Below are positions 1 to 64,000 of a DNA stretch of 64,000 nucleotides, piece after piece. Both the position numbers and the translations under genes were made by a program. Below the pieces are notes generated by a model. That model did not search any database. It was not told the DNA's origin and saw only the letters and a list, made by a program, of their open reading frames with translations. The DNA is from Alphaproteobacteria bacterium. GTDB lineage: Bacteria; Pseudomonadota; Alphaproteobacteria; UBA3830. The DNA is taken from NCBI GenBank assembly GCA_045616365.1, contig JAZLGP010000055.1:450-64449 (forward strand), given 5' to 3'. Within the stretch, counting starts at the first letter, position 1. Every line of letters begins with the position of its first letter.

Positions 1-2
1 TT

Positions 3-842
3 ATTGAAAGCAGGCAGAAGCCTTTATGTCCCGTTCCAGAAACTGGCATCGGTAATAAACCTATAGACGATGGAAATTATTTGTTTTCAAAAGAAGAAAT
101 GATTGAATTTTTACTGAAAGAACCGTCTGCCAAAAAATACTTCCGTCCTTGGTACGGTTCTAAAGAATTCATCAATCAAAAGCCTCGCTATTGTCTATGG
201 CTAGGAGATATTCAGCCTTCAGAACTCCGAAGAATGCCATACTGTTTTAAAAGAGTAGAAAATGTTAGAAAATTTAGACTTAAAAGTGAGAGCAAAGGGA
301 CAAGAAAAATCGCAAATAACCCCACAAGATTTCATGTAGAAAATATGCCGAATTCGGAATACATTGTCATACCCCGGGTTTCTTCAGAACGACGTAAATA
401 TATTCCCATTGGATTTATGACTCCCGATTGTTTATGCAGTGATGCCGTCCACATCATTCCGAATGCGACTATGTATCATTTTGGTATTCTTACTTCCTCC
501 GTGCATATGTCTTGGATGAGAACAGTTTGTGGAAGATTGAAGAGTGATTACCGTTATTCAAAAGATGTTGTTTATAACAACTTTCCATGGTGCGATCCGA
601 CAAAAGAGCAGAAGGCAAAAATTGAAAAAACCGCTCAAGAAATTTTGGATGCACGCGCTTTGTTCCCTGACAGCAGTTTAGCTGATTTATATGACGAAAT
701 GATCATGCCAATCGAATTACGCAACGCTCATCAACATAATGATCAAGCAGTGATAGAAGCCTATGGATTTGAAAAAGATCTTCCCGAACCTGAAATCGTC
801 GCTGAACTTATGAAGATGTATCAAAAACTTACAGAAAAATAA
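3..842 (+). CDS. C-terminal part of an MmeI-family (type IIG/IIL) restriction-modification enzyme / DNA methyltransferase; the 5' end lies outside the window
   Basis: The frame is open from base 3 (IESRQKPLCPVPETGIGNKPIDDGNYLFSKEEM), so the start listed at 81 is internal. The motifs GNKPIDDGNYLF, VIPRVSSERRKYIPIGF, YNNFPWCDP and the tail YDEMIMPIELRNAHQHNDQAV resemble the target-recognition and C-terminal domains of MmeI-like enzymes. Recognised from memory, not searched. Confidence 0.7.
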   Translation: MESRQKPLCPVPETGIGNKPIDDGNYLFSKEEMIEFLLKEPSAKKYFRPWYGSKEFINQKPRYCLWLGDIQPSELRRMPYCFKRVENVRKFRLKSESKGTRKIANNPTRFHVENMPNSEYIVIPRVSSERRKYIPIGFMTPDCLCSDAVHIIPNATMYHFGILTSSVHMSWMRTVCGRLKSDYRYSKDVVYNNFPWCDPTKEQKAKIEKTAQEILDARALFPDSSLADLYDEMIMPIELRNAHQHNDQAVIEAYGFEKDLPEPEIVAELMKMYQKLTEK

Positions 843-913
843 AAAAACTCAAGAAAAACAAAGAATTAACTTGATAATCAAACCAAAAGAGCTATATTAC
901 AACACGATTAGAC

Positions 914-1297
914 ATGGAGACAATTATGCACGTAGAAAGCTTAAAAAATGAACAAGAATCACCGTTTTATATTGCTGAATTCGAACAGCCATTCAATGAC
1001 TGCGAATCAGGAACAAATTACACCGTATACAAAGCCTATCATAAGAGTAAGGAAGCCGGAAAAGACCTTATCGATTTTAACGATATAATTTGGCCTGATG
1101 ATGTTGAAGCGATTGTAAATACCTTGAAACCCAACGGTATCAACAAATTCACCATTTCCTGCCGTTTCTGCGATATGATCGATCGGCTCGCAGATTTCGA
1201 GAAACTCGGTTGTACGGCAGAGGGAACAACGAAAATAAAAACCGGACTAGATGGAATCTTGGCGACAGCTAATGCTTTGAAAATGAGGCTTTGCTGA
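914..1297 (+). CDS. hypothetical small acidic protein (127 aa, or 123 aa from the ATG at 926)
   Basis: Clean ORF directly downstream of the R-M gene. The in-frame ATG at 926 has a GGAGA Shine-Dalgarno sequence (917-921) 4 nt upstream. I recognise no family. Confidence 0.5.
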   Translation: METIMHVESLKNEQESPFYIAEFEQPFNDCESGTNYTVYKAYHKSKEAGKDLIDFNDIIWPDDVEAIVNTLKPNGINKFTISCRFCDMIDRLADFEKLGCTAEGTTKIKTGLDGILATANALKMRLC

Positions 1298-1458
1298 CGA
1301 TATATTTAAGTCCGAAGCATTAATAGGATCACTTTGTTTTGTCGAAAACGCCGATAGTGTTGTAGTATATTCTCATAGAAAAGGCATTAGGGCAGTGATA
1401 ACTATTAAAAACATGGATTATTCGACACCATCTTATGATGTTTGACGTGCGCTCGGTT

Positions 1459-2142
1459 TTATTTCAGCAACAACTCGTCGTTTTCGCCATCTAAAATCAC
1501 GCATTTCACGTCTGTTCCTTCGAATTTTTTCGCAAAATCTCTTGGGTCTACATCAATCACTGGCGGTAAATAATAATGCATCGGAACGACCGTTTTTACT
1601 CCGAGCCACTTGGCGGCAATTACTGCGTGTTCGATATCCATTCCGTAAATCCCACCGATCGGAAGCAACGCCACATCAGGATGATAAACTTCCTTGATTC
1701 CCTTAAATTCTATCGTCAGAGAGGTATCTCCAGCGTGAAAAATCCGAACACCATCGATCTCAAAAAGAATGCTTGCGGCAACTCCTCCCGACGCGCCGTT
1801 TGGAAGCGTACAAGTATGTATCGCAGGTAAAAACACGCAACGTCCCCAATCATAATTCAGCCATGAGCCGATTCCTATGGGATGAACTTTTTCCACTCCT
1901 TGAGCTTTGAAATACGCCGCGACGTCGACAATGGTGGTAACATCCGCCCCTGTGTTTTTCACTATTTCAACCGTTTGCCCGACGTGATCATAATGGCCGT
2001 GAGTAACGAAAATATCTGAAATATTTTTGGAATTTCGGTAATTGTACTGCGCATTTAAAGACACAAACGGATCGACCAATATTGTGCCGCGGCCATTGAT
2101 AATTTCAAACGCCGACAGTGCAATGTGCCTCAGTTTTAACAT
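1459..2142 (-). CDS. metallo-beta-lactamase-fold metal-dependent hydrolase (UPF0173/YtkL-like)
   Basis: Has the THGHYDHVG metal-binding motif, a later HAGDT motif and a VVPMHY motif. Length of 227 aa is typical of UPF0173 hydrolases. Confidence 0.85.
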   Translation of the reverse strand: MLKLRHIALSAFEIINGRGTILVDPFVSLNAQYNYRNSKNISDIFVTHGHYDHVGQTVEIVKNTGADVTTIVDVAAYFKAQGVEKVHPIGIGSWLNYDWGRCVFLPAIHTCTLPNGASGGVAASILFEIDGVRIFHAGDTSLTIEFKGIKEVYHPDVALLPIGGIYGMDIEHAVIAAKWLGVKTVVPMHYYLPPVIDVDPRDFAKKFEGTDVKCVILDGENDELLLK

Positions 2143-2359
2143 CGAAAATTCCCCTAATACGCCTGCGCCTATATTTTAACCCAAGATTATCGAAAAAACA
2201 TCAGCAATCTGGCTATCCACAAGAGATTAGACAATTTCTGTACTTTCGGAGAACACAAAGAGTTCGAATCCCTCTTGACGTCACTAGGACTTTCTCCAAA
2301 CTTTTTTTGCTGAAAATTCAGTTTTTGACACGCAATCCTCTGGCGCGAAGACGATACAG

Positions 2360-2395
2360 AAAGTGTACTTTCCAAATCTCCATGTACACTTTTTT
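2360..2395 (+). terminator. orphan intrinsic-terminator-like hairpin (no annotated plus-strand gene upstream)
   Basis: The 7-bp core stem AGTGTAC (2362-2368) pairs with GTACACT (2384-2390) and extends to 9 bp (aaAGTGTAC/GTACACTtt). The loop is 15 nt and a T run follows at 2391-2395. The T run follows the hairpin only on the plus strand. Confidence 0.35.
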
Positions 2396-2559
2396 GGAGA
2401 ATGGAGAATGATTTTGGGAGAAAATGGAAGATTTAGGGCGAATTTGGAGAACGGAAACGGGGATAATCAAGGTGCAACACGCATACGATTTTAATCAAAC
2501 ACAAATCGAATTCATAACGAATCCCATCCAATAAACCACTCAAATTTCAGTGATAAATA

Positions 2560-2649
2560 TGGCGGAAAGAGAGAGATTCGAACTCTCGATACGGTTCCCC
2601 GCATACACACTTTCCAGGGGTGCGCCTTCAACCACTCGGCCACCTTTCC
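2560..2649 (-). tRNA. tRNA-Ser (anticodon GGA), copy A, class II with long variable arm
   Basis: The reverse complement folds as GGAAAGG-TG-GCCGAGTGGTTGAAGGC-G-CACCC-CTGGAAA-GTGTG-variable arm-GAGAG-TTCGAAT-CTCTC-TCTTTCC-G-CCA. CCA is encoded. There is one C-U mismatch at position 30:40 of the anticodon stem. Confidence 0.8.
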
Positions 2650-2658
2650 GTTTTCGAC

Positions 2659-2748
2659 TGGCGGAGAGAGGGGGATTCGAACCCCCGATACGGTTCCCCG
2701 CATACACACTTTCCAGGCGTGCGCCTTCAACCACTCGGCCACCTCTCC
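2659..2748 (-). tRNA. tRNA-Ser (anticodon GGA), copy B, class II with long variable arm
   Basis: The reverse complement folds as GGAGAGG-TG-GCCGAGTGGTTGAAGGC-G-CACGC-CTGGAAA-GTGTG-variable arm-GGGGG-TTCGAAT-CCCCC-TCTCTCC-G-CCA. All stems pair and CCA is encoded. Confidence 0.9.
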
Positions 2749-2909
2749 AAAACGAACGACTGTCAGTATATGAGAAAACCAAGTATATTACAATGCGTAA
2801 ATTTACTTTTTGATCAACGAATATCAAAAGACAGTATGATATTGAGATCTCAAGGTTGAACTGTTTCTCCAAAAATGCTAGAAACTCAGAGTGTATTTGG
2901 AGGATAATT

Positions 2910-3845
2910 TTGAAGAAGATTGGGATCATTGGAGGCGGATGCTATGGAACCGCTTTGGCAGAATGCTTCAGTCGAATTTCTGAAGAGGTTGTGGTCGTTG
3001 AAAAAAATTCCAAGATAGTTTCCTCTGTCAATAAAAATCATGAAAATATGGTCTCTTTACCAGGTATTCCACTCAACCCAAAGCTCATTTATTCTTGCGA
3101 TGAATCTTTATTGCTTGATGCTGAAATAATTTTTCTCGCGGTGCCTGCAAATTTCATGAAATCAGCATGTGAATGTGTAAAAGATTCCTCCGTCCCCGTG
3201 GTACTATGTTCAAAAGGATTTGATCTAGAAAATAAACGCCTGTTATCTGATATGATTGAAAAAAACTTATCAAACGAAGTGTTTGTATTGTCAGGACCAT
3301 CGTTTGCTGGTGAAATCGCGAGAAATCTTCCCGCTAAGGTTAACCTAGCCGGAAAAAATTTTGAAAAATGCGTCGAGCTTTCTGAGAAATTGAGTTCGAA
3401 AAGTTTTAAAATAGAACCGATTGGGGATATTGTTGGGCTACAGGTTGCTGGAGCGTTGAAGAACGTTCTTGCGATAGGTTGCGGAATTTTGCATGGAAAA
3501 AATTTGGGACAAAGCGCAATATCGAGATTTATCGTTGAGGGAATCCAGGAAATGTCTCAAATTGCTGAATTCCTCGGAGGGAAAAAGGAGACTTTTTCGA
3601 AAGTAGGAGCATTAGGTGATATTATTTTAACCTGCACAAGCTTACAATCTCGAAATATGACTTTCGGAAAATTTCTTGCTGACGGAGGGAGTCTGAAAAT
3701 TTGGAATGGTGCTCTGGCAGAGGGAATCTTTGCCGCAAAATTTATTCCTCATTTACATTGTTCTTCAAAAATATTTTCTAAAACGTATCAAGTCATTTAT
3801 GGACAAATTACTATTGAAGAATTTTTATCGGCAGCATTTGAGTAA
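2910..3845 (+). CDS. gpsA: NAD(P)H-dependent glycerol-3-phosphate dehydrogenase
   Basis: Has the Rossmann motif KIGIIGGGCYGTALA, plus GPSFAGEIA and VAGALKNVLAIGCGI motifs. The TTG at 2910 follows a GGAGGA Shine-Dalgarno sequence (2899-2904). The ORF-track ATG at 2856 would add 18 non-conserved residues. Confidence 0.85.
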   Translation: MKKIGIIGGGCYGTALAECFSRISEEVVVVEKNSKIVSSVNKNHENMVSLPGIPLNPKLIYSCDESLLLDAEIIFLAVPANFMKSACECVKDSSVPVVLCSKGFDLENKRLLSDMIEKNLSNEVFVLSGPSFAGEIARNLPAKVNLAGKNFEKCVELSEKLSSKSFKIEPIGDIVGLQVAGALKNVLAIGCGILHGKNLGQSAISRFIVEGIQEMSQIAEFLGGKKETFSKVGALGDIILTCTSLQSRNMTFGKFLADGGSLKIWNGALAEGIFAAKFIPHLHCSSKIFSKTYQVIYGQITIEEFLSAAFE

Positions 3846-4096
3846 TCTTCATATAGAATCCAAAACAATCTTTGTTTTCAAAGAAAGCTTTTTGTTATAT
3901 ACTTCTCCCAGAAACGTCATTCGCAACGCTGTAATTATAGACAAAGGCAGAAAGAAATTTTAGCCCTCTGTATTCACAAATCTCAGATAATCTAAGATTC
4001 GATCAAAAAAGCAGATTACTCCTTCGTTCAGCAGCCTTCCTATTCCTTGAATTTGATGTATATTTGTAGTTATGGTTTCAGATAATTTTACTATCT

Positions 4097-6223
4097 TTAA
4101 TCGACGTTTATTGACAAAATTACTGAATCTAACGTATATCCTATTCTGTCAAACTGTTCTCGATCTTTTTTCGTTTTCACCAGATTTGGGTATTTCCAGA
4201 TCTTTTCCATTAAATTATCGTAAGCTTCTACCGAACTAGTCATAATTTTTCTCTTATCTTTTCCTGATTGGGATTTTTGGAACTTTTCTTTATTACTATT
4301 ATTAAGATTCAGAACTTTATCAAAATCTTCTCGTATATCAAGCCCATTGAATTTTTTGTTAGATTTCAGTTTTTCTAAATGTATGGTTAAATCATCGAAA
4401 ATATCTAGATATATCTTTTCTTGTAAAGATTTTATCTTATCGCCAGGCACCGAACGTAACTTTTTTCCGTTTTTTGTCTTAGGATTAAGTGCAATAAGTG
4501 AATTGTAAGCCCTTATAATCTTCCTCACGTCTGAAACTTTTTTCTCAAAATTTCGATCGGTCTTCGTTTCTTTCAAATATCCTTTAATTTTTTCAAGCCC
4601 TGTCTTCTGTTTATTTGTAAGAGTAGCTTCATCCAATAATTCAATATTCGTTCCTAAAAATTCATAAAATTTCTCCGGACTTTCTGCCTTATTAGAATCT
4701 ATTGAAGATTCACCCGAAACGTCTGAACTAATCTGCGAATCCTGATCTTCATTTTGTTCTTCATCTATCTTTTTACCCGAAGATGAACTTGTTTTCTCGC
4801 TTTCGAACTGATTATTTTCTTCTTCTAAATTTACATTTTCAGATAAATCCTGTTCTGAGTTTTTGTTCTCTTCTGATTCCTTCTCTGATTTTTTCTCGTC
4901 TTGGTTTTCCCCAGATAATTGTTTCTCGCTATTTCGTTTGGTTCCCCAATTTAAGATTTTCCAAGAAGATTTTTGTATATCCTTTTGTTGTTCTGAAGCA
5001 TTTTCCGACTCAGATTGCGACGAGTTTATTTGATTATTCTCATCGGAAGAATTTATTTCAGTATTATCACTTGATACATTATCATTTTTTTCATCCTTCG
5101 AATCTTCTTTTTCTTCACTTGCCTTTTTTTCAAAAATCCCCGATTTCAACAGATCGAAAATTGTTTGCTTTTTTTCCTGATTCAACCGATTATTTTCGGA
5201 ATCATCCTCTTTTTCTTCAGATTTCTTTTGCGAGTCACCGGATGATTGACTACTAACTTCCTCCTCTGATTCGGAATTATTTTTCTCATCTGAATTATTT
5301 TCAGAACTATTATTTGAATCAAAACTTTTACGACGTTCTGCAAGCTCTTGATTTGACATCGTATCGGTAGCTTCCAAATGTTTGAGTTCAGGAATTCCTT
5401 CGATTCTAGATAGCATTATCGGAGAAAATTTTCTTTTCATTTCTGCCAAAATATTCTTCGATTCCTTTATTTTATCTGAAAAATCTTTTAGATTTTGGAT
5501 AATTTGCTTCGACAGTCTTTCTTGATCGCATATAGATATTATTTTTCCAAGTTTTTTCATATCTATGCGATTCAATTTTTCAATTACACCACCCAGCTCT
5601 ACGCTATCAGAAGACTCTTTTCTTCTCTCAGTTTTATTAAACAACTCTCGATATAAATTAAACCTCACTCGTAATAATTCATCTAAACAGCTCGAAGCCT
5701 CTTTCATTTTCCCGATTACTGTTTTTACGTCTTCCTCTTGACTCCTTTTGAGACTACGTGAAAGAGAATCCATATTACTTATCAAAGCTCGGATATCCCT
5801 CTCAGAAACACAACCAATAATACTTTTTAAAGCAGATGAAATGTTTTCTTCAAGTTTCAAACCTGAAAAAGTGTTATTATTTGTCTCAGAGTTTTTATTA
5901 TTACTTGATACATTTTCGTCTTGTTGCCTCTTTGAAATTCTTTCTCGCTCGTCAAAATTTTCATTATATCTTTCAGAATCTGACATATATCTGTTTCGCT
6001 GTCTTCTCGATCTTTTTTCTATATCATCTCCTCCACGATCTGATACGCTTCTATTTGGATGTACTCTTGATGTTTCTCTTGACGTATCGAACCTTCTATT
6101 TGCCGGAAAATCATAAGAGTTACTAGCATGCCTTCTCGAATTGCGTATCGGACCTCCCAACAAATCACCAACGCAAAAACAAATACTAAACAAAGAAATT
6201 CCGACAAAAGCTAATTTTTTCAC
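4097..6223 (-). CDS. secreted low-complexity (Ser/Glu/Asn/Lys/Asp-rich) protein of unknown function, 708 aa
   Basis: The N-terminal signal-like segment is MKKLAFVGISLFSICFCVGDLLGG. Residues ~300-520 are long acidic Ser/Asn/Glu/Lys tracts, and the C-terminal ~190 aa are less biased. The start lies 2 nt after the stop of the upstream methyltransferase gene. Confidence 0.7.
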   Translation of the reverse strand: MKKLAFVGISLFSICFCVGDLLGGPIRNSRRHASNSYDFPANRRFDTSRETSRVHPNRSVSDRGGDDIEKRSRRQRNRYMSDSERYNENFDERERISKRQQDENVSSNNKNSETNNNTFSGLKLEENISSALKSIIGCVSERDIRALISNMDSLSRSLKRSQEEDVKTVIGKMKEASSCLDELLRVRFNLYRELFNKTERRKESSDSVELGGVIEKLNRIDMKKLGKIISICDQERLSKQIIQNLKDFSDKIKESKNILAEMKRKFSPIMLSRIEGIPELKHLEATDTMSNQELAERRKSFDSNNSSENNSDEKNNSESEEEVSSQSSGDSQKKSEEKEDDSENNRLNQEKKQTIFDLLKSGIFEKKASEEKEDSKDEKNDNVSSDNTEINSSDENNQINSSQSESENASEQQKDIQKSSWKILNWGTKRNSEKQLSGENQDEKKSEKESEENKNSEQDLSENVNLEEENNQFESEKTSSSSGKKIDEEQNEDQDSQISSDVSGESSIDSNKAESPEKFYEFLGTNIELLDEATLTNKQKTGLEKIKGYLKETKTDRNFEKKVSDVRKIIRAYNSLIALNPKTKNGKKLRSVPGDKIKSLQEKIYLDIFDDLTIHLEKLKSNKKFNGLDIREDFDKVLNLNNSNKEKFQKSQSGKDKRKIMTSSVEAYDNLMEKIWKYPNLVKTKKDREQFDRIGYTLDSVILSINVD

Positions 6224-6225
6224 AA

Positions 6226-7206
6226 TTATCTCTCTTTTTTCATAAGTACGATCAATTTTTTCTTATTAATTATTTCATCAATAAAAATCTCTCTAATCTC
6301 AGTTGCCGAAGTCACCTCATAAAATTTAAGTCCTCTCTGACGTAAAAAATTTAATTCATTTCGAACATCAACTGTTTTTGAGACTTTATCAATATCCAAG
6401 CTGATCAATATCTGAAGATTCTTTGATTCATCAATAGTTTGGTTAGCCCCTCGAAGAACATCAAATGCAGAACTAGAAACATCTACCAAAATTAAAGAAA
6501 CCTCTTGACCTTTAAGAATTTTATCCAATGAATCGCATTCTACATTCACATTTCTAGTTATTACACGATTTATTCCCTCTTCATCTTGAACTGTTGAAAT
6601 AACATCAGGAATCGAACAAGTTCCTTGATGATCAGAAACAGCCTTTCTTACAATTTCTACTGTACTCGATAGATCGTTCAAGACTATATTTTTATACAAA
6701 CATCTTGCAACCGTTGGATTTCCTTCTATCGCAATATATTTTCCGCCCATCCGCAAAATCTGTCCGAGCATTATAGAATTGTACCCATAGTGAGACCCTA
6801 CCTCTACCACACTTGCTCCTCTAGAACAAAGGTTTAATGCAGCGTCATCAAACATTGATTTAACAGTTCCTCTATAACGCAACTGATCTCCAATATGTGG
6901 ATCATTTTTTCTAATCAGAATAGGAAATTTATTTTCTATAGAAGTTATAACGTAATTGTTAGGAAGAGATATCTCACCTCTCAATCGGGGAATAAATTTT
7001 GAAAAAATTTTATTCTTTTCACCGAAAACAACTCCAAAAAAAACTAACAAAGAGATAAATATACACAAAGAAATCAATTTGTTATTCCATAAACTTCTGC
7101 TAAGAGACTGTTGTGATGAGTAACTAGTTTCTTCCTGCACAGGTTCTTTAATAAAAGCACGCCGCGACGAATAATCATTCGAAAAATTATCCAACACTTC
7201 CTCCAT
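6226..7206 (-). CDS. FkbM-family SAM-dependent methyltransferase with an N-terminal transmembrane anchor
   Basis: A hydrophobic segment LISLCIFISLLVFFGVVF is followed by VVEVGSHYGYNSIMLGQILRMGGKYIAIEGNPTVARCLYKNIVLNDL, which matches the FkbM/Methyltransf_21 pattern. Confidence 0.7.
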   Translation of the reverse strand: MEEVLDNFSNDYSSRRAFIKEPVQEETSYSSQQSLSRSLWNNKLISLCIFISLLVFFGVVFGEKNKIFSKFIPRLRGEISLPNNYVITSIENKFPILIRKNDPHIGDQLRYRGTVKSMFDDAALNLCSRGASVVEVGSHYGYNSIMLGQILRMGGKYIAIEGNPTVARCLYKNIVLNDLSSTVEIVRKAVSDHQGTCSIPDVISTVQDEEGINRVITRNVNVECDSLDKILKGQEVSLILVDVSSSAFDVLRGANQTIDESKNLQILISLDIDKVSKTVDVRNELNFLRQRGLKFYEVTSATEIREIFIDEIINKKKLIVLMKKER

Positions 7207-7321
7207 AAACTCTAATAAGTATAACCTGAAGAAAGTTAGAAAAAAGTAAATAACTACAGATTTATAAAAATTAATTGATATTTTTAATTAATTTTATGCT
7301 ATCTTAACAAAGGAGGAAGAA

Positions 7322-15248: not shown

Positions 15249-16220
15249 TTATTTTGCCGAAAAAGAATTTATCATTCCAAGGATAACCGGACCCAACATA
15301 ACTATGAACAAACACGGCATAATAAAGAACATCATAGGCAACGTTAACAATGTAGGAGCCTGCGCAGCTTTTCCTTCAGCTGTAAGCATTCTTTTTTCTC
15401 GAGCCTCAATCGCCAATTCTTTCAAGGAAGTAGACAATGACGAACCATATTCAATAGCCTGGCTGAGAGTTTTTGATATAGTTTTAATTTCAAGACAATC
15501 AGTTCTGTTTTCCAGGTTCGTAAAAACCTGTCGATGATCAGGGATCATTTCCAATTCAATTGACGTCAAACTGAGTTCATCAGCCAAAACTGGATTAGAA
15601 GTTCTCATTTCTCGAGCTATTCTTCTAATAGATTTTGTCAAATCCAAACCGGATTCAGTACAAATAACCAATAAATCAACCAAGTCAGGTACTCCTTTAT
15701 CTATGGATTCCTTTCTTTGCTTCGCTACCATTTCATAATTAAAATCAGTCAACTTATGTCCACCTAACACTCCACCTATTACTCCTATCAAGCACGTAAA
15801 AGACAAAGGAATATCGAAATCATTTGTCCCCAAAAGAAGCAATAAGATAATAAAAATCGCAAGACCAGAGGTAAACTTTGCAGTCATAAACTCTTCCATT
15901 GCTCCTTCATGTCTTACTCCTGCTTTTAAAAGGAGCACCTTCATATTATCTATTAAATCAGGATATCTCTCTCCGATAAAATTAAACAACTTATTGTCAC
16001 CAAACATTGGTCCTTTCGCACTTAAACCAATGCTTTCATCTTCGTCATCTCCCGCAATTCCTTCAACCTCTGAAGCCTGTACTCCGACTCTTTTAATTCT
16101 CGTTGCAACCCTTATGCTGCTTACAATTTTGTAAGCCCACAAATCAGCATAAGGCTTTACCCATAGATAAGCTGCAAAAGTAACACACAAAGTAATTATA
16201 TCCAAAAACGACTCTCTCAT
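15249..16220 (-). CDS. tadC: Tad pilus assembly inner-membrane protein TadC (T2SS-F family)
   Basis: A polytopic membrane protein with a GspF-like domain (SGLDLTKSIRRIAREM...), last in the cpa/tad operon. Confidence 0.82.
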   Translation of the reverse strand: MRESFLDIITLCVTFAAYLWVKPYADLWAYKIVSSIRVATRIKRVGVQASEVEGIAGDDEDESIGLSAKGPMFGDNKLFNFIGERYPDLIDNMKVLLLKAGVRHEGAMEEFMTAKFTSGLAIFIILLLLLGTNDFDIPLSFTCLIGVIGGVLGGHKLTDFNYEMVAKQRKESIDKGVPDLVDLLVICTESGLDLTKSIRRIAREMRTSNPVLADELSLTSIELEMIPDHRQVFTNLENRTDCLEIKTISKTLSQAIEYGSSLSTSLKELAIEAREKRMLTAEGKAAQAPTLLTLPMMFFIMPCLFIVMLGPVILGMINSFSAK

Positions 16221-16221
16221 T

Positions 16222-17259
16222 TCACACCTTTATCTTTGTAGCCTTCAGCATAAAAAAAGTTCCTGTGGAAAACAGAACAATAAGTATCTTAAGCAAAGTC
16301 TGACCTGCCCCAGGTTCCGTAAATGTCTTCAAGTGAGCTGGATTTATTAAAGCCATGATTCCTGCGAATATAAATGGCAGAGCACTAAGAACTATGGCGG
16401 ACATTCTAGCCTCTGCTGACATCGCTTTTAATTTTAGCCCAAGCTCCAGCCTTTTTCTTACAATACCACTGAGGTTTGATAAAATTTCTCCTAACATACC
16501 TCCGTTTTCCATTTGAAGAACCAATGCCACAACCAAAAATCTGAATTCCTCTAAATCTATCCTATCAGCCGCTTCCTGCAAAACCTTTTCAGGCTCGACA
16601 CCCAGATCAAATTTTTGACTAATTATCCTATACTCACCAGCGACTGGATCTTTGGATTCCATGCTGACTAGTTTCATGATACGCCCAATGTTCAATCCCG
16701 CTTTCACTCCTCGGATCATCATATCTATAGCATCTGGAAACAACGTTAAAAATTCCATCTTTTTCTTATCAGCTCTGGATTTCAAATAGTTGTATACCAA
16801 ATAAGCTCCTACACCCATCCCTATAGGAATTCCTGTTAAAGCATTTAAAAATCGAAAGTAAAGAATGATTGAAGACATCCCTACTCCACCCAAAAAGCAA
16901 AAAATCACGAAATGACCAACCGTTATATCTGTGATTCCCGCTTTTTTCATTATTTTTCCTATTTTATTCACGATATTTTGAGTCTGATCATTTAACTCTC
17001 CAACGTTTTGAAAGTCATTTTTTGCGAAAGTAGAAATCTTATCAGCTCCCGCTGACTCCAAAAGCATATCTTGCTGTTTAGACAGCATTTTTAAACGTCT
17101 TCTTATCTTAGCTTCTGCTGTCTCCTCTTCTTCCTTTTTCAAAGTAGGTTTGGACATCATTACGTAAGTTGTGTATGTACAAAAGAATGCAAAAAGGAAG
17201 AAAAATAAAAAATCAATAAGCGTCGCTGTCATTATTTGAGTCTCCCCCATTCTTCTCAA
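16222..17259 (-). CDS. tadB: Tad pilus assembly inner-membrane protein TadB (T2SS-F family)
   Basis: Has a GspF-like domain (FPDAIDMMIRGVKAGLNIGRIM...). The start is uncertain: in-frame ATGs at 17250 and 17232 all overlap the cpaF 3' end. Confidence 0.82.
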   Translation of the reverse strand: MRRMGETQIMTATLIDFLFFFLFAFFCTYTTYVMMSKPTLKKEEEETAEAKIRRRLKMLSKQQDMLLESAGADKISTFAKNDFQNVGELNDQTQNIVNKIGKIMKKAGITDITVGHFVIFCFLGGVGMSSIILYFRFLNALTGIPIGMGVGAYLVYNYLKSRADKKKMEFLTLFPDAIDMMIRGVKAGLNIGRIMKLVSMESKDPVAGEYRIISQKFDLGVEPEKVLQEAADRIDLEEFRFLVVALVLQMENGGMLGEILSNLSGIVRKRLELGLKLKAMSAEARMSAIVLSALPFIFAGIMALINPAHLKTFTEPGAGQTLLKILIVLFSTGTFFMLKATKIKV

Positions 17260-18562
17260 TTGCTTCTCGCATTACACTCAACAGTTCCTTATCGAGACCA
17301 TAAGTTATAGCTTTGTCCAAAAAAGCTGGTTGCTCTACCTTTGCTTCAAATCTGCCGATAACCTTATGATCTTCGGATTCTCCTATAGGAACGAACTTGA
17401 ACAAATGCTGATACTGAATATCGCCTCTTTCGCTAATACCTGTAACTTCCACAATCTCCGTGATCTTTCTAGTACCATCATGAAGTCGCTCTGTCTGAAC
17501 AATCATATTAATAGCACCAGCTATCTGTGCTCTCACTATCTCGCTAGGCAAATCAAATCCAGACATTGCAACCATGTTTTCCAAACGAATAAAAGCTTCT
17601 CGAGCTCTGTTTGCGTGAATTGTTGACATAGATCCATCGTGACCGGTGTTCATCGCCTGTAACATGTCGATACACTCTTCTCCTCTAACCTCTCCGATAA
17701 CAATTCGATCAGGTCTCATACGAAGTGCGTTTTTAACCAAATCTCGAATAGTTATTTCTCCTTTTCCTTCTATGTTAGGTGGACGACTTTCCAATCGAAC
17801 TACATGAGGCTGCTGCAATTTTAACTCTGCCGCGTCCTCACATGTTACAATACGTTCACGAGGATCAATAAGTTGAGATAATGCGTTTAACATTGTTGTT
17901 TTTCCTGAACCTGTACCCCCAGAAACGATAATATTTAATCCGCAAGTAGATGCTATCTGCAAAACCCTAACCATTTCCTCAGTCAAACTTCCATTTCCCG
18001 CCAATTTATGCAAATCCATAGCTTTCTTGGAAAATTTACGTATTGAAATAGACGCACCATCCAGTGCAATAGGGGGAACAACTATGTTAACACGGCTACC
18101 ATCAGGAAGACGAGCATCACAGAGCGGACTCGAAGTATCAACACGACGACCAACTCTATGTGCAATACGTTGCGCGATCTGCATAAGGTGAGCATCATCT
18201 CGGAATTTTACTGGAACTAATTGCATAATTCCTCGCTTTTCAACATATATTTGAAAAGGTCCGTTAACAACAATATCCGAAATCGTATCATCGTCTAACA
18301 ATATCTCCAAAGGCCCTAGACCAATCATATCATCGACTAACTCTCGAGCTATCCCGACCTGCTCCCTTTTCGTAATCTGAGCTCGACGCTCTTGAGCAAA
18401 CTCGAAAACGAAATTTTCAATTTCTGTTCTCAACTCTTGAGGAGTTAATTTGAAAGCCGTTGCCAAATTGATTCGGCTCAACATAGTATCGTGAGCTTCT
18501 TTTCGAAAGACCGTAAGTAAAGGAGATTCTTCAATTATCGCATCTTTTGTTTCATCAGCCAT
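17213..18562 (-). CDS. cpaF: Tad/Cpa pilus secretion ATPase CpaF/TadA
   Basis: Has Walker [17 protein letters not shown], then [11 protein letters not shown] and [14 protein letters not shown], which are typical VirB11/CpaF-family motifs. Confidence 0.93.
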
Positions 18563-18575
18563 TTAATTTCTCCCT

Positions 18576-19814
18576 TTATTTTTTCATAAATTTACCGATC
18601 ATGCTGAGAACTTCGTTCTTGACTTTTTCAAAATTGATCCCTTCCTTTTCGGCTATCGCTTGAGCGATAGCTTGGTTCTCATTCTTGCCAAGAACATCAT
18701 CAGTAATTTCTTCTAAAATTTCAGTCAAAGGCCCCTCTGAAACAACCAAAGGTTGACCTATATTTGCTGCTGCAAGAGTTATAGTCTCATCCAAAGGCAT
18801 GACATAATCGATTTTTCTGCCTATAACTTCTTCAAATGATTCTTTTGTAATGGCCCCCGAACTGGAAAGTCCGTTCTTATTATCAATGATGATAATCTTT
18901 CTACTACCGTATTCAACAGATAGAAACTCTAGCAATCTTGCTGCATTTTGAGCTGATGCCATTGTCATTTCAACCATAATTATAAAGCTATCTGCTTTTT
19001 TCATAGAAACCTTGTTGGTCTCACTTACATCTCGTTGAGAATCAACCAAAACATAGTTAAATTGCTTTTTCAGCAATGCAATCAAAGCCTCAAAAGCTTT
19101 TATATCAACCTGCACCCCCCTAACTAAATCGCATAACCCTCCTAAATAATACAATCGTTGAGTACATTTTCTCAAAATTGTCTCGGTAAAATAGTCATCG
19201 ATTTTATCAGGAGACTCTAAAATGTCCAAATATGCATTTTCAGCCTTAATATCGAGAAGCAAGTTCGCTGTTCCGTATAGAAAATCTAAATCTACAATCA
19301 ACGTACGCTTAAATCTTCTATTTGCAAGCAACCACCCAACGTTTGCAACAACTGTTGTAGCACCCGCTCCGCCAGTAGCGCTCATCACATGAATCAATTT
19401 CCCTTCTTTTTGAACATCGTTTTTTATTCCATTAGCCTGTTCAATAGCTCTTCTCAACAAGATATTACTCAAAGGTTTTACTATGTAATCCACAACACCC
19501 GCTGCTTTCAAATCTCGAAACAATCCAACTTCATTTCTCGACCCGATTACGATAATCGAAATATTAGGAGCACTGAACTCCTTTATCTTGGCAATATCTC
19601 CCAAAGGAAGCTCCGAATTAGAAACATCAATTACCAAAACCTTTGGAGTTCTATTCGTTTTTAAGAATTCCATAACATCAGCAACACTTCCCATCCTCGC
19701 TTCTGCATATGCCATATTCATTTCTCTTATAACATTCCAGATGACTTGCTCAGAAACAGGATCATTTACAAAAGCAACTAAGTTATGAGGTAAATCAGAT
19801 GTATTTTTTGCCAT
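18576..19814 (-). CDS. cpaE: Tad pilus assembly protein CpaE/TadZ (receiver-like N-domain plus ParA/MinD-like ATPase domain)
   Basis: Has a deviant Walker-A-like SATGGAGATTVVANVG and the expected operon position between cpaD and cpaF. Confidence 0.85.
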   Translation of the reverse strand: MAKNTSDLPHNLVAFVNDPVSEQVIWNVIREMNMAYAEARMGSVADVMEFLKTNRTPKVLVIDVSNSELPLGDIAKIKEFSAPNISIIVIGSRNEVGLFRDLKAAGVVDYIVKPLSNILLRRAIEQANGIKNDVQKEGKLIHVMSATGGAGATTVVANVGWLLANRRFKRTLIVDLDFLYGTANLLLDIKAENAYLDILESPDKIDDYFTETILRKCTQRLYYLGGLCDLVRGVQVDIKAFEALIALLKKQFNYVLVDSQRDVSETNKVSMKKADSFIIMVEMTMASAQNAARLLEFLSVEYGSRKIIIIDNKNGLSSSGAITKESFEEVIGRKIDYVMPLDETITLAAANIGQPLVVSEGPLTEILEEITDDVLGKNENQAIAQAIAEKEGINFEKVKNEVLSMIGKFMKK

Positions 19815-19828
19815 AATAAATCTCCCCT

Positions 19829-20506
19829 TTATTTATTACCTGAAGACGAAGAACTTTTACTTGAAAATGAGCTACTGCTTGAAGATGAACCACCACCTGA
19901 AAACGATCCCATATCATTCATTGCACTTATCGCCAACTCCGTCCTCTGTCCTTTATATTTTCTTGGAGCAATTAAATCAGCCTTATTTGCTATCATTTCT
20001 TCCATATTGTAATTCATCGCATTTCCATATTTAGGCAACGGCTTTTCTAAATTGCAATCTCCTATCGAATCATTCCACAAATCAACATCTGTTTTTTGGA
20101 GATCATATTTCAAAACATCTACTCGAACTCCTTTCTTGGCATCCTTATATATGCAAGTTCCTGAATCAATAATGCGACTTTCCAAAAAACCAGCTCTAAG
20201 CATTTTCGACTTCACTTGATTTGACAGACCTATTTTTTGATCTTTCAATACGGGAGAATCAGAAATTATCATAAATCCGATATTCTCTATACCCTCACCT
20301 TTTGAATCTCTCAACAGTTTTACCAACCTTTCATTATCGGCATTCGACATCTGAAAATCATTATTTACACTAAAAAAATGAGAAGTTTTATTTTCGGTTA
20401 TATTAATACTTGGCCATTCTAAATCTCTTCCGACCGTTGTTTCTTTTTCACTACATCCTGTTAACAACAAACAAACTGCCGTTAAACTACTAAAAAAATT
20501 CTTCAT
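19829..20506 (-). CDS. cpaD: CpaD-like pilus-assembly lipoprotein with a poly-Ser C-terminal tail
   Basis: Has the lipobox LLLTGC (MKNFFSSLTAVCLLLTGCSEKE). The ATG at 20506 follows a GGAGG Shine-Dalgarno sequence. The call rests on its position between cpaC and cpaE. The tail is GGGSSSSSSSFSSKSSSSSGNK. Confidence 0.55.
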   Translation of the reverse strand: MKNFFSSLTAVCLLLTGCSEKETTVGRDLEWPSINITENKTSHFFSVNNDFQMSNADNERLVKLLRDSKGEGIENIGFMIISDSPVLKDQKIGLSNQVKSKMLRAGFLESRIIDSGTCIYKDAKKGVRVDVLKYDLQKTDVDLWNDSIGDCNLEKPLPKYGNAMNYNMEEMIANKADLIAPRKYKGQRTELAISAMNDMGSFSGGGSSSSSSSFSSKSSSSSGNK

Positions 20507-20518
20507 AACTACCTCCAC

Positions 20519-21979
20519 TTACTTCAACGAAAATCCTGCACTATCCGCCTCTTGTCCCACCTGGTGAAACCTTCTCTTTGTAATGGACTTCAGAGGAGAT
20601 AACATTTTGGGAACCATATCTGTCGGAGCTTTCAACTTCTTTGAAGATGGTTTTACAATATAAGGAGTAACTATAATAACCAACTCATTCTCATTTGAAT
20701 TTACTGTCGAATTTCTAAACAAAGAACCTATCAACGGAAAACTCGATAAAAATGGTGTCTCCGTAATTTTTGAATCTCTATTTGTTTGAAGAAGTCCTGC
20801 TAATGCCAAACTTTGTCCACTTCCTAGTTCTACAAAAGTTTCAACTTCTTTCTTCGTTAGGTTTGGCGAACCATCGTCATTCTTAGCACCTAAAGTACTA
20901 ACTTCCGCCTTTACCTTTATGTTAATTCGATCCTCAGAAAGCACCACAGGAGTAAACTCAATAGAAGTCCCCCAATCCTTGAATTCAGTAGTTTTGCTAT
21001 CGCTATTATTTTGAGAAACAGTGTACCCTTGTTCTCCGCCAGATTTAAATGTTGCAGACTTACCAGATAACGCCACAAGATTCGGTTCTGCTAACACTGT
21101 TGCATAAGTTTCTGAAGCCAAAGCATCAATTAACGCTGAAAGATTATTTATGCCTGCAGATACAACCCATCTTCCACCCCCTATACTATTCGTCAAAGTT
21201 TTTTCACTCCCCAAAAGATTTGTTCTAATTTCATCTAAATCTGCAGAAAATTCAGGCAAACCGAGAGTAGATTCACCAGTGGCCATACCGACCAATCCTG
21301 ATGACGCGCCCGTTGCAGACAAAGCCCTCCAATTAACCCCCAAAGATTTCTTTACCTCTCTGGTAACCTCGGCAACTTTTACTTTAAGCATAACCTGAGT
21401 AGCTGTTTCTATTGACATTTTATTGATAATTTTTGCTTGATCAACAAACCTCCCAACAATATCCAATACGTCCTGAGCCATTTCTGGGGATGCAACACTC
21501 CCCTTCAAAATTAAATTGTTATCGACAGATACTAAATCTATTCCTAAATCAGGAAAAATTTTACCAATCGCTCTTCTTATATCTTTCAATGGATATGTAA
21601 CTCTCACTATATAGTCTGAAAGAATCCTTCCTTCTTTGTCATGAACTACTAAAGACGTTGTTCCCGGAGCGATACCACTTAAATATAAAGATTTATCACT
21701 TAACATTTCAACATCTGCTACTTCAGAATTCGGAATGAATATTTCACCAATCTTTTTATCGAATTTCAGAAAGTTAACAGAATTTATCTCTATTTCTTTT
21801 TCTGTCTTTACTGCTCGTACAGCTGCATCTTTGGCTTCCGCTTGCTTTTGATTTTTTATACTGCGAATAAAACTATCCTTCATTATTCCGTTAACAGTAT
21901 CATTTTCAACTGCTGAAACATTCGATATGTTCAACAAACCAAGAAAAGCTAAACATATCACACTTACTTTTTTTCTCAT
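20519..21979 (-). CDS. cpaC: Tad pilus secretin CpaC/RcpA
   Basis: Has a signal peptide MRKKVSVICLAFLGLLNISNVSA, a BON-like N-domain and a secretin C-domain (LAEPNLVALSGKSATFKSGGE...ELVIIVTPYIV). The ATG at 21979 follows an AGGAGA Shine-Dalgarno sequence. Confidence 0.9.
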   Translation of the reverse strand: MRKKVSVICLAFLGLLNISNVSAVENDTVNGIMKDSFIRSIKNQKQAEAKDAAVRAVKTEKEIEINSVNFLKFDKKIGEIFIPNSEVADVEMLSDKSLYLSGIAPGTTSLVVHDKEGRILSDYIVRVTYPLKDIRRAIGKIFPDLGIDLVSVDNNLILKGSVASPEMAQDVLDIVGRFVDQAKIINKMSIETATQVMLKVKVAEVTREVKKSLGVNWRALSATGASSGLVGMATGESTLGLPEFSADLDEIRTNLLGSEKTLTNSIGGGRWVVSAGINNLSALIDALASETYATVLAEPNLVALSGKSATFKSGGEQGYTVSQNNSDSKTTEFKDWGTSIEFTPVVLSEDRINIKVKAEVSTLGAKNDDGSPNLTKKEVETFVELGSGQSLALAGLLQTNRDSKITETPFLSSFPLIGSLFRNSTVNSNENELVIIVTPYIVKPSSKKLKAPTDMVPKMLSPLKSITKRRFHQVGQEADSAGFSLK

Positions 21980-22004
21980 ATCACTTCTCCTACACACGAA
22001 TCTT

Positions 22005-23318
22005 TTACTTTCTGCTACCTTCATCGCTCATTGAACCATTCATGCCGATATCCCCACCTTTTACTCTCTTACCATTCTTGTAAAACTGTACTTCATCAGG
22101 CGTTAACTTCCTGTATATTTTGACTGGCTCATCTTTTTCTTCCTCTTTCTTTTTATCTGATTCCGAAACAATTCTTCCCGATACAACTTCGTACTTACTC
22201 GAATCTTCTGATGATAAATTAGCCTCACCTTTGTTTTTTGGAGTAGCCTGAAGACTAAAACTGTTCATGTTATGCAAAAGTGCCGATATGTTTCGCTCTT
22301 CCTCTTGACGTTTTTTGGCTGATTCCTTCAATATTTCTGCTGATGATGAAGATCTACTCATCTCCCAAATACTTTTAATCAAGTTATTATTTGCTGAAGC
22401 TTGGTTATGATTTTCCTCTTCAAATTCCTCTTCTTCAAAAGTATCATCAATCCCCTCATCTTTACTTCTAAGGGTCACAGTAATACCGTTATTACCTGCT
22501 TGTTTCAACATAGTGTTAACTAAGCTTTCTTTGACCTCCAACGTAATATTTTTCGGAGTTGACGATCCAAAGCCAATTCCACCACCAAAGAGTCCACCAC
22601 TATTCGGGTCTTTTTCAACATTTCCTGGCTTCATAACACCATCTATTGCAATAATTTTTAGCGCCTTATAAACGTGAGTTTTTTGTTGATTCCCTTCAAA
22701 TGAATTTATAATAACATCTATATAATCTCCTGGAGAAATCATGCTCTTAGAAATCGGTGTTCTTTGATCGACTTGGAAAGGCACAGCTCTGTACCCAACC
22801 TTAATAAAGGTCTCCGATTCCTTTTTCTTTTTCTCAACTGTTAATTTTTTGGCTTTTTCTGCTTCTTCTGCCTCCTTCTTTTTTCTTGCAATTTCTACGG
22901 GATCATTACTCGTTAACATACTTAAGGTCAAAGGCATCCCTGCAGGGATTTCGTTTTTCGCCCACATATTCAACGCATTAGCGTAGTCCGTTCTGTTATT
23001 TAACGGATTTCCTTTACTATCCTGAGCAATGAAGTAAGGTTGGACCGCATTAGCTGGCCAAGATCTCCAACTCAATTTGCCTTGAATAATTCTTTCGTCC
23101 TTTTTAATTTCAGCACTCGTTACCAAAACTTGAATTTCTTTCACTTTTTTCTGCTCAGATTTAATCATCAAAGGAATATCTGACGTTGACAGCTCTTTTT
23201 TTAGCGGTTGTTGCTTTATGATTGTGCCTCCAGGAAGCATCCATCGGACTATTCCCGTAATCACCAGGGCTACTGCCGACGCCATAACAATAGGAAGTAC
23301 ATCTTTTTTATTACCCAT
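22005..23318 (-). CDS. cpaB: Flp pilus assembly protein CpaB/RcpC with a charged insertion and a ~140-aa C-terminal extension
   Basis: Has an N-terminal anchor VLPIVMASAVALVITGIV, SAF-like and CpaB-like regions (GYRAVPFQVD...GDYIDVI...ITLEV), and then a low-complexity acidic/basic tail. Confidence 0.78.
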   Translation of the reverse strand: MGNKKDVLPIVMASAVALVITGIVRWMLPGGTIIKQQPLKKELSTSDIPLMIKSEQKKVKEIQVLVTSAEIKKDERIIQGKLSWRSWPANAVQPYFIAQDSKGNPLNNRTDYANALNMWAKNEIPAGMPLTLSMLTSNDPVEIARKKKEAEEAEKAKKLTVEKKKKESETFIKVGYRAVPFQVDQRTPISKSMISPGDYIDVIINSFEGNQQKTHVYKALKIIAIDGVMKPGNVEKDPNSGGLFGGGIGFGSSTPKNITLEVKESLVNTMLKQAGNNGITVTLRSKDEGIDDTFEEEEFEEENHNQASANNNLIKSIWEMSRSSSSAEILKESAKKRQEEERNISALLHNMNSFSLQATPKNKGEANLSSEDSSKYEVVSGRIVSESDKKKEEEKDEPVKIYRKLTPDEVQFYKNGKRVKGGDIGMNGSMSDEGSRK

Positions 23319-23322
23319 ATCA

Positions 23323-23886
23323 TCACCTAAACATCACATCAAAAATCACAAAAAAACCTCCGCAAGATAACGCCACACCGTAAGGCACTTCCTGCTTTAA
23401 CACATCGGCTTCTTCTACTTCAAACTTTACCGATCTTGCTTTTATTCTATAAAATGAAAGTAAAATAAATCTTAAAAAACGAATTTTTTTCTTTTTCAAT
23501 ATAGAAAATATAATAAATAATCTTCTTCTAACATCTGACACCATCTTTCCGCAGAACATATAAACCAAAGCAACAATTAATCCGCCAATGGCTGTGCCCC
23601 AGATAAACTCAAATATACTGTTTTCAGAAAACAATATAAGCGGAACAAGTAACTTTACATCACCACCACCTATTAAGTTAAATTGATTCAGCACAAAACA
23701 GATTGAAAAAGTAATACATGCAATTTTAAACGCCTCTGCAAAATTTTGTCCTGATACACCGAAACAATAAGACATTGCGTATAAAAGGAATAAAAACAAG
23801 ACATATTCGTTTTCAATTCTAAAAAACATAAAATCGTTTAGAGCTATAATAATTAAGACTAACGCAAAACAACACCAAACTAACAA
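23323..23886 (-). CDS. cpaA: A24-family prepilin peptidase CpaA/TadV
   Basis: A polytopic membrane protein with two catalytic-Asp contexts, IIALNDFMFFRI and IGGGDVKLLVPL. It has a TTG start. Confidence 0.8.
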   Translation of the reverse strand: MLVWCCFALVLIIIALNDFMFFRIENEYVLFLFLLYAMSYCFGVSGQNFAEAFKIACITFSICFVLNQFNLIGGGDVKLLVPLILFSENSIFEFIWGTAIGGLIVALVYMFCGKMVSDVRRRLFIIFSILKKKKIRFLRFILLSFYRIKARSVKFEVEEADVLKQEVPYGVALSCGGFFVIFDVMFR

Positions 23887-24032
23887 GTTTCAACTCCTTA
23901 TTGCTTTCATCGTAAATGATTTACGTAAAGATAAAGTTAATTTCGAATCAAATTTATAATTTTAATTTCTCTATAGATCTTATATTTTGTAGGTCTTATA
24001 ATTATACTGGAATTTCAAGAAGGAGATGAATT

Positions 24033-24773
24033 ATGTTAGTTAATTTTGAAACACATGATGCAATTGCGATTTTAACATTAAATAATCCGAAAAAGTTGAA
24101 TGCACTCAGTACAAATTTTATCGAAGAAATGTACAAGTGTCTTTTAGATGTCGAAAAAAAAGCTAATGTTTTAGTGATATTTGGTACAGAAAAAGCATTT
24201 GCTGCTGGAGTTGACATTAACGAAATAGACACATTATCATTTGAACAATCTTTATTGAAAGAATTCATCGACTATAAATGGGAACGCGTACTTAACATAA
24301 AGATACCCGTAATTACTGGCGTAGAGAAATACGCTCTCGGCGGAGGTTTTGAATTAGCATTGGCTTCCGACATAATAATAGCAAGTGAAAATGCTAAATT
24401 CGGATTCCCAGAGGTAAATTTAGGACTCATGCCTGGATTAGGCGGAACTCAACTCCTTACAAGAATTGTAGGAGCAAAAAAAGCTAGCGAATTAATTATG
24501 AGCGGTAAATTTATCGATGCGAAAGAAGCTTTGAGGCTTAACATCATTTCAAAAATAACAACTCCTCCAGCAAATTTAAAAGAGGAAACTTTAAATCTTG
24601 CAAAAAAAATATCGGAAAAATCTCCAACAAGCCTGCGGCTTATAAAGGAAGCTATACAGCTTTCCCAAAACACCGGATGTCTTCAGGGAATAAAAACCGA
24701 AAGAAACTTGTTTCGATCACTTTTTTCAACATCTTACAAAGAAAAATTAACTAAAGAGTTTTTGAAAAAATAA
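24033..24773 (+). CDS. enoyl-CoA hydratase/isomerase (crotonase) family protein
   Basis: AILTLNNPKKLNALS, FAAGVDINE and ALGGGFELALASDIIIAS are crotonase-fold signatures. An AAGGAGA Shine-Dalgarno sequence precedes the ATG. Confidence 0.88.
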   Translation: MLVNFETHDAIAILTLNNPKKLNALSTNFIEEMYKCLLDVEKKANVLVIFGTEKAFAAGVDINEIDTLSFEQSLLKEFIDYKWERVLNIKIPVITGVEKYALGGGFELALASDIIIASENAKFGFPEVNLGLMPGLGGTQLLTRIVGAKKASELIMSGKFIDAKEALRLNIISKITTPPANLKEETLNLAKKISEKSPTSLRLIKEAIQLSQNTGCLQGIKTERNLFRSLFSTSYKEKLTKEFLKK

Positions 24774-24889
24774 AATAGTTCCGAAACGATCAGAGGAATC
24801 CAAAAATTATTCGATCTAATATCCACCGCAAATTTCGGACAGTTCAATTGCAAAAAATCCTCTCACTATTATACGAGCTAATTTTTTAG

Positions 24890-26113
24890 TTAACATTTCT
24901 TACGACCTGTAGGAAGTTCAATGAAAGATAAAACAAAAATTGCAATCAATATCGATAACACTAAAGCGACCATTCCACATTTATAGTCGGCAGCACTATA
25001 TGTGAGATTCGATCCTTTAGACCAATCTAAAATATATCCAACCACCCAAACTAATATTGTGCAACCGAGCATAGTAATCATATTTACGATACCTGTTATA
25101 GTCGCCCCTTGCTTTTTATCACACAAAGATAATGCAGCAGGAAATGCCAAGAACTGACTCATTGCAGAAGCCCCCATGAGGAACAAAGTATAACATAGAA
25201 CTACAACAGAAGGCTGAGTAAAACTAATTATACTGAGACAAACAACAAAGCATGTCGCAGCACCCAACATCACTTTTTTAAAACTGTTTAATTTTTCTGA
25301 TAACCAAGCCAAAACCGGACTACCAACCATCATTCCGACATAAGCAAAACTCATTGAAAAAGCTGCTTTTTCTTTGGGAATATTATACGCATGAGTTATA
25401 AATGAAACCCCCCATGCATCGCAGAAAGATGAACAAGCTCCCCAAGTAGCCATTGAAAAAATACTGATTACTATATATCTGTAATCAGAAATTATAGTTT
25501 TTATATCCTTAAAAATTGAACAAGAGTTGGTTTTTATTTCAGGTTTTAATAAATCCTTTTCTTTGATTCCTAAAAATACTATTATTGAACATAAGATCCC
25601 TAAAGCCCCAAAGCATCTTATTATGTTGTGCCACAAAAAATACGAAGACAGATGAGCTATCAGAGGAGTACATATTATCGGCCCTATCCCTCCTATTGAA
25701 ATAGCTAATCCTGAAACCAAGGCAACTTTTTCACGGGGAAAATAATCATTTGAAACTTTCATAATCATAATAAAAGCAAATGAAGAAGTTGCCCCCAGAA
25801 TTACCTGAGAAATTGCGGCACAAATGTAATTTGACGAACTCACTAATGCAAGTAATCCGCAAGCAAATAAAGCAAAGGAGGATACAATAATTTTTTTTAC
25901 ACTTACTCTATCCATGATTAATCCAGTCGGAATTTGCATTACCGTATAAGCCAGATAAGATAAACTAACTAAAAATCCTATTTGTGAAGCACTTGCTCCA
26001 AAATAATCTTGTAAATTTTCATTCAGCACGTTTGGAATTGCAGATTTCATGCCGTATTGATACGCAAAAAACAATGCACAGAATGAAAGCAAAAACACAT
26101 ATTTTTTATTCAT
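24890..26113 (-). CDS. MFS transporter
   Basis: About 12 predicted hydrophobic helices in 407 aa, with an MFS-like loop TGLIMDRVSVKK after TM2. Confidence 0.8.
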   Translation of the reverse strand: MNKKYVFLLSFCALFFAYQYGMKSAIPNVLNENLQDYFGASASQIGFLVSLSYLAYTVMQIPTGLIMDRVSVKKIIVSSFALFACGLLALVSSSNYICAAISQVILGATSSFAFIMIMKVSNDYFPREKVALVSGLAISIGGIGPIICTPLIAHLSSYFLWHNIIRCFGALGILCSIIVFLGIKEKDLLKPEIKTNSCSIFKDIKTIISDYRYIVISIFSMATWGACSSFCDAWGVSFITHAYNIPKEKAAFSMSFAYVGMMVGSPVLAWLSEKLNSFKKVMLGAATCFVVCLSIISFTQPSVVVLCYTLFLMGASAMSQFLAFPAALSLCDKKQGATITGIVNMITMLGCTILVWVVGYILDWSKGSNLTYSAADYKCGMVALVLSILIAIFVLSFIELPTGRKKC

Positions 26114-26148
26114 AAATTTATTCCTAATGTTTTTAATTATACAAAAAA

Positions 26149-26982
26149 CTAAGCCTTGAAAAATTTTGCTTTCTCAAATAATTTGAAAAAATTTTCGCTC
26201 GTTACGTCTTCAACTTCTTTTCTTGAAATATTTTTCAGTTCTGAAATTTTTTCCGCAACATAAAACACAAACGCAGGTTCATTTATTTTTCCTCGAAAAG
26301 GAACAGGTGACAAAAACGGAGAATCCGTCTCAAGCAAAATTCGATCGAGAGGTAATATATCTCGAACCGTATTCTGCAAAACTGTATTTTTTTTGAAAGT
26401 TAAAGTTCCGCCGATTCCAAAAGAAAAAGAGGTTCTAAGAACTCTTTCGGCAAATTCACTCTCCCCCGAAAAACAATGAATAACTCCTGTCACATTCGGA
26501 TGATCTCCCAAAATCTCCATAGTATCTCGCCAAGCCTCACGAGAATGAATGGATACTGGCAAACCAAACTCCTCCGCCATTTCTAATTGAAAATGAAAAA
26601 TCTTTTTCTGCTCGAATTTTGCATCACTGAGATAATAATCCAGTCCGATTTCCCCTATCGCAATAGTCTTTTCTCGCCTGCAATGTTTTTGAAAAATATT
26701 ATGCATTTCATCAAAAGAATACTTTTCATAATGCTCCTGTGCATATTCCGGATGAATTCCGATTGATCTAAATACATTGGGAAATTTCTCAGAAATTTCA
26801 GAAAGATTCTCAACGTCAGACAACTGGGTCCCAATATTCAGCAGATATTCCACCCCTGATACAGACGCCCTCTCCACCAAAAGGTCCATACCATAATATT
26901 CCAAAGTCTTATCCGCCAATCGGGTTTCTAAAAAACTATCAAATCCCGAAAAACTCAAGTGACAATGAGAATCAACCAACAT
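26149..26982 (-). CDS. tatD: TatD-family metal-dependent hydrolase
   Basis: MLVDSHCHLSF, AIGEIGLDY, SIHSREA, GVIHCFSG and LLETDSPFL are TatD motifs. The start overlaps the metG stop by 1 nt. Confidence 0.9.
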   Translation of the reverse strand: MLVDSHCHLSFSGFDSFLETRLADKTLEYYGMDLLVERASVSGVEYLLNIGTQLSDVENLSEISEKFPNVFRSIGIHPEYAQEHYEKYSFDEMHNIFQKHCRREKTIAIGEIGLDYYLSDAKFEQKKIFHFQLEMAEEFGLPVSIHSREAWRDTMEILGDHPNVTGVIHCFSGESEFAERVLRTSFSFGIGGTLTFKKNTVLQNTVRDILPLDRILLETDSPFLSPVPFRGKINEPAFVFYVAEKISELKNISRKEVEDVTSENFFKLFEKAKFFKA

Positions 26983-28466
26983 TAATCAACTTTCGTAAAT
27001 AAAGGTGATGACTTTGGTAAAGTTTGCTTTACAAACCTTTGTTCTATTTCTGTAAACGAATTTCCTTTTACGTTGATATATTCGAAAATTTTACGCGCAG
27101 TATCTGGCATGAACGGAGCAATCCCAAACGCAATTGACTTAATAGCCTCGCATAACGCAGTCAAAACTGTGAACAACCTCGGATCATCCTTCTTCGCCAA
27201 TTCCCATGGCTTCTGATCGTTCACGAATTTATTGGACTCCGCAACCAATTCCCAGATGGTCGTTAACGCACCGTTCAGATCTTGACAATCTATTAATGGT
27301 CGCAACTTAGCAATCAATTGCTTAGAATGATCAAACAATATTTGCTCATCATCTGAGAAATTGTAATCTGGCTTCAATAAACCCTCTGATTTCTGGATAA
27401 AAGCTAAAACTCTTTGCACCAAATTTCCGAGATCATTTGCAAGATCATATGAAATTCTTTTCTTCAAAGCATCTATCGAAAAGTCTCCATCTTCTCCCAA
27501 ACGAACTTCCTTCATCATGAAGTATCTCAAACAATCAAGTCCGTATTTCTCAACAATTTCGAACGGATTTACGACATTTCCAACGGACTTAGACATTTTT
27601 TGACCTTCGCTGGTCCACCATCCGTGAGCAAAAATCTTCTTTGGCAACGGCTGTCCTGCCGCCATTAAAAATGCTGGCCAATACACAGCATGAAAACGCA
27701 AAATTTCTTTTCCGACAACGTGAATACATTCAGGAAAAAAGGACTCTACATTATCCTGATCATCAGGGAATCCCAACGAAGTTATATAGTTCGTCAACGC
27801 ATCGATCCAGACATACATTACATGTTTGTCGTCATTGGGAACAGGCACACCCCAATCAAATTTACTACGAGATATGCAAAGATCCTTAAGTCCGCTCTTT
27901 ACGAAGCTTATAATCTCATTACGACGGCTTATCGGAGAAATAAAATCAGGATGATCTTCATAGTAAGCAAGCAACTTATCCTGATAAGCCGAAAGTTTAA
28001 AGAAATAAGATTCCTCTTCCATCCATTCAACTTTACCTCCGCTCGGAGCAATTCCGTCAACGATATCTCCTTCATTTACAAAAGTTTCATCTCTTGGATC
28101 ATACCAACCTTCGTATGAGCTTTTGTAGATATCTTTCTCTATCAAAGTCCATAATTTCTGACTTGCCTTTATATGACGATCTTCAGTAGTACGGATAAAA
28201 TCGTCATAACTGATTTTCATTAACGAAGACATATCACGAAATCTTTGCGACATAACATCACTGAACGCATGAACATCCATGTTAGCTTTTTCCGCTGAAC
28301 GAGCTACTTTGATTCCGTGCTCGTCAGTTCCTGTTGAAAAATGAACATCGTATCCGTCCAATCTCTTAAATCTGGCTAAAATATCCGCCGCAGTACTGGC
28401 ATATGCGTGTCCGATATGCGGTTCACCATTGATATAATAAATCGGGGTTGTTACACAAAATTTCAT
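26982..28466 (-). CDS. metG: methionine--tRNA ligase
   Basis: PIYYINGEPHIGHAY (HIGH motif), KMSKSVGN (KMSKS motif) and the overall MetRS pattern. Confidence 0.95.
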   Translation of the reverse strand: MKFCVTTPIYYINGEPHIGHAYASTAADILARFKRLDGYDVHFSTGTDEHGIKVARSAEKANMDVHAFSDVMSQRFRDMSSLMKISYDDFIRTTEDRHIKASQKLWTLIEKDIYKSSYEGWYDPRDETFVNEGDIVDGIAPSGGKVEWMEEESYFFKLSAYQDKLLAYYEDHPDFISPISRRNEIISFVKSGLKDLCISRSKFDWGVPVPNDDKHVMYVWIDALTNYITSLGFPDDQDNVESFFPECIHVVGKEILRFHAVYWPAFLMAAGQPLPKKIFAHGWWTSEGQKMSKSVGNVVNPFEIVEKYGLDCLRYFMMKEVRLGEDGDFSIDALKKRISYDLANDLGNLVQRVLAFIQKSEGLLKPDYNFSDDEQILFDHSKQLIAKLRPLIDCQDLNGALTTIWELVAESNKFVNDQKPWELAKKDDPRLFTVLTALCEAIKSIAFGIAPFMPDTARKIFEYINVKGNSFTEIEQRFVKQTLPKSSPLFTKVD

Positions 28467-28486
28467 TTTTACCTCTTAACTCGAAT

Positions 28487-29545
28487 CTATTTAATTAAAG
28501 TTGCTTGTATTATTTCATCAGATGTATCTAACTTATTATCTTTAAGCATAAGAGATACAAAATTAAATACATTCCTAGCAAACAACTGACTTGAATCATA
28601 GGCTACACGCCCTGCAAAATCAGTATACCCGATAATAGTTACACCATTTATGACCACTTTTTTATCTTTTTCGGAAAGTTCACAATTACCACCAGTCTCC
28701 GTCGCCATATCAACGATTACAGACCCCGACGCCATACTGTTAACCATTTCTTTCGAAATTAATCGCGGAGCAGGTTTTCCCTGAATTTGCGCTGTGGAAA
28801 TTACAATATCCGACATTTTCAAAGCTTCAGCCAACTTCTCTGCCTGTTTCTTTTTATAATCATCAGACATTTCACGAGCATATCCTCCGACGGTTTCTCC
28901 ATTTTCATCAGATTCAATATCAACAAAAGTAGCCCCAAGACTTTCCACTTGTTCTTTCACAGCTCTTCTGACATCGAAAGCTTGCACACGAGCTCCCATA
29001 CGCCTTGCCGTTGCAATTGCCTGAAGCCCTGCAACTCCTGCACCTAAAATAAGTACTTTCGCTGGTCGAATTGTTCCGGCTGCCGTCATCATTAATGGTA
29101 TAACTCGACAATACTCAGATATTGCTTCGACAACTGCTCGATATCCAGCAATATTAGCTTGAGATGAAAGAATATCCATTGACTGCGCTCGAGTAATTCT
29201 TGGAACTTTCTCTAAAGCACACGGATTAATTCCCTTCAAAAATAATTTCTTCAAAATCTCCGCATTTTGAAATGGAGATAGCATTGCAATTAAGTAGCTA
29301 CCTTTACTCAGTTGCATATTTTCTGACAACTCAGGTTTTACACATAGATACAAGTCTGCATCAGCAACTGAACCATTACTAATAACTGCTCCCGCTGATT
29401 CATATTCTGAATCAGAAAATCCAGCAGACTCCCCTACTCCTTTCGGTAATACAACCTCGAAACCTAATTTAATATATTTCGCGGTAACTTCTGGAGTAAT
29501 CGCAACTCTTTTTTCATTTGGATTAATTATAGTACTGAGTTTCAT
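28487..29545 (-). CDS. pntAA: NAD(P) transhydrogenase subunit alpha part 1 (stand-alone dI domain)
   Basis: EKRVAITPE and the Rossmann motif VLILGAGVAGLQAIATARRMGA are present. The 352-aa length matches the split PntAA form. No pntAB or pntB is adjacent. Confidence 0.82.
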   Translation of the reverse strand: MKLSTIINPNEKRVAITPEVTAKYIKLGFEVVLPKGVGESAGFSDSEYESAGAVISNGSVADADLYLCVKPELSENMQLSKGSYLIAMLSPFQNAEILKKLFLKGINPCALEKVPRITRAQSMDILSSQANIAGYRAVVEAISEYCRVIPLMMTAAGTIRPAKVLILGAGVAGLQAIATARRMGARVQAFDVRRAVKEQVESLGATFVDIESDENGETVGGYAREMSDDYKKKQAEKLAEALKMSDIVISTAQIQGKPAPRLISKEMVNSMASGSVIVDMATETGGNCELSEKDKKVVINGVTIIGYTDFAGRVAYDSSQLFARNVFNFVSLMLKDNKLDTSDEIIQATLIK

Positions 29546-30254
29546 TTTTATCTCCTCTCAACAATCCCTGCACGAGATATTCTCTAGACAAAGGCAATTC
29601 CTTACTGCTTATACCATAAAAATAAATTTTTAAAAAATGCTGAGTTATCTTCAACGCCATCAAAATGTCTTCATTAGATGGATTATCATCATTATTCAGC
29701 AAAAACTTCGGCAACAAAAACAACCTATTTTTATATTTTTCCCCGACCTCTTTTACCACTGCCTTACCTGTACGAGGTGACACATAAAATAATCCTTCTT
29801 TCTTCCCTGTAACAGCACATTGAGACAGATTTAAACCTACTCCAACCTCAGATAAAAACATTTTTTCAAAAAAAACATAATTCAAAAGCCAATCATCATG
29901 AACTAATTCAAGCAAAAACTGCTTCACCGAATCATATAATTTTCCATGAGGAGCTCTATCTGGTAGTCCGTTACTACATAGAGTACAAACGCTATCGATT
30001 GCAAGAATTTCCAACGGATTTTCGAAAACAAAAGAAAAAGGTGAAAACACCGTCTCAATTTTAAATGTTCCAAGCTGATCTGCACTCCGACCTTTCCACG
30101 TAACATCTCCGATATCTCCGACGTGTATGACCGACTTAGTCCCTTTAACCAGCCCTGAAGTCTTTCCCATAGTTCGATTAAAAACACTAACTAAACGACA
30201 ATTCTCGCTAAATGGTTTTGATGATAAAATGATACTCTGTTCTTGCCATTGCAT
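29523..30254 (-). CDS. recO: DNA repair protein RecO
   Basis: The N-terminal OB-fold pattern is MQWQEQSIILSSKPFSENCRLVSVFNRTMGKTSGLVKG. The era-recO order is conserved. Confidence 0.82.
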   Translation of the reverse strand: MQWQEQSIILSSKPFSENCRLVSVFNRTMGKTSGLVKGTKSVIHVGDIGDVTWKGRSADQLGTFKIETVFSPFSFVFENPLEILAIDSVCTLCSNGLPDRAPHGKLYDSVKQFLLELVHDDWLLNYVFFEKMFLSEVGVGLNLSQCAVTGKKEGLFYVSPRTGKAVVKEVGEKYKNRLFLLPKFLLNNDDNPSNEDILMALKITQHFLKIYFYGISSKELPLSREYLVQGLLRGDKNETQYYN

Positions 30255-30257
30255 TCT

Positions 30258-31118
30258 CTATTTTTCCACAATAACATTCAAAAATAAGTGAACCTTTCGT
30301 TCAAGTAATTTCGACAATTCACAACGAGCTGCAGAACCAATAGCTCTAATTTTTTCCCCTTTATGCCCTAATAAAATCACTTTATGAGCCCTACTTTTTA
30401 CAAATATATTCTGAGCAATTCTTACAGATCCATCTGATTCATTACGATAATCTTCCGTAACTATCCTGCATTTGTATGGAATTTCCTGGTGAATTCTATG
30501 ATAAAGATGCTCTCGAGTAATTTCCGAAGTAAATTTTTCAAAAGATGAATCAGTAACTTCATCCTCTGGAAACAACCACTCTCCTTCCGGAACAACTTTC
30601 TCTAAATATTTTTTAATATCTTCAACACCATCACCGCTTAAGCTAGATATCATAAAAACATTTTCAAAGTTTCGAATTTCCGCAAACTTACTCGCAATCT
30701 CCAAAAGATTTTCTTTGAAAATCAAATCAACCTTGTTCAAAACCAACGAAACCTTCTTTTCTTTGTCGATTCTTCGCAACAGAGCCATACTTTTTGCAAA
30801 ATCTCTTTTATGAACATCCACTACGAATAATACTTCATTTGTTTCTCGAAACGCGTCCCAAGCGGTTTTTTCCAGCACATCTGAATGACGCTCTGAAACA
30901 AATCCGGGAGTATCTATTAATATTATCTGACTCTTTCCGCTAATTGCTATTCCCAATATACGACTAAGTGTAGTCTGAACTTTTCTTGAAACAATCGAAA
31001 CTTTTTGCCCTACCAACTTGTTTACTAGAGTTGATTTTCCTGCGTTAGTTTCCCCTAAAACAGCGACAAAACCACATCTCTCGCGTCCGAAGTCAACTAA
31101 ACTATCCGATTTTCTCAT
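30258..31118 (-). CDS. era: GTPase Era
   Basis: Has G1 GETNAGKSTL, G3 DTPG, G4 NKVD and a KH domain at the C-terminus. Confidence 0.93.
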   Translation of the reverse strand: MRKSDSLVDFGRERCGFVAVLGETNAGKSTLVNKLVGQKVSIVSRKVQTTLSRILGIAISGKSQIILIDTPGFVSERHSDVLEKTAWDAFRETNEVLFVVDVHKRDFAKSMALLRRIDKEKKVSLVLNKVDLIFKENLLEIASKFAEIRNFENVFMISSLSGDGVEDIKKYLEKVVPEGEWLFPEDEVTDSSFEKFTSEITREHLYHRIHQEIPYKCRIVTEDYRNESDGSVRIAQNIFVKSRAHKVILLGHKGEKIRAIGSAARCELSKLLERKVHLFLNVIVEK

Positions 31119-31144
31119 AGTAGATCTCCGTATTTTTCTGAAAT

Positions 31145-31819
31145 TTACTTTTCTAACTTTTCTATCAATTTTTTTGCAGCATCATGCTCTGCATTTTTCT
31201 TTGAATTTCCAAAACCCGAAGCAACTTTTCCACACGCAGAAACTTCCATCTCAAAAACTGGATCATGAGCCTCTCCACTCATCTTTATCAATCTATAAGA
31301 AGGCAACTCATCTGATCTACTTTGAACTATTTCCTGCAATCTGGTTTTAGAATCTTTCTTCTTGTAAATTACCTTATCTAAATCAGATCCCCATAAGCGA
31401 GTAACAACCTCTCTCGCAGCCGAAAACCCTGAATCCAAAAATACAGATCCCAACACCGCTTCCATCATATCTGCTATTGATGACGAATTCTTATTCTTAG
31501 AAACAAACAGATCTTTCGGATAAGAAAAACACTCTATCAACTTTGTTTTCTTCGCAAGATCTATCAAAAAATCTGTTCCGGCAAGAACCGACATTCGAAT
31601 AGCCAAATCGCCTTCACTTTCTTTCGAAAATTTTAAGAAAATCAAATGAGCCAATGATAACCCCAAAACTCGATCTCCTAAAAACTCCAATCTTTCGAAA
31701 CGTTTTGCAAAACTTCTATCAAACTTATTAGCTCCTGGATGCAAAATCGCCACAGAAATATTTTCTTTATCCTTAAACCTATACCCGATAATTTCTTCTA
31801 ATTCTGATAATTCTTTCAT
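31145..31819 (-). CDS. rnc: ribonuclease III
   Basis: Has the FERLEFLGDRVLG signature and a C-terminal dsRBD (GEAHDPVFEMEV...NSKKNAEHDAAKK). Confidence 0.93.
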   Translation of the reverse strand: MKELSELEEIIGYRFKDKENISVAILHPGANKFDRSFAKRFERLEFLGDRVLGLSLAHLIFLKFSKESEGDLAIRMSVLAGTDFLIDLAKKTKLIECFSYPKDLFVSKNKNSSSIADMMEAVLGSVFLDSGFSAAREVVTRLWGSDLDKVIYKKKDSKTRLQEIVQSRSDELPSYRLIKMSGEAHDPVFEMEVSACGKVASGFGNSKKNAEHDAAKKLIEKLEK

Positions 31820-32685
31820 TAATCTATGCTCTTTAGAATACGATCGTATCTAATGTTTTGGAACCATCTCCAAAACTCCCAAAGCTTCACTCCTTTATCG
31901 ATGGAGTACACCTTCAAAATCGCCCGTCCCATGAGATTTTCTTCAGGAATAAACCCCAAACCACAACGAGAATCTTTAGAACAATCTCTATTATCCCCCA
32001 TAACAAAATAGTGTCCTTCAGGAACAGTAACTTCCTTAAAATTATTCGCTTTCGAAAAGCTCATTTCTTCAATATATCCAACGGTGTGAACGGGAGCGTC
32101 AGACAACGGCAACTTTTCCTCATACCTCTGTATTATATACGTCTGTCCAGTTGGATAATCATAGTAATTAACCTCTTCCTTATAGGTTAACTTTGCTTTA
32201 ACTCCGTTGACGGAAATAATTCCATTATCTACACTAATCCTATCTCCCGGAAGAGCTACAACCCTCTTGATAAGATTCAAATCATCATTTGCAGGATTAC
32301 TAGGATCATGAGGGTGTTTAAAAACTATTATATCCCCTCGTTTCACATTGTTTTTGAAAAAATAACGTCCAGAAAACAAATTCGGACTAAACCAAATACT
32401 GTGTTTACTAACACCATAAGCGAATTTTTCTACAAAAGGCATATCTCCAACCAATAACGTCGGAACCATCGAACACGATGGAACAATATACCAATCATAG
32501 ACGAAAAACCGAAACAATAGAAAAACTACTGTAAACCACGCACAAAACTTTAGATCAGATTTAAGCTTCTCTTTTTTCTCCTCTGGAGTCAGTTCCTCTT
32601 TCTCGAAAAAAGTCTTCCTCAAATACTCCTTAACTTTGGAAAGATTTATTTTAGTCATCTTTTTGCGTTTTTTCCTTCTTTTCAT
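31819..32685 (-). CDS. lepB: signal peptidase I
   Basis: Has VPSCSMVPTLLVGD (catalytic Ser), LIKRVVALPGD (Lys box) and GDNRDCSKDSR. The ATG at 32685 has an AGGAG Shine-Dalgarno sequence 5 nt upstream. It overlaps the dksA 3' end by 35 nt. Confidence 0.9.
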   Translation of the reverse strand: MKRRKKRKKMTKINLSKVKEYLRKTFFEKEELTPEEKKEKLKSDLKFCAWFTVVFLLFRFFVYDWYIVPSCSMVPTLLVGDMPFVEKFAYGVSKHSIWFSPNLFSGRYFFKNNVKRGDIIVFKHPHDPSNPANDDLNLIKRVVALPGDRISVDNGIISVNGVKAKLTYKEEVNYYDYPTGQTYIIQRYEEKLPLSDAPVHTVGYIEEMSFSKANNFKEVTVPEGHYFVMGDNRDCSKDSRCGLGFIPEENLMGRAILKVYSIDKGVKLWEFWRWFQNIRYDRILKSID

Positions 32686-33076
32686 GACGCTCCTGAGCTT
32701 GAATACTCAGTGTCGCAGTAGGCCGTGCCTCCAATCTCCTCAAATCTATAGGCTCACCTGTGTCTTCACAATATCCATAACTTCCATCTTTTATCTTCGC
32801 TAAAGCCTCGTCTATTTTGGTGATTAACTTTCTCGCCCTCTCCTTAGATCTCAGCTCATAGCCCAAAGTGGTTTCGGTAGATGCTCGGTCAATAATATCT
32901 GTGCAGATTTCTTTCTCTTCCTTTAGGGACATTAACGCTAAATCGCTTTCATGAAGAAGTTCATCCTTCCATTGCTCCAATTTTCTTCTAAAATATTCAC
33001 GTTGAAAGTCATTCATAAACTCTTCATTCGCACTCGGAACATACCCCTCAGGCAACTCACAAATTTTATTTCTCAT
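32651..33076 (-). CDS. dksA: DksA-family RNA polymerase-binding transcription factor (zinc-finger cysteines mostly absent)
   Basis: Has a coiled-coil region with an acidic tip (DIIDRASTETT) and the C-terminal segment GSYGYCEDTGEPIDLRRLEARPTATLSIQAQE. Confidence 0.85.
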   Translation of the reverse strand: MRNKICELPEGYVPSANEEFMNDFQREYFRRKLEQWKDELLHESDLALMSLKEEKEICTDIIDRASTETTLGYELRSKERARKLITKIDEALAKIKDGSYGYCEDTGEPIDLRRLEARPTATLSIQAQERHEKKEKTQKDD

Positions 33077-33097
33077 AACATCTACCTTCTATTTTTT

Positions 33098-33454
33098 TTA
33101 CGCCAAAACAGCCTTTACCTTACTCACGATCTCCTTAAAAGCCACTTTATCGTTAATTGCTAACTCAGACAGAACTTTCCTATCGATAGCAATATTTGCT
33201 TTAGACAGACCATAAACAAACTGAGAATACTTCATACCATACTCTCTGACTGCTGCATTAATTCTGACTATCCAAAGTCTGCGAAAATCTCTTTTTTTGT
33301 TACGCCTGTCTCTGTAGGCATATTGCATAGATTTTTCTAATCTCTCGATAGCCGAACGAAAACAATTTTTTGAACGCCCAACAAATCCCTTCGAAAGATT
33401 TATAACCTTTCTGTGTCTGGCGTGTGCGGTCAAACCTCTCTTTACTCGTGACAT
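33098..33454 (-). CDS. rplT: 50S ribosomal protein L20
   Basis: [35 protein letters not shown]...[22 protein letters not shown] is canonical L20. Confidence 0.95.
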
Positions 33455-33465
33455 ACTCTATCTCC

Positions 33466-33663
33466 TTACTTATATGGCATATATTTTACAATGTTCTGCA
33501 CATCGCTTTCACTCAGAACCATAGTTCCTCGTGTCTGTCTTTTCATCTTTTGAGATTTATTCTTCATAAGATGTCGCCTATAAGCAGGCTGGGCTGTCAC
33601 CTTACCACTAGCTGTAAAAGAAAACCTTTTCTTTGCAGCACTTTTTGTTTTCAACTTGGGCAC
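33466..33663 (-). CDS. rpmI: 50S ribosomal protein L35
   Basis: (V)[21 protein letters not shown] is the L35 N-terminus. A GTG at 33663 lies 4 nt after a GGAGGA Shine-Dalgarno sequence. The ORF-track ATG at 33675 adds MEDK. Confidence 0.88.
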
Positions 33664-33902
33664 TTTATCCTCCATTTTTAGCTAAATCGAATTAGGTACA
33701 CCCTAAACACCCAATCCAACAACACTCAGCAACTGAATACACAACTGCTTTCTCCTTTATAACAAATTATATATCAATTTCAAACATGAATCGATAAACA
33801 GAGGATACAAAAATTCGAAAAAGATTTTTTGAAAATTCCTCTGTATCACTAATCTCGACATCCCGAGAACAAAATAGCAGAACTTTTACGCTCTCACTGT
33901 AA

Positions 33903-35324
33903 TCAGCTTTTCCTGGTTCTTTTCTCCACGGCATTACTTACAGTTTCTGCTATTTTTTTCCCAACGTCAGTTGATGAAAAAGCATCCAATAAACTAGATA
34001 TATTAAAACCATTTGATGGACTAAATGTATTAGCAGCTTTTGATACACCGTCCGTAACTGTTTCAGAAGTCGCATAAATCTTGACATCCGCATTGCCCAA
34101 GTTTTTAGCCTGCTCAATTCCAACCTGCATCAAAGCTTCAACACGTTTTGTGTTTATCATAAATTCTTGATATTCCGGATTACTTTGGACTTTATCAAAA
34201 AGCTCTATATCTCCTGCTACTTTAGCTCTTTCATCAAGCTCTTTGGAGGTTGCTTGAGCTTTTCCTTTTGCCTCAATCCCCAAAGCTTCATTTTTTGCTG
34301 CTTTAAGATCCGCATCTGCCCTAAGTTCTACTTCAGCTTTTTTGGCTTCAGCTTCAAGGACTTTAACCTTCTTTTCTCCCGCACTTCTAGCAACACTTGC
34401 TTCCGCATTTAATTCAACAACACTTTTGTTACCCTCAGCCTTAACAATGCTTGCCTGCTTTTGTATTTCTGCCGTTTGCACTTCTTGAACTCTCTGAACT
34501 GCCATCTTTTTTTCAGTAGTAATTTTGGCTTGCTCTTGAACCATTTGTTTCGCCTGCTCTTCAGCAATACCAACCTTTTTTGAAACTTCAGCCTTTCTTA
34601 AGCCAACTGCTTGAATAGCTTCTTGCTCCTTCAAATCCACTTCCTTCTTTGCCAAAATCTCTGCTTCATTGGCTTTTCTCATATTTTCCGCAACAGTTTG
34701 CCTACTCTCCATCTCAATTTGAGACTTCTTTTTTGCCATGATATTTACAATTACGTTAGAGCCGTGAGAATCTCGTATATCCATTAACTCTATGTTTTTA
34801 ACAGCAGAAACCCCCCATTCAACAAGCTGATTTGTTACTTCATTTGTAAACATTTCACCGTATTTATTGCGCTCCCCCATTATCGTATTAAGGTCTTCCT
34901 TTGCAAGAATGGAACGAGCTGCACCTTGTACAATGCCGAGTAATTGTTTTTCAAGCTCTTGCTGATTCGATACACGTTGAGATGCCATAACTGGACTACT
35001 TATTCTAAAAAATGATTTAATATCGATAACAAACGGCAAACGATCTTTGTCATATGCTTCATAATCAGGAATATCCAAATCAAACACGTTTATTCCAAAT
35101 TTTGTAACAGAAACACCTAACAAAGGAACCCATACGGGAAATTCATAATAGATATTTCCTTTACTATCTAAAGTAGCACCATAACAATAAGTCTGCGGAC
35201 CAGAACGAACAACATGAACTTCATTTGTAGGAACTATTCTACGTAAAGACAAAATAACGACAGTCAGCCATAATACAAACACGACACCTATAATATCAGC
35301 CAACATCCAATTAATCATGATCAT
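33903..35324 (-). CDS. SPFH/band-7 flotillin-like membrane protein
   Basis: Has an N-terminal TM helix, an SPFH domain, and then a long Ala/Glu/Lys/Gln coiled-coil (AEILAKKEVDLKEQEAIQAV...), as in YqiK/flotillin homologues. Confidence 0.78.
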   Translation of the reverse strand: MIMINWMLADIIGVVFVLWLTVVILSLRRIVPTNEVHVVRSGPQTYCYGATLDSKGNIYYEFPVWVPLLGVSVTKFGINVFDLDIPDYEAYDKDRLPFVIDIKSFFRISSPVMASQRVSNQQELEKQLLGIVQGAARSILAKEDLNTIMGERNKYGEMFTNEVTNQLVEWGVSAVKNIELMDIRDSHGSNVIVNIMAKKKSQIEMESRQTVAENMRKANEAEILAKKEVDLKEQEAIQAVGLRKAEVSKKVGIAEEQAKQMVQEQAKITTEKKMAVQRVQEVQTAEIQKQASIVKAEGNKSVVELNAEASVARSAGEKKVKVLEAEAKKAEVELRADADLKAAKNEALGIEAKGKAQATSKELDERAKVAGDIELFDKVQSNPEYQEFMINTKRVEALMQVGIEQAKNLGNADVKIYATSETVTDGVSKAANTFSPSNGFNISSLLDAFSSTDVGKKIAETVSNAVEKRTRKS

Positions 35325-35435
35325 CTGCTCCTAAAATGAAATTTAATTTATTATATTCCTAAGAATTGTATAAAGCAATTAAAATTTGACAAAATTTTTT
35401 ACAATATGATCAAAAAATCAAATAATTCTTACATA

Positions 35436-36551
35436 TTAATCTAATTTTGCATTTTTCCGACTCTTCTCTAAAAATATGCCCATTCCAAACAAAATCATTC
35501 CTCCAACAACAAAAAATGCTGAGTTTCCTAAACGACTCCATCCCCAATGACAATAGTTGAGAATTAAGTATATCATGGTACAAGTATTCATTATCCCAAT
35601 TAAGGACTGATTTCTTTCCTTATATCCCCTTTTAAACCCCATCCCAAGAATTGCAATCATCAACGCATTTGCAACACAAACTGTAACAATTGCAGCAGAA
35701 ATCTTCGAAAAAGCTGACATGCATATGACTACTAATAAAACAAAGCTTAGTAGTAACCTTTCTCTTTTTTCGAAAACCTCTAACTGTTTGTTGCACAAAT
35801 ACAAATTGCAGCATGCTAGGAATATTAGAGGAACGTATACAAAAGTGATTACTGAACAAGATTTATATTCAAATACAGACATCAACAACAGTGCTAAAAA
35901 TATCAAAGCAAAACCACTCGCACTGTAATCTGTAAAAAATTCTTCATGTCTTTTTGAAATACCGCTTATTGTATACAAAAATGATCCGCTAAGTATTGGA
36001 CAAATAAAGCATAGATTATAGTTGTTCTTCACCCCATAAAGCATACATACTTGGACACATCCCCACAGAAACACCAATATGCTCAATCTATTTACAGCTA
36101 TATTCTGAAACTTGTAAGCTATTGGCAAAATAGAAACTAACCACAAAAGTGTCATAATGTCGTAGTGACCTATGTGATATACCTCCCATATCTGAAAATA
36201 ACTTATCCCAAATAACATAGATGATAAAAATATCAAAGAGCGTCCCAATCTCGGAAAACTACCCTTTTCATAAAAAGAAATACCACCAATTAACGAGAAC
36301 ATACTTATACAAAACAAAGAAATTATTCTAACATTAGGTCTTCGACTGAAGAGTTTCAAAATCCAATCGTTTGCTGAAATAAAAAAGAAAATTCCGATTC
36401 CCACGCAAACTGTAGCTAATGTATATATAAATATATTAAACCTTTTTTTGAGAACTCGAATTTTTTCGGATTCTATATCTTTCATTAATTCTTTAGAAGT
36501 TTCAGAATCAATCAACCCATGTTGAAGCCATCTTTCGACATATTTTTCCAT
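35436..36551 (-). CDS. polytopic membrane protein (DUF2157-like)
   Basis: A soluble N-terminal ~30 aa (MEKYVERWLQHGLIDSETSKELMKDIE) is followed by ~10 hydrophobic helices. The family assignment is tentative. Confidence 0.55.
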   Translation of the reverse strand: MEKYVERWLQHGLIDSETSKELMKDIESEKIRVLKKRFNIFIYTLATVCVGIGIFFFISANDWILKLFSRRPNVRIISLFCISMFSLIGGISFYEKGSFPRLGRSLIFLSSMLFGISYFQIWEVYHIGHYDIMTLLWLVSILPIAYKFQNIAVNRLSILVFLWGCVQVCMLYGVKNNYNLCFICPILSGSFLYTISGISKRHEEFFTDYSASGFALIFLALLLMSVFEYKSCSVITFVYVPLIFLACCNLYLCNKQLEVFEKRERLLLSFVLLVVICMSAFSKISAAIVTVCVANALMIAILGMGFKRGYKERNQSLIGIMNTCTMIYLILNYCHWGWSRLGNSAFFVVGGMILFGMGIFLEKSRKNAKLD

Positions 36552-36578
36552 AAATTCACCTCCATGAAATCATAAAAC

Positions 36579-38081
36579 TCATGCTATTCTTCGATATTCC
36601 AATGCCTCCGCTATATGATTTTCACTAATAGAATCTTCCGCAGATATATCGGCCAAAGTTCGAGCTAACTTTATTACTCGGTAAAATCCACGAGCAGAAA
36701 TCTTTGATTTATCAACAAAGGAATATAACAAATTACGCCCTCTATCCGATAGATATTTTTCCAATTCCGTACCTTCGATCGCAGAATTGGTTTTACTCCT
36801 TCCGTAACGACGATATTGAATTTCCCTTGCTTGAATTACCCTCTGCCTAATCGCATCACTAGATTCCAACTGGCTCTTATCTTGGAGAAAATCTTGAATT
36901 TTCACTTCAGGTACATCTATATAAATATCGATACGATCAAGCAACGGACCGGAAATCTTTCTTAGATATTCGTTTCCACATTTAGGAGCACGAGAACATT
37001 CCTTTCCAGCTACTCCCAAATATCCGCATCGACAGGGATTCATTGCTGATATCAACTGAATTTTCGCGGGATAAGTCACATGATTGTTAGCACGAGCAAT
37101 AGTAATCTCTCCGGATTCCAACGGCTGCCGCAATGATTCCAATACAGAACGTGAAAACTCCGGCAACTCATCAAAAAACAATATTCCATTATGGGCTAAA
37201 GAAATTTCACCAGGGCGAGCATTATTCCCTCCTCCGACTATGGCCGCCAATGAAGCTGAATGGTGGGGAGATCTGAAAGGTCTTCGCAAAATTAAGCCAT
37301 TTTCATTCATTTTTCCAGCCAGACTATGAATCGTAGTAACCTCCAAGGCTTCTTCTGCAGTCATCGGAGGAAGAATTCCGACAATTCTGGATGCCATCAT
37401 AGACTTTCCCACTCCGGGAGGTCCCAGCATTAACAAATTATGACCACCGACCGCAGCAACTTCCATCGCCCTCTTTGCAACAAATTGTCCTTTTATTTCA
37501 CTGAAACATCCACACGTAGAAACAGTCAGATCTTTAACTTTACTTTTATCAGGAACAGGCTTCGGTAAAAATTGCACTCCCTTAAAATGATTCACTAATG
37601 ATATTAAATTTTTAGGAGCTAAAACCAAACCATCATTAACCCAAACTGCTTCTTGAGAAGAAACTTCCGGACAAATAAATACTCGATTATTGTTCTTTGC
37701 ATAAACGGAAGCTGGAAGTACTCCTAAAACCCGCGCGATATCTCCTGTAAGAGACAACTCTCCCATTGCAATTACATTAGAAATATCTTCTTGAGAAATA
37801 AATCCCATAGCGGAAAGCAATGCCAATGCAATAGGTAAATCGTAATGACTTCCCTCTTTTTGAACATCAGCAGGCGCAAGGTTCACTGTTATTCTCTTCG
37901 GCGGAAAAGAAATCCCCATAGAAAATAAACTAGCACGAATTCTCTCTCGCGATTCAGCAACAGCCTTATCAGGAAGCCCAACTATAGTAAAGGATGGCAA
38001 TCCGTTCAGAATTTGAACTTGAACATCAACCTCTTCTACGGAAACGCCAAAAAATGAAATTGTCCTAACACGAGCGTGCAA
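36579..38081 (-). CDS. comM: YifB/ComM-family Mg-chelatase-like AAA+ ATPase
   Basis: Has Walker A LMLGPPGVGKSM, Walker B ILFFDELPEF and the ChlI-like C-terminus. It has a TTG start. Confidence 0.9.
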   Translation of the reverse strand: MHARVRTISFFGVSVEEVDVQVQILNGLPSFTIVGLPDKAVAESRERIRASLFSMGISFPPKRITVNLAPADVQKEGSHYDLPIALALLSAMGFISQEDISNVIAMGELSLTGDIARVLGVLPASVYAKNNNRVFICPEVSSQEAVWVNDGLVLAPKNLISLVNHFKGVQFLPKPVPDKSKVKDLTVSTCGCFSEIKGQFVAKRAMEVAAVGGHNLLMLGPPGVGKSMMASRIVGILPPMTAEEALEVTTIHSLAGKMNENGLILRRPFRSPHHSASLAAIVGGGNNARPGEISLAHNGILFFDELPEFSRSVLESLRQPLESGEITIARANNHVTYPAKIQLISAMNPCRCGYLGVAGKECSRAPKCGNEYLRKISGPLLDRIDIYIDVPEVKIQDFLQDKSQLESSDAIRQRVIQAREIQYRRYGRSKTNSAIEGTELEKYLSDRGRNLLYSFVDKSKISARGFYRVIKLARTLADISAEDSISENHIAEALEYRRIA

Positions 38082-38086
38082 AATAA

Positions 38087-38680
38087 TCAGTCCTCAACTT
38101 CTGGTTTCGCAATTTTTATATATGACACGACCTTTTCTACTCCAGATGTAGTACGGGCAATGTTCAACACAACGTCACGTTCATAAGCCGTCATTGCTGT
38201 TCCACAAATATAAACAATTCCATTAACTGTCGTCGTATCATAGTTTAGCGAAGCCACGTTTCCGTTGCCCTTCATACTTGCTTCAATACGAGCAGTAATC
38301 CCCGAGTCAATAGCAAAAGTTCCTACCTGGGCTTGAGGTTCAACCCTTGCCTCATAATAAACATCTTCAACTTTTACGGTTTCAATAATTTCTTTAACTC
38401 TCTCACACTGAGATTCATCATCAAAACTTCCAATAACAACAACTATTCCGTGCTTAACCGCTAACTCTACCCTATCGCACAAATCTTTATCTTTGTTAAG
38501 CAAAGTAAAACGTATTTTTTCCTTTAAGTATTTATCTGAAATCTGACCCGTAATTCCTTCTTTATCTCGAACTGTAACTGTGCCAGCCACAACAGTACCC
38601 CCAACTAGCCAAGTTACTGGATCACACGCTGTCAACAATAAAACTGACCCGATCAAAGAAAAACTCACCACTCTTCGCAT
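38087..38680 (-). CDS. dual-BON-domain lipoprotein (DolP/OsmY-like)
   Basis: Has the lipobox LLLTAC and two BON-like repeats (VELAVKHGIVVVIGSF... and YDTTTVNGIVYICGTA...). Confidence 0.78.
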   Translation of the reverse strand: MRRVVSFSLIGSVLLLTACDPVTWLVGGTVVAGTVTVRDKEGITGQISDKYLKEKIRFTLLNKDKDLCDRVELAVKHGIVVVIGSFDDESQCERVKEIIETVKVEDVYYEARVEPQAQVGTFAIDSGITARIEASMKGNGNVASLNYDTTTVNGIVYICGTAMTAYERDVVLNIARTTSGVEKVVSYIKIAKPEVED

Positions 38681-38758
38681 AAAACCCTCCTAAAATTCCA
38701 GTACACTTTAGCATTTTCCAATAACTGTTCCAATAAATTCATAAAACAAATCAGACAA

Positions 38759-39832
38759 TTATTTCTCAAAATCTTTCATCTCTGGATCTTTCTTATAAAA
38801 AATCCGATACAACTCAGAAATTGTATTTAAAACAGAAACACCGCTTTGCATATTTAATTCCAACAATTCCTGAAAACTTTTTTTTCCTATCTTGCTGGCA
38901 ACTCGAAGTAATGTAGAAGATGGACTCTGAGGCTGCTTTTTTTCCAAAAACTCAGCTATCTCATCCATCGCAACATACGCCTGATTAATTGTCGGTTCAT
39001 TTTGTTGTGCTGCTTTATCACCTTCCAGTGTCATTTCCGCATCAACATTCGGTTGCGCGGTTTGTTTTGCTTCTTGAACTTTCTTCGTTTGAGCCTGTTG
39101 CTTTTCTTTTAACTCAATATTTTTTGAAGTAATTCTCTTAATATCCTCCAAATAATCCAACAACTGATGAAATCCTGGTGAATCTTGAGGACATTTTTCA
39201 TTCAGAAAAGTTTTCAAATCGTTTACAAGAGCAATTGATTCATTAACTCGATCCAAAATATTTTTAAAAGTTGCAATCGATGTAATCGCGACTTGCTTAC
39301 TGATGGATTTTAACGAAATTCCGTTAAGATTTTTTATTTGCAAATTACGACGAGCTTCCATCCAATCGGCAAGAGAATAAATTAGAGCATCATCCATGTC
39401 AGTAAGAGGAATCAAAACTATTCTTTCAGAAATCTTATCGGATAAGAAAAAAAACGGAGCTAACCTATAACTGTAACTATGATTTTCCCAATCTATTGCA
39501 GGATAAATTTCATCCCAAAATTTTTCACTCAGACCTTTTACTAACCTCAACCCGTCGATAAATCCGTCAAACTGTCTTTCAATAATCCATGATTCCATCA
39601 ACCACATTGCAATTTGCAAATCTTTTGTCTTTGTCTTCAGAAGATCACAGCCAATCTTGTTAAGTTCCGGCCAATTTGCGCGCTTTGGTTCGGTCTGCCA
39701 AACTCCCTGGGATAATCGAATATCATCCTCTCTACGAAGTTCCCTTAGTTCATCATAGATGTTGTCATAACAAAGATATTCTCCGCAATTGCTTTCTGCT
39801 GAAATCGGATTTAATAAACTTTCTATATCCAT
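38759..39832 (-). CDS. tssA: type VI secretion system protein TssA (ImpA N-terminal domain family)
   Basis: LLNPISAESNCGEYLCYDNIYDELRELRREDD...GVWQTEPKRANWPELNKIGCDLLKTKTKDLQIAMWLMESW matches the ImpA_N pattern. It lies immediately downstream of tssM. Confidence 0.85.
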   Translation of the reverse strand: MDIESLLNPISAESNCGEYLCYDNIYDELRELRREDDIRLSQGVWQTEPKRANWPELNKIGCDLLKTKTKDLQIAMWLMESWIIERQFDGFIDGLRLVKGLSEKFWDEIYPAIDWENHSYSYRLAPFFFLSDKISERIVLIPLTDMDDALIYSLADWMEARRNLQIKNLNGISLKSISKQVAITSIATFKNILDRVNESIALVNDLKTFLNEKCPQDSPGFHQLLDYLEDIKRITSKNIELKEKQQAQTKKVQEAKQTAQPNVDAEMTLEGDKAAQQNEPTINQAYVAMDEIAEFLEKKQPQSPSSTLLRVASKIGKKSFQELLELNMQSGVSVLNTISELYRIFYKKDPEMKDFEK

Positions 39833-39847
39833 CTACTTTTCCTCTTC

Positions 39848-42800
39848 TTAATCATCAAAAGATACATCCACATCCAAAGCTGATACCTTAGATTTCTCTT
39901 TGTTTGTATCCGAAGTTAATTCTGAATTTGATGATAATTTTACATCATATAGACCAGGACAACTCTTTGGGAACAACGGCCAAGCCATTGGCGTTAACTT
40001 ATCCCCATTTCTCAACATTGGAGTAATTTTGTAAACCATCTTGGCATTGTCTACACCCGCACTTTCCCTTGTAGAAGCCAACGGTACTTCAAATTGCAAA
40101 ACTATTCCATTCGGATACTCTACTCCTTGACTGATTTTATGCTTTTCAATCAAACGGAACAAAGCCCATTTACCTGTGTAGGTAAAAGCGGCAAGATTTT
40201 CTTCAATACTAAGATTCCCTGAAGCCTTATCAATATCAGGTTTTTCATTTGCAGAAGCAACCCATCCGAAAGCAACCATAACTTCATTTCCGTTAAAAAA
40301 TACACCATTAGAACTATCAGAAACAGGAATACCATTGATTGAAAACGCCCTGTCTATCACCGCAGAAGTCATATCTTCCATATTTGGGAAAGGTCGCAGT
40401 AATACGTTAAAACAAATCGGACAAGTTTTTGGATCAGAACTTTTAGTGTGATCAACCCAAGTTTTTAAAAATGGCAATGCTTTGTTAGTAACTTTTATAA
40501 ACTCGAACACTTGAGCATTAATTTGTTTTTGCTCTCTGTTTTTCTCTAAAATGCTAAGGGCGGATGAATCCAATAAATCATAAGTCTCAACAAATTCAGT
40601 AAGATCTTCAATTAATACATCTTCATTTGAATCTCCGAACGGGAATTTGTTGGCCAATTTTTGGTTAAATATCAGATTAATTTTATTATATAATGCAGCA
40701 ACTTTATCATATTGAACAACGTCAACGCGATTCATAAGAGACTTCGCAACAATAGAGCGTTTTGATAAGAAATAATCCGAATCATTTTGAGAAATTGTCT
40801 TTATTTCGCCCCGTATATCAAAATTATCAAGCGAAACCTTAGAAAGATTTTCTGTAATGAAGCTTTCTAACGCAGCAATCGAATTTCCCGGTTTATTGCT
40901 CTCATAATCATCGACATTGCTGATAATTTCTCGCCATTTTTTAATTAACCGCTTATCACGAATTTTCTCGAAAATATTAGGTATAATCAGTAAATCGACA
41001 ACTGGCTCAGCAAGATCTTTCGCTAAAAATCTAATACGATCAAACTGCGCACTCAAATATTGTTTAACATGCTCCTGACTATCCATTTTCATAAATCTAG
41101 GATTACCTCGGCCATTCCAATCATCGAACAACGCGGAATTTGTAGAATATGGTTTTTCAAAATTAAATAAAGCATCTATTTTTTCAAGCAATCCAACATA
41201 TTGATTAATTATTAAATTCGAAAAACCAAAATCTTCGAAATTTTCTTCAGAAATAAGCTCATCTAAGATTTTTACTATTTTCGGAAGAGAGATCGAAGCA
41301 TTTCTGACATTAAGCGCCTGCTTTTTATACGAATTTTCGAACAAAGCCCGAGAATTTCCTAATGGAATATCTTCTAAAATTTGAGCATTCCCGATCATCG
41401 CCTTGATAGTTGGATAAAAACACTTTTTCGCAATAGTCTTATAAATATCAAAATATTCTGACCTCATTTCATCAGGAACTGTTTCAGAAAATCCGTTATA
41501 TTTATCAATTAAATCACAAAGTTCTTTTATCCTCTTGATATCCCAAATCAACATTTTATCCGATGGAAGTTCTCGTAAAAAATGACCAAAAGGAACTAGA
41601 CAAACAAAAGGAAGATCTAACAAAGATTTTAGTTCTCCTTTTACTTGAAAAAATCCCGTGGACGGATTTTGATTGTCTAAAATCTTTCCCGACAGTTTAG
41701 ATTTATACTCGCCCAACGCGCTCTTATATTTGTTAAAAGCAACATCAGCAAAATGCATCAATTCACGCAAGCAATCTGAACTAACAATTTCCGTAGACTG
41801 TAACTCATCCAAAATTTTTCGATATTCAGGAACTGGACAAAAACTACTTTCTTTTATCCAAGCAAAGTTTTTATTTTTAAAAATATCTTCAACCAATTCT
41901 AGCTTATTATAAAGTTTCGCTAAATCCTGAACACCGTATTTTACCTTTGAATTCTGACCAGCTACATACAAACGATCTATATCATTTGAAACATTGTGCA
42001 AAACTTTTTCTACAGTCGCATCCAAAGTATCTTTTACAAAATTATCAAATATATTTTTCAGACTGTGTTCAATATTCGATTGAAAATCTGCAAGATTAAA
42101 TTTTGGAGGCATGATCTTCTTGTTAGGAACGTGCTTTCTCATCTCATCAGTAATTTCGAACTTATCTTTAAAAAGAGCCTCTGTTACATTTACAACATTA
42201 TTGCTATTTTCAAGATTTCTCATTGAATTGTATTCTGAACTAATTTTTTGCAAATTTCTAATCTTAGAAGCAAACCCGGATAACTCTTTAAAACTTTCAA
42301 AATTTAATACATCAAAAATATCTTGTTTGCTGTTTAATGCCTTTTTAGACGTTATTTTTGAACCAAGTAAAATATTTTTTGTATTGAAATTTAAGTCAAT
42401 ATACATAGCTTTCACAACCACAGAATCAAATACTAGTTCCGTTGTCGCCCTTATGGAATTTCCAAGACCAAATACCCAAGATTGAGGAACAAACACTGAA
42501 AAAAAATCACCCATTTTAACTACAGGCATAGTTTGTAACAAAGTCGACGCCTGATTATTTATCAAAATTTGATCTTCAGAGTTTTTTACATTCTCTTCTA
42601 GGTATTTTATCTGTAATAAATTCTTCTTTATCGAAGACATTGTTTGATAATAACTTTGAATATTCGATCTGATATTTCCGTTACCCCAAATCCATCCTAC
42701 GGAAAAAATCAATGCAGATCCTGCAAATATAATTTTATTGCGATACTCTTTTTTAGTCATCCCTCCTGCATCTTTGATTATCGGGTGAGCAATATTAAAT

Positions 42801-44050
42801 TCTTTAAAAATTTTATCCTTAAAAAGATCTTGCACGAAATATAAATCGTCCGTATGCAAATGATTAAGGCTGGCATCAATATTAACCCCTGGAGTCAAAG
42901 CCGATACTTGAACAAACCCACTCGGAGAAATTTCCAGTTCCCTCTGACGTCCAACAAAATAAACTCCTCTCAGGATCATTCCATCTGTAGGGCTATGAGT
43001 TCGAAACATCGTAAGCAAATATTCCGACAAAGTAGGTTTAATTTTCTCAAAGTAAGCTCCGAATAACATAGCTTTTTCGAGATTTTCATCGATATTCCTC
43101 TTTCGAGCAAAATAAAATCCAGCTTTTCTGATCCCATCGTCTATAGAACTAAAAATTTCATTAATCCAATCAGGAGAAAAAGCTATATCCAGAGAATACG
43201 GACAAGACCACCCGAAAATTTGTTGCTTCGTATTTTCCTTCAACAAATGAACGAATTCTTGAAACCCAAAGATTTTATCTGATTTAGTTACAATGAAATA
43301 TATAGGAAGTTTAAAATTAACATCACGTTGAAACTTAAACACCCTATCAAACATCTCACGAGCATGCTTTTCAACGTTAATTGCCCTTGAAATAAAAAAA
43401 TCTGCTGGAATTGTAATAATAATTCCGTCAAGAGGACGACGTGGCCTGATAAAAACAAACAATTCGCTGATAAACAACCAAAATTTCGATTTATCTTTTA
43501 CTGCATCAACATCTGGAAATTCAAATATTGCCCCCTCTTTAAATAATTTCCATAGCGAATCTTCATCCGATTTGTTAGCGCTGAGATGTTCAAAATTAAG
43601 ATTATCCAGAAGAGTCGTTTTTCCACTGCCTTTAGGTCCTATAATCATAAAGCATGGAAGTTTATATCTCCATTTCAAATCATATGTACTGCTCCGTATA
43701 ACTTCTAATGCCTTGAAAAAAGCTTTAGTTATAGGACCGACTTTCAAAACTCCACAAAGACTGAGCATCTCCCCTATTCTACCGGCAACAGGAGGCAACT
43801 CTTCATCCGATATCCGATTTTTCTCAATTGGTTTTTCTTCTTTATCTTTAGATTTCTTCATCAAATCGTCTCTCGTTAACGGAGAAACAATTTTTGGTTT
43901 TGGCGGAGAATTAATATAAGCTACACACAAAATGAAAACTATGATTATTAATATGATCGAAAGCAAAATCAAACCAAAAGATACCGAAGGTATCAATTCT
44001 TTTGGAATTGCAGGTAAAGTATCAGATAGTAAGTTTTTTAAGTCATCCAT
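39848..44050 (-). CDS. tssM: type VI secretion system membrane subunit TssM (IcmF family), 1400 aa
   Basis: An N-terminal hydrophobic segment is followed by Walker A FMIIGPKGSGKTTLL, a second TM (IIFAGSALIFSVGWIWG) and a large C-terminal, presumably periplasmic, region. It is flanked by tssL and tssA. Confidence 0.9.
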   Translation of the reverse strand: MDDLKNLLSDTLPAIPKELIPSVSFGLILLSIILIIIVFILCVAYINSPPKPKIVSPLTRDDLMKKSKDKEEKPIEKNRISDEELPPVAGRIGEMLSLCGVLKVGPITKAFFKALEVIRSSTYDLKWRYKLPCFMIIGPKGSGKTTLLDNLNFEHLSANKSDEDSLWKLFKEGAIFEFPDVDAVKDKSKFWLFISELFVFIRPRRPLDGIIITIPADFFISRAINVEKHAREMFDRVFKFQRDVNFKLPIYFIVTKSDKIFGFQEFVHLLKENTKQQIFGWSCPYSLDIAFSPDWINEIFSSIDDGIRKAGFYFARKRNIDENLEKAMLFGAYFEKIKPTLSEYLLTMFRTHSPTDGMILRGVYFVGRQRELEISPSGFVQVSALTPGVNIDASLNHLHTDDLYFVQDLFKDKIFKEFNIAHPIIKDAGGMTKKEYRNKIIFAGSALIFSVGWIWGNGNIRSNIQSYYQTMSSIKKNLLQIKYLEENVKNSEDQILINNQASTLLQTMPVVKMGDFFSVFVPQSWVFGLGNSIRATTELVFDSVVVKAMYIDLNFNTKNILLGSKITSKKALNSKQDIFDVLNFESFKELSGFASKIRNLQKISSEYNSMRNLENSNNVVNVTEALFKDKFEITDEMRKHVPNKKIMPPKFNLADFQSNIEHSLKNIFDNFVKDTLDATVEKVLHNVSNDIDRLYVAGQNSKVKYGVQDLAKLYNKLELVEDIFKNKNFAWIKESSFCPVPEYRKILDELQSTEIVSSDCLRELMHFADVAFNKYKSALGEYKSKLSGKILDNQNPSTGFFQVKGELKSLLDLPFVCLVPFGHFLRELPSDKMLIWDIKRIKELCDLIDKYNGFSETVPDEMRSEYFDIYKTIAKKCFYPTIKAMIGNAQILEDIPLGNSRALFENSYKKQALNVRNASISLPKIVKILDELISEENFEDFGFSNLIINQYVGLLEKIDALFNFEKPYSTNSALFDDWNGRGNPRFMKMDSQEHVKQYLSAQFDRIRFLAKDLAEPVVDLLIIPNIFEKIRDKRLIKKWREIISNVDDYESNKPGNSIAALESFITENLSKVSLDNFDIRGEIKTISQNDSDYFLSKRSIVAKSLMNRVDVVQYDKVAALYNKINLIFNQKLANKFPFGDSNEDVLIEDLTEFVETYDLLDSSALSILEKNREQKQINAQVFEFIKVTNKALPFLKTWVDHTKSSDPKTCPICFNVLLRPFPNMEDMTSAVIDRAFSINGIPVSDSSNGVFFNGNEVMVAFGWVASANEKPDIDKASGNLSIEENLAAFTYTGKWALFRLIEKHKISQGVEYPNGIVLQFEVPLASTRESAGVDNAKMVYKITPMLRNGDKLTPMAWPLFPKSCPGLYDVKLSSNSELTSDTNKEKSKVSALDVDVSFDD

Positions 44051-44053
44051 ATT

Positions 44054-44779
44054 TTATGCTCTCAACACTATAGTCGATATCTCCTGCAAAAGTTCATACA
44101 AATCTCGAGTTTCCATCAACCAAACCACAGAACTTATAACCAAAAACATAAAAACAACAAATGCATACATATAATTTACAATTGAAACATCAGGAAGAAA
44201 TTGTCGATTAATTGTCGGTAGAGTATAAATGTAGTCTTTTCCAAACATTCTATTGCTCACCATATTAATAGACTTGTCGTACTTTTCAACAAAATTGAAA
44301 AGAGCCTTTCGATAATCATCTATAGGTTTATCTTTTTCGACATCATCTCTAAATTTTCCTCGAAATCCCAACGAAAGTGATTTCATATAAATTTCTGCGA
44401 TTAGGATCATTTCAACATCATTTTTTTCAATCAATTTTTCTATATTGCTGAAAATTTTTTCTCCAGCTATTTGTGTACCGAAAAAATGTTTTTCGAGCAT
44501 ATTATCTTCCCAATATTTTTTCCCACTCCAAGGAGTATTCAAAAAGATTTCATCAGCAAGAGAAACCATTATATAAACTACTTCCCTCACCTGAAGCTCA
44601 AAATTTATACTTTTCCGCTGATCAAGAATGTTTTTTATCTTTGCAACCAAATTAGCATGAATGTCTTTTGGATCAAGATTCGCAGTATTTTGGATAATTT
44701 GAGTTTTGTACTTGAAAAGTTCCGTACAAAAACTTCCGAACATCAAATCCAGATCTGTGATACTATTCTCTCTCTGCAT
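44054..44779 (-). CDS. tssL: type VI secretion system membrane protein TssL (DotU family), no OmpA-like extension
   Basis: The DotU pattern is VSLADEIFLNTPWSGKKYWEDNMLEKHFFGTQIAGEKIF...LSLGFRGKF, plus a C-terminal TM VNYMYAFVVFMFLVISSVVWLM. I prefer the ATG at 44779, 10 nt after a GGAGGAG Shine-Dalgarno sequence, over the ORF-track TTG at 44809. Confidence 0.85.
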   Translation of the reverse strand: MQRENSITDLDLMFGSFCTELFKYKTQIIQNTANLDPKDIHANLVAKIKNILDQRKSINFELQVREVVYIMVSLADEIFLNTPWSGKKYWEDNMLEKHFFGTQIAGEKIFSNIEKLIEKNDVEMILIAEIYMKSLSLGFRGKFRDDVEKDKPIDDYRKALFNFVEKYDKSINMVSNRMFGKDYIYTLPTINRQFLPDVSIVNYMYAFVVFMFLVISSVVWLMETRDLYELLQEISTIVLRA

Positions 44780-46061
44780 AAAAAATAATCTCCTCCGGAA
44801 TAACATCAAAGTTGCTACTAGTTAAACATAAATGTTCATTAGCTTTGATATACGTGGTTTGAGTTTTTACTGAGATAATAGTCACTCCATTAGGTTGAGT
44901 GATATATTCGCCTCTTTCCAAAATTCTTCGTTCAGCTCCCAAAACTCGCCGATCTTTTATCAAAGGCATCATAGATTCACTAGCAATCTGAACTCCTCCT
45001 ATCCAATTTATAATGTCATTTTCAGTCGCTGAAAACGGTTTGCGAATACCTATCGCAATTTCATCTTTTTCCAACCAATCCGGATGCATCATCAACCGGA
45101 ATTCATCCTGAATTTTTTCAAACAAAATCACATCGTATTTTTGTTTCAAATGCGATACTATCCCGTGAACATATTCACATAATTGATTGAAACAATTATA
45201 TAAATTTTCATGATCGTATACTGGCAATTTCGGAATTAATTGTGCTGGATTTACCGACATAACAAACGCAGCTGTTTGAGACAAAGCTTTAAAAAGTTCA
45301 AACGGATGTAATCCGTTAATTTTAAGAACTGTTTCCAAAGGAATAACTGCTTGTATCAACAATCTCAAGTTTGATAAAGATTCTTCTGTTTGATTTCGTG
45401 CAAAATTTCCCTTACGATCTGCAAAATATGAAATTTTATCACGAATAATTCTTACTAAAGTCGAGCACATTTCAACGATTTTTGAATGCTCATCCAAGGC
45501 AAGCAACGGATAAAGAAATTCTGTACCAACAACTCCGCCCTCTGTTGATTTTTCAACCTCAAATATCGGAAACCTCTGATACCTTGCATCCACCTGAAAT
45601 TCCTGAAACAACTTTAAATTCGGCTTTAAAATTGGAACTGAAATAGGTTCTTTTCCTGTATTTTCATCCTTCACATCTGTAATTTCGGAAGACATGTAAC
45701 GAGCCAAATCGCCTTCCAGCATATTTTCACCACTACGTCGAGACGGAACTGCAAGAAAAATTTTTGTTGCAGAAGAATTGATCGAAAAATAATCCCCTAA
45801 ATTCAATTCCAAAGGATCGTCTCTGACTGCATCGAAATCAAAAAAAAGACCATCAGGAAAAAATCCTTTTGCTTTCAACACTCGAATCAACCCTGAAGCC
45901 AAACAGGAAGTATCTATTTTTAAATCAAACAATCCGTAGCCAAAAGGAAAAATTGACGCAGAAACATATCCTATCGCTTGCTGAAAATATCCAGTCGTCA
46001 GTTGAAAATGTTGAGGAGAAATTAACATTCCCTCATGCCATTGAACTAAAGACTCCATCAT
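44763..46061 (-). CDS. tssK: type VI secretion system baseplate protein TssK
   Basis: The N-terminus VQWHEGMLISPQHFQ...FGYGLFDLKID...LKAKGFFPDGLFFD matches the TssK signature. An AGGAGG Shine-Dalgarno sequence precedes tandem ATGs at 46061 and 46058. Confidence 0.9.
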   Translation of the reverse strand: MMESLVQWHEGMLISPQHFQLTTGYFQQAIGYVSASIFPFGYGLFDLKIDTSCLASGLIRVLKAKGFFPDGLFFDFDAVRDDPLELNLGDYFSINSSATKIFLAVPSRRSGENMLEGDLARYMSSEITDVKDENTGKEPISVPILKPNLKLFQEFQVDARYQRFPIFEVEKSTEGGVVGTEFLYPLLALDEHSKIVEMCSTLVRIIRDKISYFADRKGNFARNQTEESLSNLRLLIQAVIPLETVLKINGLHPFELFKALSQTAAFVMSVNPAQLIPKLPVYDHENLYNCFNQLCEYVHGIVSHLKQKYDVILFEKIQDEFRLMMHPDWLEKDEIAIGIRKPFSATENDIINWIGGVQIASESMMPLIKDRRVLGAERRILERGEYITQPNGVTIISVKTQTTYIKANEHLCLTSSNFDVIPEEIIFYAERE

Positions 46062-46249
46062 TTCCTCCTACAAAACTTTCTAATATTAAAATAAATTAAC
46101 ATTGGTTAATGAATAGTTTAATTTATTAAAAATTATTAGTAAACTAATTAAAAGAATTATAAAAAACAAACCAAAACATGCCTCAAAATTTTATTAATCA
46201 TTTATTAATTCCTTTTGGGTATTTTTTATAGAGAAGAAAGGAAACTAAA

Positions 46250-47098
46250 TTGAAAAAAATAATTTTCGGACTAATTATATGCGGATTGTTTGTGAATTTT
46301 GAATCTAAATCTAAAAACATGAAGCGGTTATCAACATCTGAAAATACAATAAAATATAGTAATTTTGTATCTGATTTCCGAAAGTTACAAAAAGAATGCG
46401 AAACTTTCAGGATTAATTTAGGATCTTGTATCATCAGCCTCGAAAACACTAAAACAATTTTTGATAACATGAAATTTATGGAGCATTCATCAACATCAGA
46501 AAATAAAACGAAAGCTAGCAATCTCATATCCAATTTTCGCAATTTACAAGAAGAACTTGAAACATTTAAGCGTAAATTGGAATCTTGTATCATCAGTCTC
46601 GAAAACATTAAAACAATTTTTGATAACATAAAATTTTCGGAAAAAACAAAAAAATTAAAAGAATCTCTTCACAAACTAGAGATTATGTCGTCCTCAATAA
46701 ATTCTCAACAAAATCAATTAACAGAAACCGAACTTTCTGAAGAAACCGAGTTAAATCAAAAAGCATACTATGAAAATTTGAAATCTATCAAAGATTTCAC
46801 AAAAAATCTGAAAGGTTTTTATCAAGCTTTGCAAAATTCGGGAACTAGATTTAATGCTATTTTAAACAAAGGACACAAATTGTTCGATGATGAAGAAAAT
46901 AAACAACTATTTAAATTAAAAACCACTCCTTCTAACCTGAAAGCCCCATATTTTAATGCTCTTAATGCTTGGTTAGAAATAAAATATATGTCGAATACAG
47001 ACGCAGATTTCGATACCAATCTGAATAATTTTAAAACTAAAATTAAGTCACTGTACGAAAATCTCGCAAAAATTGATACAAAAACCTCAAAAAAATAA
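46250..47098 (+). CDS. secreted helical protein of unknown function with an internal 53-aa tandem duplication
   Basis: The TTG start encodes a signal-like N-terminus MKKIIFGLIICGLFVNF. It is transcribed divergently from tssK and followed by a strong terminator. Confidence 0.6.
   Translation: MKKIIFGLIICGLFVNFESKSKNMKRLSTSENTIKYSNFVSDFRKLQKECETFRINLGSCIISLENTKTIFDNMKFMEHSSTSENKTKASNLISNFRNLQEELETFKRKLESCIISLENIKTIFDNIKFSEKTKKLKESLHKLEIMSSSINSQQNQLTETELSEETELNQKAYYENLKSIKDFTKNLKGFYQALQNSGTRFNAILNKGHKLFDDEENKQLFKLKTTPSNLKAPYFNALNAWLEIKYMSNTDADFDTNLNNFKTKIKSLYENLAKIDTKTSKK
46331..46636 (+). repeat. two 147-nt direct repeats (period 159 nt), in frame within the 46250-47098 CDS
   Basis: The repeats at 46331-46477 and 46490-46636 encode STSENTIKYSNFVSDFRKLQKECETFRINLGSCIISLENTKTIFDNMKF and STSENKTKASNLISNFRNLQEELETFKRKLESCIISLENIKTIFDNIKF. 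Confidence 0.85.
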
Positions 47099-47135
47099 AA
47101 CGGCAATCGGTTCTCAACGCCGTTTTGGTTTTTTT
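47097..47135. terminator. rho-independent terminator between the convergent genes 46250-47098 (+) and fabD (-), possibly bidirectional
   Basis: The stem AAAACGGC (47097-47104) pairs with GCCGTTTT (47119-47126) around a 14-nt loop, followed by TTGGTTTTTTT. An A-rich run upstream gives a U tract on the minus strand as well. Confidence 0.65.
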
Positions 47136-47167
47136 GATCAATAACAAATAACTTCCAGATGAAAAGC

Positions 47168-48091
47168 TTACATCTCCTTTGTTTGGTCTAAAGACTCAAT
47201 AGAATTTATGTTAATCAATTGCATACTTGGTGAAATTCTTTTAACCAATCCTGTTAGAACTTTTCCCGAACCAATTTCAATGCATTTGGAAACCCCATTC
47301 GATTCGGCGTACATAATAGACTCACGCCATCTGACTCTGCCTGTGATTTGTTTCAATAAAAGGTCTTTGAAGCCTTCCTTTTCCGCCTTTGCCGAAACAT
47401 TTGCGATAATCGGATTGGATGGTGATTTAAACTCAATATCAGATAAAAATTCTTCTAATACTTTCACCGCCGGTTGCATCAACTCACTGTGAAATGGACC
47501 ACTAACAGGAAGCATCACTGCCCTCTTTGCTCCGTAACCCGAAGCAATTTCTATCGCCTTTTTTACAGCTTCTTCATGTCCACTAACAACTATTTGCCCA
47601 ATAGAATTATCGTTTGCTATTTGTACCTTTGCCGATTCAAAACAAGCTTCTTCGACGATTTTTTCAACTTGATCTACATCTAATCCCAAAATTGCAGCCA
47701 TTGCCCCACCTTTGGGACAAGCAGATGACATTGCTTTCCCCCTGATTCTAAGAATTTTTGCTGTATCTCTTAAAGAAATCGAACCCGCCGCACATAAAGC
47801 AGTATATTCTCCTAAAGAATGTCCTGCAAAAAATTTCACTTTAGAAAAATCAACTCCAAATTCTTTTTTCATTGTCTCAACAAATGCAATACTGACCATC
47901 ATCAAAGCTGGTTGAGTATTTTCAGTTTTTTTTAAATCCTCCTCCGTTCCATCAAAAACCAATTTCGATAAATTGAAAGAAATTGCATCGTCAACTTCAT
48001 GAAAAACATCTCTTGCTGAAGAAAAATTATCGAAAATATCCTTTCCCATTCCAATTCTTTGGGACCCCTGTCCCGGAAACACAAAAATCAT
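47168..48091 (-). CDS. fabD: malonyl CoA-acyl carrier protein transacylase
   Basis: Has FVFPGQGSQRIGMG, GHSLGEYTAL (active-site Ser) and VSGPFHS. Confidence 0.93.
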   Translation of the reverse strand: MIFVFPGQGSQRIGMGKDIFDNFSSARDVFHEVDDAISFNLSKLVFDGTEEDLKKTENTQPALMMVSIAFVETMKKEFGVDFSKVKFFAGHSLGEYTALCAAGSISLRDTAKILRIRGKAMSSACPKGGAMAAILGLDVDQVEKIVEEACFESAKVQIANDNSIGQIVVSGHEEAVKKAIEIASGYGAKRAVMLPVSGPFHSELMQPAVKVLEEFLSDIEFKSPSNPIIANVSAKAEKEGFKDLLLKQITGRVRWRESIMYAESNGVSKCIEIGSGKVLTGLVKRISPSMQLININSIESLDQTKEM

Positions 48092-48112
48092 TTTTTATCC
48101 TTTCATTTTTAT

Positions 48113-48577
48113 CTATTTATCATATGGATGATTGTCCATTATTTTTTCAATGCGATAAATTTGCTCAACCAAAATCAGTCGCGCCAACATATGCGGTAAC
48201 GTAATCTTTCCGAGAGAAATTATTCGATCACTCTGTTTTTTTACCGATGAATGCAGTCCATCCGCCCCACCGATAAAAAACACAAAAGAAGAATACCCCT
48301 CATTAGTTTTTTGCTCTATAAAATCCGAGAATTCATGACTTGTTAAAAGATCGCCTGTTTCATCCATAGAAATCAAACACGAATTTTTCGGAATATCCGA
48401 CAGAAGCAGCTCCGCTTCACTCTGTTTCAAAGAATCTCTCGAAGTACTTTTCGATTTTTTAATCTCTAACTCGTTTATCTTTATTTGGTTGCGAACTCTA
48501 TTTTTATATTCTTCAACCAACTCTAAAGTCGGAGATTTTTTCAACTTTCCAATCGCATTTATCTGAAACTTAATCAT
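48113..48577 (-). CDS. rlmH: 23S rRNA (pseudouridine1915-N3)-methyltransferase RlmH
   Basis: Has the SPOUT pattern FFIGGADGL...[23 protein letters not shown]. An ATGA overlap couples it to the upstream ABC ATPase gene. Confidence 0.9.
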
Positions 48578-49695
48578 CTCGTTTCAATTGACTGAGAATT
48601 AATTCCGCAAATTGTTTTACCACTTTCATCGAACAAATAGCAACGATCATACTCGAAGGCCAACCGAGCTTTTTCTCCGACTTGTTCTAACACCGCTTTT
48701 TTTGACTTAGACATAATCTGATATCCGTTCTTCAAGCAAACATGAACGAACCCTTCGCCTCCTAAATTTTCCGCAAGAACAACTTCTCCATCCAAACGAT
48801 TCCCTGAACATTTTGATTTTTGATCAACGACATCCAAATCTTCTGGTCGAATTCCAATGAAATACTTAGAATTTTTATTCAGATCCTGCTTTTTATCGAT
48901 AGAAATAATTTCACCTGTCTCCAACTTAAAGCTAGACAGACCATCTCTATTACCCTCAAAAACGACAGGAAAAATATTCATCTTACTGGAACCGATAAAC
49001 CGAGCAACAAAAGTATTCACTGGAGAATTGTAAATCTCCAATGGTGATCCTTCCTGTTCAATAATACCATCATGCATAACGACAATTTTATCTGCCAAAG
49101 TCATCGCCTCAGACTGATCATGAGTAACATAAACCATGGTCGTCTTAAGCTGAGCCTTTAATTTCGCAAGCTCATATCTCATCTGGCATCGCAAAGAATA
49201 ATCCAAATTCGAAAGAGGTTCATCAAATAAAAAAGCATAAGGATTTCGGACAATCGCACGACCTATCGCAACCCTCTGTCTCTGCCCACCCGACAGTTCC
49301 TTCGGTTTACGCTGTAGCAAATGATCTATTTTCAAAATCTTCGCAGCCTCTTCTACTCTCTTTTTGATCTCGCTTTTCTTTAATTTACGAACTTGCAAAG
49401 AAAAAGACATGTTTTCAAAAACCGTCATGTGAGGATACAAAGCATAGGACTGGAAAACCATTGCAATTCCACGACTCGCAGGAGGAACATCGTTTACTAA
49501 ACGATCACCAATATATATCTCTCCCGAATCCAGATCTTCCAATCCGCAAATTAATCGTAAAATCGTAGATTTTCCACATCCAGAAGGACCAACTAACACC
49601 GTACATTGTCCATCCTCAATTGTTAGGTCTACATCCTTTATAATGGAACTATCCCCGAAAGATTTATTTATTCCTCGTAATCTTATAGACGCCAT
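48574..49695 (-). CDS. ABC transporter ATP-binding protein (UgpC/MalK-like, with a C-terminal regulatory/TOBE-like domain)
   Basis: Has Walker [10 protein letters not shown], the signature [14 protein letters not shown] and Walker [13 protein letters not shown] chose the ATG at 49695 ([13 protein letters not shown]). No permease or binding-protein gene is adjacent. Confidence 0.88.
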
Positions 49696-49705
49696 ATCCG
49701 TTTCT

Positions 49706-52360
49706 CTATTTCTCTTCAATTTTAGTATTTTCGATCAACCTCACCGCAGACACGACCTTCTCATCTTTTCCGACTTTGAAGAAAATCACTCCTTGAGTGG
49801 CTCTACCTGTAATTCTCACACCAGAAACTGGACAACGAATCAACTTACCTCCGTCTGTAATTAACATTACATCATCCTCATCATTCACTGGAAATACTGA
49901 AATAACCTTTCCGTTCTTAGAACTCATGTCCAAATTCTTTACACCTTGAGCCCCTCGACTCATTGTCCTGTATTCAAAAGACGATGTTCTTTTCGCATAA
50001 CCTTTTTCGGTTATGGTCATCAAAATCTGTTCCAAACCTTTCATCTCTTCATATTTTGCAGGAGGATCCATTTGTTGCTCAAGATCAAGTTCTTCTCCTG
50101 TCCGTCTCAACCAATTAGAGTAACGAACATATTCCTCTCTCTCTTCTACAGTGGAAGTTCCATTATTCAACACAGCCATAGAGATAACTTCGTCATCTCC
50201 TACCAACTTAATAGCACGAACTCCAACAGAATTTCGGCTAGAAAAAACTCGGAGAGAATCTACAGGGAATCGAACACTCTTTCCAAGTTTTGTGGAAATC
50301 AAAATATCCATTCCTGCTTTACAAAGAGCAACCGCGATCAACCTCTCATCTTCAAGCTTCATCGCGATCTTACCCTTGGAGTTAATATTCGCGAAAACAC
50401 TCAAATTGTTTCTTCTGATTGTTCCTCTCGAGGTTGCTAACACGACATCGTAATCATCCCAAGTAGACTGATCATCAGGTAAAGACAATCCTGTTGCTAA
50501 TGCCTCATCAGCTTTTGTTGGAAAAAGATTTACAAGAGCTTTTCCTTTCGACTGCGGAGTTCCCAACGGCAACTTGTATACCTTCATCTGGTAAACCATT
50601 CCAGTTGTTGAAAAAAACAGCACTGGAGTATGAGTATTCGCAACAAAAACGTCTTGAACGAAATCCTCGTCCTTTGTTGTCATTCCTGTCTTACCCTTGC
50701 CTCCTCTGTGTTGCGCACGATAAGTACTTAATGGAACTCTCTTTATGTATCCACTGTGGCTTATTGTAACAACCATGTCTTCCTTCTGGATAAAATCTTC
50801 ATCGTCCAGATCTATGTCATTTTCTTCAATCGCTGTGATACGAGGAGTCGCAAATTCATCTCGAATTTCAACCAATTCAGCACGAACAATCTCCATAACC
50901 CTCGATCGTGAAGCCAAAATATTCAACAAATCTTTGATTTTATCGGACAACTGACTCAGTTCGTCAGAAATTTTCGTTCTCTCCAACCCAGTTAATCTAT
51001 GCAATTTCAAATCTAAAATTGCCTGAGCTTGAACCTCGGTCAATCGACATCTTCCATCGAAATAAATACTATTAGGATCATCTACTAACTTGATCAACGG
51101 CTCAATATCTGCCGCATCCCAATCTATACTCATCAAAGTCGCCTTCGCTGAGCCTGGATCATCACTGGTTTTTACAATACGAATCACTTCATCAATGTTT
51201 GCAACAGCAATCGCCAATCCTATCAATAAATGAGCCCTATCCCTCGCCTTGTTCAAATTGAAACGAGTTCTACGAACAACAACTTCCGTTCTGAATTCTA
51301 TAAACGCCTGCAAAACTTCAATCAATCCCATCAATTTCGGACGACCGTTATGCAGCGCAAGCATATTAATTCCGAAAGACGATTGCATTGGAGTAGATCT
51401 GTAAAGCTGATTCAAAACAACATCCGCATTAACATCTTTCTTTAGCTCGATAACAACTCGTACTCCATCTTTATCAGACTCATCTCTTATATCAGAAATT
51501 CCCTCGATAACTTTTTCATTTACCAAAGATGCGATCTTCTCTATCATCTTCGCCTTGTTAACCTGATAAGGCACTTCAGTAACGACTATTGCTTCACGAT
51601 CCTTTCGGCTTTTCTCTATATGAGTTTTTGATCGAATAACAATGGAACCCCTTCCCGTTCTAAACCCGGAAAGAATACCTCCTCTTCCGAGAATAATACC
51701 TCCTGTTGGGAAATCAGGTCCAGGCAATACAGTCATTATCTCTTCTAATGATGCCTCCGGATTGTTGATTAACATCACACAAGCATCAATGACCTCTCCA
51801 AGATTATGGGACGGAACATTTGTTGCCATCCCCACAGCGATACCGTTTGCACCGTTCACCAAAAAGTTCGGAAACCGTGCTGGTAACAAAACAGGTTCCT
51901 TCAATGACTCATCATAGTTCGGTTGAAAATCAACTGTATCTAAGTAAAGATCCTCAGTTAATTTATGAGCTATTTTAGATAAACGAGCCTCGGTATAACG
52001 CATTGCCGCGGCAGAATCACCATCCATCGATCCGAAATTCCCCTGTCCACTGATAAGAGGAACACCTATCGAGAAAGGCTGAGCCATACGAACCATTGCA
52101 TCGTATATCGCGGTATCTCCGTGAGGATGATACTTACCTATAACATCACCGACGATACGAGCAGATTTACGAAATGGCTTGTTATAATCGTATCCACACT
52201 CCGTCATACTGTAAATGATACGACGATGCACTGGCTTCAAACCATCTCTTACATCAGGTAATGCACGCGCAACGATAACGCTCATGGCATAATCCAGATA
52301 AGAGCGTTTCATCTCCTCGTCAAGATCAACCGGAACTATGTCCTCGTTTTCCACACTCAA
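49706..52360 (-). CDS. gyrA: DNA gyrase subunit A
   Basis: Has [38 protein letters not shown] (catalytic Tyr) and C-terminal beta-pinwheel repeats. It has a TTG start. Confidence 0.96.
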
Positions 52361-52390
52361 AAGAACTCTCCCAAATACTACTTAAATCGA

Positions 52391-52816
52391 TTAAAACGGA
52401 ATATCATCATCTATTCCAGCGGGAGCCTGATCAGTTATACTATCAGATATATCATCCCCCCCATTTCTGGAATCCAACATAGCAATTTCCCCCTTAAAAC
52501 GAGGAATCACTACCTCCGTAGTAAATTTTTCGATTCCGTCTTTATCCTGCCATTTTCTAGTCTGAAGTTGCCCCTCAAGGTAAACTTTCGACCCTTTTCT
52601 TAAATATTTTTCGCAAACTTCTGCCAAATTCGGATTGAACACCACAACCCTGTGCCACTCCGTCCTGTCTTTTCTCTCTCCAGTAGTCCTATCTTTCCAA
52701 GACTCAGTCGTCGCCAAAGAAAAATTTACGATCTTACTACCATCCTGACTTGATCGAACTTCTGGATCCCTTCCCAAATTACCCAACAAGGTCACTTTAT
52801 TGATGCTTCCCGCCAT
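52391..52816 (-). CDS. ssb: single-stranded DNA-binding protein
   Basis: Has the OB-fold N-terminus MAGSINKVTLLGNLGRDPEVR...TEWHRVV and the acidic tail DDDIPF. Confidence 0.93.
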   Translation of the reverse strand: MAGSINKVTLLGNLGRDPEVRSSQDGSKIVNFSLATTESWKDRTTGERKDRTEWHRVVVFNPNLAEVCEKYLRKGSKVYLEGQLQTRKWQDKDGIEKFTTEVVIPRFKGEIAMLDSRNGGDDISDSITDQAPAGIDDDIPF

Positions 52817-52966
52817 GAATTCTATCCATTATAAACCCTTTGTATTGTATATATTATACCAAAATATTTCAACCGGACTTTAACCTTTTAGAAACCATTT
52901 CCAAATATGATCTAAAATTTACTGTTGCTAAAAAAAATTAAACGGTGTATAAAGTCTTCAGAGTTT

Positions 52967-53041
52967 GGGCACATAGCTCAGAGGTAGAGCACTACGTTGA
53001 CATCGTAGTGGTCGTAGGTTCGATCCCTGCTGTGCCCACCA
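52967..53041 (+). tRNA. tRNA-Val (anticodon GAC)
   Basis: Folds as GGGCACA-TA-GCTCAGAGGTAGAGC-A-CTACG-TTGACAT-CGTAG-TGGTC-GTAGG-TTCGATC-CCTGC-TGTGCCC-A-CCA. All stems pair. Confidence 0.92.
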
Positions 53042-53076
53042 TTAGTTTTTTTGGCAACACCAAAGGAAGGTTTAAG

Positions 53077-53559
53077 TTGGCTCCTCAAGTAAAGATAGAT
53101 ACGGAAGCGGTGCGCGCTCTTGCAGAGCTTCTGAGGGAAACCGATCTAACAGAAATTGAATATCAGGAAAATTCAACAAGGATAAAAGTTTTAAGAACTG
53201 TGCAGCAGGCAGTCGTGCCAGTTGCGGATATTTCCGCTTTGGCTCCAACAATGAAGCAATCTGCATCAGCAGCTGCGGATACAGTTCCGTCCTCAAACAA
53301 AAATCAAGATGATTGGGCAGACCATCCTGGCATAATCGAAGCACAAATGGTTGGAACGGTTTACTTAGCACCGGGACCAGGAGCAGATCCTTTCGTTTCT
53401 GTAGGAAGCAAAGTTGAGGAAGGTCAAACTTTATTTATCATTGAAGCGATGAAGGTAATGAATATGATAAAAGCTCCTAAATCAGGAGTTGTTAAACATA
53501 TTTTTGTGAAGGATGCTCAGCCTGTAGAGTACGGTGACCCTATAGTTGTGGTTGGTTAG
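53077..53559 (+). CDS. accB: acetyl-CoA carboxylase biotin carboxyl carrier protein
   Basis: Has the biotinylation motif IIEAMKVMNMI and a C-terminal lipoyl-like domain. The TTG at 53077 follows an AAAGGAAGG Shine-Dalgarno sequence. The ORF-track start at 52945 reads through tRNA-Val. Confidence 0.88.
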   Translation: MAPQVKIDTEAVRALAELLRETDLTEIEYQENSTRIKVLRTVQQAVVPVADISALAPTMKQSASAAADTVPSSNKNQDDWADHPGIIEAQMVGTVYLAPGPGADPFVSVGSKVEEGQTLFIIEAMKVMNMIKAPKSGVVKHIFVKDAQPVEYGDPIVVVG

Positions 53560-53562
53560 CCC

Positions 53563-54912
53563 ATGATAAAAAAAATACTGATTGCCAATAGAGGTGAAAT
53601 AGCTCTTAGAGTACTGAGAGCTTGTAAAGATTTGGGGATTCAAACAGTAGCAGTACATTCTACTGCAGATGTTGATGCAATGCATGTAAGATTGGCAGAC
53701 GAAAGTGTCTGTATTGGTCCAGCATCGCCTCGGGAAAGTTATCTAAACATTCCAGCAATCATTTCTGCCGCTTGTATTACTGGCGCTGATGCAATTCACC
53801 CGGGATTCGGGTTCTTAAGCGAGAATGCGACTTTCGCCCACATGGTAGAAGAACACGGCTTGATCTTTATTGGACCAAAAGCTGATCACATTGTCATGAT
53901 GGGTGACAAGATTATGGCGAAAAAGACTGTTTCTCGCCTTGGTTTACCAACTGTTCCAGGATCGGATGGAGCTCTCACAACCGCCAAAGAAGCTATTGAA
54001 CTTGCAGAAAGGATGGGATTCCCTGTTTTAATAAAAGCGGCTGGCGGTGGTGGAGGAAGAGGAATGAAAGTTTCTCGCTCCAAGGACGATTTTATCGAAG
54101 CATATGAAACAGCTAAGCGTGAATCCGGAGTTTCTTTTGGCAACGATCGAGTATACTTGGAGAAATATCTAGAAAATCCGAAACATATCGAGTTTCAGGT
54201 AATTGCAGATCAATATGGAAACGCGGTTCATTTAGGAGAACGTGACTGTTCAATGCAAAGACGGAATCAAAAAGTCTGGGAAGAAGCTCCAAGTATGGTA
54301 TTGACTCCGGAATTTCGGGACAAATTCGGAAAAAAAATTGCAAAGGCCGTTTCCGAAATGGGCTATGTCGGTGTCGGCACCTTGGAATTTTTATACGAAA
54401 ACGGACAGCTGTATTTTATTGAAATGAATACGCGCATTCAGGTTGAACACCCAATAACTGAGATGATTACAGGAGTCGATATTGTTCGTGAGCAGATTTT
54501 AGTTGCCGCTGGAGAGAAGTTGTCGTTTACTCAAGATGATGTAACCTTCACTGGTCACGCGATTGAATGCAGAATCAACGCAGAAAATCCGGATACTTAT
54601 ATTCCGTCAGCAGGTACAATTAAAAATTATCATTGTCCAGGAGGTCCTGGAGTAAGAGTAGATAGTTCAATGTACGAAGGATGCAAGATCCCTCCGTATT
54701 ATGATAGTTTGATTGCAAAGCTAATTATTCATGGAAAAGATAGACATCAGTGTTTATCCAGATTGCGCAGAGCTCTTGGCGAATATGTCATCAGCGGAAT
54801 TGATACATTGATCCCGCTACATTTGAGCCTTGCGGATGATCAAAATGTCATAAATGGTAACTTTAATATACATTTTTTGGAGAACTTTTCTCGGAGCTTA
54901 AAACAGGATTAA
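53563..54912 (+). CDS. accC: acetyl-CoA carboxylase biotin carboxylase subunit
   Basis: MIKKILIANRGEIALRVLRACKDLGI, an ATP-grasp glycine loop (KAAGGGGGRGMKV) and EMNTRIQVEHPITE. Confidence 0.95.
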   Translation: MIKKILIANRGEIALRVLRACKDLGIQTVAVHSTADVDAMHVRLADESVCIGPASPRESYLNIPAIISAACITGADAIHPGFGFLSENATFAHMVEEHGLIFIGPKADHIVMMGDKIMAKKTVSRLGLPTVPGSDGALTTAKEAIELAERMGFPVLIKAAGGGGGRGMKVSRSKDDFIEAYETAKRESGVSFGNDRVYLEKYLENPKHIEFQVIADQYGNAVHLGERDCSMQRRNQKVWEEAPSMVLTPEFRDKFGKKIAKAVSEMGYVGVGTLEFLYENGQLYFIEMNTRIQVEHPITEMITGVDIVREQILVAAGEKLSFTQDDVTFTGHAIECRINAENPDTYIPSAGTIKNYHCPGGPGVRVDSSMYEGCKIPPYYDSLIAKLIIHGKDRHQCLSRLRRALGEYVISGIDTLIPLHLSLADDQNVINGNFNIHFLENFSRSLKQD

Positions 54913-54992
54913 TTTTATTATATTTCAATATATTATATTCGTTGCATTTTAAGAGCTTTTTTGGTTTTATCTTAAAAAAGTTTTGGCTTTTG

Positions 54993-55021
54993 TTTACACC
55001 AGTTTTTCGATCGTATATAAT
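54993..55021 (+). promoter_or_regulatory. sigma-70-like promoter candidate for rne
   Basis: TTTACA (54993-54998), a 17-nt spacer, then TATAAT (55016-55021). This would give a ~220-nt leader before the rne ATG at 55250. Confidence 0.45.
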
Positions 55022-55249
55022 GCCACCAATGGTTGTTGTAACCATGTAAATTTTGGTTCTACGAAGGCTAGATGAATTTTTTCTTCGTGGATTTGGTTGA
55101 ACGGAATGTTTAAAAGGGTGTTATGCCTATTTTGGAAATGAATTTTTCAGTTTTTTTATTGTGGCGGAACGAAAAGGTTCCGGTGCGAGATGTCTTAGGT
55201 TACAAGCGAAACCTTTTGAATGTTCCTATTCAGAATTTTGGAGAAGAAC

Positions 55250-57553
55250 ATGTCAAAAGATATGCTGATAGATTCGGCTCATGCTGAAGAGATAAGAATT
55301 GCTGTTGTTAACGACGGAAAGTTAGACAAATTTGATTTCGAAACTCGTTCGAAGATACAAGTAAAGGGGAATATTTACTTAGCGAAAGTCATTCGAGTTG
55401 AGCCATCTTTGCAGGCCGCATTTATCGATTACGGCGGGAATCGTCACGGATTTTTAAGCTTTAGTGAAATTCACTACGATTATTTTCAGATTCCAGTTAA
55501 TGATCGTCAGGAGCTGGAGGTTCATTTACAAAATGCTATCGCTGCTCATATTGACGAGACAGGACAAACAGCTGAAGAAATTGATCCGAGAGAAATTGCT
55601 AGACTTCGTTACCAATTCTATCGACGATACAAAATTCAAGAAGTGATAAAGAAACGACAAATCATGCTCGTTCAGGTCACCAAAGAAGAAAGAGGAAACA
55701 AAGGAGCCGCACTTACGACTTATATCTCTTTAGCGGGAAGATACTGCGTACTGATGCCGAACACTCCAAAAGGCAGTGGAGTTTCCAGAAAAATTACAAA
55801 CAAAAAAGACAGAGAGAAGTTAAAAAGAATTGTCTCGGAATTACACATCGAAAACGGCAGCACTGTTATTCGTACAGCAGGAATTGGTCACACAAAAACC
55901 GAGATCAAAAAAGACTTCGCTTACCTAACAAATGTTTGGAATGAAATCCGTGAAACAACGTTAAAATCTTCTGCCCCAAGTTTAATTCACGAAGAAGCTG
56001 GGATCATAAAAAGATCTTTGCGCGATATGTACTCAAAAGAAATTGATACTGTCGTAATCGAAGGAGAAGCTGGGTACAGAACAGCAAAAGATTTCATGAA
56101 AAAACTGATGCCTAGCCATTCAAGAAAAGTAAAATTATATAACGATAAAAATGTTCCTTTGTTTAGTAAATACAAATTGAACGAGCAGATAAATCAAGTT
56201 TACTCTACTCGTGTCGATTTACCTTCAGGCGGATATTTGATCATCAATAACACCGAAGCTTTGATTTCCATCGATGTTAACTCGGGAAGATCCACTAGAG
56301 AAAGAAACATTGCAGGTACTGCGCTAAAAACCAATTTGGAGGCAGCTCAAGAAATTGCTCGTCAGTGTCGCCTTAGAGATTTGGCCGGTTTGATAGTTGT
56401 CGACTTCATAGATATGGAAGAAAAAAGAAACAACATGCAAGTCGAACGATGCATGCGCGAATCTTTAAAAAATGATAAAGCTAAAATTCAGGTAGGACCT
56501 ATCAGTAATTTTGGATTGATGGAATTTTCCAGACAAAGATTGCGTTCCAGCATTGCCGATGCAAACATGATCGTATGCCCACATTGTCACGGAACAGGTT
56601 TTATGTGGTCGGAGGAATCTCTAGCTGTCCAAGTTCTAAGAAAAATCGAAGAGGCTTGTATTACATCAGAGTTTAAAGAGATTATTGTTACATTGTCGCC
56701 AAATATAGCTTTATATATATTAAACAACAAACGGTCATTTATTTCGGCAATCGAATCTAGAAAAAGTTTAAAAATTACTTTCAATATAGATCACAAAATT
56801 GCGGCTAATGATTTTAAAATTGAACAAATTTTGAAACCCGTTTCAGTGATTTCTGATTCGGACGCAGATGACGATTCTGAAACAGAAACCCAAAAGGACA
56901 AGAAAGAATCTTCAGAAAAAGTTGAAAAAAACTCGACCAAAAAGGCTATTCGAAAAAAGCCTGAATCAAAAAATGAGGATGTTCAGGAAGTTGTTTCTGA
57001 GGTAAAGCCTATTCCGAAAAAAAAGAAAAACTTTAAATCTCGTTCAAATGTGAAAAAAGAAGATTCTGTCATAAAGAAAGTTGAACAGGAAACCAATTCT
57101 GAAAGCACTTCAGAAAATGTTACGGAACAAAAAACAACGGGTGAATCCGAACCAACAACTCACAAAATTGCGAAACGTTCCAATACAAAAGGAAGAAAAA
57201 AGTCTCGTAATAAAGATACTGAAGAGTCAGGGGAACTTCAGACAAAAATCAAAGAAAAAGCAGATGGAAAAGAAGCAATGGTTGATAATCAAAAAACAAA
57301 AACCTCAAAAATTATTGCTAAAGATAATCCCCAGAACATAAGTCAAGTTCATGAAGTCCCTGAATTGAAAGAAGGCAAGGTCGATTTTCAAACAAAGATT
57401 GAAGTAAGTAAGTATCAAAGGGAAATTGTTTCCAAAGTTATACAGTCTTATCAAAATGAAGAGTTAAGAAATGCCGCTATTTCTCCTAATGCGAGTAAAA
57501 AGAAAAGAAGTGGATGGTGGCAGAAACTTTTGAAAAAGCCTGAAGGTAATTAA
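55250..57553 (+). CDS. rne: ribonuclease E (Rne/Rng family) with a lysine/glutamate-rich C-terminal region
   Basis: Has an S1 domain (GNIYLAKVIRVEPSLQAAFIDYGGNRHGFL), the catalytic core (SIDVNSG, LAGLIVVDFIDM) and a CPHCHGTG zinc link. The start is the ATG at 55250. Confidence 0.9.
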   Translation: MSKDMLIDSAHAEEIRIAVVNDGKLDKFDFETRSKIQVKGNIYLAKVIRVEPSLQAAFIDYGGNRHGFLSFSEIHYDYFQIPVNDRQELEVHLQNAIAAHIDETGQTAEEIDPREIARLRYQFYRRYKIQEVIKKRQIMLVQVTKEERGNKGAALTTYISLAGRYCVLMPNTPKGSGVSRKITNKKDREKLKRIVSELHIENGSTVIRTAGIGHTKTEIKKDFAYLTNVWNEIRETTLKSSAPSLIHEEAGIIKRSLRDMYSKEIDTVVIEGEAGYRTAKDFMKKLMPSHSRKVKLYNDKNVPLFSKYKLNEQINQVYSTRVDLPSGGYLIINNTEALISIDVNSGRSTRERNIAGTALKTNLEAAQEIARQCRLRDLAGLIVVDFIDMEEKRNNMQVERCMRESLKNDKAKIQVGPISNFGLMEFSRQRLRSSIADANMIVCPHCHGTGFMWSEESLAVQVLRKIEEACITSEFKEIIVTLSPNIALYILNNKRSFISAIESRKSLKITFNIDHKIAANDFKIEQILKPVSVISDSDADDDSETETQKDKKESSEKVEKNSTKKAIRKKPESKNEDVQEVVSEVKPIPKKKKNFKSRSNVKKEDSVIKKVEQETNSESTSENVTEQKTTGESEPTTHKIAKRSNTKGRKKSRNKDTEESGELQTKIKEKADGKEAMVDNQKTKTSKIIAKDNPQNISQVHEVPELKEGKVDFQTKIEVSKYQREIVSKVIQSYQNEELRNAAISPNASKKKRSGWWQKLLKKPEGN

Positions 57554-57564
57554 TAGAGACAGCC

Positions 57565-58893
57565 ATGAATATAAAAGTTAGATTCGCCCCCTCACCTACC
57601 GGTTTGCTACATGTCGGAAATATTCGAATTGCAATCTTAAATTATCTGTTCGCAAAGCATCATGGAGGAAAGTTTGTTCTTCGCATAGATGATACAGATA
57701 AAGAACGCTCTACAATTGAATCCGAAAATTTAATACTAGAAGATTTAAAATGGCTTGGAATTGAATGGGATGAATTCTATAAACAATCCAATCACTTTCA
57801 AAACTACGATAAAGCTTTAAAATATTTAAAATCGATCGGAAGAATTTATCCGTGCTATGAAACAAAAGACGAGCTTTCTTTAAAAAGAAAAGTCCAAGTC
57901 TCTAAGGGAGTACCTCCTATATACGATCGTGCATCTTTAAATCTGACAGATCAAGAAAAAAGAAATCTCGAAAGCAAAGGTGTACAAAAATATTGGAGAT
58001 TTAAGCTTAATGAAAGTGATGTTATAGAGTGGAATGATCTTGTCCATGGAAAAATTTCAATTCCATTAAACAGCATCAGTGATCCGATCATAATCAAGCC
58101 GGACGGGTCATATGTTTATACTTTCGCCTCTGTTGTTGATGACATAAATATAGGAATAACTCATATCATCCGAGGTGACGATCATGTAACAAACACTGCC
58201 GTACAAGTTGATATTTTTAAGGCAATTTCAGGAAAATCTCCAGAATTTGGACATGTTCCGTTGTTATCATCAATAGACGGACAAGATGTATCAAAAAGAA
58301 CGAGTTCATCTTTGAGCATGGTAAATTTGAGAAATGCAGGAATGGAATCACAGGCAATTATTGGTGTTCTATCGTCTTTAGGAACTTCCAATAACGTTAA
58401 TTACCACAACACACTTGAAGATTTGATTAAAAACTTTTCTTTTGAAAAAATGAGTTTATCTTCTCCAAAATTTAATGTCAGAGATGTCGAGATCTTAACC
58501 AAAAAAATTGTTTCCGAAAAAACTTTCGATGAAATAAAAACCAAGATTTCAAAACAAATTTCCGAAGATTTCTGGGAAACAATAAAAGGAAATATCAACA
58601 CATTGAAAGATGTCGATTTTTGGTATGACATTTTTTATAACGATTTACCAAATTGTTCTGAACAACAGGATCAAGACTATATTCGTCAGATGTTGGAATT
58701 TCTTTCTCCAACCATTGATTTTGATACCTGGATTTCGCAACTGAAAGAAATTTCGAAAAGAAAAGGACGTAGTCTATTCCATCCGATACGAATGATTCTG
58801 ACAAATCAAGAAACAGGTCCGGAATTAAGGAAGATTTTCGAACTATTGGGATATGAAAAAGTTAAAAGCAGGATAGAAAGAAATATACAATGA
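57565..58893 (+). CDS. gltX: glutamate--tRNA ligase
   Basis: VRFAPSPTGLLHVGNIR (HIGH-class motif), LRIDDTD and a VSKR variant of KMSKS. Confidence 0.92.
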   Translation: MNIKVRFAPSPTGLLHVGNIRIAILNYLFAKHHGGKFVLRIDDTDKERSTIESENLILEDLKWLGIEWDEFYKQSNHFQNYDKALKYLKSIGRIYPCYETKDELSLKRKVQVSKGVPPIYDRASLNLTDQEKRNLESKGVQKYWRFKLNESDVIEWNDLVHGKISIPLNSISDPIIIKPDGSYVYTFASVVDDINIGITHIIRGDDHVTNTAVQVDIFKAISGKSPEFGHVPLLSSIDGQDVSKRTSSSLSMVNLRNAGMESQAIIGVLSSLGTSNNVNYHNTLEDLIKNFSFEKMSLSSPKFNVRDVEILTKKIVSEKTFDEIKTKISKQISEDFWETIKGNINTLKDVDFWYDIFYNDLPNCSEQQDQDYIRQMLEFLSPTIDFDTWISQLKEISKRKGRSLFHPIRMILTNQETGPELRKIFELLGYEKVKSRIERNIQ

Positions 58894-60248
58894 TTACATT
58901 ACAACTATATAACTCTCTGACCAATAAGTTAGAAAAGTTTGACCCCATTAGTTCCGACAATGTTCGTTTTTACGCTTGCGGTCCGACGGTTTATTCCAGC
59001 CCTCATATCGGAAATGCCAGACCTCTTGTCGTATTCGACGTTTTATTTAGACTACTTAAAAAACTTTACGGTAATGTTACATATGTTCGCAATCTTACAG
59101 ATGTCGACGATAAAATTAACAAACGTGCGAAAGAAAGAAACATCTCTATCCGAGAATTAACTGACGAAGTTATTGAAGAATTTCACAAAAGCACAGATCA
59201 ACTCAATGTTCTTTCACCGACTTACGAACCACGTGCAACATTTCATATAAAAGAAATGTTGGATATCATAAGTTTACTCATAAAGAATGAGTTTGCATAC
59301 ACCGTTGAAGGACATGTTTTATTTCGTGTAAAAAAATTGAATAATTACGGGCTGCTTTCTAAAAGAAGCCTAGAAGATATGATTCCAGGAAGTCGCGTAG
59401 AAGTCGCACCTTACAAAGAAAATCCTCTGGACTTCGTTTTGTGGAAGCCTTCCAAAGAAGATGAACCAGGTTGGGATAGTCCCTTCGGAAGAGGTCGTCC
59501 AGGATGGCATATCGAATGCTCTGCAATGAGTTCAAAATATTTAGGAAAACAATTCGATATACATGCTGGCGGTCAAGATTTAATTTTCCCTCATCATGAA
59601 AACGAAATTGCACAAAATTTTGGGGCTTTCGGATGCATTATGTCCAATTATTGGATTCATAATGGTCTTTTGCTAGTAAATAATCAAAAAATGTCGAAAT
59701 CTCTTGGGAATATCATTTCACTTGATGAGATCTTACAGAAATATGACGGAGAAATTATCCGTTACTGCTTGTTATCGACCCATTATCAGAAAACACTGAA
59801 TTGGACTGATCAGATTGTGAATCAGTCGAAGTCAGCACTCGACAGAATGTACAGAGCTCTGAATTTTGCAACAAAAATCGATGACGATATTATCTTTGAA
59901 AGTAAAGTTGCCATCGCACTCTGCAATAATTTAAATACCCCTCTCGCATTACAGCAATTGATGGAACTTACCGACAAAATTTATAAAACAGAAGATCAAA
60001 CTGAAAAGAATCATCTCTGCTCAATTCTAAAAAAAGAAGCAAGAATTTTGGGATTGCTGTACCGAGAAAATTGGTTCCAGAGAAAAGCAAAATTATCTGA
60101 AGAAGAAATCACAAATCTACTAAACGAAAGATCGAAAGCAAAATCGGAAAGAAATTTCCAGAAAGCAGACGAAATTCGTAATTATCTTCTTCAAAATCAA
60201 ATACAAATTGAAGATACAAAAGACGGTCCTCTATGGAAAGTGTTGTAA
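58890..60248 (+). CDS. cysS: cysteine--tRNA ligase
   Basis: YACGPTVYSSPHIGNARP, GWHIECS and KMSKSLGN. A 4-nt overlap couples it to gltX. Confidence 0.93.
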   Translation: MITLQLYNSLTNKLEKFDPISSDNVRFYACGPTVYSSPHIGNARPLVVFDVLFRLLKKLYGNVTYVRNLTDVDDKINKRAKERNISIRELTDEVIEEFHKSTDQLNVLSPTYEPRATFHIKEMLDIISLLIKNEFAYTVEGHVLFRVKKLNNYGLLSKRSLEDMIPGSRVEVAPYKENPLDFVLWKPSKEDEPGWDSPFGRGRPGWHIECSAMSSKYLGKQFDIHAGGQDLIFPHHENEIAQNFGAFGCIMSNYWIHNGLLLVNNQKMSKSLGNIISLDEILQKYDGEIIRYCLLSTHYQKTLNWTDQIVNQSKSALDRMYRALNFATKIDDDIIFESKVAIALCNNLNTPLALQQLMELTDKIYKTEDQTEKNHLCSILKKEARILGLLYRENWFQRKAKLSEEEITNLLNERSKAKSERNFQKADEIRNYLLQNQIQIEDTKDGPLWKVL

Positions 60249-60945
60249 GACTGATTTTTCAGTCATTGCATAGTTTTACATCGTTGACAGAAAGCTCTGA
60301 AACAAAATTAGAAAAATTCTCGAATTTTTTGTTTTTTTAACTTTTTGTTAATCCCTCATTGATATTATGAAGAAGATAAAATGCTTTGAATTTGATTTTT
60401 TGCAAGGTATAGAAAGAATTATAATTTGTGGAGGCATATTGAAATTTTAGTTAAGGCTTTGAAGTTACTTTAATTTCTGGTAATGACTCTAAAAAAAAGG
60501 TTTTGTCTGTTATTTAGATAGTTAGTGTGATGTTGTAACAGAAAGAAAAAGATCAAACTGATCTGATGAAGACATTCATTCTAGATAATAGCTGGTCGGT
60601 TCTTTCATACGTTATGGCAGTATGTTGTGTAATGATGTGAATAATAAGGTAAAAGCTCTGCACTTGAACGCACCAGGAGCAAGCAAATACCAGCACTATT
60701 CGAAGTTATACACATTTTATGTACGACCTATTAAAAATGACAGTTCAAAACCTTTTTTATAGAGGTCCAAAAATCATTTTTAAAGCCGAAAAAACTCAGA
60801 ATATTATCCTCCTTAATATTTCAAAATAAATTTGCATTCAAATGAGTTTGTTTCAAAATTTAACAATTTGTTGATAATTCAATGATAAAATTTAGTTGTA
60901 GTATGGAAAGAAGTATAGAGCTTTGGTGTTTTTACGTAGGAAAGT

Positions 60946-61578
60946 ATGAGACTATTATACTGTTTATTGACTCTGTTATTTTGTTTAGGATCAGGAGGTA
61001 TCCCAATTGAAACTCCGGATCAACCTGAACGTAACAAATTCGTAATAAGAGCTCCAAACGGATGGGCTTACAGAACTTTCAAAGGAGAGAACGGATTAAT
61101 CGGTATACTCTGGCCCAAAGGAACGTCATTCAATGATTGTGATACAGCTGTATTCGTGTTTATCCAAGATTTTGATGAACCATTTTTACCAGAAATCCCT
61201 GAAAACAGTCATTTGTTTCACGAAAAATGCCCGAAATCAGAGTTCAAATTTGCAGACTCAGAAGACGACCAGGACGAGACCATGTCCATAGAAGAAAAGT
61301 ATTTCAAGGGACTTTGTGGTCGCACCGAAGTTATGTTCGAAGAAAAGGTGAAAAATTTTAGAATAATTACAGTACTGGCCTCATCCTACTATGTCTCAAA
61401 TGACCTTTTTGATGACGTAAAGTACATAGTATCATCTTATAAAAAAGAAATCGAAGAAAGCTTAGGTATCTATAAAAAAAAGAAAACCAGCTCAAAAGCA
61501 AAATCAGAAAATTCTTTTAAACCTAAACCAACATCCAAAAAGGAAACTTTCGACGAAGAAACTGAAGAAATCCTATAA
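60946..61578 (+). CDS. secreted hypothetical protein (210 aa) with a Lys/Ser-rich tail
   Basis: Has a signal-like N-terminus MRLLYCLLTLLFCLGSGG. I recognise no family. Confidence 0.5.
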   Translation: MRLLYCLLTLLFCLGSGGIPIETPDQPERNKFVIRAPNGWAYRTFKGENGLIGILWPKGTSFNDCDTAVFVFIQDFDEPFLPEIPENSHLFHEKCPKSEFKFADSEDDQDETMSIEEKYFKGLCGRTEVMFEEKVKNFRIITVLASSYYVSNDLFDDVKYIVSSYKKEIEESLGIYKKKKTSSKAKSENSFKPKPTSKKETFDEETEEIL

Positions 61579-61684
61579 TAAAACCTCTCAAGAATTCCAT
61601 CTGAGCTTTTAATATATCAACTTAATAAAGTCATAACATCATTAAGACAAATGTACTACGAAAAGATAGTCATCACCAAGATTA

Positions 61685-62866
61685 TTAACCAAATTTACAA
61701 TTACTGATACGAATCGCCTCCAAAGCTGGACAATCTTCGTTTTCAACATAATTCAAAAAAGCTCCACCTGCGGTAGATATGCACGTCATCTTATCTGCGA
61801 CATTAAACTTCTTCATCGCAAATCCTGTATCCCCTCCTCCGATAAGTGAAATTAATTTATGGCTTTGTGTTCTTTCAGCAATAAATTCCGCAATCGCCTT
61901 AGTTCCAAATTCAAATGGACTACGTTCAAACAATCCCACTGGACCATTCCACAGCACCATATCGCTATCCATTATATGATCTTCTAAAAGCTTTACCGAA
62001 TCAGGTCCTATATCAAAAACACTCGTATTCGAGTTTTCCGATCGCATAATAGCGTGATCACTTTTGGTTGAAATCAATGCAGAAAAATCAGTAGGAACGA
62101 TCAACTCACAACCAAATTTTTTAGCGTTATCTACTATTTCTTTAACATCCGTCTCATATTCCGTAAGATCAAAAATCTCTGATGAATCATCACTTAAATA
62201 AGACTTAAAAGCACCAGCAATCCCCCCTCCAAGCGCCAACTTATCAACTTTCGTGACTAATCTTTTCAACAGTTTAATTTTTGTTGGCAATTTTGATCCC
62301 CCGATAATCGCCATTTTTTTCCCAGACGAATGATCGAAGAATTCTTCTATGTTTCTGATTTCTTTCCTAAAATTTTTCCCTAAAGTGGACTTTAAAAACT
62401 GAGGTATCCCAAAAACTGAAGCATGCTTACGATGAGACACAGAAAATGCTTCATTCACAAAAAAATCACCCAATGATGCTAATTTTTTCGCAAAATCCAA
62501 ATCACAACTCTCTTCCTGCAGATAAAATCTAAGATTTTCAAGCAAAATCAAACTATCGCAAGGAACTCTTTCTATTAAAGCCCTGGCGTCCTCGTCTAAA
62601 TAATTCTCGATGAATTGCACAGAACTTCCATAAATTTCCTCTATTCTTGGAATTAATGGTCGCAAACTCTGAACTTCTCCATGATCTGAAGTCTTCCCAA
62701 GATGAGACATCAAAACAATTTTTGCTCCCTTATCACGCAAACTTCTTATAGTTTCAACAGGCACTCTTATCCTGGCATCATCCATTATAAGTCCCTGATC
62801 AATTGGAACATTAAAATCGACTCGAACCAGAACTATTTTCCCAGATAATTCCATAACCAACTCCAT
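61685..62866 (-). CDS. pgk: phosphoglycerate kinase
   Basis: GKIVLVRVDFNVP, FVNEAFSVSHRKHAS and STAGGAFLNY. An alternative ATG at 62854 has a GGAG Shine-Dalgarno sequence. Confidence 0.92.
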   Translation of the reverse strand: MELVMELSGKIVLVRVDFNVPIDQGLIMDDARIRVPVETIRSLRDKGAKIVLMSHLGKTSDHGEVQSLRPLIPRIEEIYGSSVQFIENYLDEDARALIERVPCDSLILLENLRFYLQEESCDLDFAKKLASLGDFFVNEAFSVSHRKHASVFGIPQFLKSTLGKNFRKEIRNIEEFFDHSSGKKMAIIGGSKLPTKIKLLKRLVTKVDKLALGGGIAGAFKSYLSDDSSEIFDLTEYETDVKEIVDNAKKFGCELIVPTDFSALISTKSDHAIMRSENSNTSVFDIGPDSVKLLEDHIMDSDMVLWNGPVGLFERSPFEFGTKAIAEFIAERTQSHKLISLIGGGDTGFAMKKFNVADKMTCISTAGGAFLNYVENEDCPALEAIRISNCKFG

Positions 62867-63051
62867 CTTTCATTCCCCGAACTATTTTAACTTGCAAACC
62901 TTTGCCAAGCAAATCCGCTCATAACTGAGGGGAATTCTATCATAAATCGAAAAATTTTTGAACTTTTTTAAACGCACCCCTTGTAAAAAGCGTTTAAAGA
63001 CATTATCTGATATGATGAGGTTTTTTTTTCAGAATTAGGTAGGAGACTATT

Positions 63052-63705
63052 ATGCCAGCTATCGTTTTAACGGGTCACGCAGGACGAATTGAAGCAAGAT
63101 ATCACCATAGTAAATATGCTGGAGCGCCCCTAGCCATAGTTTTACATCCTAATCCAATACAAGGTGGAACTATGAATAACCGGGTTACTGTAACTTTATA
63201 TAACGCTTTTGTCGAAAATGGATTTTCCGTAATTCGGTTTAATTTTAGAGGCGTCGGAAAATCAGAAGGTGAATTCGATAAAGGTGAAGGGGAGTTTAAT
63301 GATACCGCTTCAGTACTTGATTGGATTCGATCAGTAAATAAAGGGCATCGAGACATTTGGATAGCCGGGTTTTCTTTCGGAGCTTTAATAGGAATGCAGC
63401 TTTTGATGAGACGTCCTGAGATTTCTGGTTTTATTTCTGTTTGTCCTCCTGCAAATCTTAATGACTTTTCTTTCTTAGCTCCTTGTCCAGTTTCCGGTAT
63501 GATGATAAATGGAGCAAATGATGTCGTTTGCCCCACGGAACATGTTGATAAACTTGTTGAGAAATTAAACGGACAGAAGGGAATTTCAGTTGATTATCGA
63601 GTAATTCCGAATTGTGATCATTCATTTACAGGACACTTGGATACCATTAAACAATATGTCACCGAACACTTGAACTCTAAAAAAGAAATGCGTAAAGTCA
63701 TCTAG
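63052..63705 (+). CDS. alpha/beta-fold hydrolase (COG2945-like)
   Basis: RFNFRGVGKSEG and the nucleophile elbow AGFSFGA are present. Length is 217 aa. Confidence 0.78.
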   Translation: MPAIVLTGHAGRIEARYHHSKYAGAPLAIVLHPNPIQGGTMNNRVTVTLYNAFVENGFSVIRFNFRGVGKSEGEFDKGEGEFNDTASVLDWIRSVNKGHRDIWIAGFSFGALIGMQLLMRRPEISGFISVCPPANLNDFSFLAPCPVSGMMINGANDVVCPTEHVDKLVEKLNGQKGISVDYRVIPNCDHSFTGHLDTIKQYVTEHLNSKKEMRKVI

Positions 63706-63723
63706 TTATCACAGGAGAAAATT

Positions 63724-64000
63724 ATGAGATCGTCCTTTTTGGAAGAGGCTGTTGCCAGAGGGTTTTTGTACCAATCCACAAATTTAGAAGAAATCGATGA
63801 ATACTTGTCAACCAAGGGACGATATGGTTATGTTGGTTTCGATATTACAGCAAAAAGTTTGCATGTAGGACATTTGATTCCGATATTTACTATGCGTTTG
63901 TTTCAAAAGCACGGACATAAGCCTATTGTTTTAGTCGGGGGAGGAACGACAAAAATTGGTGATCCATCTTTCCGAAACACCACTCGCCCAATGCTTTCGG
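63724..64000 (+). CDS. tyrS: tyrosine--tRNA ligase, N-terminal part (3' end outside the window)
   Basis: YVGFDITAKSLHVGHLIPI (HIGH motif) and VLVGGGTTKIGDPS. The ORF runs off the window edge. Confidence 0.9.
   Translation, partial: MRSSFLEEAVARGFLYQSTNLEEIDEYLSTKGRYGYVGFDITAKSLHVGHLIPIFTMRLFQKHGHKPIVLVGGGTTKIGDPSFRNTTRPMLS

What the first reader, a model, noticed from the sequence alone, without database searches (positions are those of the whole stretch)
38759..46061. Isolated tssK-tssL-tssM-tssA module without sheath, tube, wedge, ClpV or TssJ genes, ~30 kb from vgrG in a streamlined AT-rich genome
Seen in the sequence:
- Four tightly packed minus-strand genes have clear TssK, DotU/TssL, IcmF/TssM (Walker A GPKGSGKT, 1400 aa) and ImpA_N/TssA signatures.
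- Housekeeping genes flank them on both sides (comM and a BON lipoprotein; fabD).
- No ORF in the 64 kb resembles TssB, TssC, Hcp, TssE, TssF, TssG, ClpV or TssJ.
- The only other T6SS genes are the vgrG operon at 7.3-11 kb.
- TssL lacks a peptidoglycan-binding extension.
- TssM appears to have a single long hydrophobic segment before the NTPase domain, rather than an obvious TM hairpin.

Established knowledge: canonical T6SS loci encode 13 core genes, mostly in one cluster.

Inference: this is either a T6SS scattered over at least three loci in a reduced genome, a decaying system, or a lineage-specific minimal variant. T6SS in small host-associated alphaproteobacterial genomes is not commonly reported, so a functional one would be worth documenting.
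Basis: partly seen in the sequence, partly recalled or inferred. Interest (0 to 1): 0.7.

Follow-up and report, generated by a model that had tools for sequence, protein, structure and literature searches.

The report
Holosporales-type scattered T6SS: tssKLMA operon
This is the membrane-anchor and baseplate operon (tssK-tssL-tssM-tssA) of a type VI secretion system that is normally split over several loci in Holosporales bacteria; the layout was published in 2021, and here it turns up in an undescribed rumen-associated lineage.

Summary
Four tightly packed minus-strand genes at 38759-46061 encode TssK, TssL, TssM and TssA. Housekeeping genes flank them. A vgrG operon lies about 35 kb away. No other T6SS core gene is present in the 64 kb.

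The interpretation needs correcting. The window comes from a Holosporaceae-like MAG whose closest relatives (80-84% TssK identity) are rumen, buffalo, yak and bovine MAGs. Midha et al. [quoted passage not shown] A 2025 review calls the system conserved in almost all Holosporales.

My data add four points:
- The block stays isolated in relatives down to 34% TssK identity.
- It is under purifying selection as strong as for fabD (dN/dS 0.06-0.08), so it is not a relic.
- Its nearest clustered relatives have the P. aeruginosa H3-T6SS gene order (tssJ-K-L-M-A), of which only tssJ is missing here.
- The gene after vgrG is a TseF-like MORN protein.

I could not reach the rest of this genome, so the presence of sheath, tube and wedge genes is inferred, not shown. 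Verdict: a new member of a known kind, of low to moderate interest.

The parts
44763..46061 (-). tssK (baseplate subunit), 431-432 aa
   Evidence: PF05936 E=1.2e-44. TIGR03353 228 bits, above the cut-off of 100. Best PDB hit is TssK 5y0e, E=3.5e-17. 80-84% identical orthologues occur in rumen MAGs. dN/dS is 0.065.
44054..44779 (-). tssL/dotU (inner-membrane anchor), 241 aa from the ATG; the TTG-started ORF reaches 44809
   Evidence: PF09850 E=4.9e-27. TIGR03349 94.5 bits, above 89.95. It has a single C-terminal TM at residues 204-222 and a tail of about 20 aa, with no OmpA/peptidoglycan-binding domain. Orthologues are 241 aa.
39848..44050 (-). tssM/icmF-like membrane-complex subunit, 1400 aa
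   Evidence: IcmF-related_N E=5e-34; IcmF_C only weak, E=1.6e-3. TIGR03348 139 bits, below the cut-off of 388. Walker A GPKGSGKT at residue 138; TM1 at 25-43 and TM2 at 440-458. Collinear with P. aeruginosa TssM3 over about 1200 columns at 17.6% identity, including the C-terminal domain. dN/dS is 0.060.
38759..39832 (-). tssA (short form, ImpA_N plus C-terminal domain), 357 aa
   Evidence: ImpA_N E=2.7e-30. TIGR03363 217 bits, above 161. 27.6% identical to P. aeruginosa TssA3 over its full length. Best PDB hit is TssA 6hs5, E=7.5e-29.
38087..38680 (-). Neighbour, probably not part of the system: DolP/YraP-like dual-BON lipoprotein (lipobox LLTAC)
   Evidence: BON E=6.4e-19. NF008247 (DolP) matches over its full length at E=1.9e-22 but below the cut-off. 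It follows tssA only in the rumen clade and L094, not in L003, L005, L096 or L097.
46250..47098 (+). Neighbour: divergently transcribed signal-peptide protein with a 159-nt internal tandem repeat; not TssJ-like
   Evidence: homologue in L001 at 8831-9358; repeat. The only Pfam hit is a weak Spectrin match. It is on the opposite strand to tssK and appears helical, unlike TssJ.
7322..9544 (+). vgrG/tssI spike, 740 aa
   Evidence: Phage_GPD E=2.5e-71. TIGR03361 510 bits. 33% identical to P. aeruginosa VgrG3. Orthologous locus in L098-L100.
9537..10127 (+). MORN-repeat (YwqK-family) protein, TseF-like
   Evidence: MORN_2 E=4.5e-20. 27% identical, E=1.4e-12, to the P. aeruginosa gene directly downstream of vgrG3. 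That gene is PA2374/TseF, an H3-T6SS substrate that binds VgrG3 (PMC5379069).
10128..10511 (+). DUF4280 PAAR-like spike-tip protein
   Evidence: PF14107 E=7.3e-23. 50% identical to the DUF4280 protein next to the P. aeruginosa H3-T6SS. Conserved after vgrG-MORN in L098-L101.
10451..10990 (+). Small weakly HIT-like protein that ends the vgrG operon; role unknown
   Evidence: HIT E=1.4e-4. A 154-aa gene sits in the same position in L098-L100.

Best explanation
**What it is.** The region is the tssK-tssL-tssM-tssA operon of a dispersed type VI secretion system of the kind found throughout Holosporales. These are alphaproteobacterial symbionts of protists. Here the system sits in a lineage known only from ruminant-gut metagenomes.

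**How it works (inferred from the roles these proteins have in studied T6SSs).**
- TssL and TssM form the envelope-spanning anchor. TssL has one C-terminal TM. TssM has two TMs, a cytoplasmic Walker-A NTPase domain and a periplasmic domain of roughly 940 aa.
- TssK links that anchor to the baseplate.
- TssA primes and caps polymerisation of the tail.
- The spike is encoded about 35 kb away as vgrG, a TseF-like MORN protein and a DUF4280 PAAR-like tip.
- The sheath (tssBC), a divergent hcp and the wedge (tssE/F/G) are expected at other loci of the same genome, as in published Holosporales genomes.

**Origin (inferred).** The arrangement looks like a P. aeruginosa H3-T6SS-like cluster that broke apart at its operon boundaries. 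That cluster has tssJ-K-L-M-A transcribed divergently from tssB-C-hcp-E-F-G-H-vgrG-tseF. The recognisable tssJ was lost.

**Shown here:** gene identities, isolation of the block, its conservation, purifying selection, and the H3-like affinities.

**Inferred:** presence of the remaining core genes in this genome, assembly into a working machine, and host-directed function.
For: - **Family assignments:**
- **Taxonomic affinity:** the best TssK and VgrG homologues are named Holosporaceae. The five GTDB species representatives at 80-83% identity are rumen, buffalo and yak MAGs, including Holosporaceae UBA3830.
- **Published layout:** the four-block arrangement in Bodocaedibacteraceae, Paracaedibacteraceae and Caedimonadaceae, transcribed in Ca. 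Bodocaedibacter (PMC8163844). The T6SS is conserved in almost all Holosporales (PMC11909080).
- **Isolation of the block:** it sits among different housekeeping genes in relatives with 82%, 55%, 42%, 41% and 34% TssK identity.
- **Selection:** full-length orthologues at 75-88% identity in 10-11 MAGs. dN/dS is 0.060-0.079, against 0.076 for fabD and 0.072 for the BON gene.
- **H3-like affinity:** the closest clustered TssK, at about 30% identity, is in Azospirillum. That cluster and about 60 metagenome loci share the P. aeruginosa H3 order, tssJ-K-L-M-A next to B-C-hcp-E-F-G-H-vgrG-ywqK.
- **TssM:** collinear with TssM3 and has the same two-TM layout.
- **Spike locus:** the vgrG-MORN-DUF4280 order matches vgrG3-tseF-DUF4280 and is syntenic in relatives.
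Against: - No tssB, tssC, hcp, tssE, tssF, tssG or clpV sequence from this genome, or from any Holosporales genome, could be retrieved with the tools. Completeness here therefore rests on the literature for other families and on the selection argument.
- The rumen clade itself is not covered by the cited papers.
- No TssJ homologue was detected next to tssK in any Holosporales-like locus. The review notes apparent gaps in the core set. How the membrane complex reaches the outer membrane is unexplained.
- TssM falls well below the NCBIfam equivalog cut-off.
- No experiment in any Holosporales bacterium has shown T6SS firing or secretion (PMC11909080).
Confidence: 0.85

Rival explanations
1. The block is a relic: the leftover membrane and baseplate genes of a T6SS whose sheath, tube and wedge genes have been lost, on the way to pseudogenisation in a reduced genome.
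For: - No other core genes lie within the 64 kb.
- One more distant relative (L094, 61% TssK identity) has a frameshift in tssA.
- Another (L095) has tssK alone, with no tssL, tssM or tssA within 10 kb.
- Holospora itself has lost the system (PMC11909080).
Against: - All four genes are intact and full length in the window and in 10-11 related MAGs.
- dN/dS is 0.06-0.08, indistinguishable from fabD.
- A 4.2-kb tssM would not stay open without selection in an AT-rich reduced genome.
- The spike operon is also intact and syntenic.
- The apparent break in the L094 tssM is a 100-N scaffold gap.
- Published relatives carry the missing genes elsewhere.
Confidence: 0.05
2. The block is a lineage-specific minimal or repurposed apparatus. 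TssK/L/M/A, with VgrG, would work without a contractile sheath, for example as a membrane platform or another kind of export or adhesion device.
For: - Strong purifying selection on the block, although no sheath genes are visible in the window.
- TssJ is absent.
- The literature calls the Holosporales system 'non-standard' or 'reduced'.
Against: - No sheath-less function is known for these four proteins.
- Published Holosporales genomes that have this same block also encode tssB, tssC, tssE, tssF and tssG.
- TssK and TssA act only at the interface between baseplate and sheath in every studied system (established knowledge).
Confidence: 0.06
3. The IcmF and DotU homologues belong to a type IVB (Dot/Icm-like) secretion system, not to a T6SS.
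For: IcmF and DotU families are shared between T4BSS and T6SS. The TssL sequence gives a weak hit to IcmH_DotU_IVB (32 bits).
Against: - That hit is below its cut-off of 50 bits, while the T6SS-wide DotU model passes.
- The two genes sit between tssK and tssA, which are specific to T6SS. vgrG and a PAAR-like gene are nearby.
- No Dot/Icm genes are present in the window.
Confidence: 0.01

Closest known systems
Holosporales dispersed T6SS, as described for Ca. Bodocaedibacter vickermanii and for Paracaedibacteraceae and Caedimonadaceae (Midha et al. 2021, PMC8163844)
   Same: - The [tssK-tssL-tssM-tssA] block is identical and stands alone among housekeeping genes.
- There is a separate vgrG block with a YwqK/MORN gene.
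- The genome is AT-rich and the affiliation is Holosporaceae-like.
- No canonical tssJ accompanies tssK.
   Different: - The source is a ruminant-gut lineage (relatives RUG, RGIG and UBA3830 MAGs) that those papers do not cover.
- The order here is vgrG, then MORN, then DUF4280, followed by a HIT-like gene.
- The remaining blocks ([tssB-tssC-hcp], [tssG-tssF]) were not observable for this genome.
P. aeruginosa H3-T6SS (PA2360-PA2374) and the similarly ordered Azospirillum brasilense cluster
   Same: - The sub-operon order K-L-M-A is the same.
- The short-form TssA aligns over its full length.
- TssM has a single N-terminal TM plus a second TM.
- vgrG is followed by a TseF-like MORN protein, with a DUF4280 protein alongside.
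- Azospirillum TssK is the best hit among plasmid and chromid records (29.6% identity, E=3e-44).
   Different: - Those clusters are contiguous and include tssJ (lip3) immediately upstream of tssK, and clpV. Here the block is detached and tssJ is absent.
- Identities are low: TssK 24%, TssM 18%, TssA 28%.
- Subtype membership (i4b) was not tested by phylogeny.
TssJ-less T6SSs in other bacteria, for example Acinetobacter (from my own knowledge, not checked here)
   Same: A T6SS-i with TssL and TssM but no recognisable TssJ lipoprotein.
   Different: The lineage and gene order are unrelated. Any compensating outer-membrane or peptidoglycan-associated components in Holosporales are unknown.

Membership tests
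Type VI secretion system (T6SS-i) core genes | TssK: matches PF05936 and TIGR03353 above their curated cut-offs | tested here: met
   153 bits against 23.4; 228 bits against 100.
Type VI secretion system (T6SS-i) core genes | TssL: DotU domain with a single C-terminal transmembrane anchor | tested here: met
   PF09850 95 bits against 27. TIGR03349 94.5 bits against 89.95. TM at residues 204-222.
Type VI secretion system (T6SS-i) core genes | TssM: IcmF-like protein with an NTPase domain, TM segments and a large periplasmic domain; equivalog model TIGR03348 | tested here: inconclusive
   Pfam IcmF-related_N passes (118 bits against 25). Walker A and two TMs are present, and the protein is collinear with P. 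aeruginosa TssM3. However, TIGR03348 reaches only 139 bits against 388, IcmF_C is below its cut-off, and there is no PDB sequence hit. It is a divergent homologue.
Type VI secretion system (T6SS-i) core genes | TssA: ImpA_N domain; TIGR03363 | tested here: met
   105 bits against 26.9; 217 bits against 161; PDB 6hs5, E=7.5e-29.
Type VI secretion system (T6SS-i) core genes | Sheath TssB/TssC, tube Hcp, wedge TssE/F/G and ATPase ClpV encoded in the same genome | not testable with these tools
   These genes are absent from the 64-kb window.
Type VI secretion system (T6SS-i) core genes | TssJ outer-membrane lipoprotein | tested here: not met
   tblastn with Lip3/TssJ gave no hit in the window or in any of the Holosporales-like loci tested (L001-L011, L014-L022). 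The same query detects TssJ upstream of tssK in most non-Holosporales loci. The upstream ORF is a divergent helical secreted protein. The downstream lipoprotein is DolP-like. The test covers only the window and the flanks (up to 10 kb) of relatives.
Holosporales-type dispersed T6SS (PMC8163844) | [tssK-tssL-tssM-tssA] as a stand-alone block away from other core genes | tested here: met
   Found in the window and in L001, L003, L005, L007-L011, L015-L018, L096 and L097.
Holosporales-type dispersed T6SS (PMC8163844) | Separate [ywqK-vgrG] block | tested here: met
   vgrG and a MORN_2/YwqK-family gene lie at 7322-10127. The locus is syntenic in L098-L101.
Holosporales-type dispersed T6SS (PMC8163844) | [tssB-tssC-hcp] and [tssG-tssF] blocks elsewhere in the genome | not testable with these tools
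Holosporales-type dispersed T6SS (PMC8163844) | The organism belongs to Holosporales | tested here: met
   This rests on similarity only. The nearest named TssK and VgrG homologues are 'Holosporaceae bacterium', and one GTDB species representative at 80% identity is Holosporaceae UBA3830. No phylogenomic placement was done.
H3-T6SS-like (i4b) subtype | Phylogenetic clustering of core proteins with i4b reference systems | not tested
   Only indirect evidence exists. The best clustered relatives (Azospirillum, Paraburkholderia, Cupriavidus, P. aeruginosa H3) and about 60 metagenome loci share the H3 gene order. No tree with the other subtypes was built.

The most novel reading that the evidence does not exclude
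The Holosporales T6SS, including this rumen lineage, may be a working derivative of an H3-type system that lacks TssJ, and possibly ClpV and a canonical Hcp. On this reading, its divergent 1400-aa TssM reaches or crosses the outer membrane without the usual lipoprotein. It would fire from inside a eukaryotic host, presumably an anaerobic rumen ciliate, and the conserved TseF-like MORN protein would be its cargo. That would make it a distinct structural variant of the T6SS membrane complex, and the main host-interaction device of an uncharacterised group of rumen protist symbionts.
Probability: 0.35. Interest if true: 0.5.

Novelty: new member of a known kind. Interest (0 to 1): 0.25.

Why it matters
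The finding extends the known Holosporales T6SS layout to a ruminant-gut clade that the literature I could search does not discuss. It also gives a simple evolutionary account: an H3-like cluster broken at its operon boundaries, with tssJ lost.

It does not change how T6SSs are understood. The open questions are ones the field already recognises. How does a TssJ-less Holosporales T6SS assemble? What does it secrete into protist hosts? The conserved TseF-like gene next to vgrG is a concrete candidate substrate to test.

Tried and rejected
1. **Finding the window's own contig.** Exact look-ups of the window TssK and of its 431-aa database twin found no record. The cluster look-up returned no names or accessions.
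2. **Locating sheath or wedge genes in the lineage.**
   - The single genome-contig scan, run with TssK, returned only five syntenic rumen MAG loci.
   - The single metagenome-contig scan, run with a TssK alignment, returned nine Holosporales-like loci and 71 canonical clusters.
   - Eight context look-ups around TssK and VgrG homologues showed no tssB, tssC, tssE, tssF, tssG or tssH within 10 kb.
   - A TssC-profile scan of viral contigs, in case T6SS loci had been misclassified as viral, found nothing.
   - A database search with a non-Holosporales TssC was not run. Its 120 listed hits would all be closer relatives of the query.
3. **TssJ candidates.** The 143-aa ORF upstream of tssK is an antisense artefact. 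The BON lipoprotein is DolP-like and is linked to tssA only in the near clade. The 210-aa secreted protein at 60946-61578 has no family hit.
4. **Apparent decay in the relative L094.** The tssM break is a 100-N scaffold gap. Only one tssA frameshift remains, and it could be an assembly error.
5. **The rumen-ciliate symbiont preprint.** It does not cover this lineage.


Full report
**1. The observation**

The region 38759-46061 carries four co-directional minus-strand genes.
- **TssK.** Pfam PF05936, E=1.2e-44. NCBIfam TIGR03353, 228 bits against a cut-off of 100.
- **TssL.** DotU, E=4.9e-27. TIGR03349, 94.5 bits against 89.95.
- **TssA.** ImpA_N, E=2.7e-30. TIGR03363, 217 bits against 161.
- **TssM.** The 1400-aa protein has an IcmF-related N-terminal domain (E=5e-34) and the Walker A motif GPKGSGKT at residue 138. 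It reaches only 139 bits against the 388-bit cut-off of the TssM equivalog model. It has no sequence-level match in the PDB. It is a divergent TssM.

The genes overlap or are separated by at most 15 nt. Downstream lie a dual-BON lipoprotein and comM. Upstream lie a divergently transcribed secreted protein and fabD.

I scanned every ORF of 100 aa or more in the window against Pfam. I also ran tblastn with a complete, annotated P. aeruginosa H3-T6SS protein set. The only further T6SS genes are:
- vgrG (7322-9544);
- a MORN/YwqK-family gene (9537-10127);
- a DUF4280 PAAR-like gene (10128-10511).

**2. Corrections of detail**

- The 143-aa ORF immediately upstream of tssK is the antisense shadow of a real plus-strand gene (46250-47098). 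That gene has a signal peptide and a 159-nt internal repeat. It has a homologue in the same position in a relative. It is not a TssJ candidate.
- TssL probably starts at the ATG that gives 241 aa, as in its orthologues.
- TssM has one strong N-terminal TM (residues 25-43). It also has a second, weaker TM at 440-458. That segment aligns with the second TM of P. aeruginosa TssM3, which likewise has only one N-terminal TM. The 'single hydrophobic segment' is a shared trait of this T6SS type and not an anomaly.
- TssL lacks a peptidoglycan-binding domain. To my knowledge that is common among TssL proteins.

**3. Where the window comes from**

- The TssK search returns a 100% match on an NCBI contig of 66,332 bp. 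Next comes a tight group at 80-84% identity from ENA, Logan and NCBI. Then come dozens of proteins at 50-60% identity that NCBI names 'Holosporaceae bacterium'.
- The scan of GTDB species representatives finds five genomes at 80-83% identity. All are ruminant-gut MAGs: water-buffalo rumen RGIG8297, yak omasum RGIG9754, RUG11675, RUG13554 and Holosporaceae UBA3830.
- One close relative comes from a bovine metagenome.
- The organism is thus a Holosporaceae-like alphaproteobacterium of the ruminant gut. It is presumably a protist symbiont like its order, but that is an inference.

**4. What the literature already says**

- Midha et al. [quoted passage not shown] They add that these genes are transcribed in Ca. 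Bodocaedibacter vickermanii.
[quoted passage not shown] It describes the system as probably non-standard because some components seem to be missing.
- PMC9992710 speaks of 'reduced but potentially functional' T6SSs in most Holosporales. A 2025 preprint repeats that the system is conserved throughout the order.
- The finding is therefore two of the four published blocks of a known arrangement. The premise that such systems are rarely reported in small host-associated alphaproteobacterial genomes does not hold for this order.

**5. Comparative evidence obtained here**

- **Isolation.** The K-L-M-A block stands alone among housekeeping genes, and the housekeeping genes differ between lineages. 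This holds in relatives with 82% (L001), 55% (L096), 42% (L097), 41% (L003) and 34% (L005) TssK identity. Isolation is therefore old and stable.
- **Further splitting.** In one genome, tssK stands alone (L095).
- **Conservation.** In the rumen clade, all four proteins are full length and 75-88% identical to the window's. The same range is seen for fabD (78%), the BON protein (84%) and comM (85%).
- **Selection.** Nei-Gojobori estimates on pairs with unsaturated dS:

| Gene | dN/dS |
|---|---|
| tssK | 0.065 |
| tssL | 0.070 |
| tssM | 0.060 |
| tssA | 0.079 |
| fabD | 0.076 |
| BON gene | 0.072 |
| comM | 0.044 |
| gyrA | 0.023 |

This rules out a decaying relic. The spike locus is also syntenic and intact in a sister group with 71% VgrG identity.

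**6. Origin of the block**

- Among plasmid and chromid records, the best TssK match is Azospirillum brasilense (29.6% identity, E=3e-44). It is followed by Paraburkholderia, Cupriavidus and a P. aeruginosa record that carries the H3-T6SS.
- In P. aeruginosa and Azospirillum the order is tssB-C-hcp-E-F-G-H...vgrG-ywqK(-DUF4280), divergent from lip3(tssJ)-tssK-tssL-tssM-tssA.
- Of about 70 non-Holosporales metagenome loci recovered with a TssK profile (about 30% identity), most show tssJ directly upstream of K-L-M-A. Many show B-C-hcp-E-F next to it.
- In every Holosporales-like locus tested, no tssJ is detectable and no other core gene lies within 10 kb.
- The gene downstream of vgrG in the window is 27% identical (E=1.4e-12) to the gene downstream of vgrG3 in P. 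aeruginosa. That gene is PA2374/TseF, a MORN-motif H3-T6SS substrate that binds VgrG3 (PMC5379069).
- The DUF4280 gene is 50% identical to its P. aeruginosa neighbour.
- The simplest reading is that an H3-like cluster was fragmented at its operon boundaries in the Holosporales ancestor, and a recognisable tssJ was lost. Formal subtype assignment needs trees that I did not build.

**7. Mechanism**

This account rests on what these proteins do in studied T6SSs, which is established knowledge and was not tested here.
- TssL and TssM form the inner-membrane and periplasmic channel complex.
- TssK connects it to the TssEFG-VgrG baseplate.
- TssA coordinates polymerisation of the sheath and tube.
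- VgrG, sharpened by the DUF4280 protein, carries cargo. The TseF-like MORN protein is the obvious candidate.
- With no TssJ, the link to the outer membrane is unexplained.
- The BON lipoprotein downstream of tssA is DolP-like over its whole length. It is adjacent only in the near clade and in L094, and not in L003, L005, L096 or L097. I treat it as a housekeeping neighbour.

**8. What could not be shown**

- I could not reach the rest of this genome or obtain any Holosporales TssB, TssC, TssF or TssG sequence.
- Exact look-ups of the window's proteins failed.
- Eleven neighbourhoods of TssK and VgrG homologues held no further core genes.
- A TssC-profile scan of viral contigs was empty.
- The presence of sheath, tube and wedge genes in this organism therefore rests on the literature for sister families and on the selection argument.

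**9. Verdict**

- The arrangement is already published for the order. This is a new member from an undescribed rumen-associated lineage.
- Interest is low to moderate. What remains of value is the TssJ-less membrane complex, the divergent TssM, and the TseF-like candidate substrate.

Noticed in passing
window 15249-23886 (-): A complete-looking Tad/Flp pilus cluster: two T2SSF (tadB/C) genes, the CpaF ATPase, a CpaE-like ParA/response-regulator protein, CpaD, the CpaC secretin, CpaB/RcpC and a prepilin peptidase. It is syntenic next to the vgrG locus in relatives L098 and L099. The literature mentions tad pili in some Holosporales.
   Followed up: partly
window 4097-7206 (-), and L098 6122-9870, L099-L101: An FkbM-family methyltransferase (6226-7206) and a large ORF with no family hit (4097-6223, 708 aa; 927 aa in L098) are transcribed divergently from vgrG. 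The methyltransferase keeps this position in relatives with 71% and 51% VgrG identity. This may be a conserved T6SS-associated pair or an effector.
   Followed up: partly
window 11195-11989 (+): A Peptidase_M15_4 (D-Ala-D-Ala carboxypeptidase/endolysin-like) gene follows the vgrG operon in the window. It is absent from the otherwise syntenic locus in L098-L100, where rpsR and rpsF follow directly. It could be a lineage-specific insertion, for example a peptidoglycan-targeting effector or a phage remnant.
   Followed up: no
window ~52800-53000: GC skew flips from about -0.27 to +0.11/+0.17 here. Gene orientation switches from minus to plus at the same point, between ssb (52391-52816) and tRNA-Val/accB. 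This pattern is expected at a replication origin. No DnaA boxes were searched.
   Followed up: no
window 2560-2748 (-): Two tandem tRNA-Ser(GGA) genes lie 10 nt apart. A 129-aa ORF that overlaps them is spurious.
   Followed up: no
window 81-1297 (+): The C-terminal part of an MmeI-type restriction-modification enzyme (TRD and C-terminal domains; the ORF starts 80 nt from the window edge) is followed by a DUF7698 gene. This is unusual cargo for a streamlined symbiont genome.
   Followed up: no
L095 10001-11290 (JGI Ga0466703_003338) and L094 11939-16927 (GCA_964532905.1): In one Holosporaceae MAG, tssK stands alone beside groES/groEL, with no tssL, tssM or tssA within 10 kb. In another (29% GC), tssA carries a frameshift and tssM is interrupted by a 100-N scaffold gap. 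This may mean further fragmentation or early decay in some lineages, or assembly errors.
   Followed up: partly
window 46250-47098 (+): A signal-peptide protein with a 159-nt tandem duplication (1.9 copies, 79% match) is 282 aa here but 175 aa in the relative L001. It sits in the divergent promoter region of tssK. Its function is unknown.
   Followed up: partly
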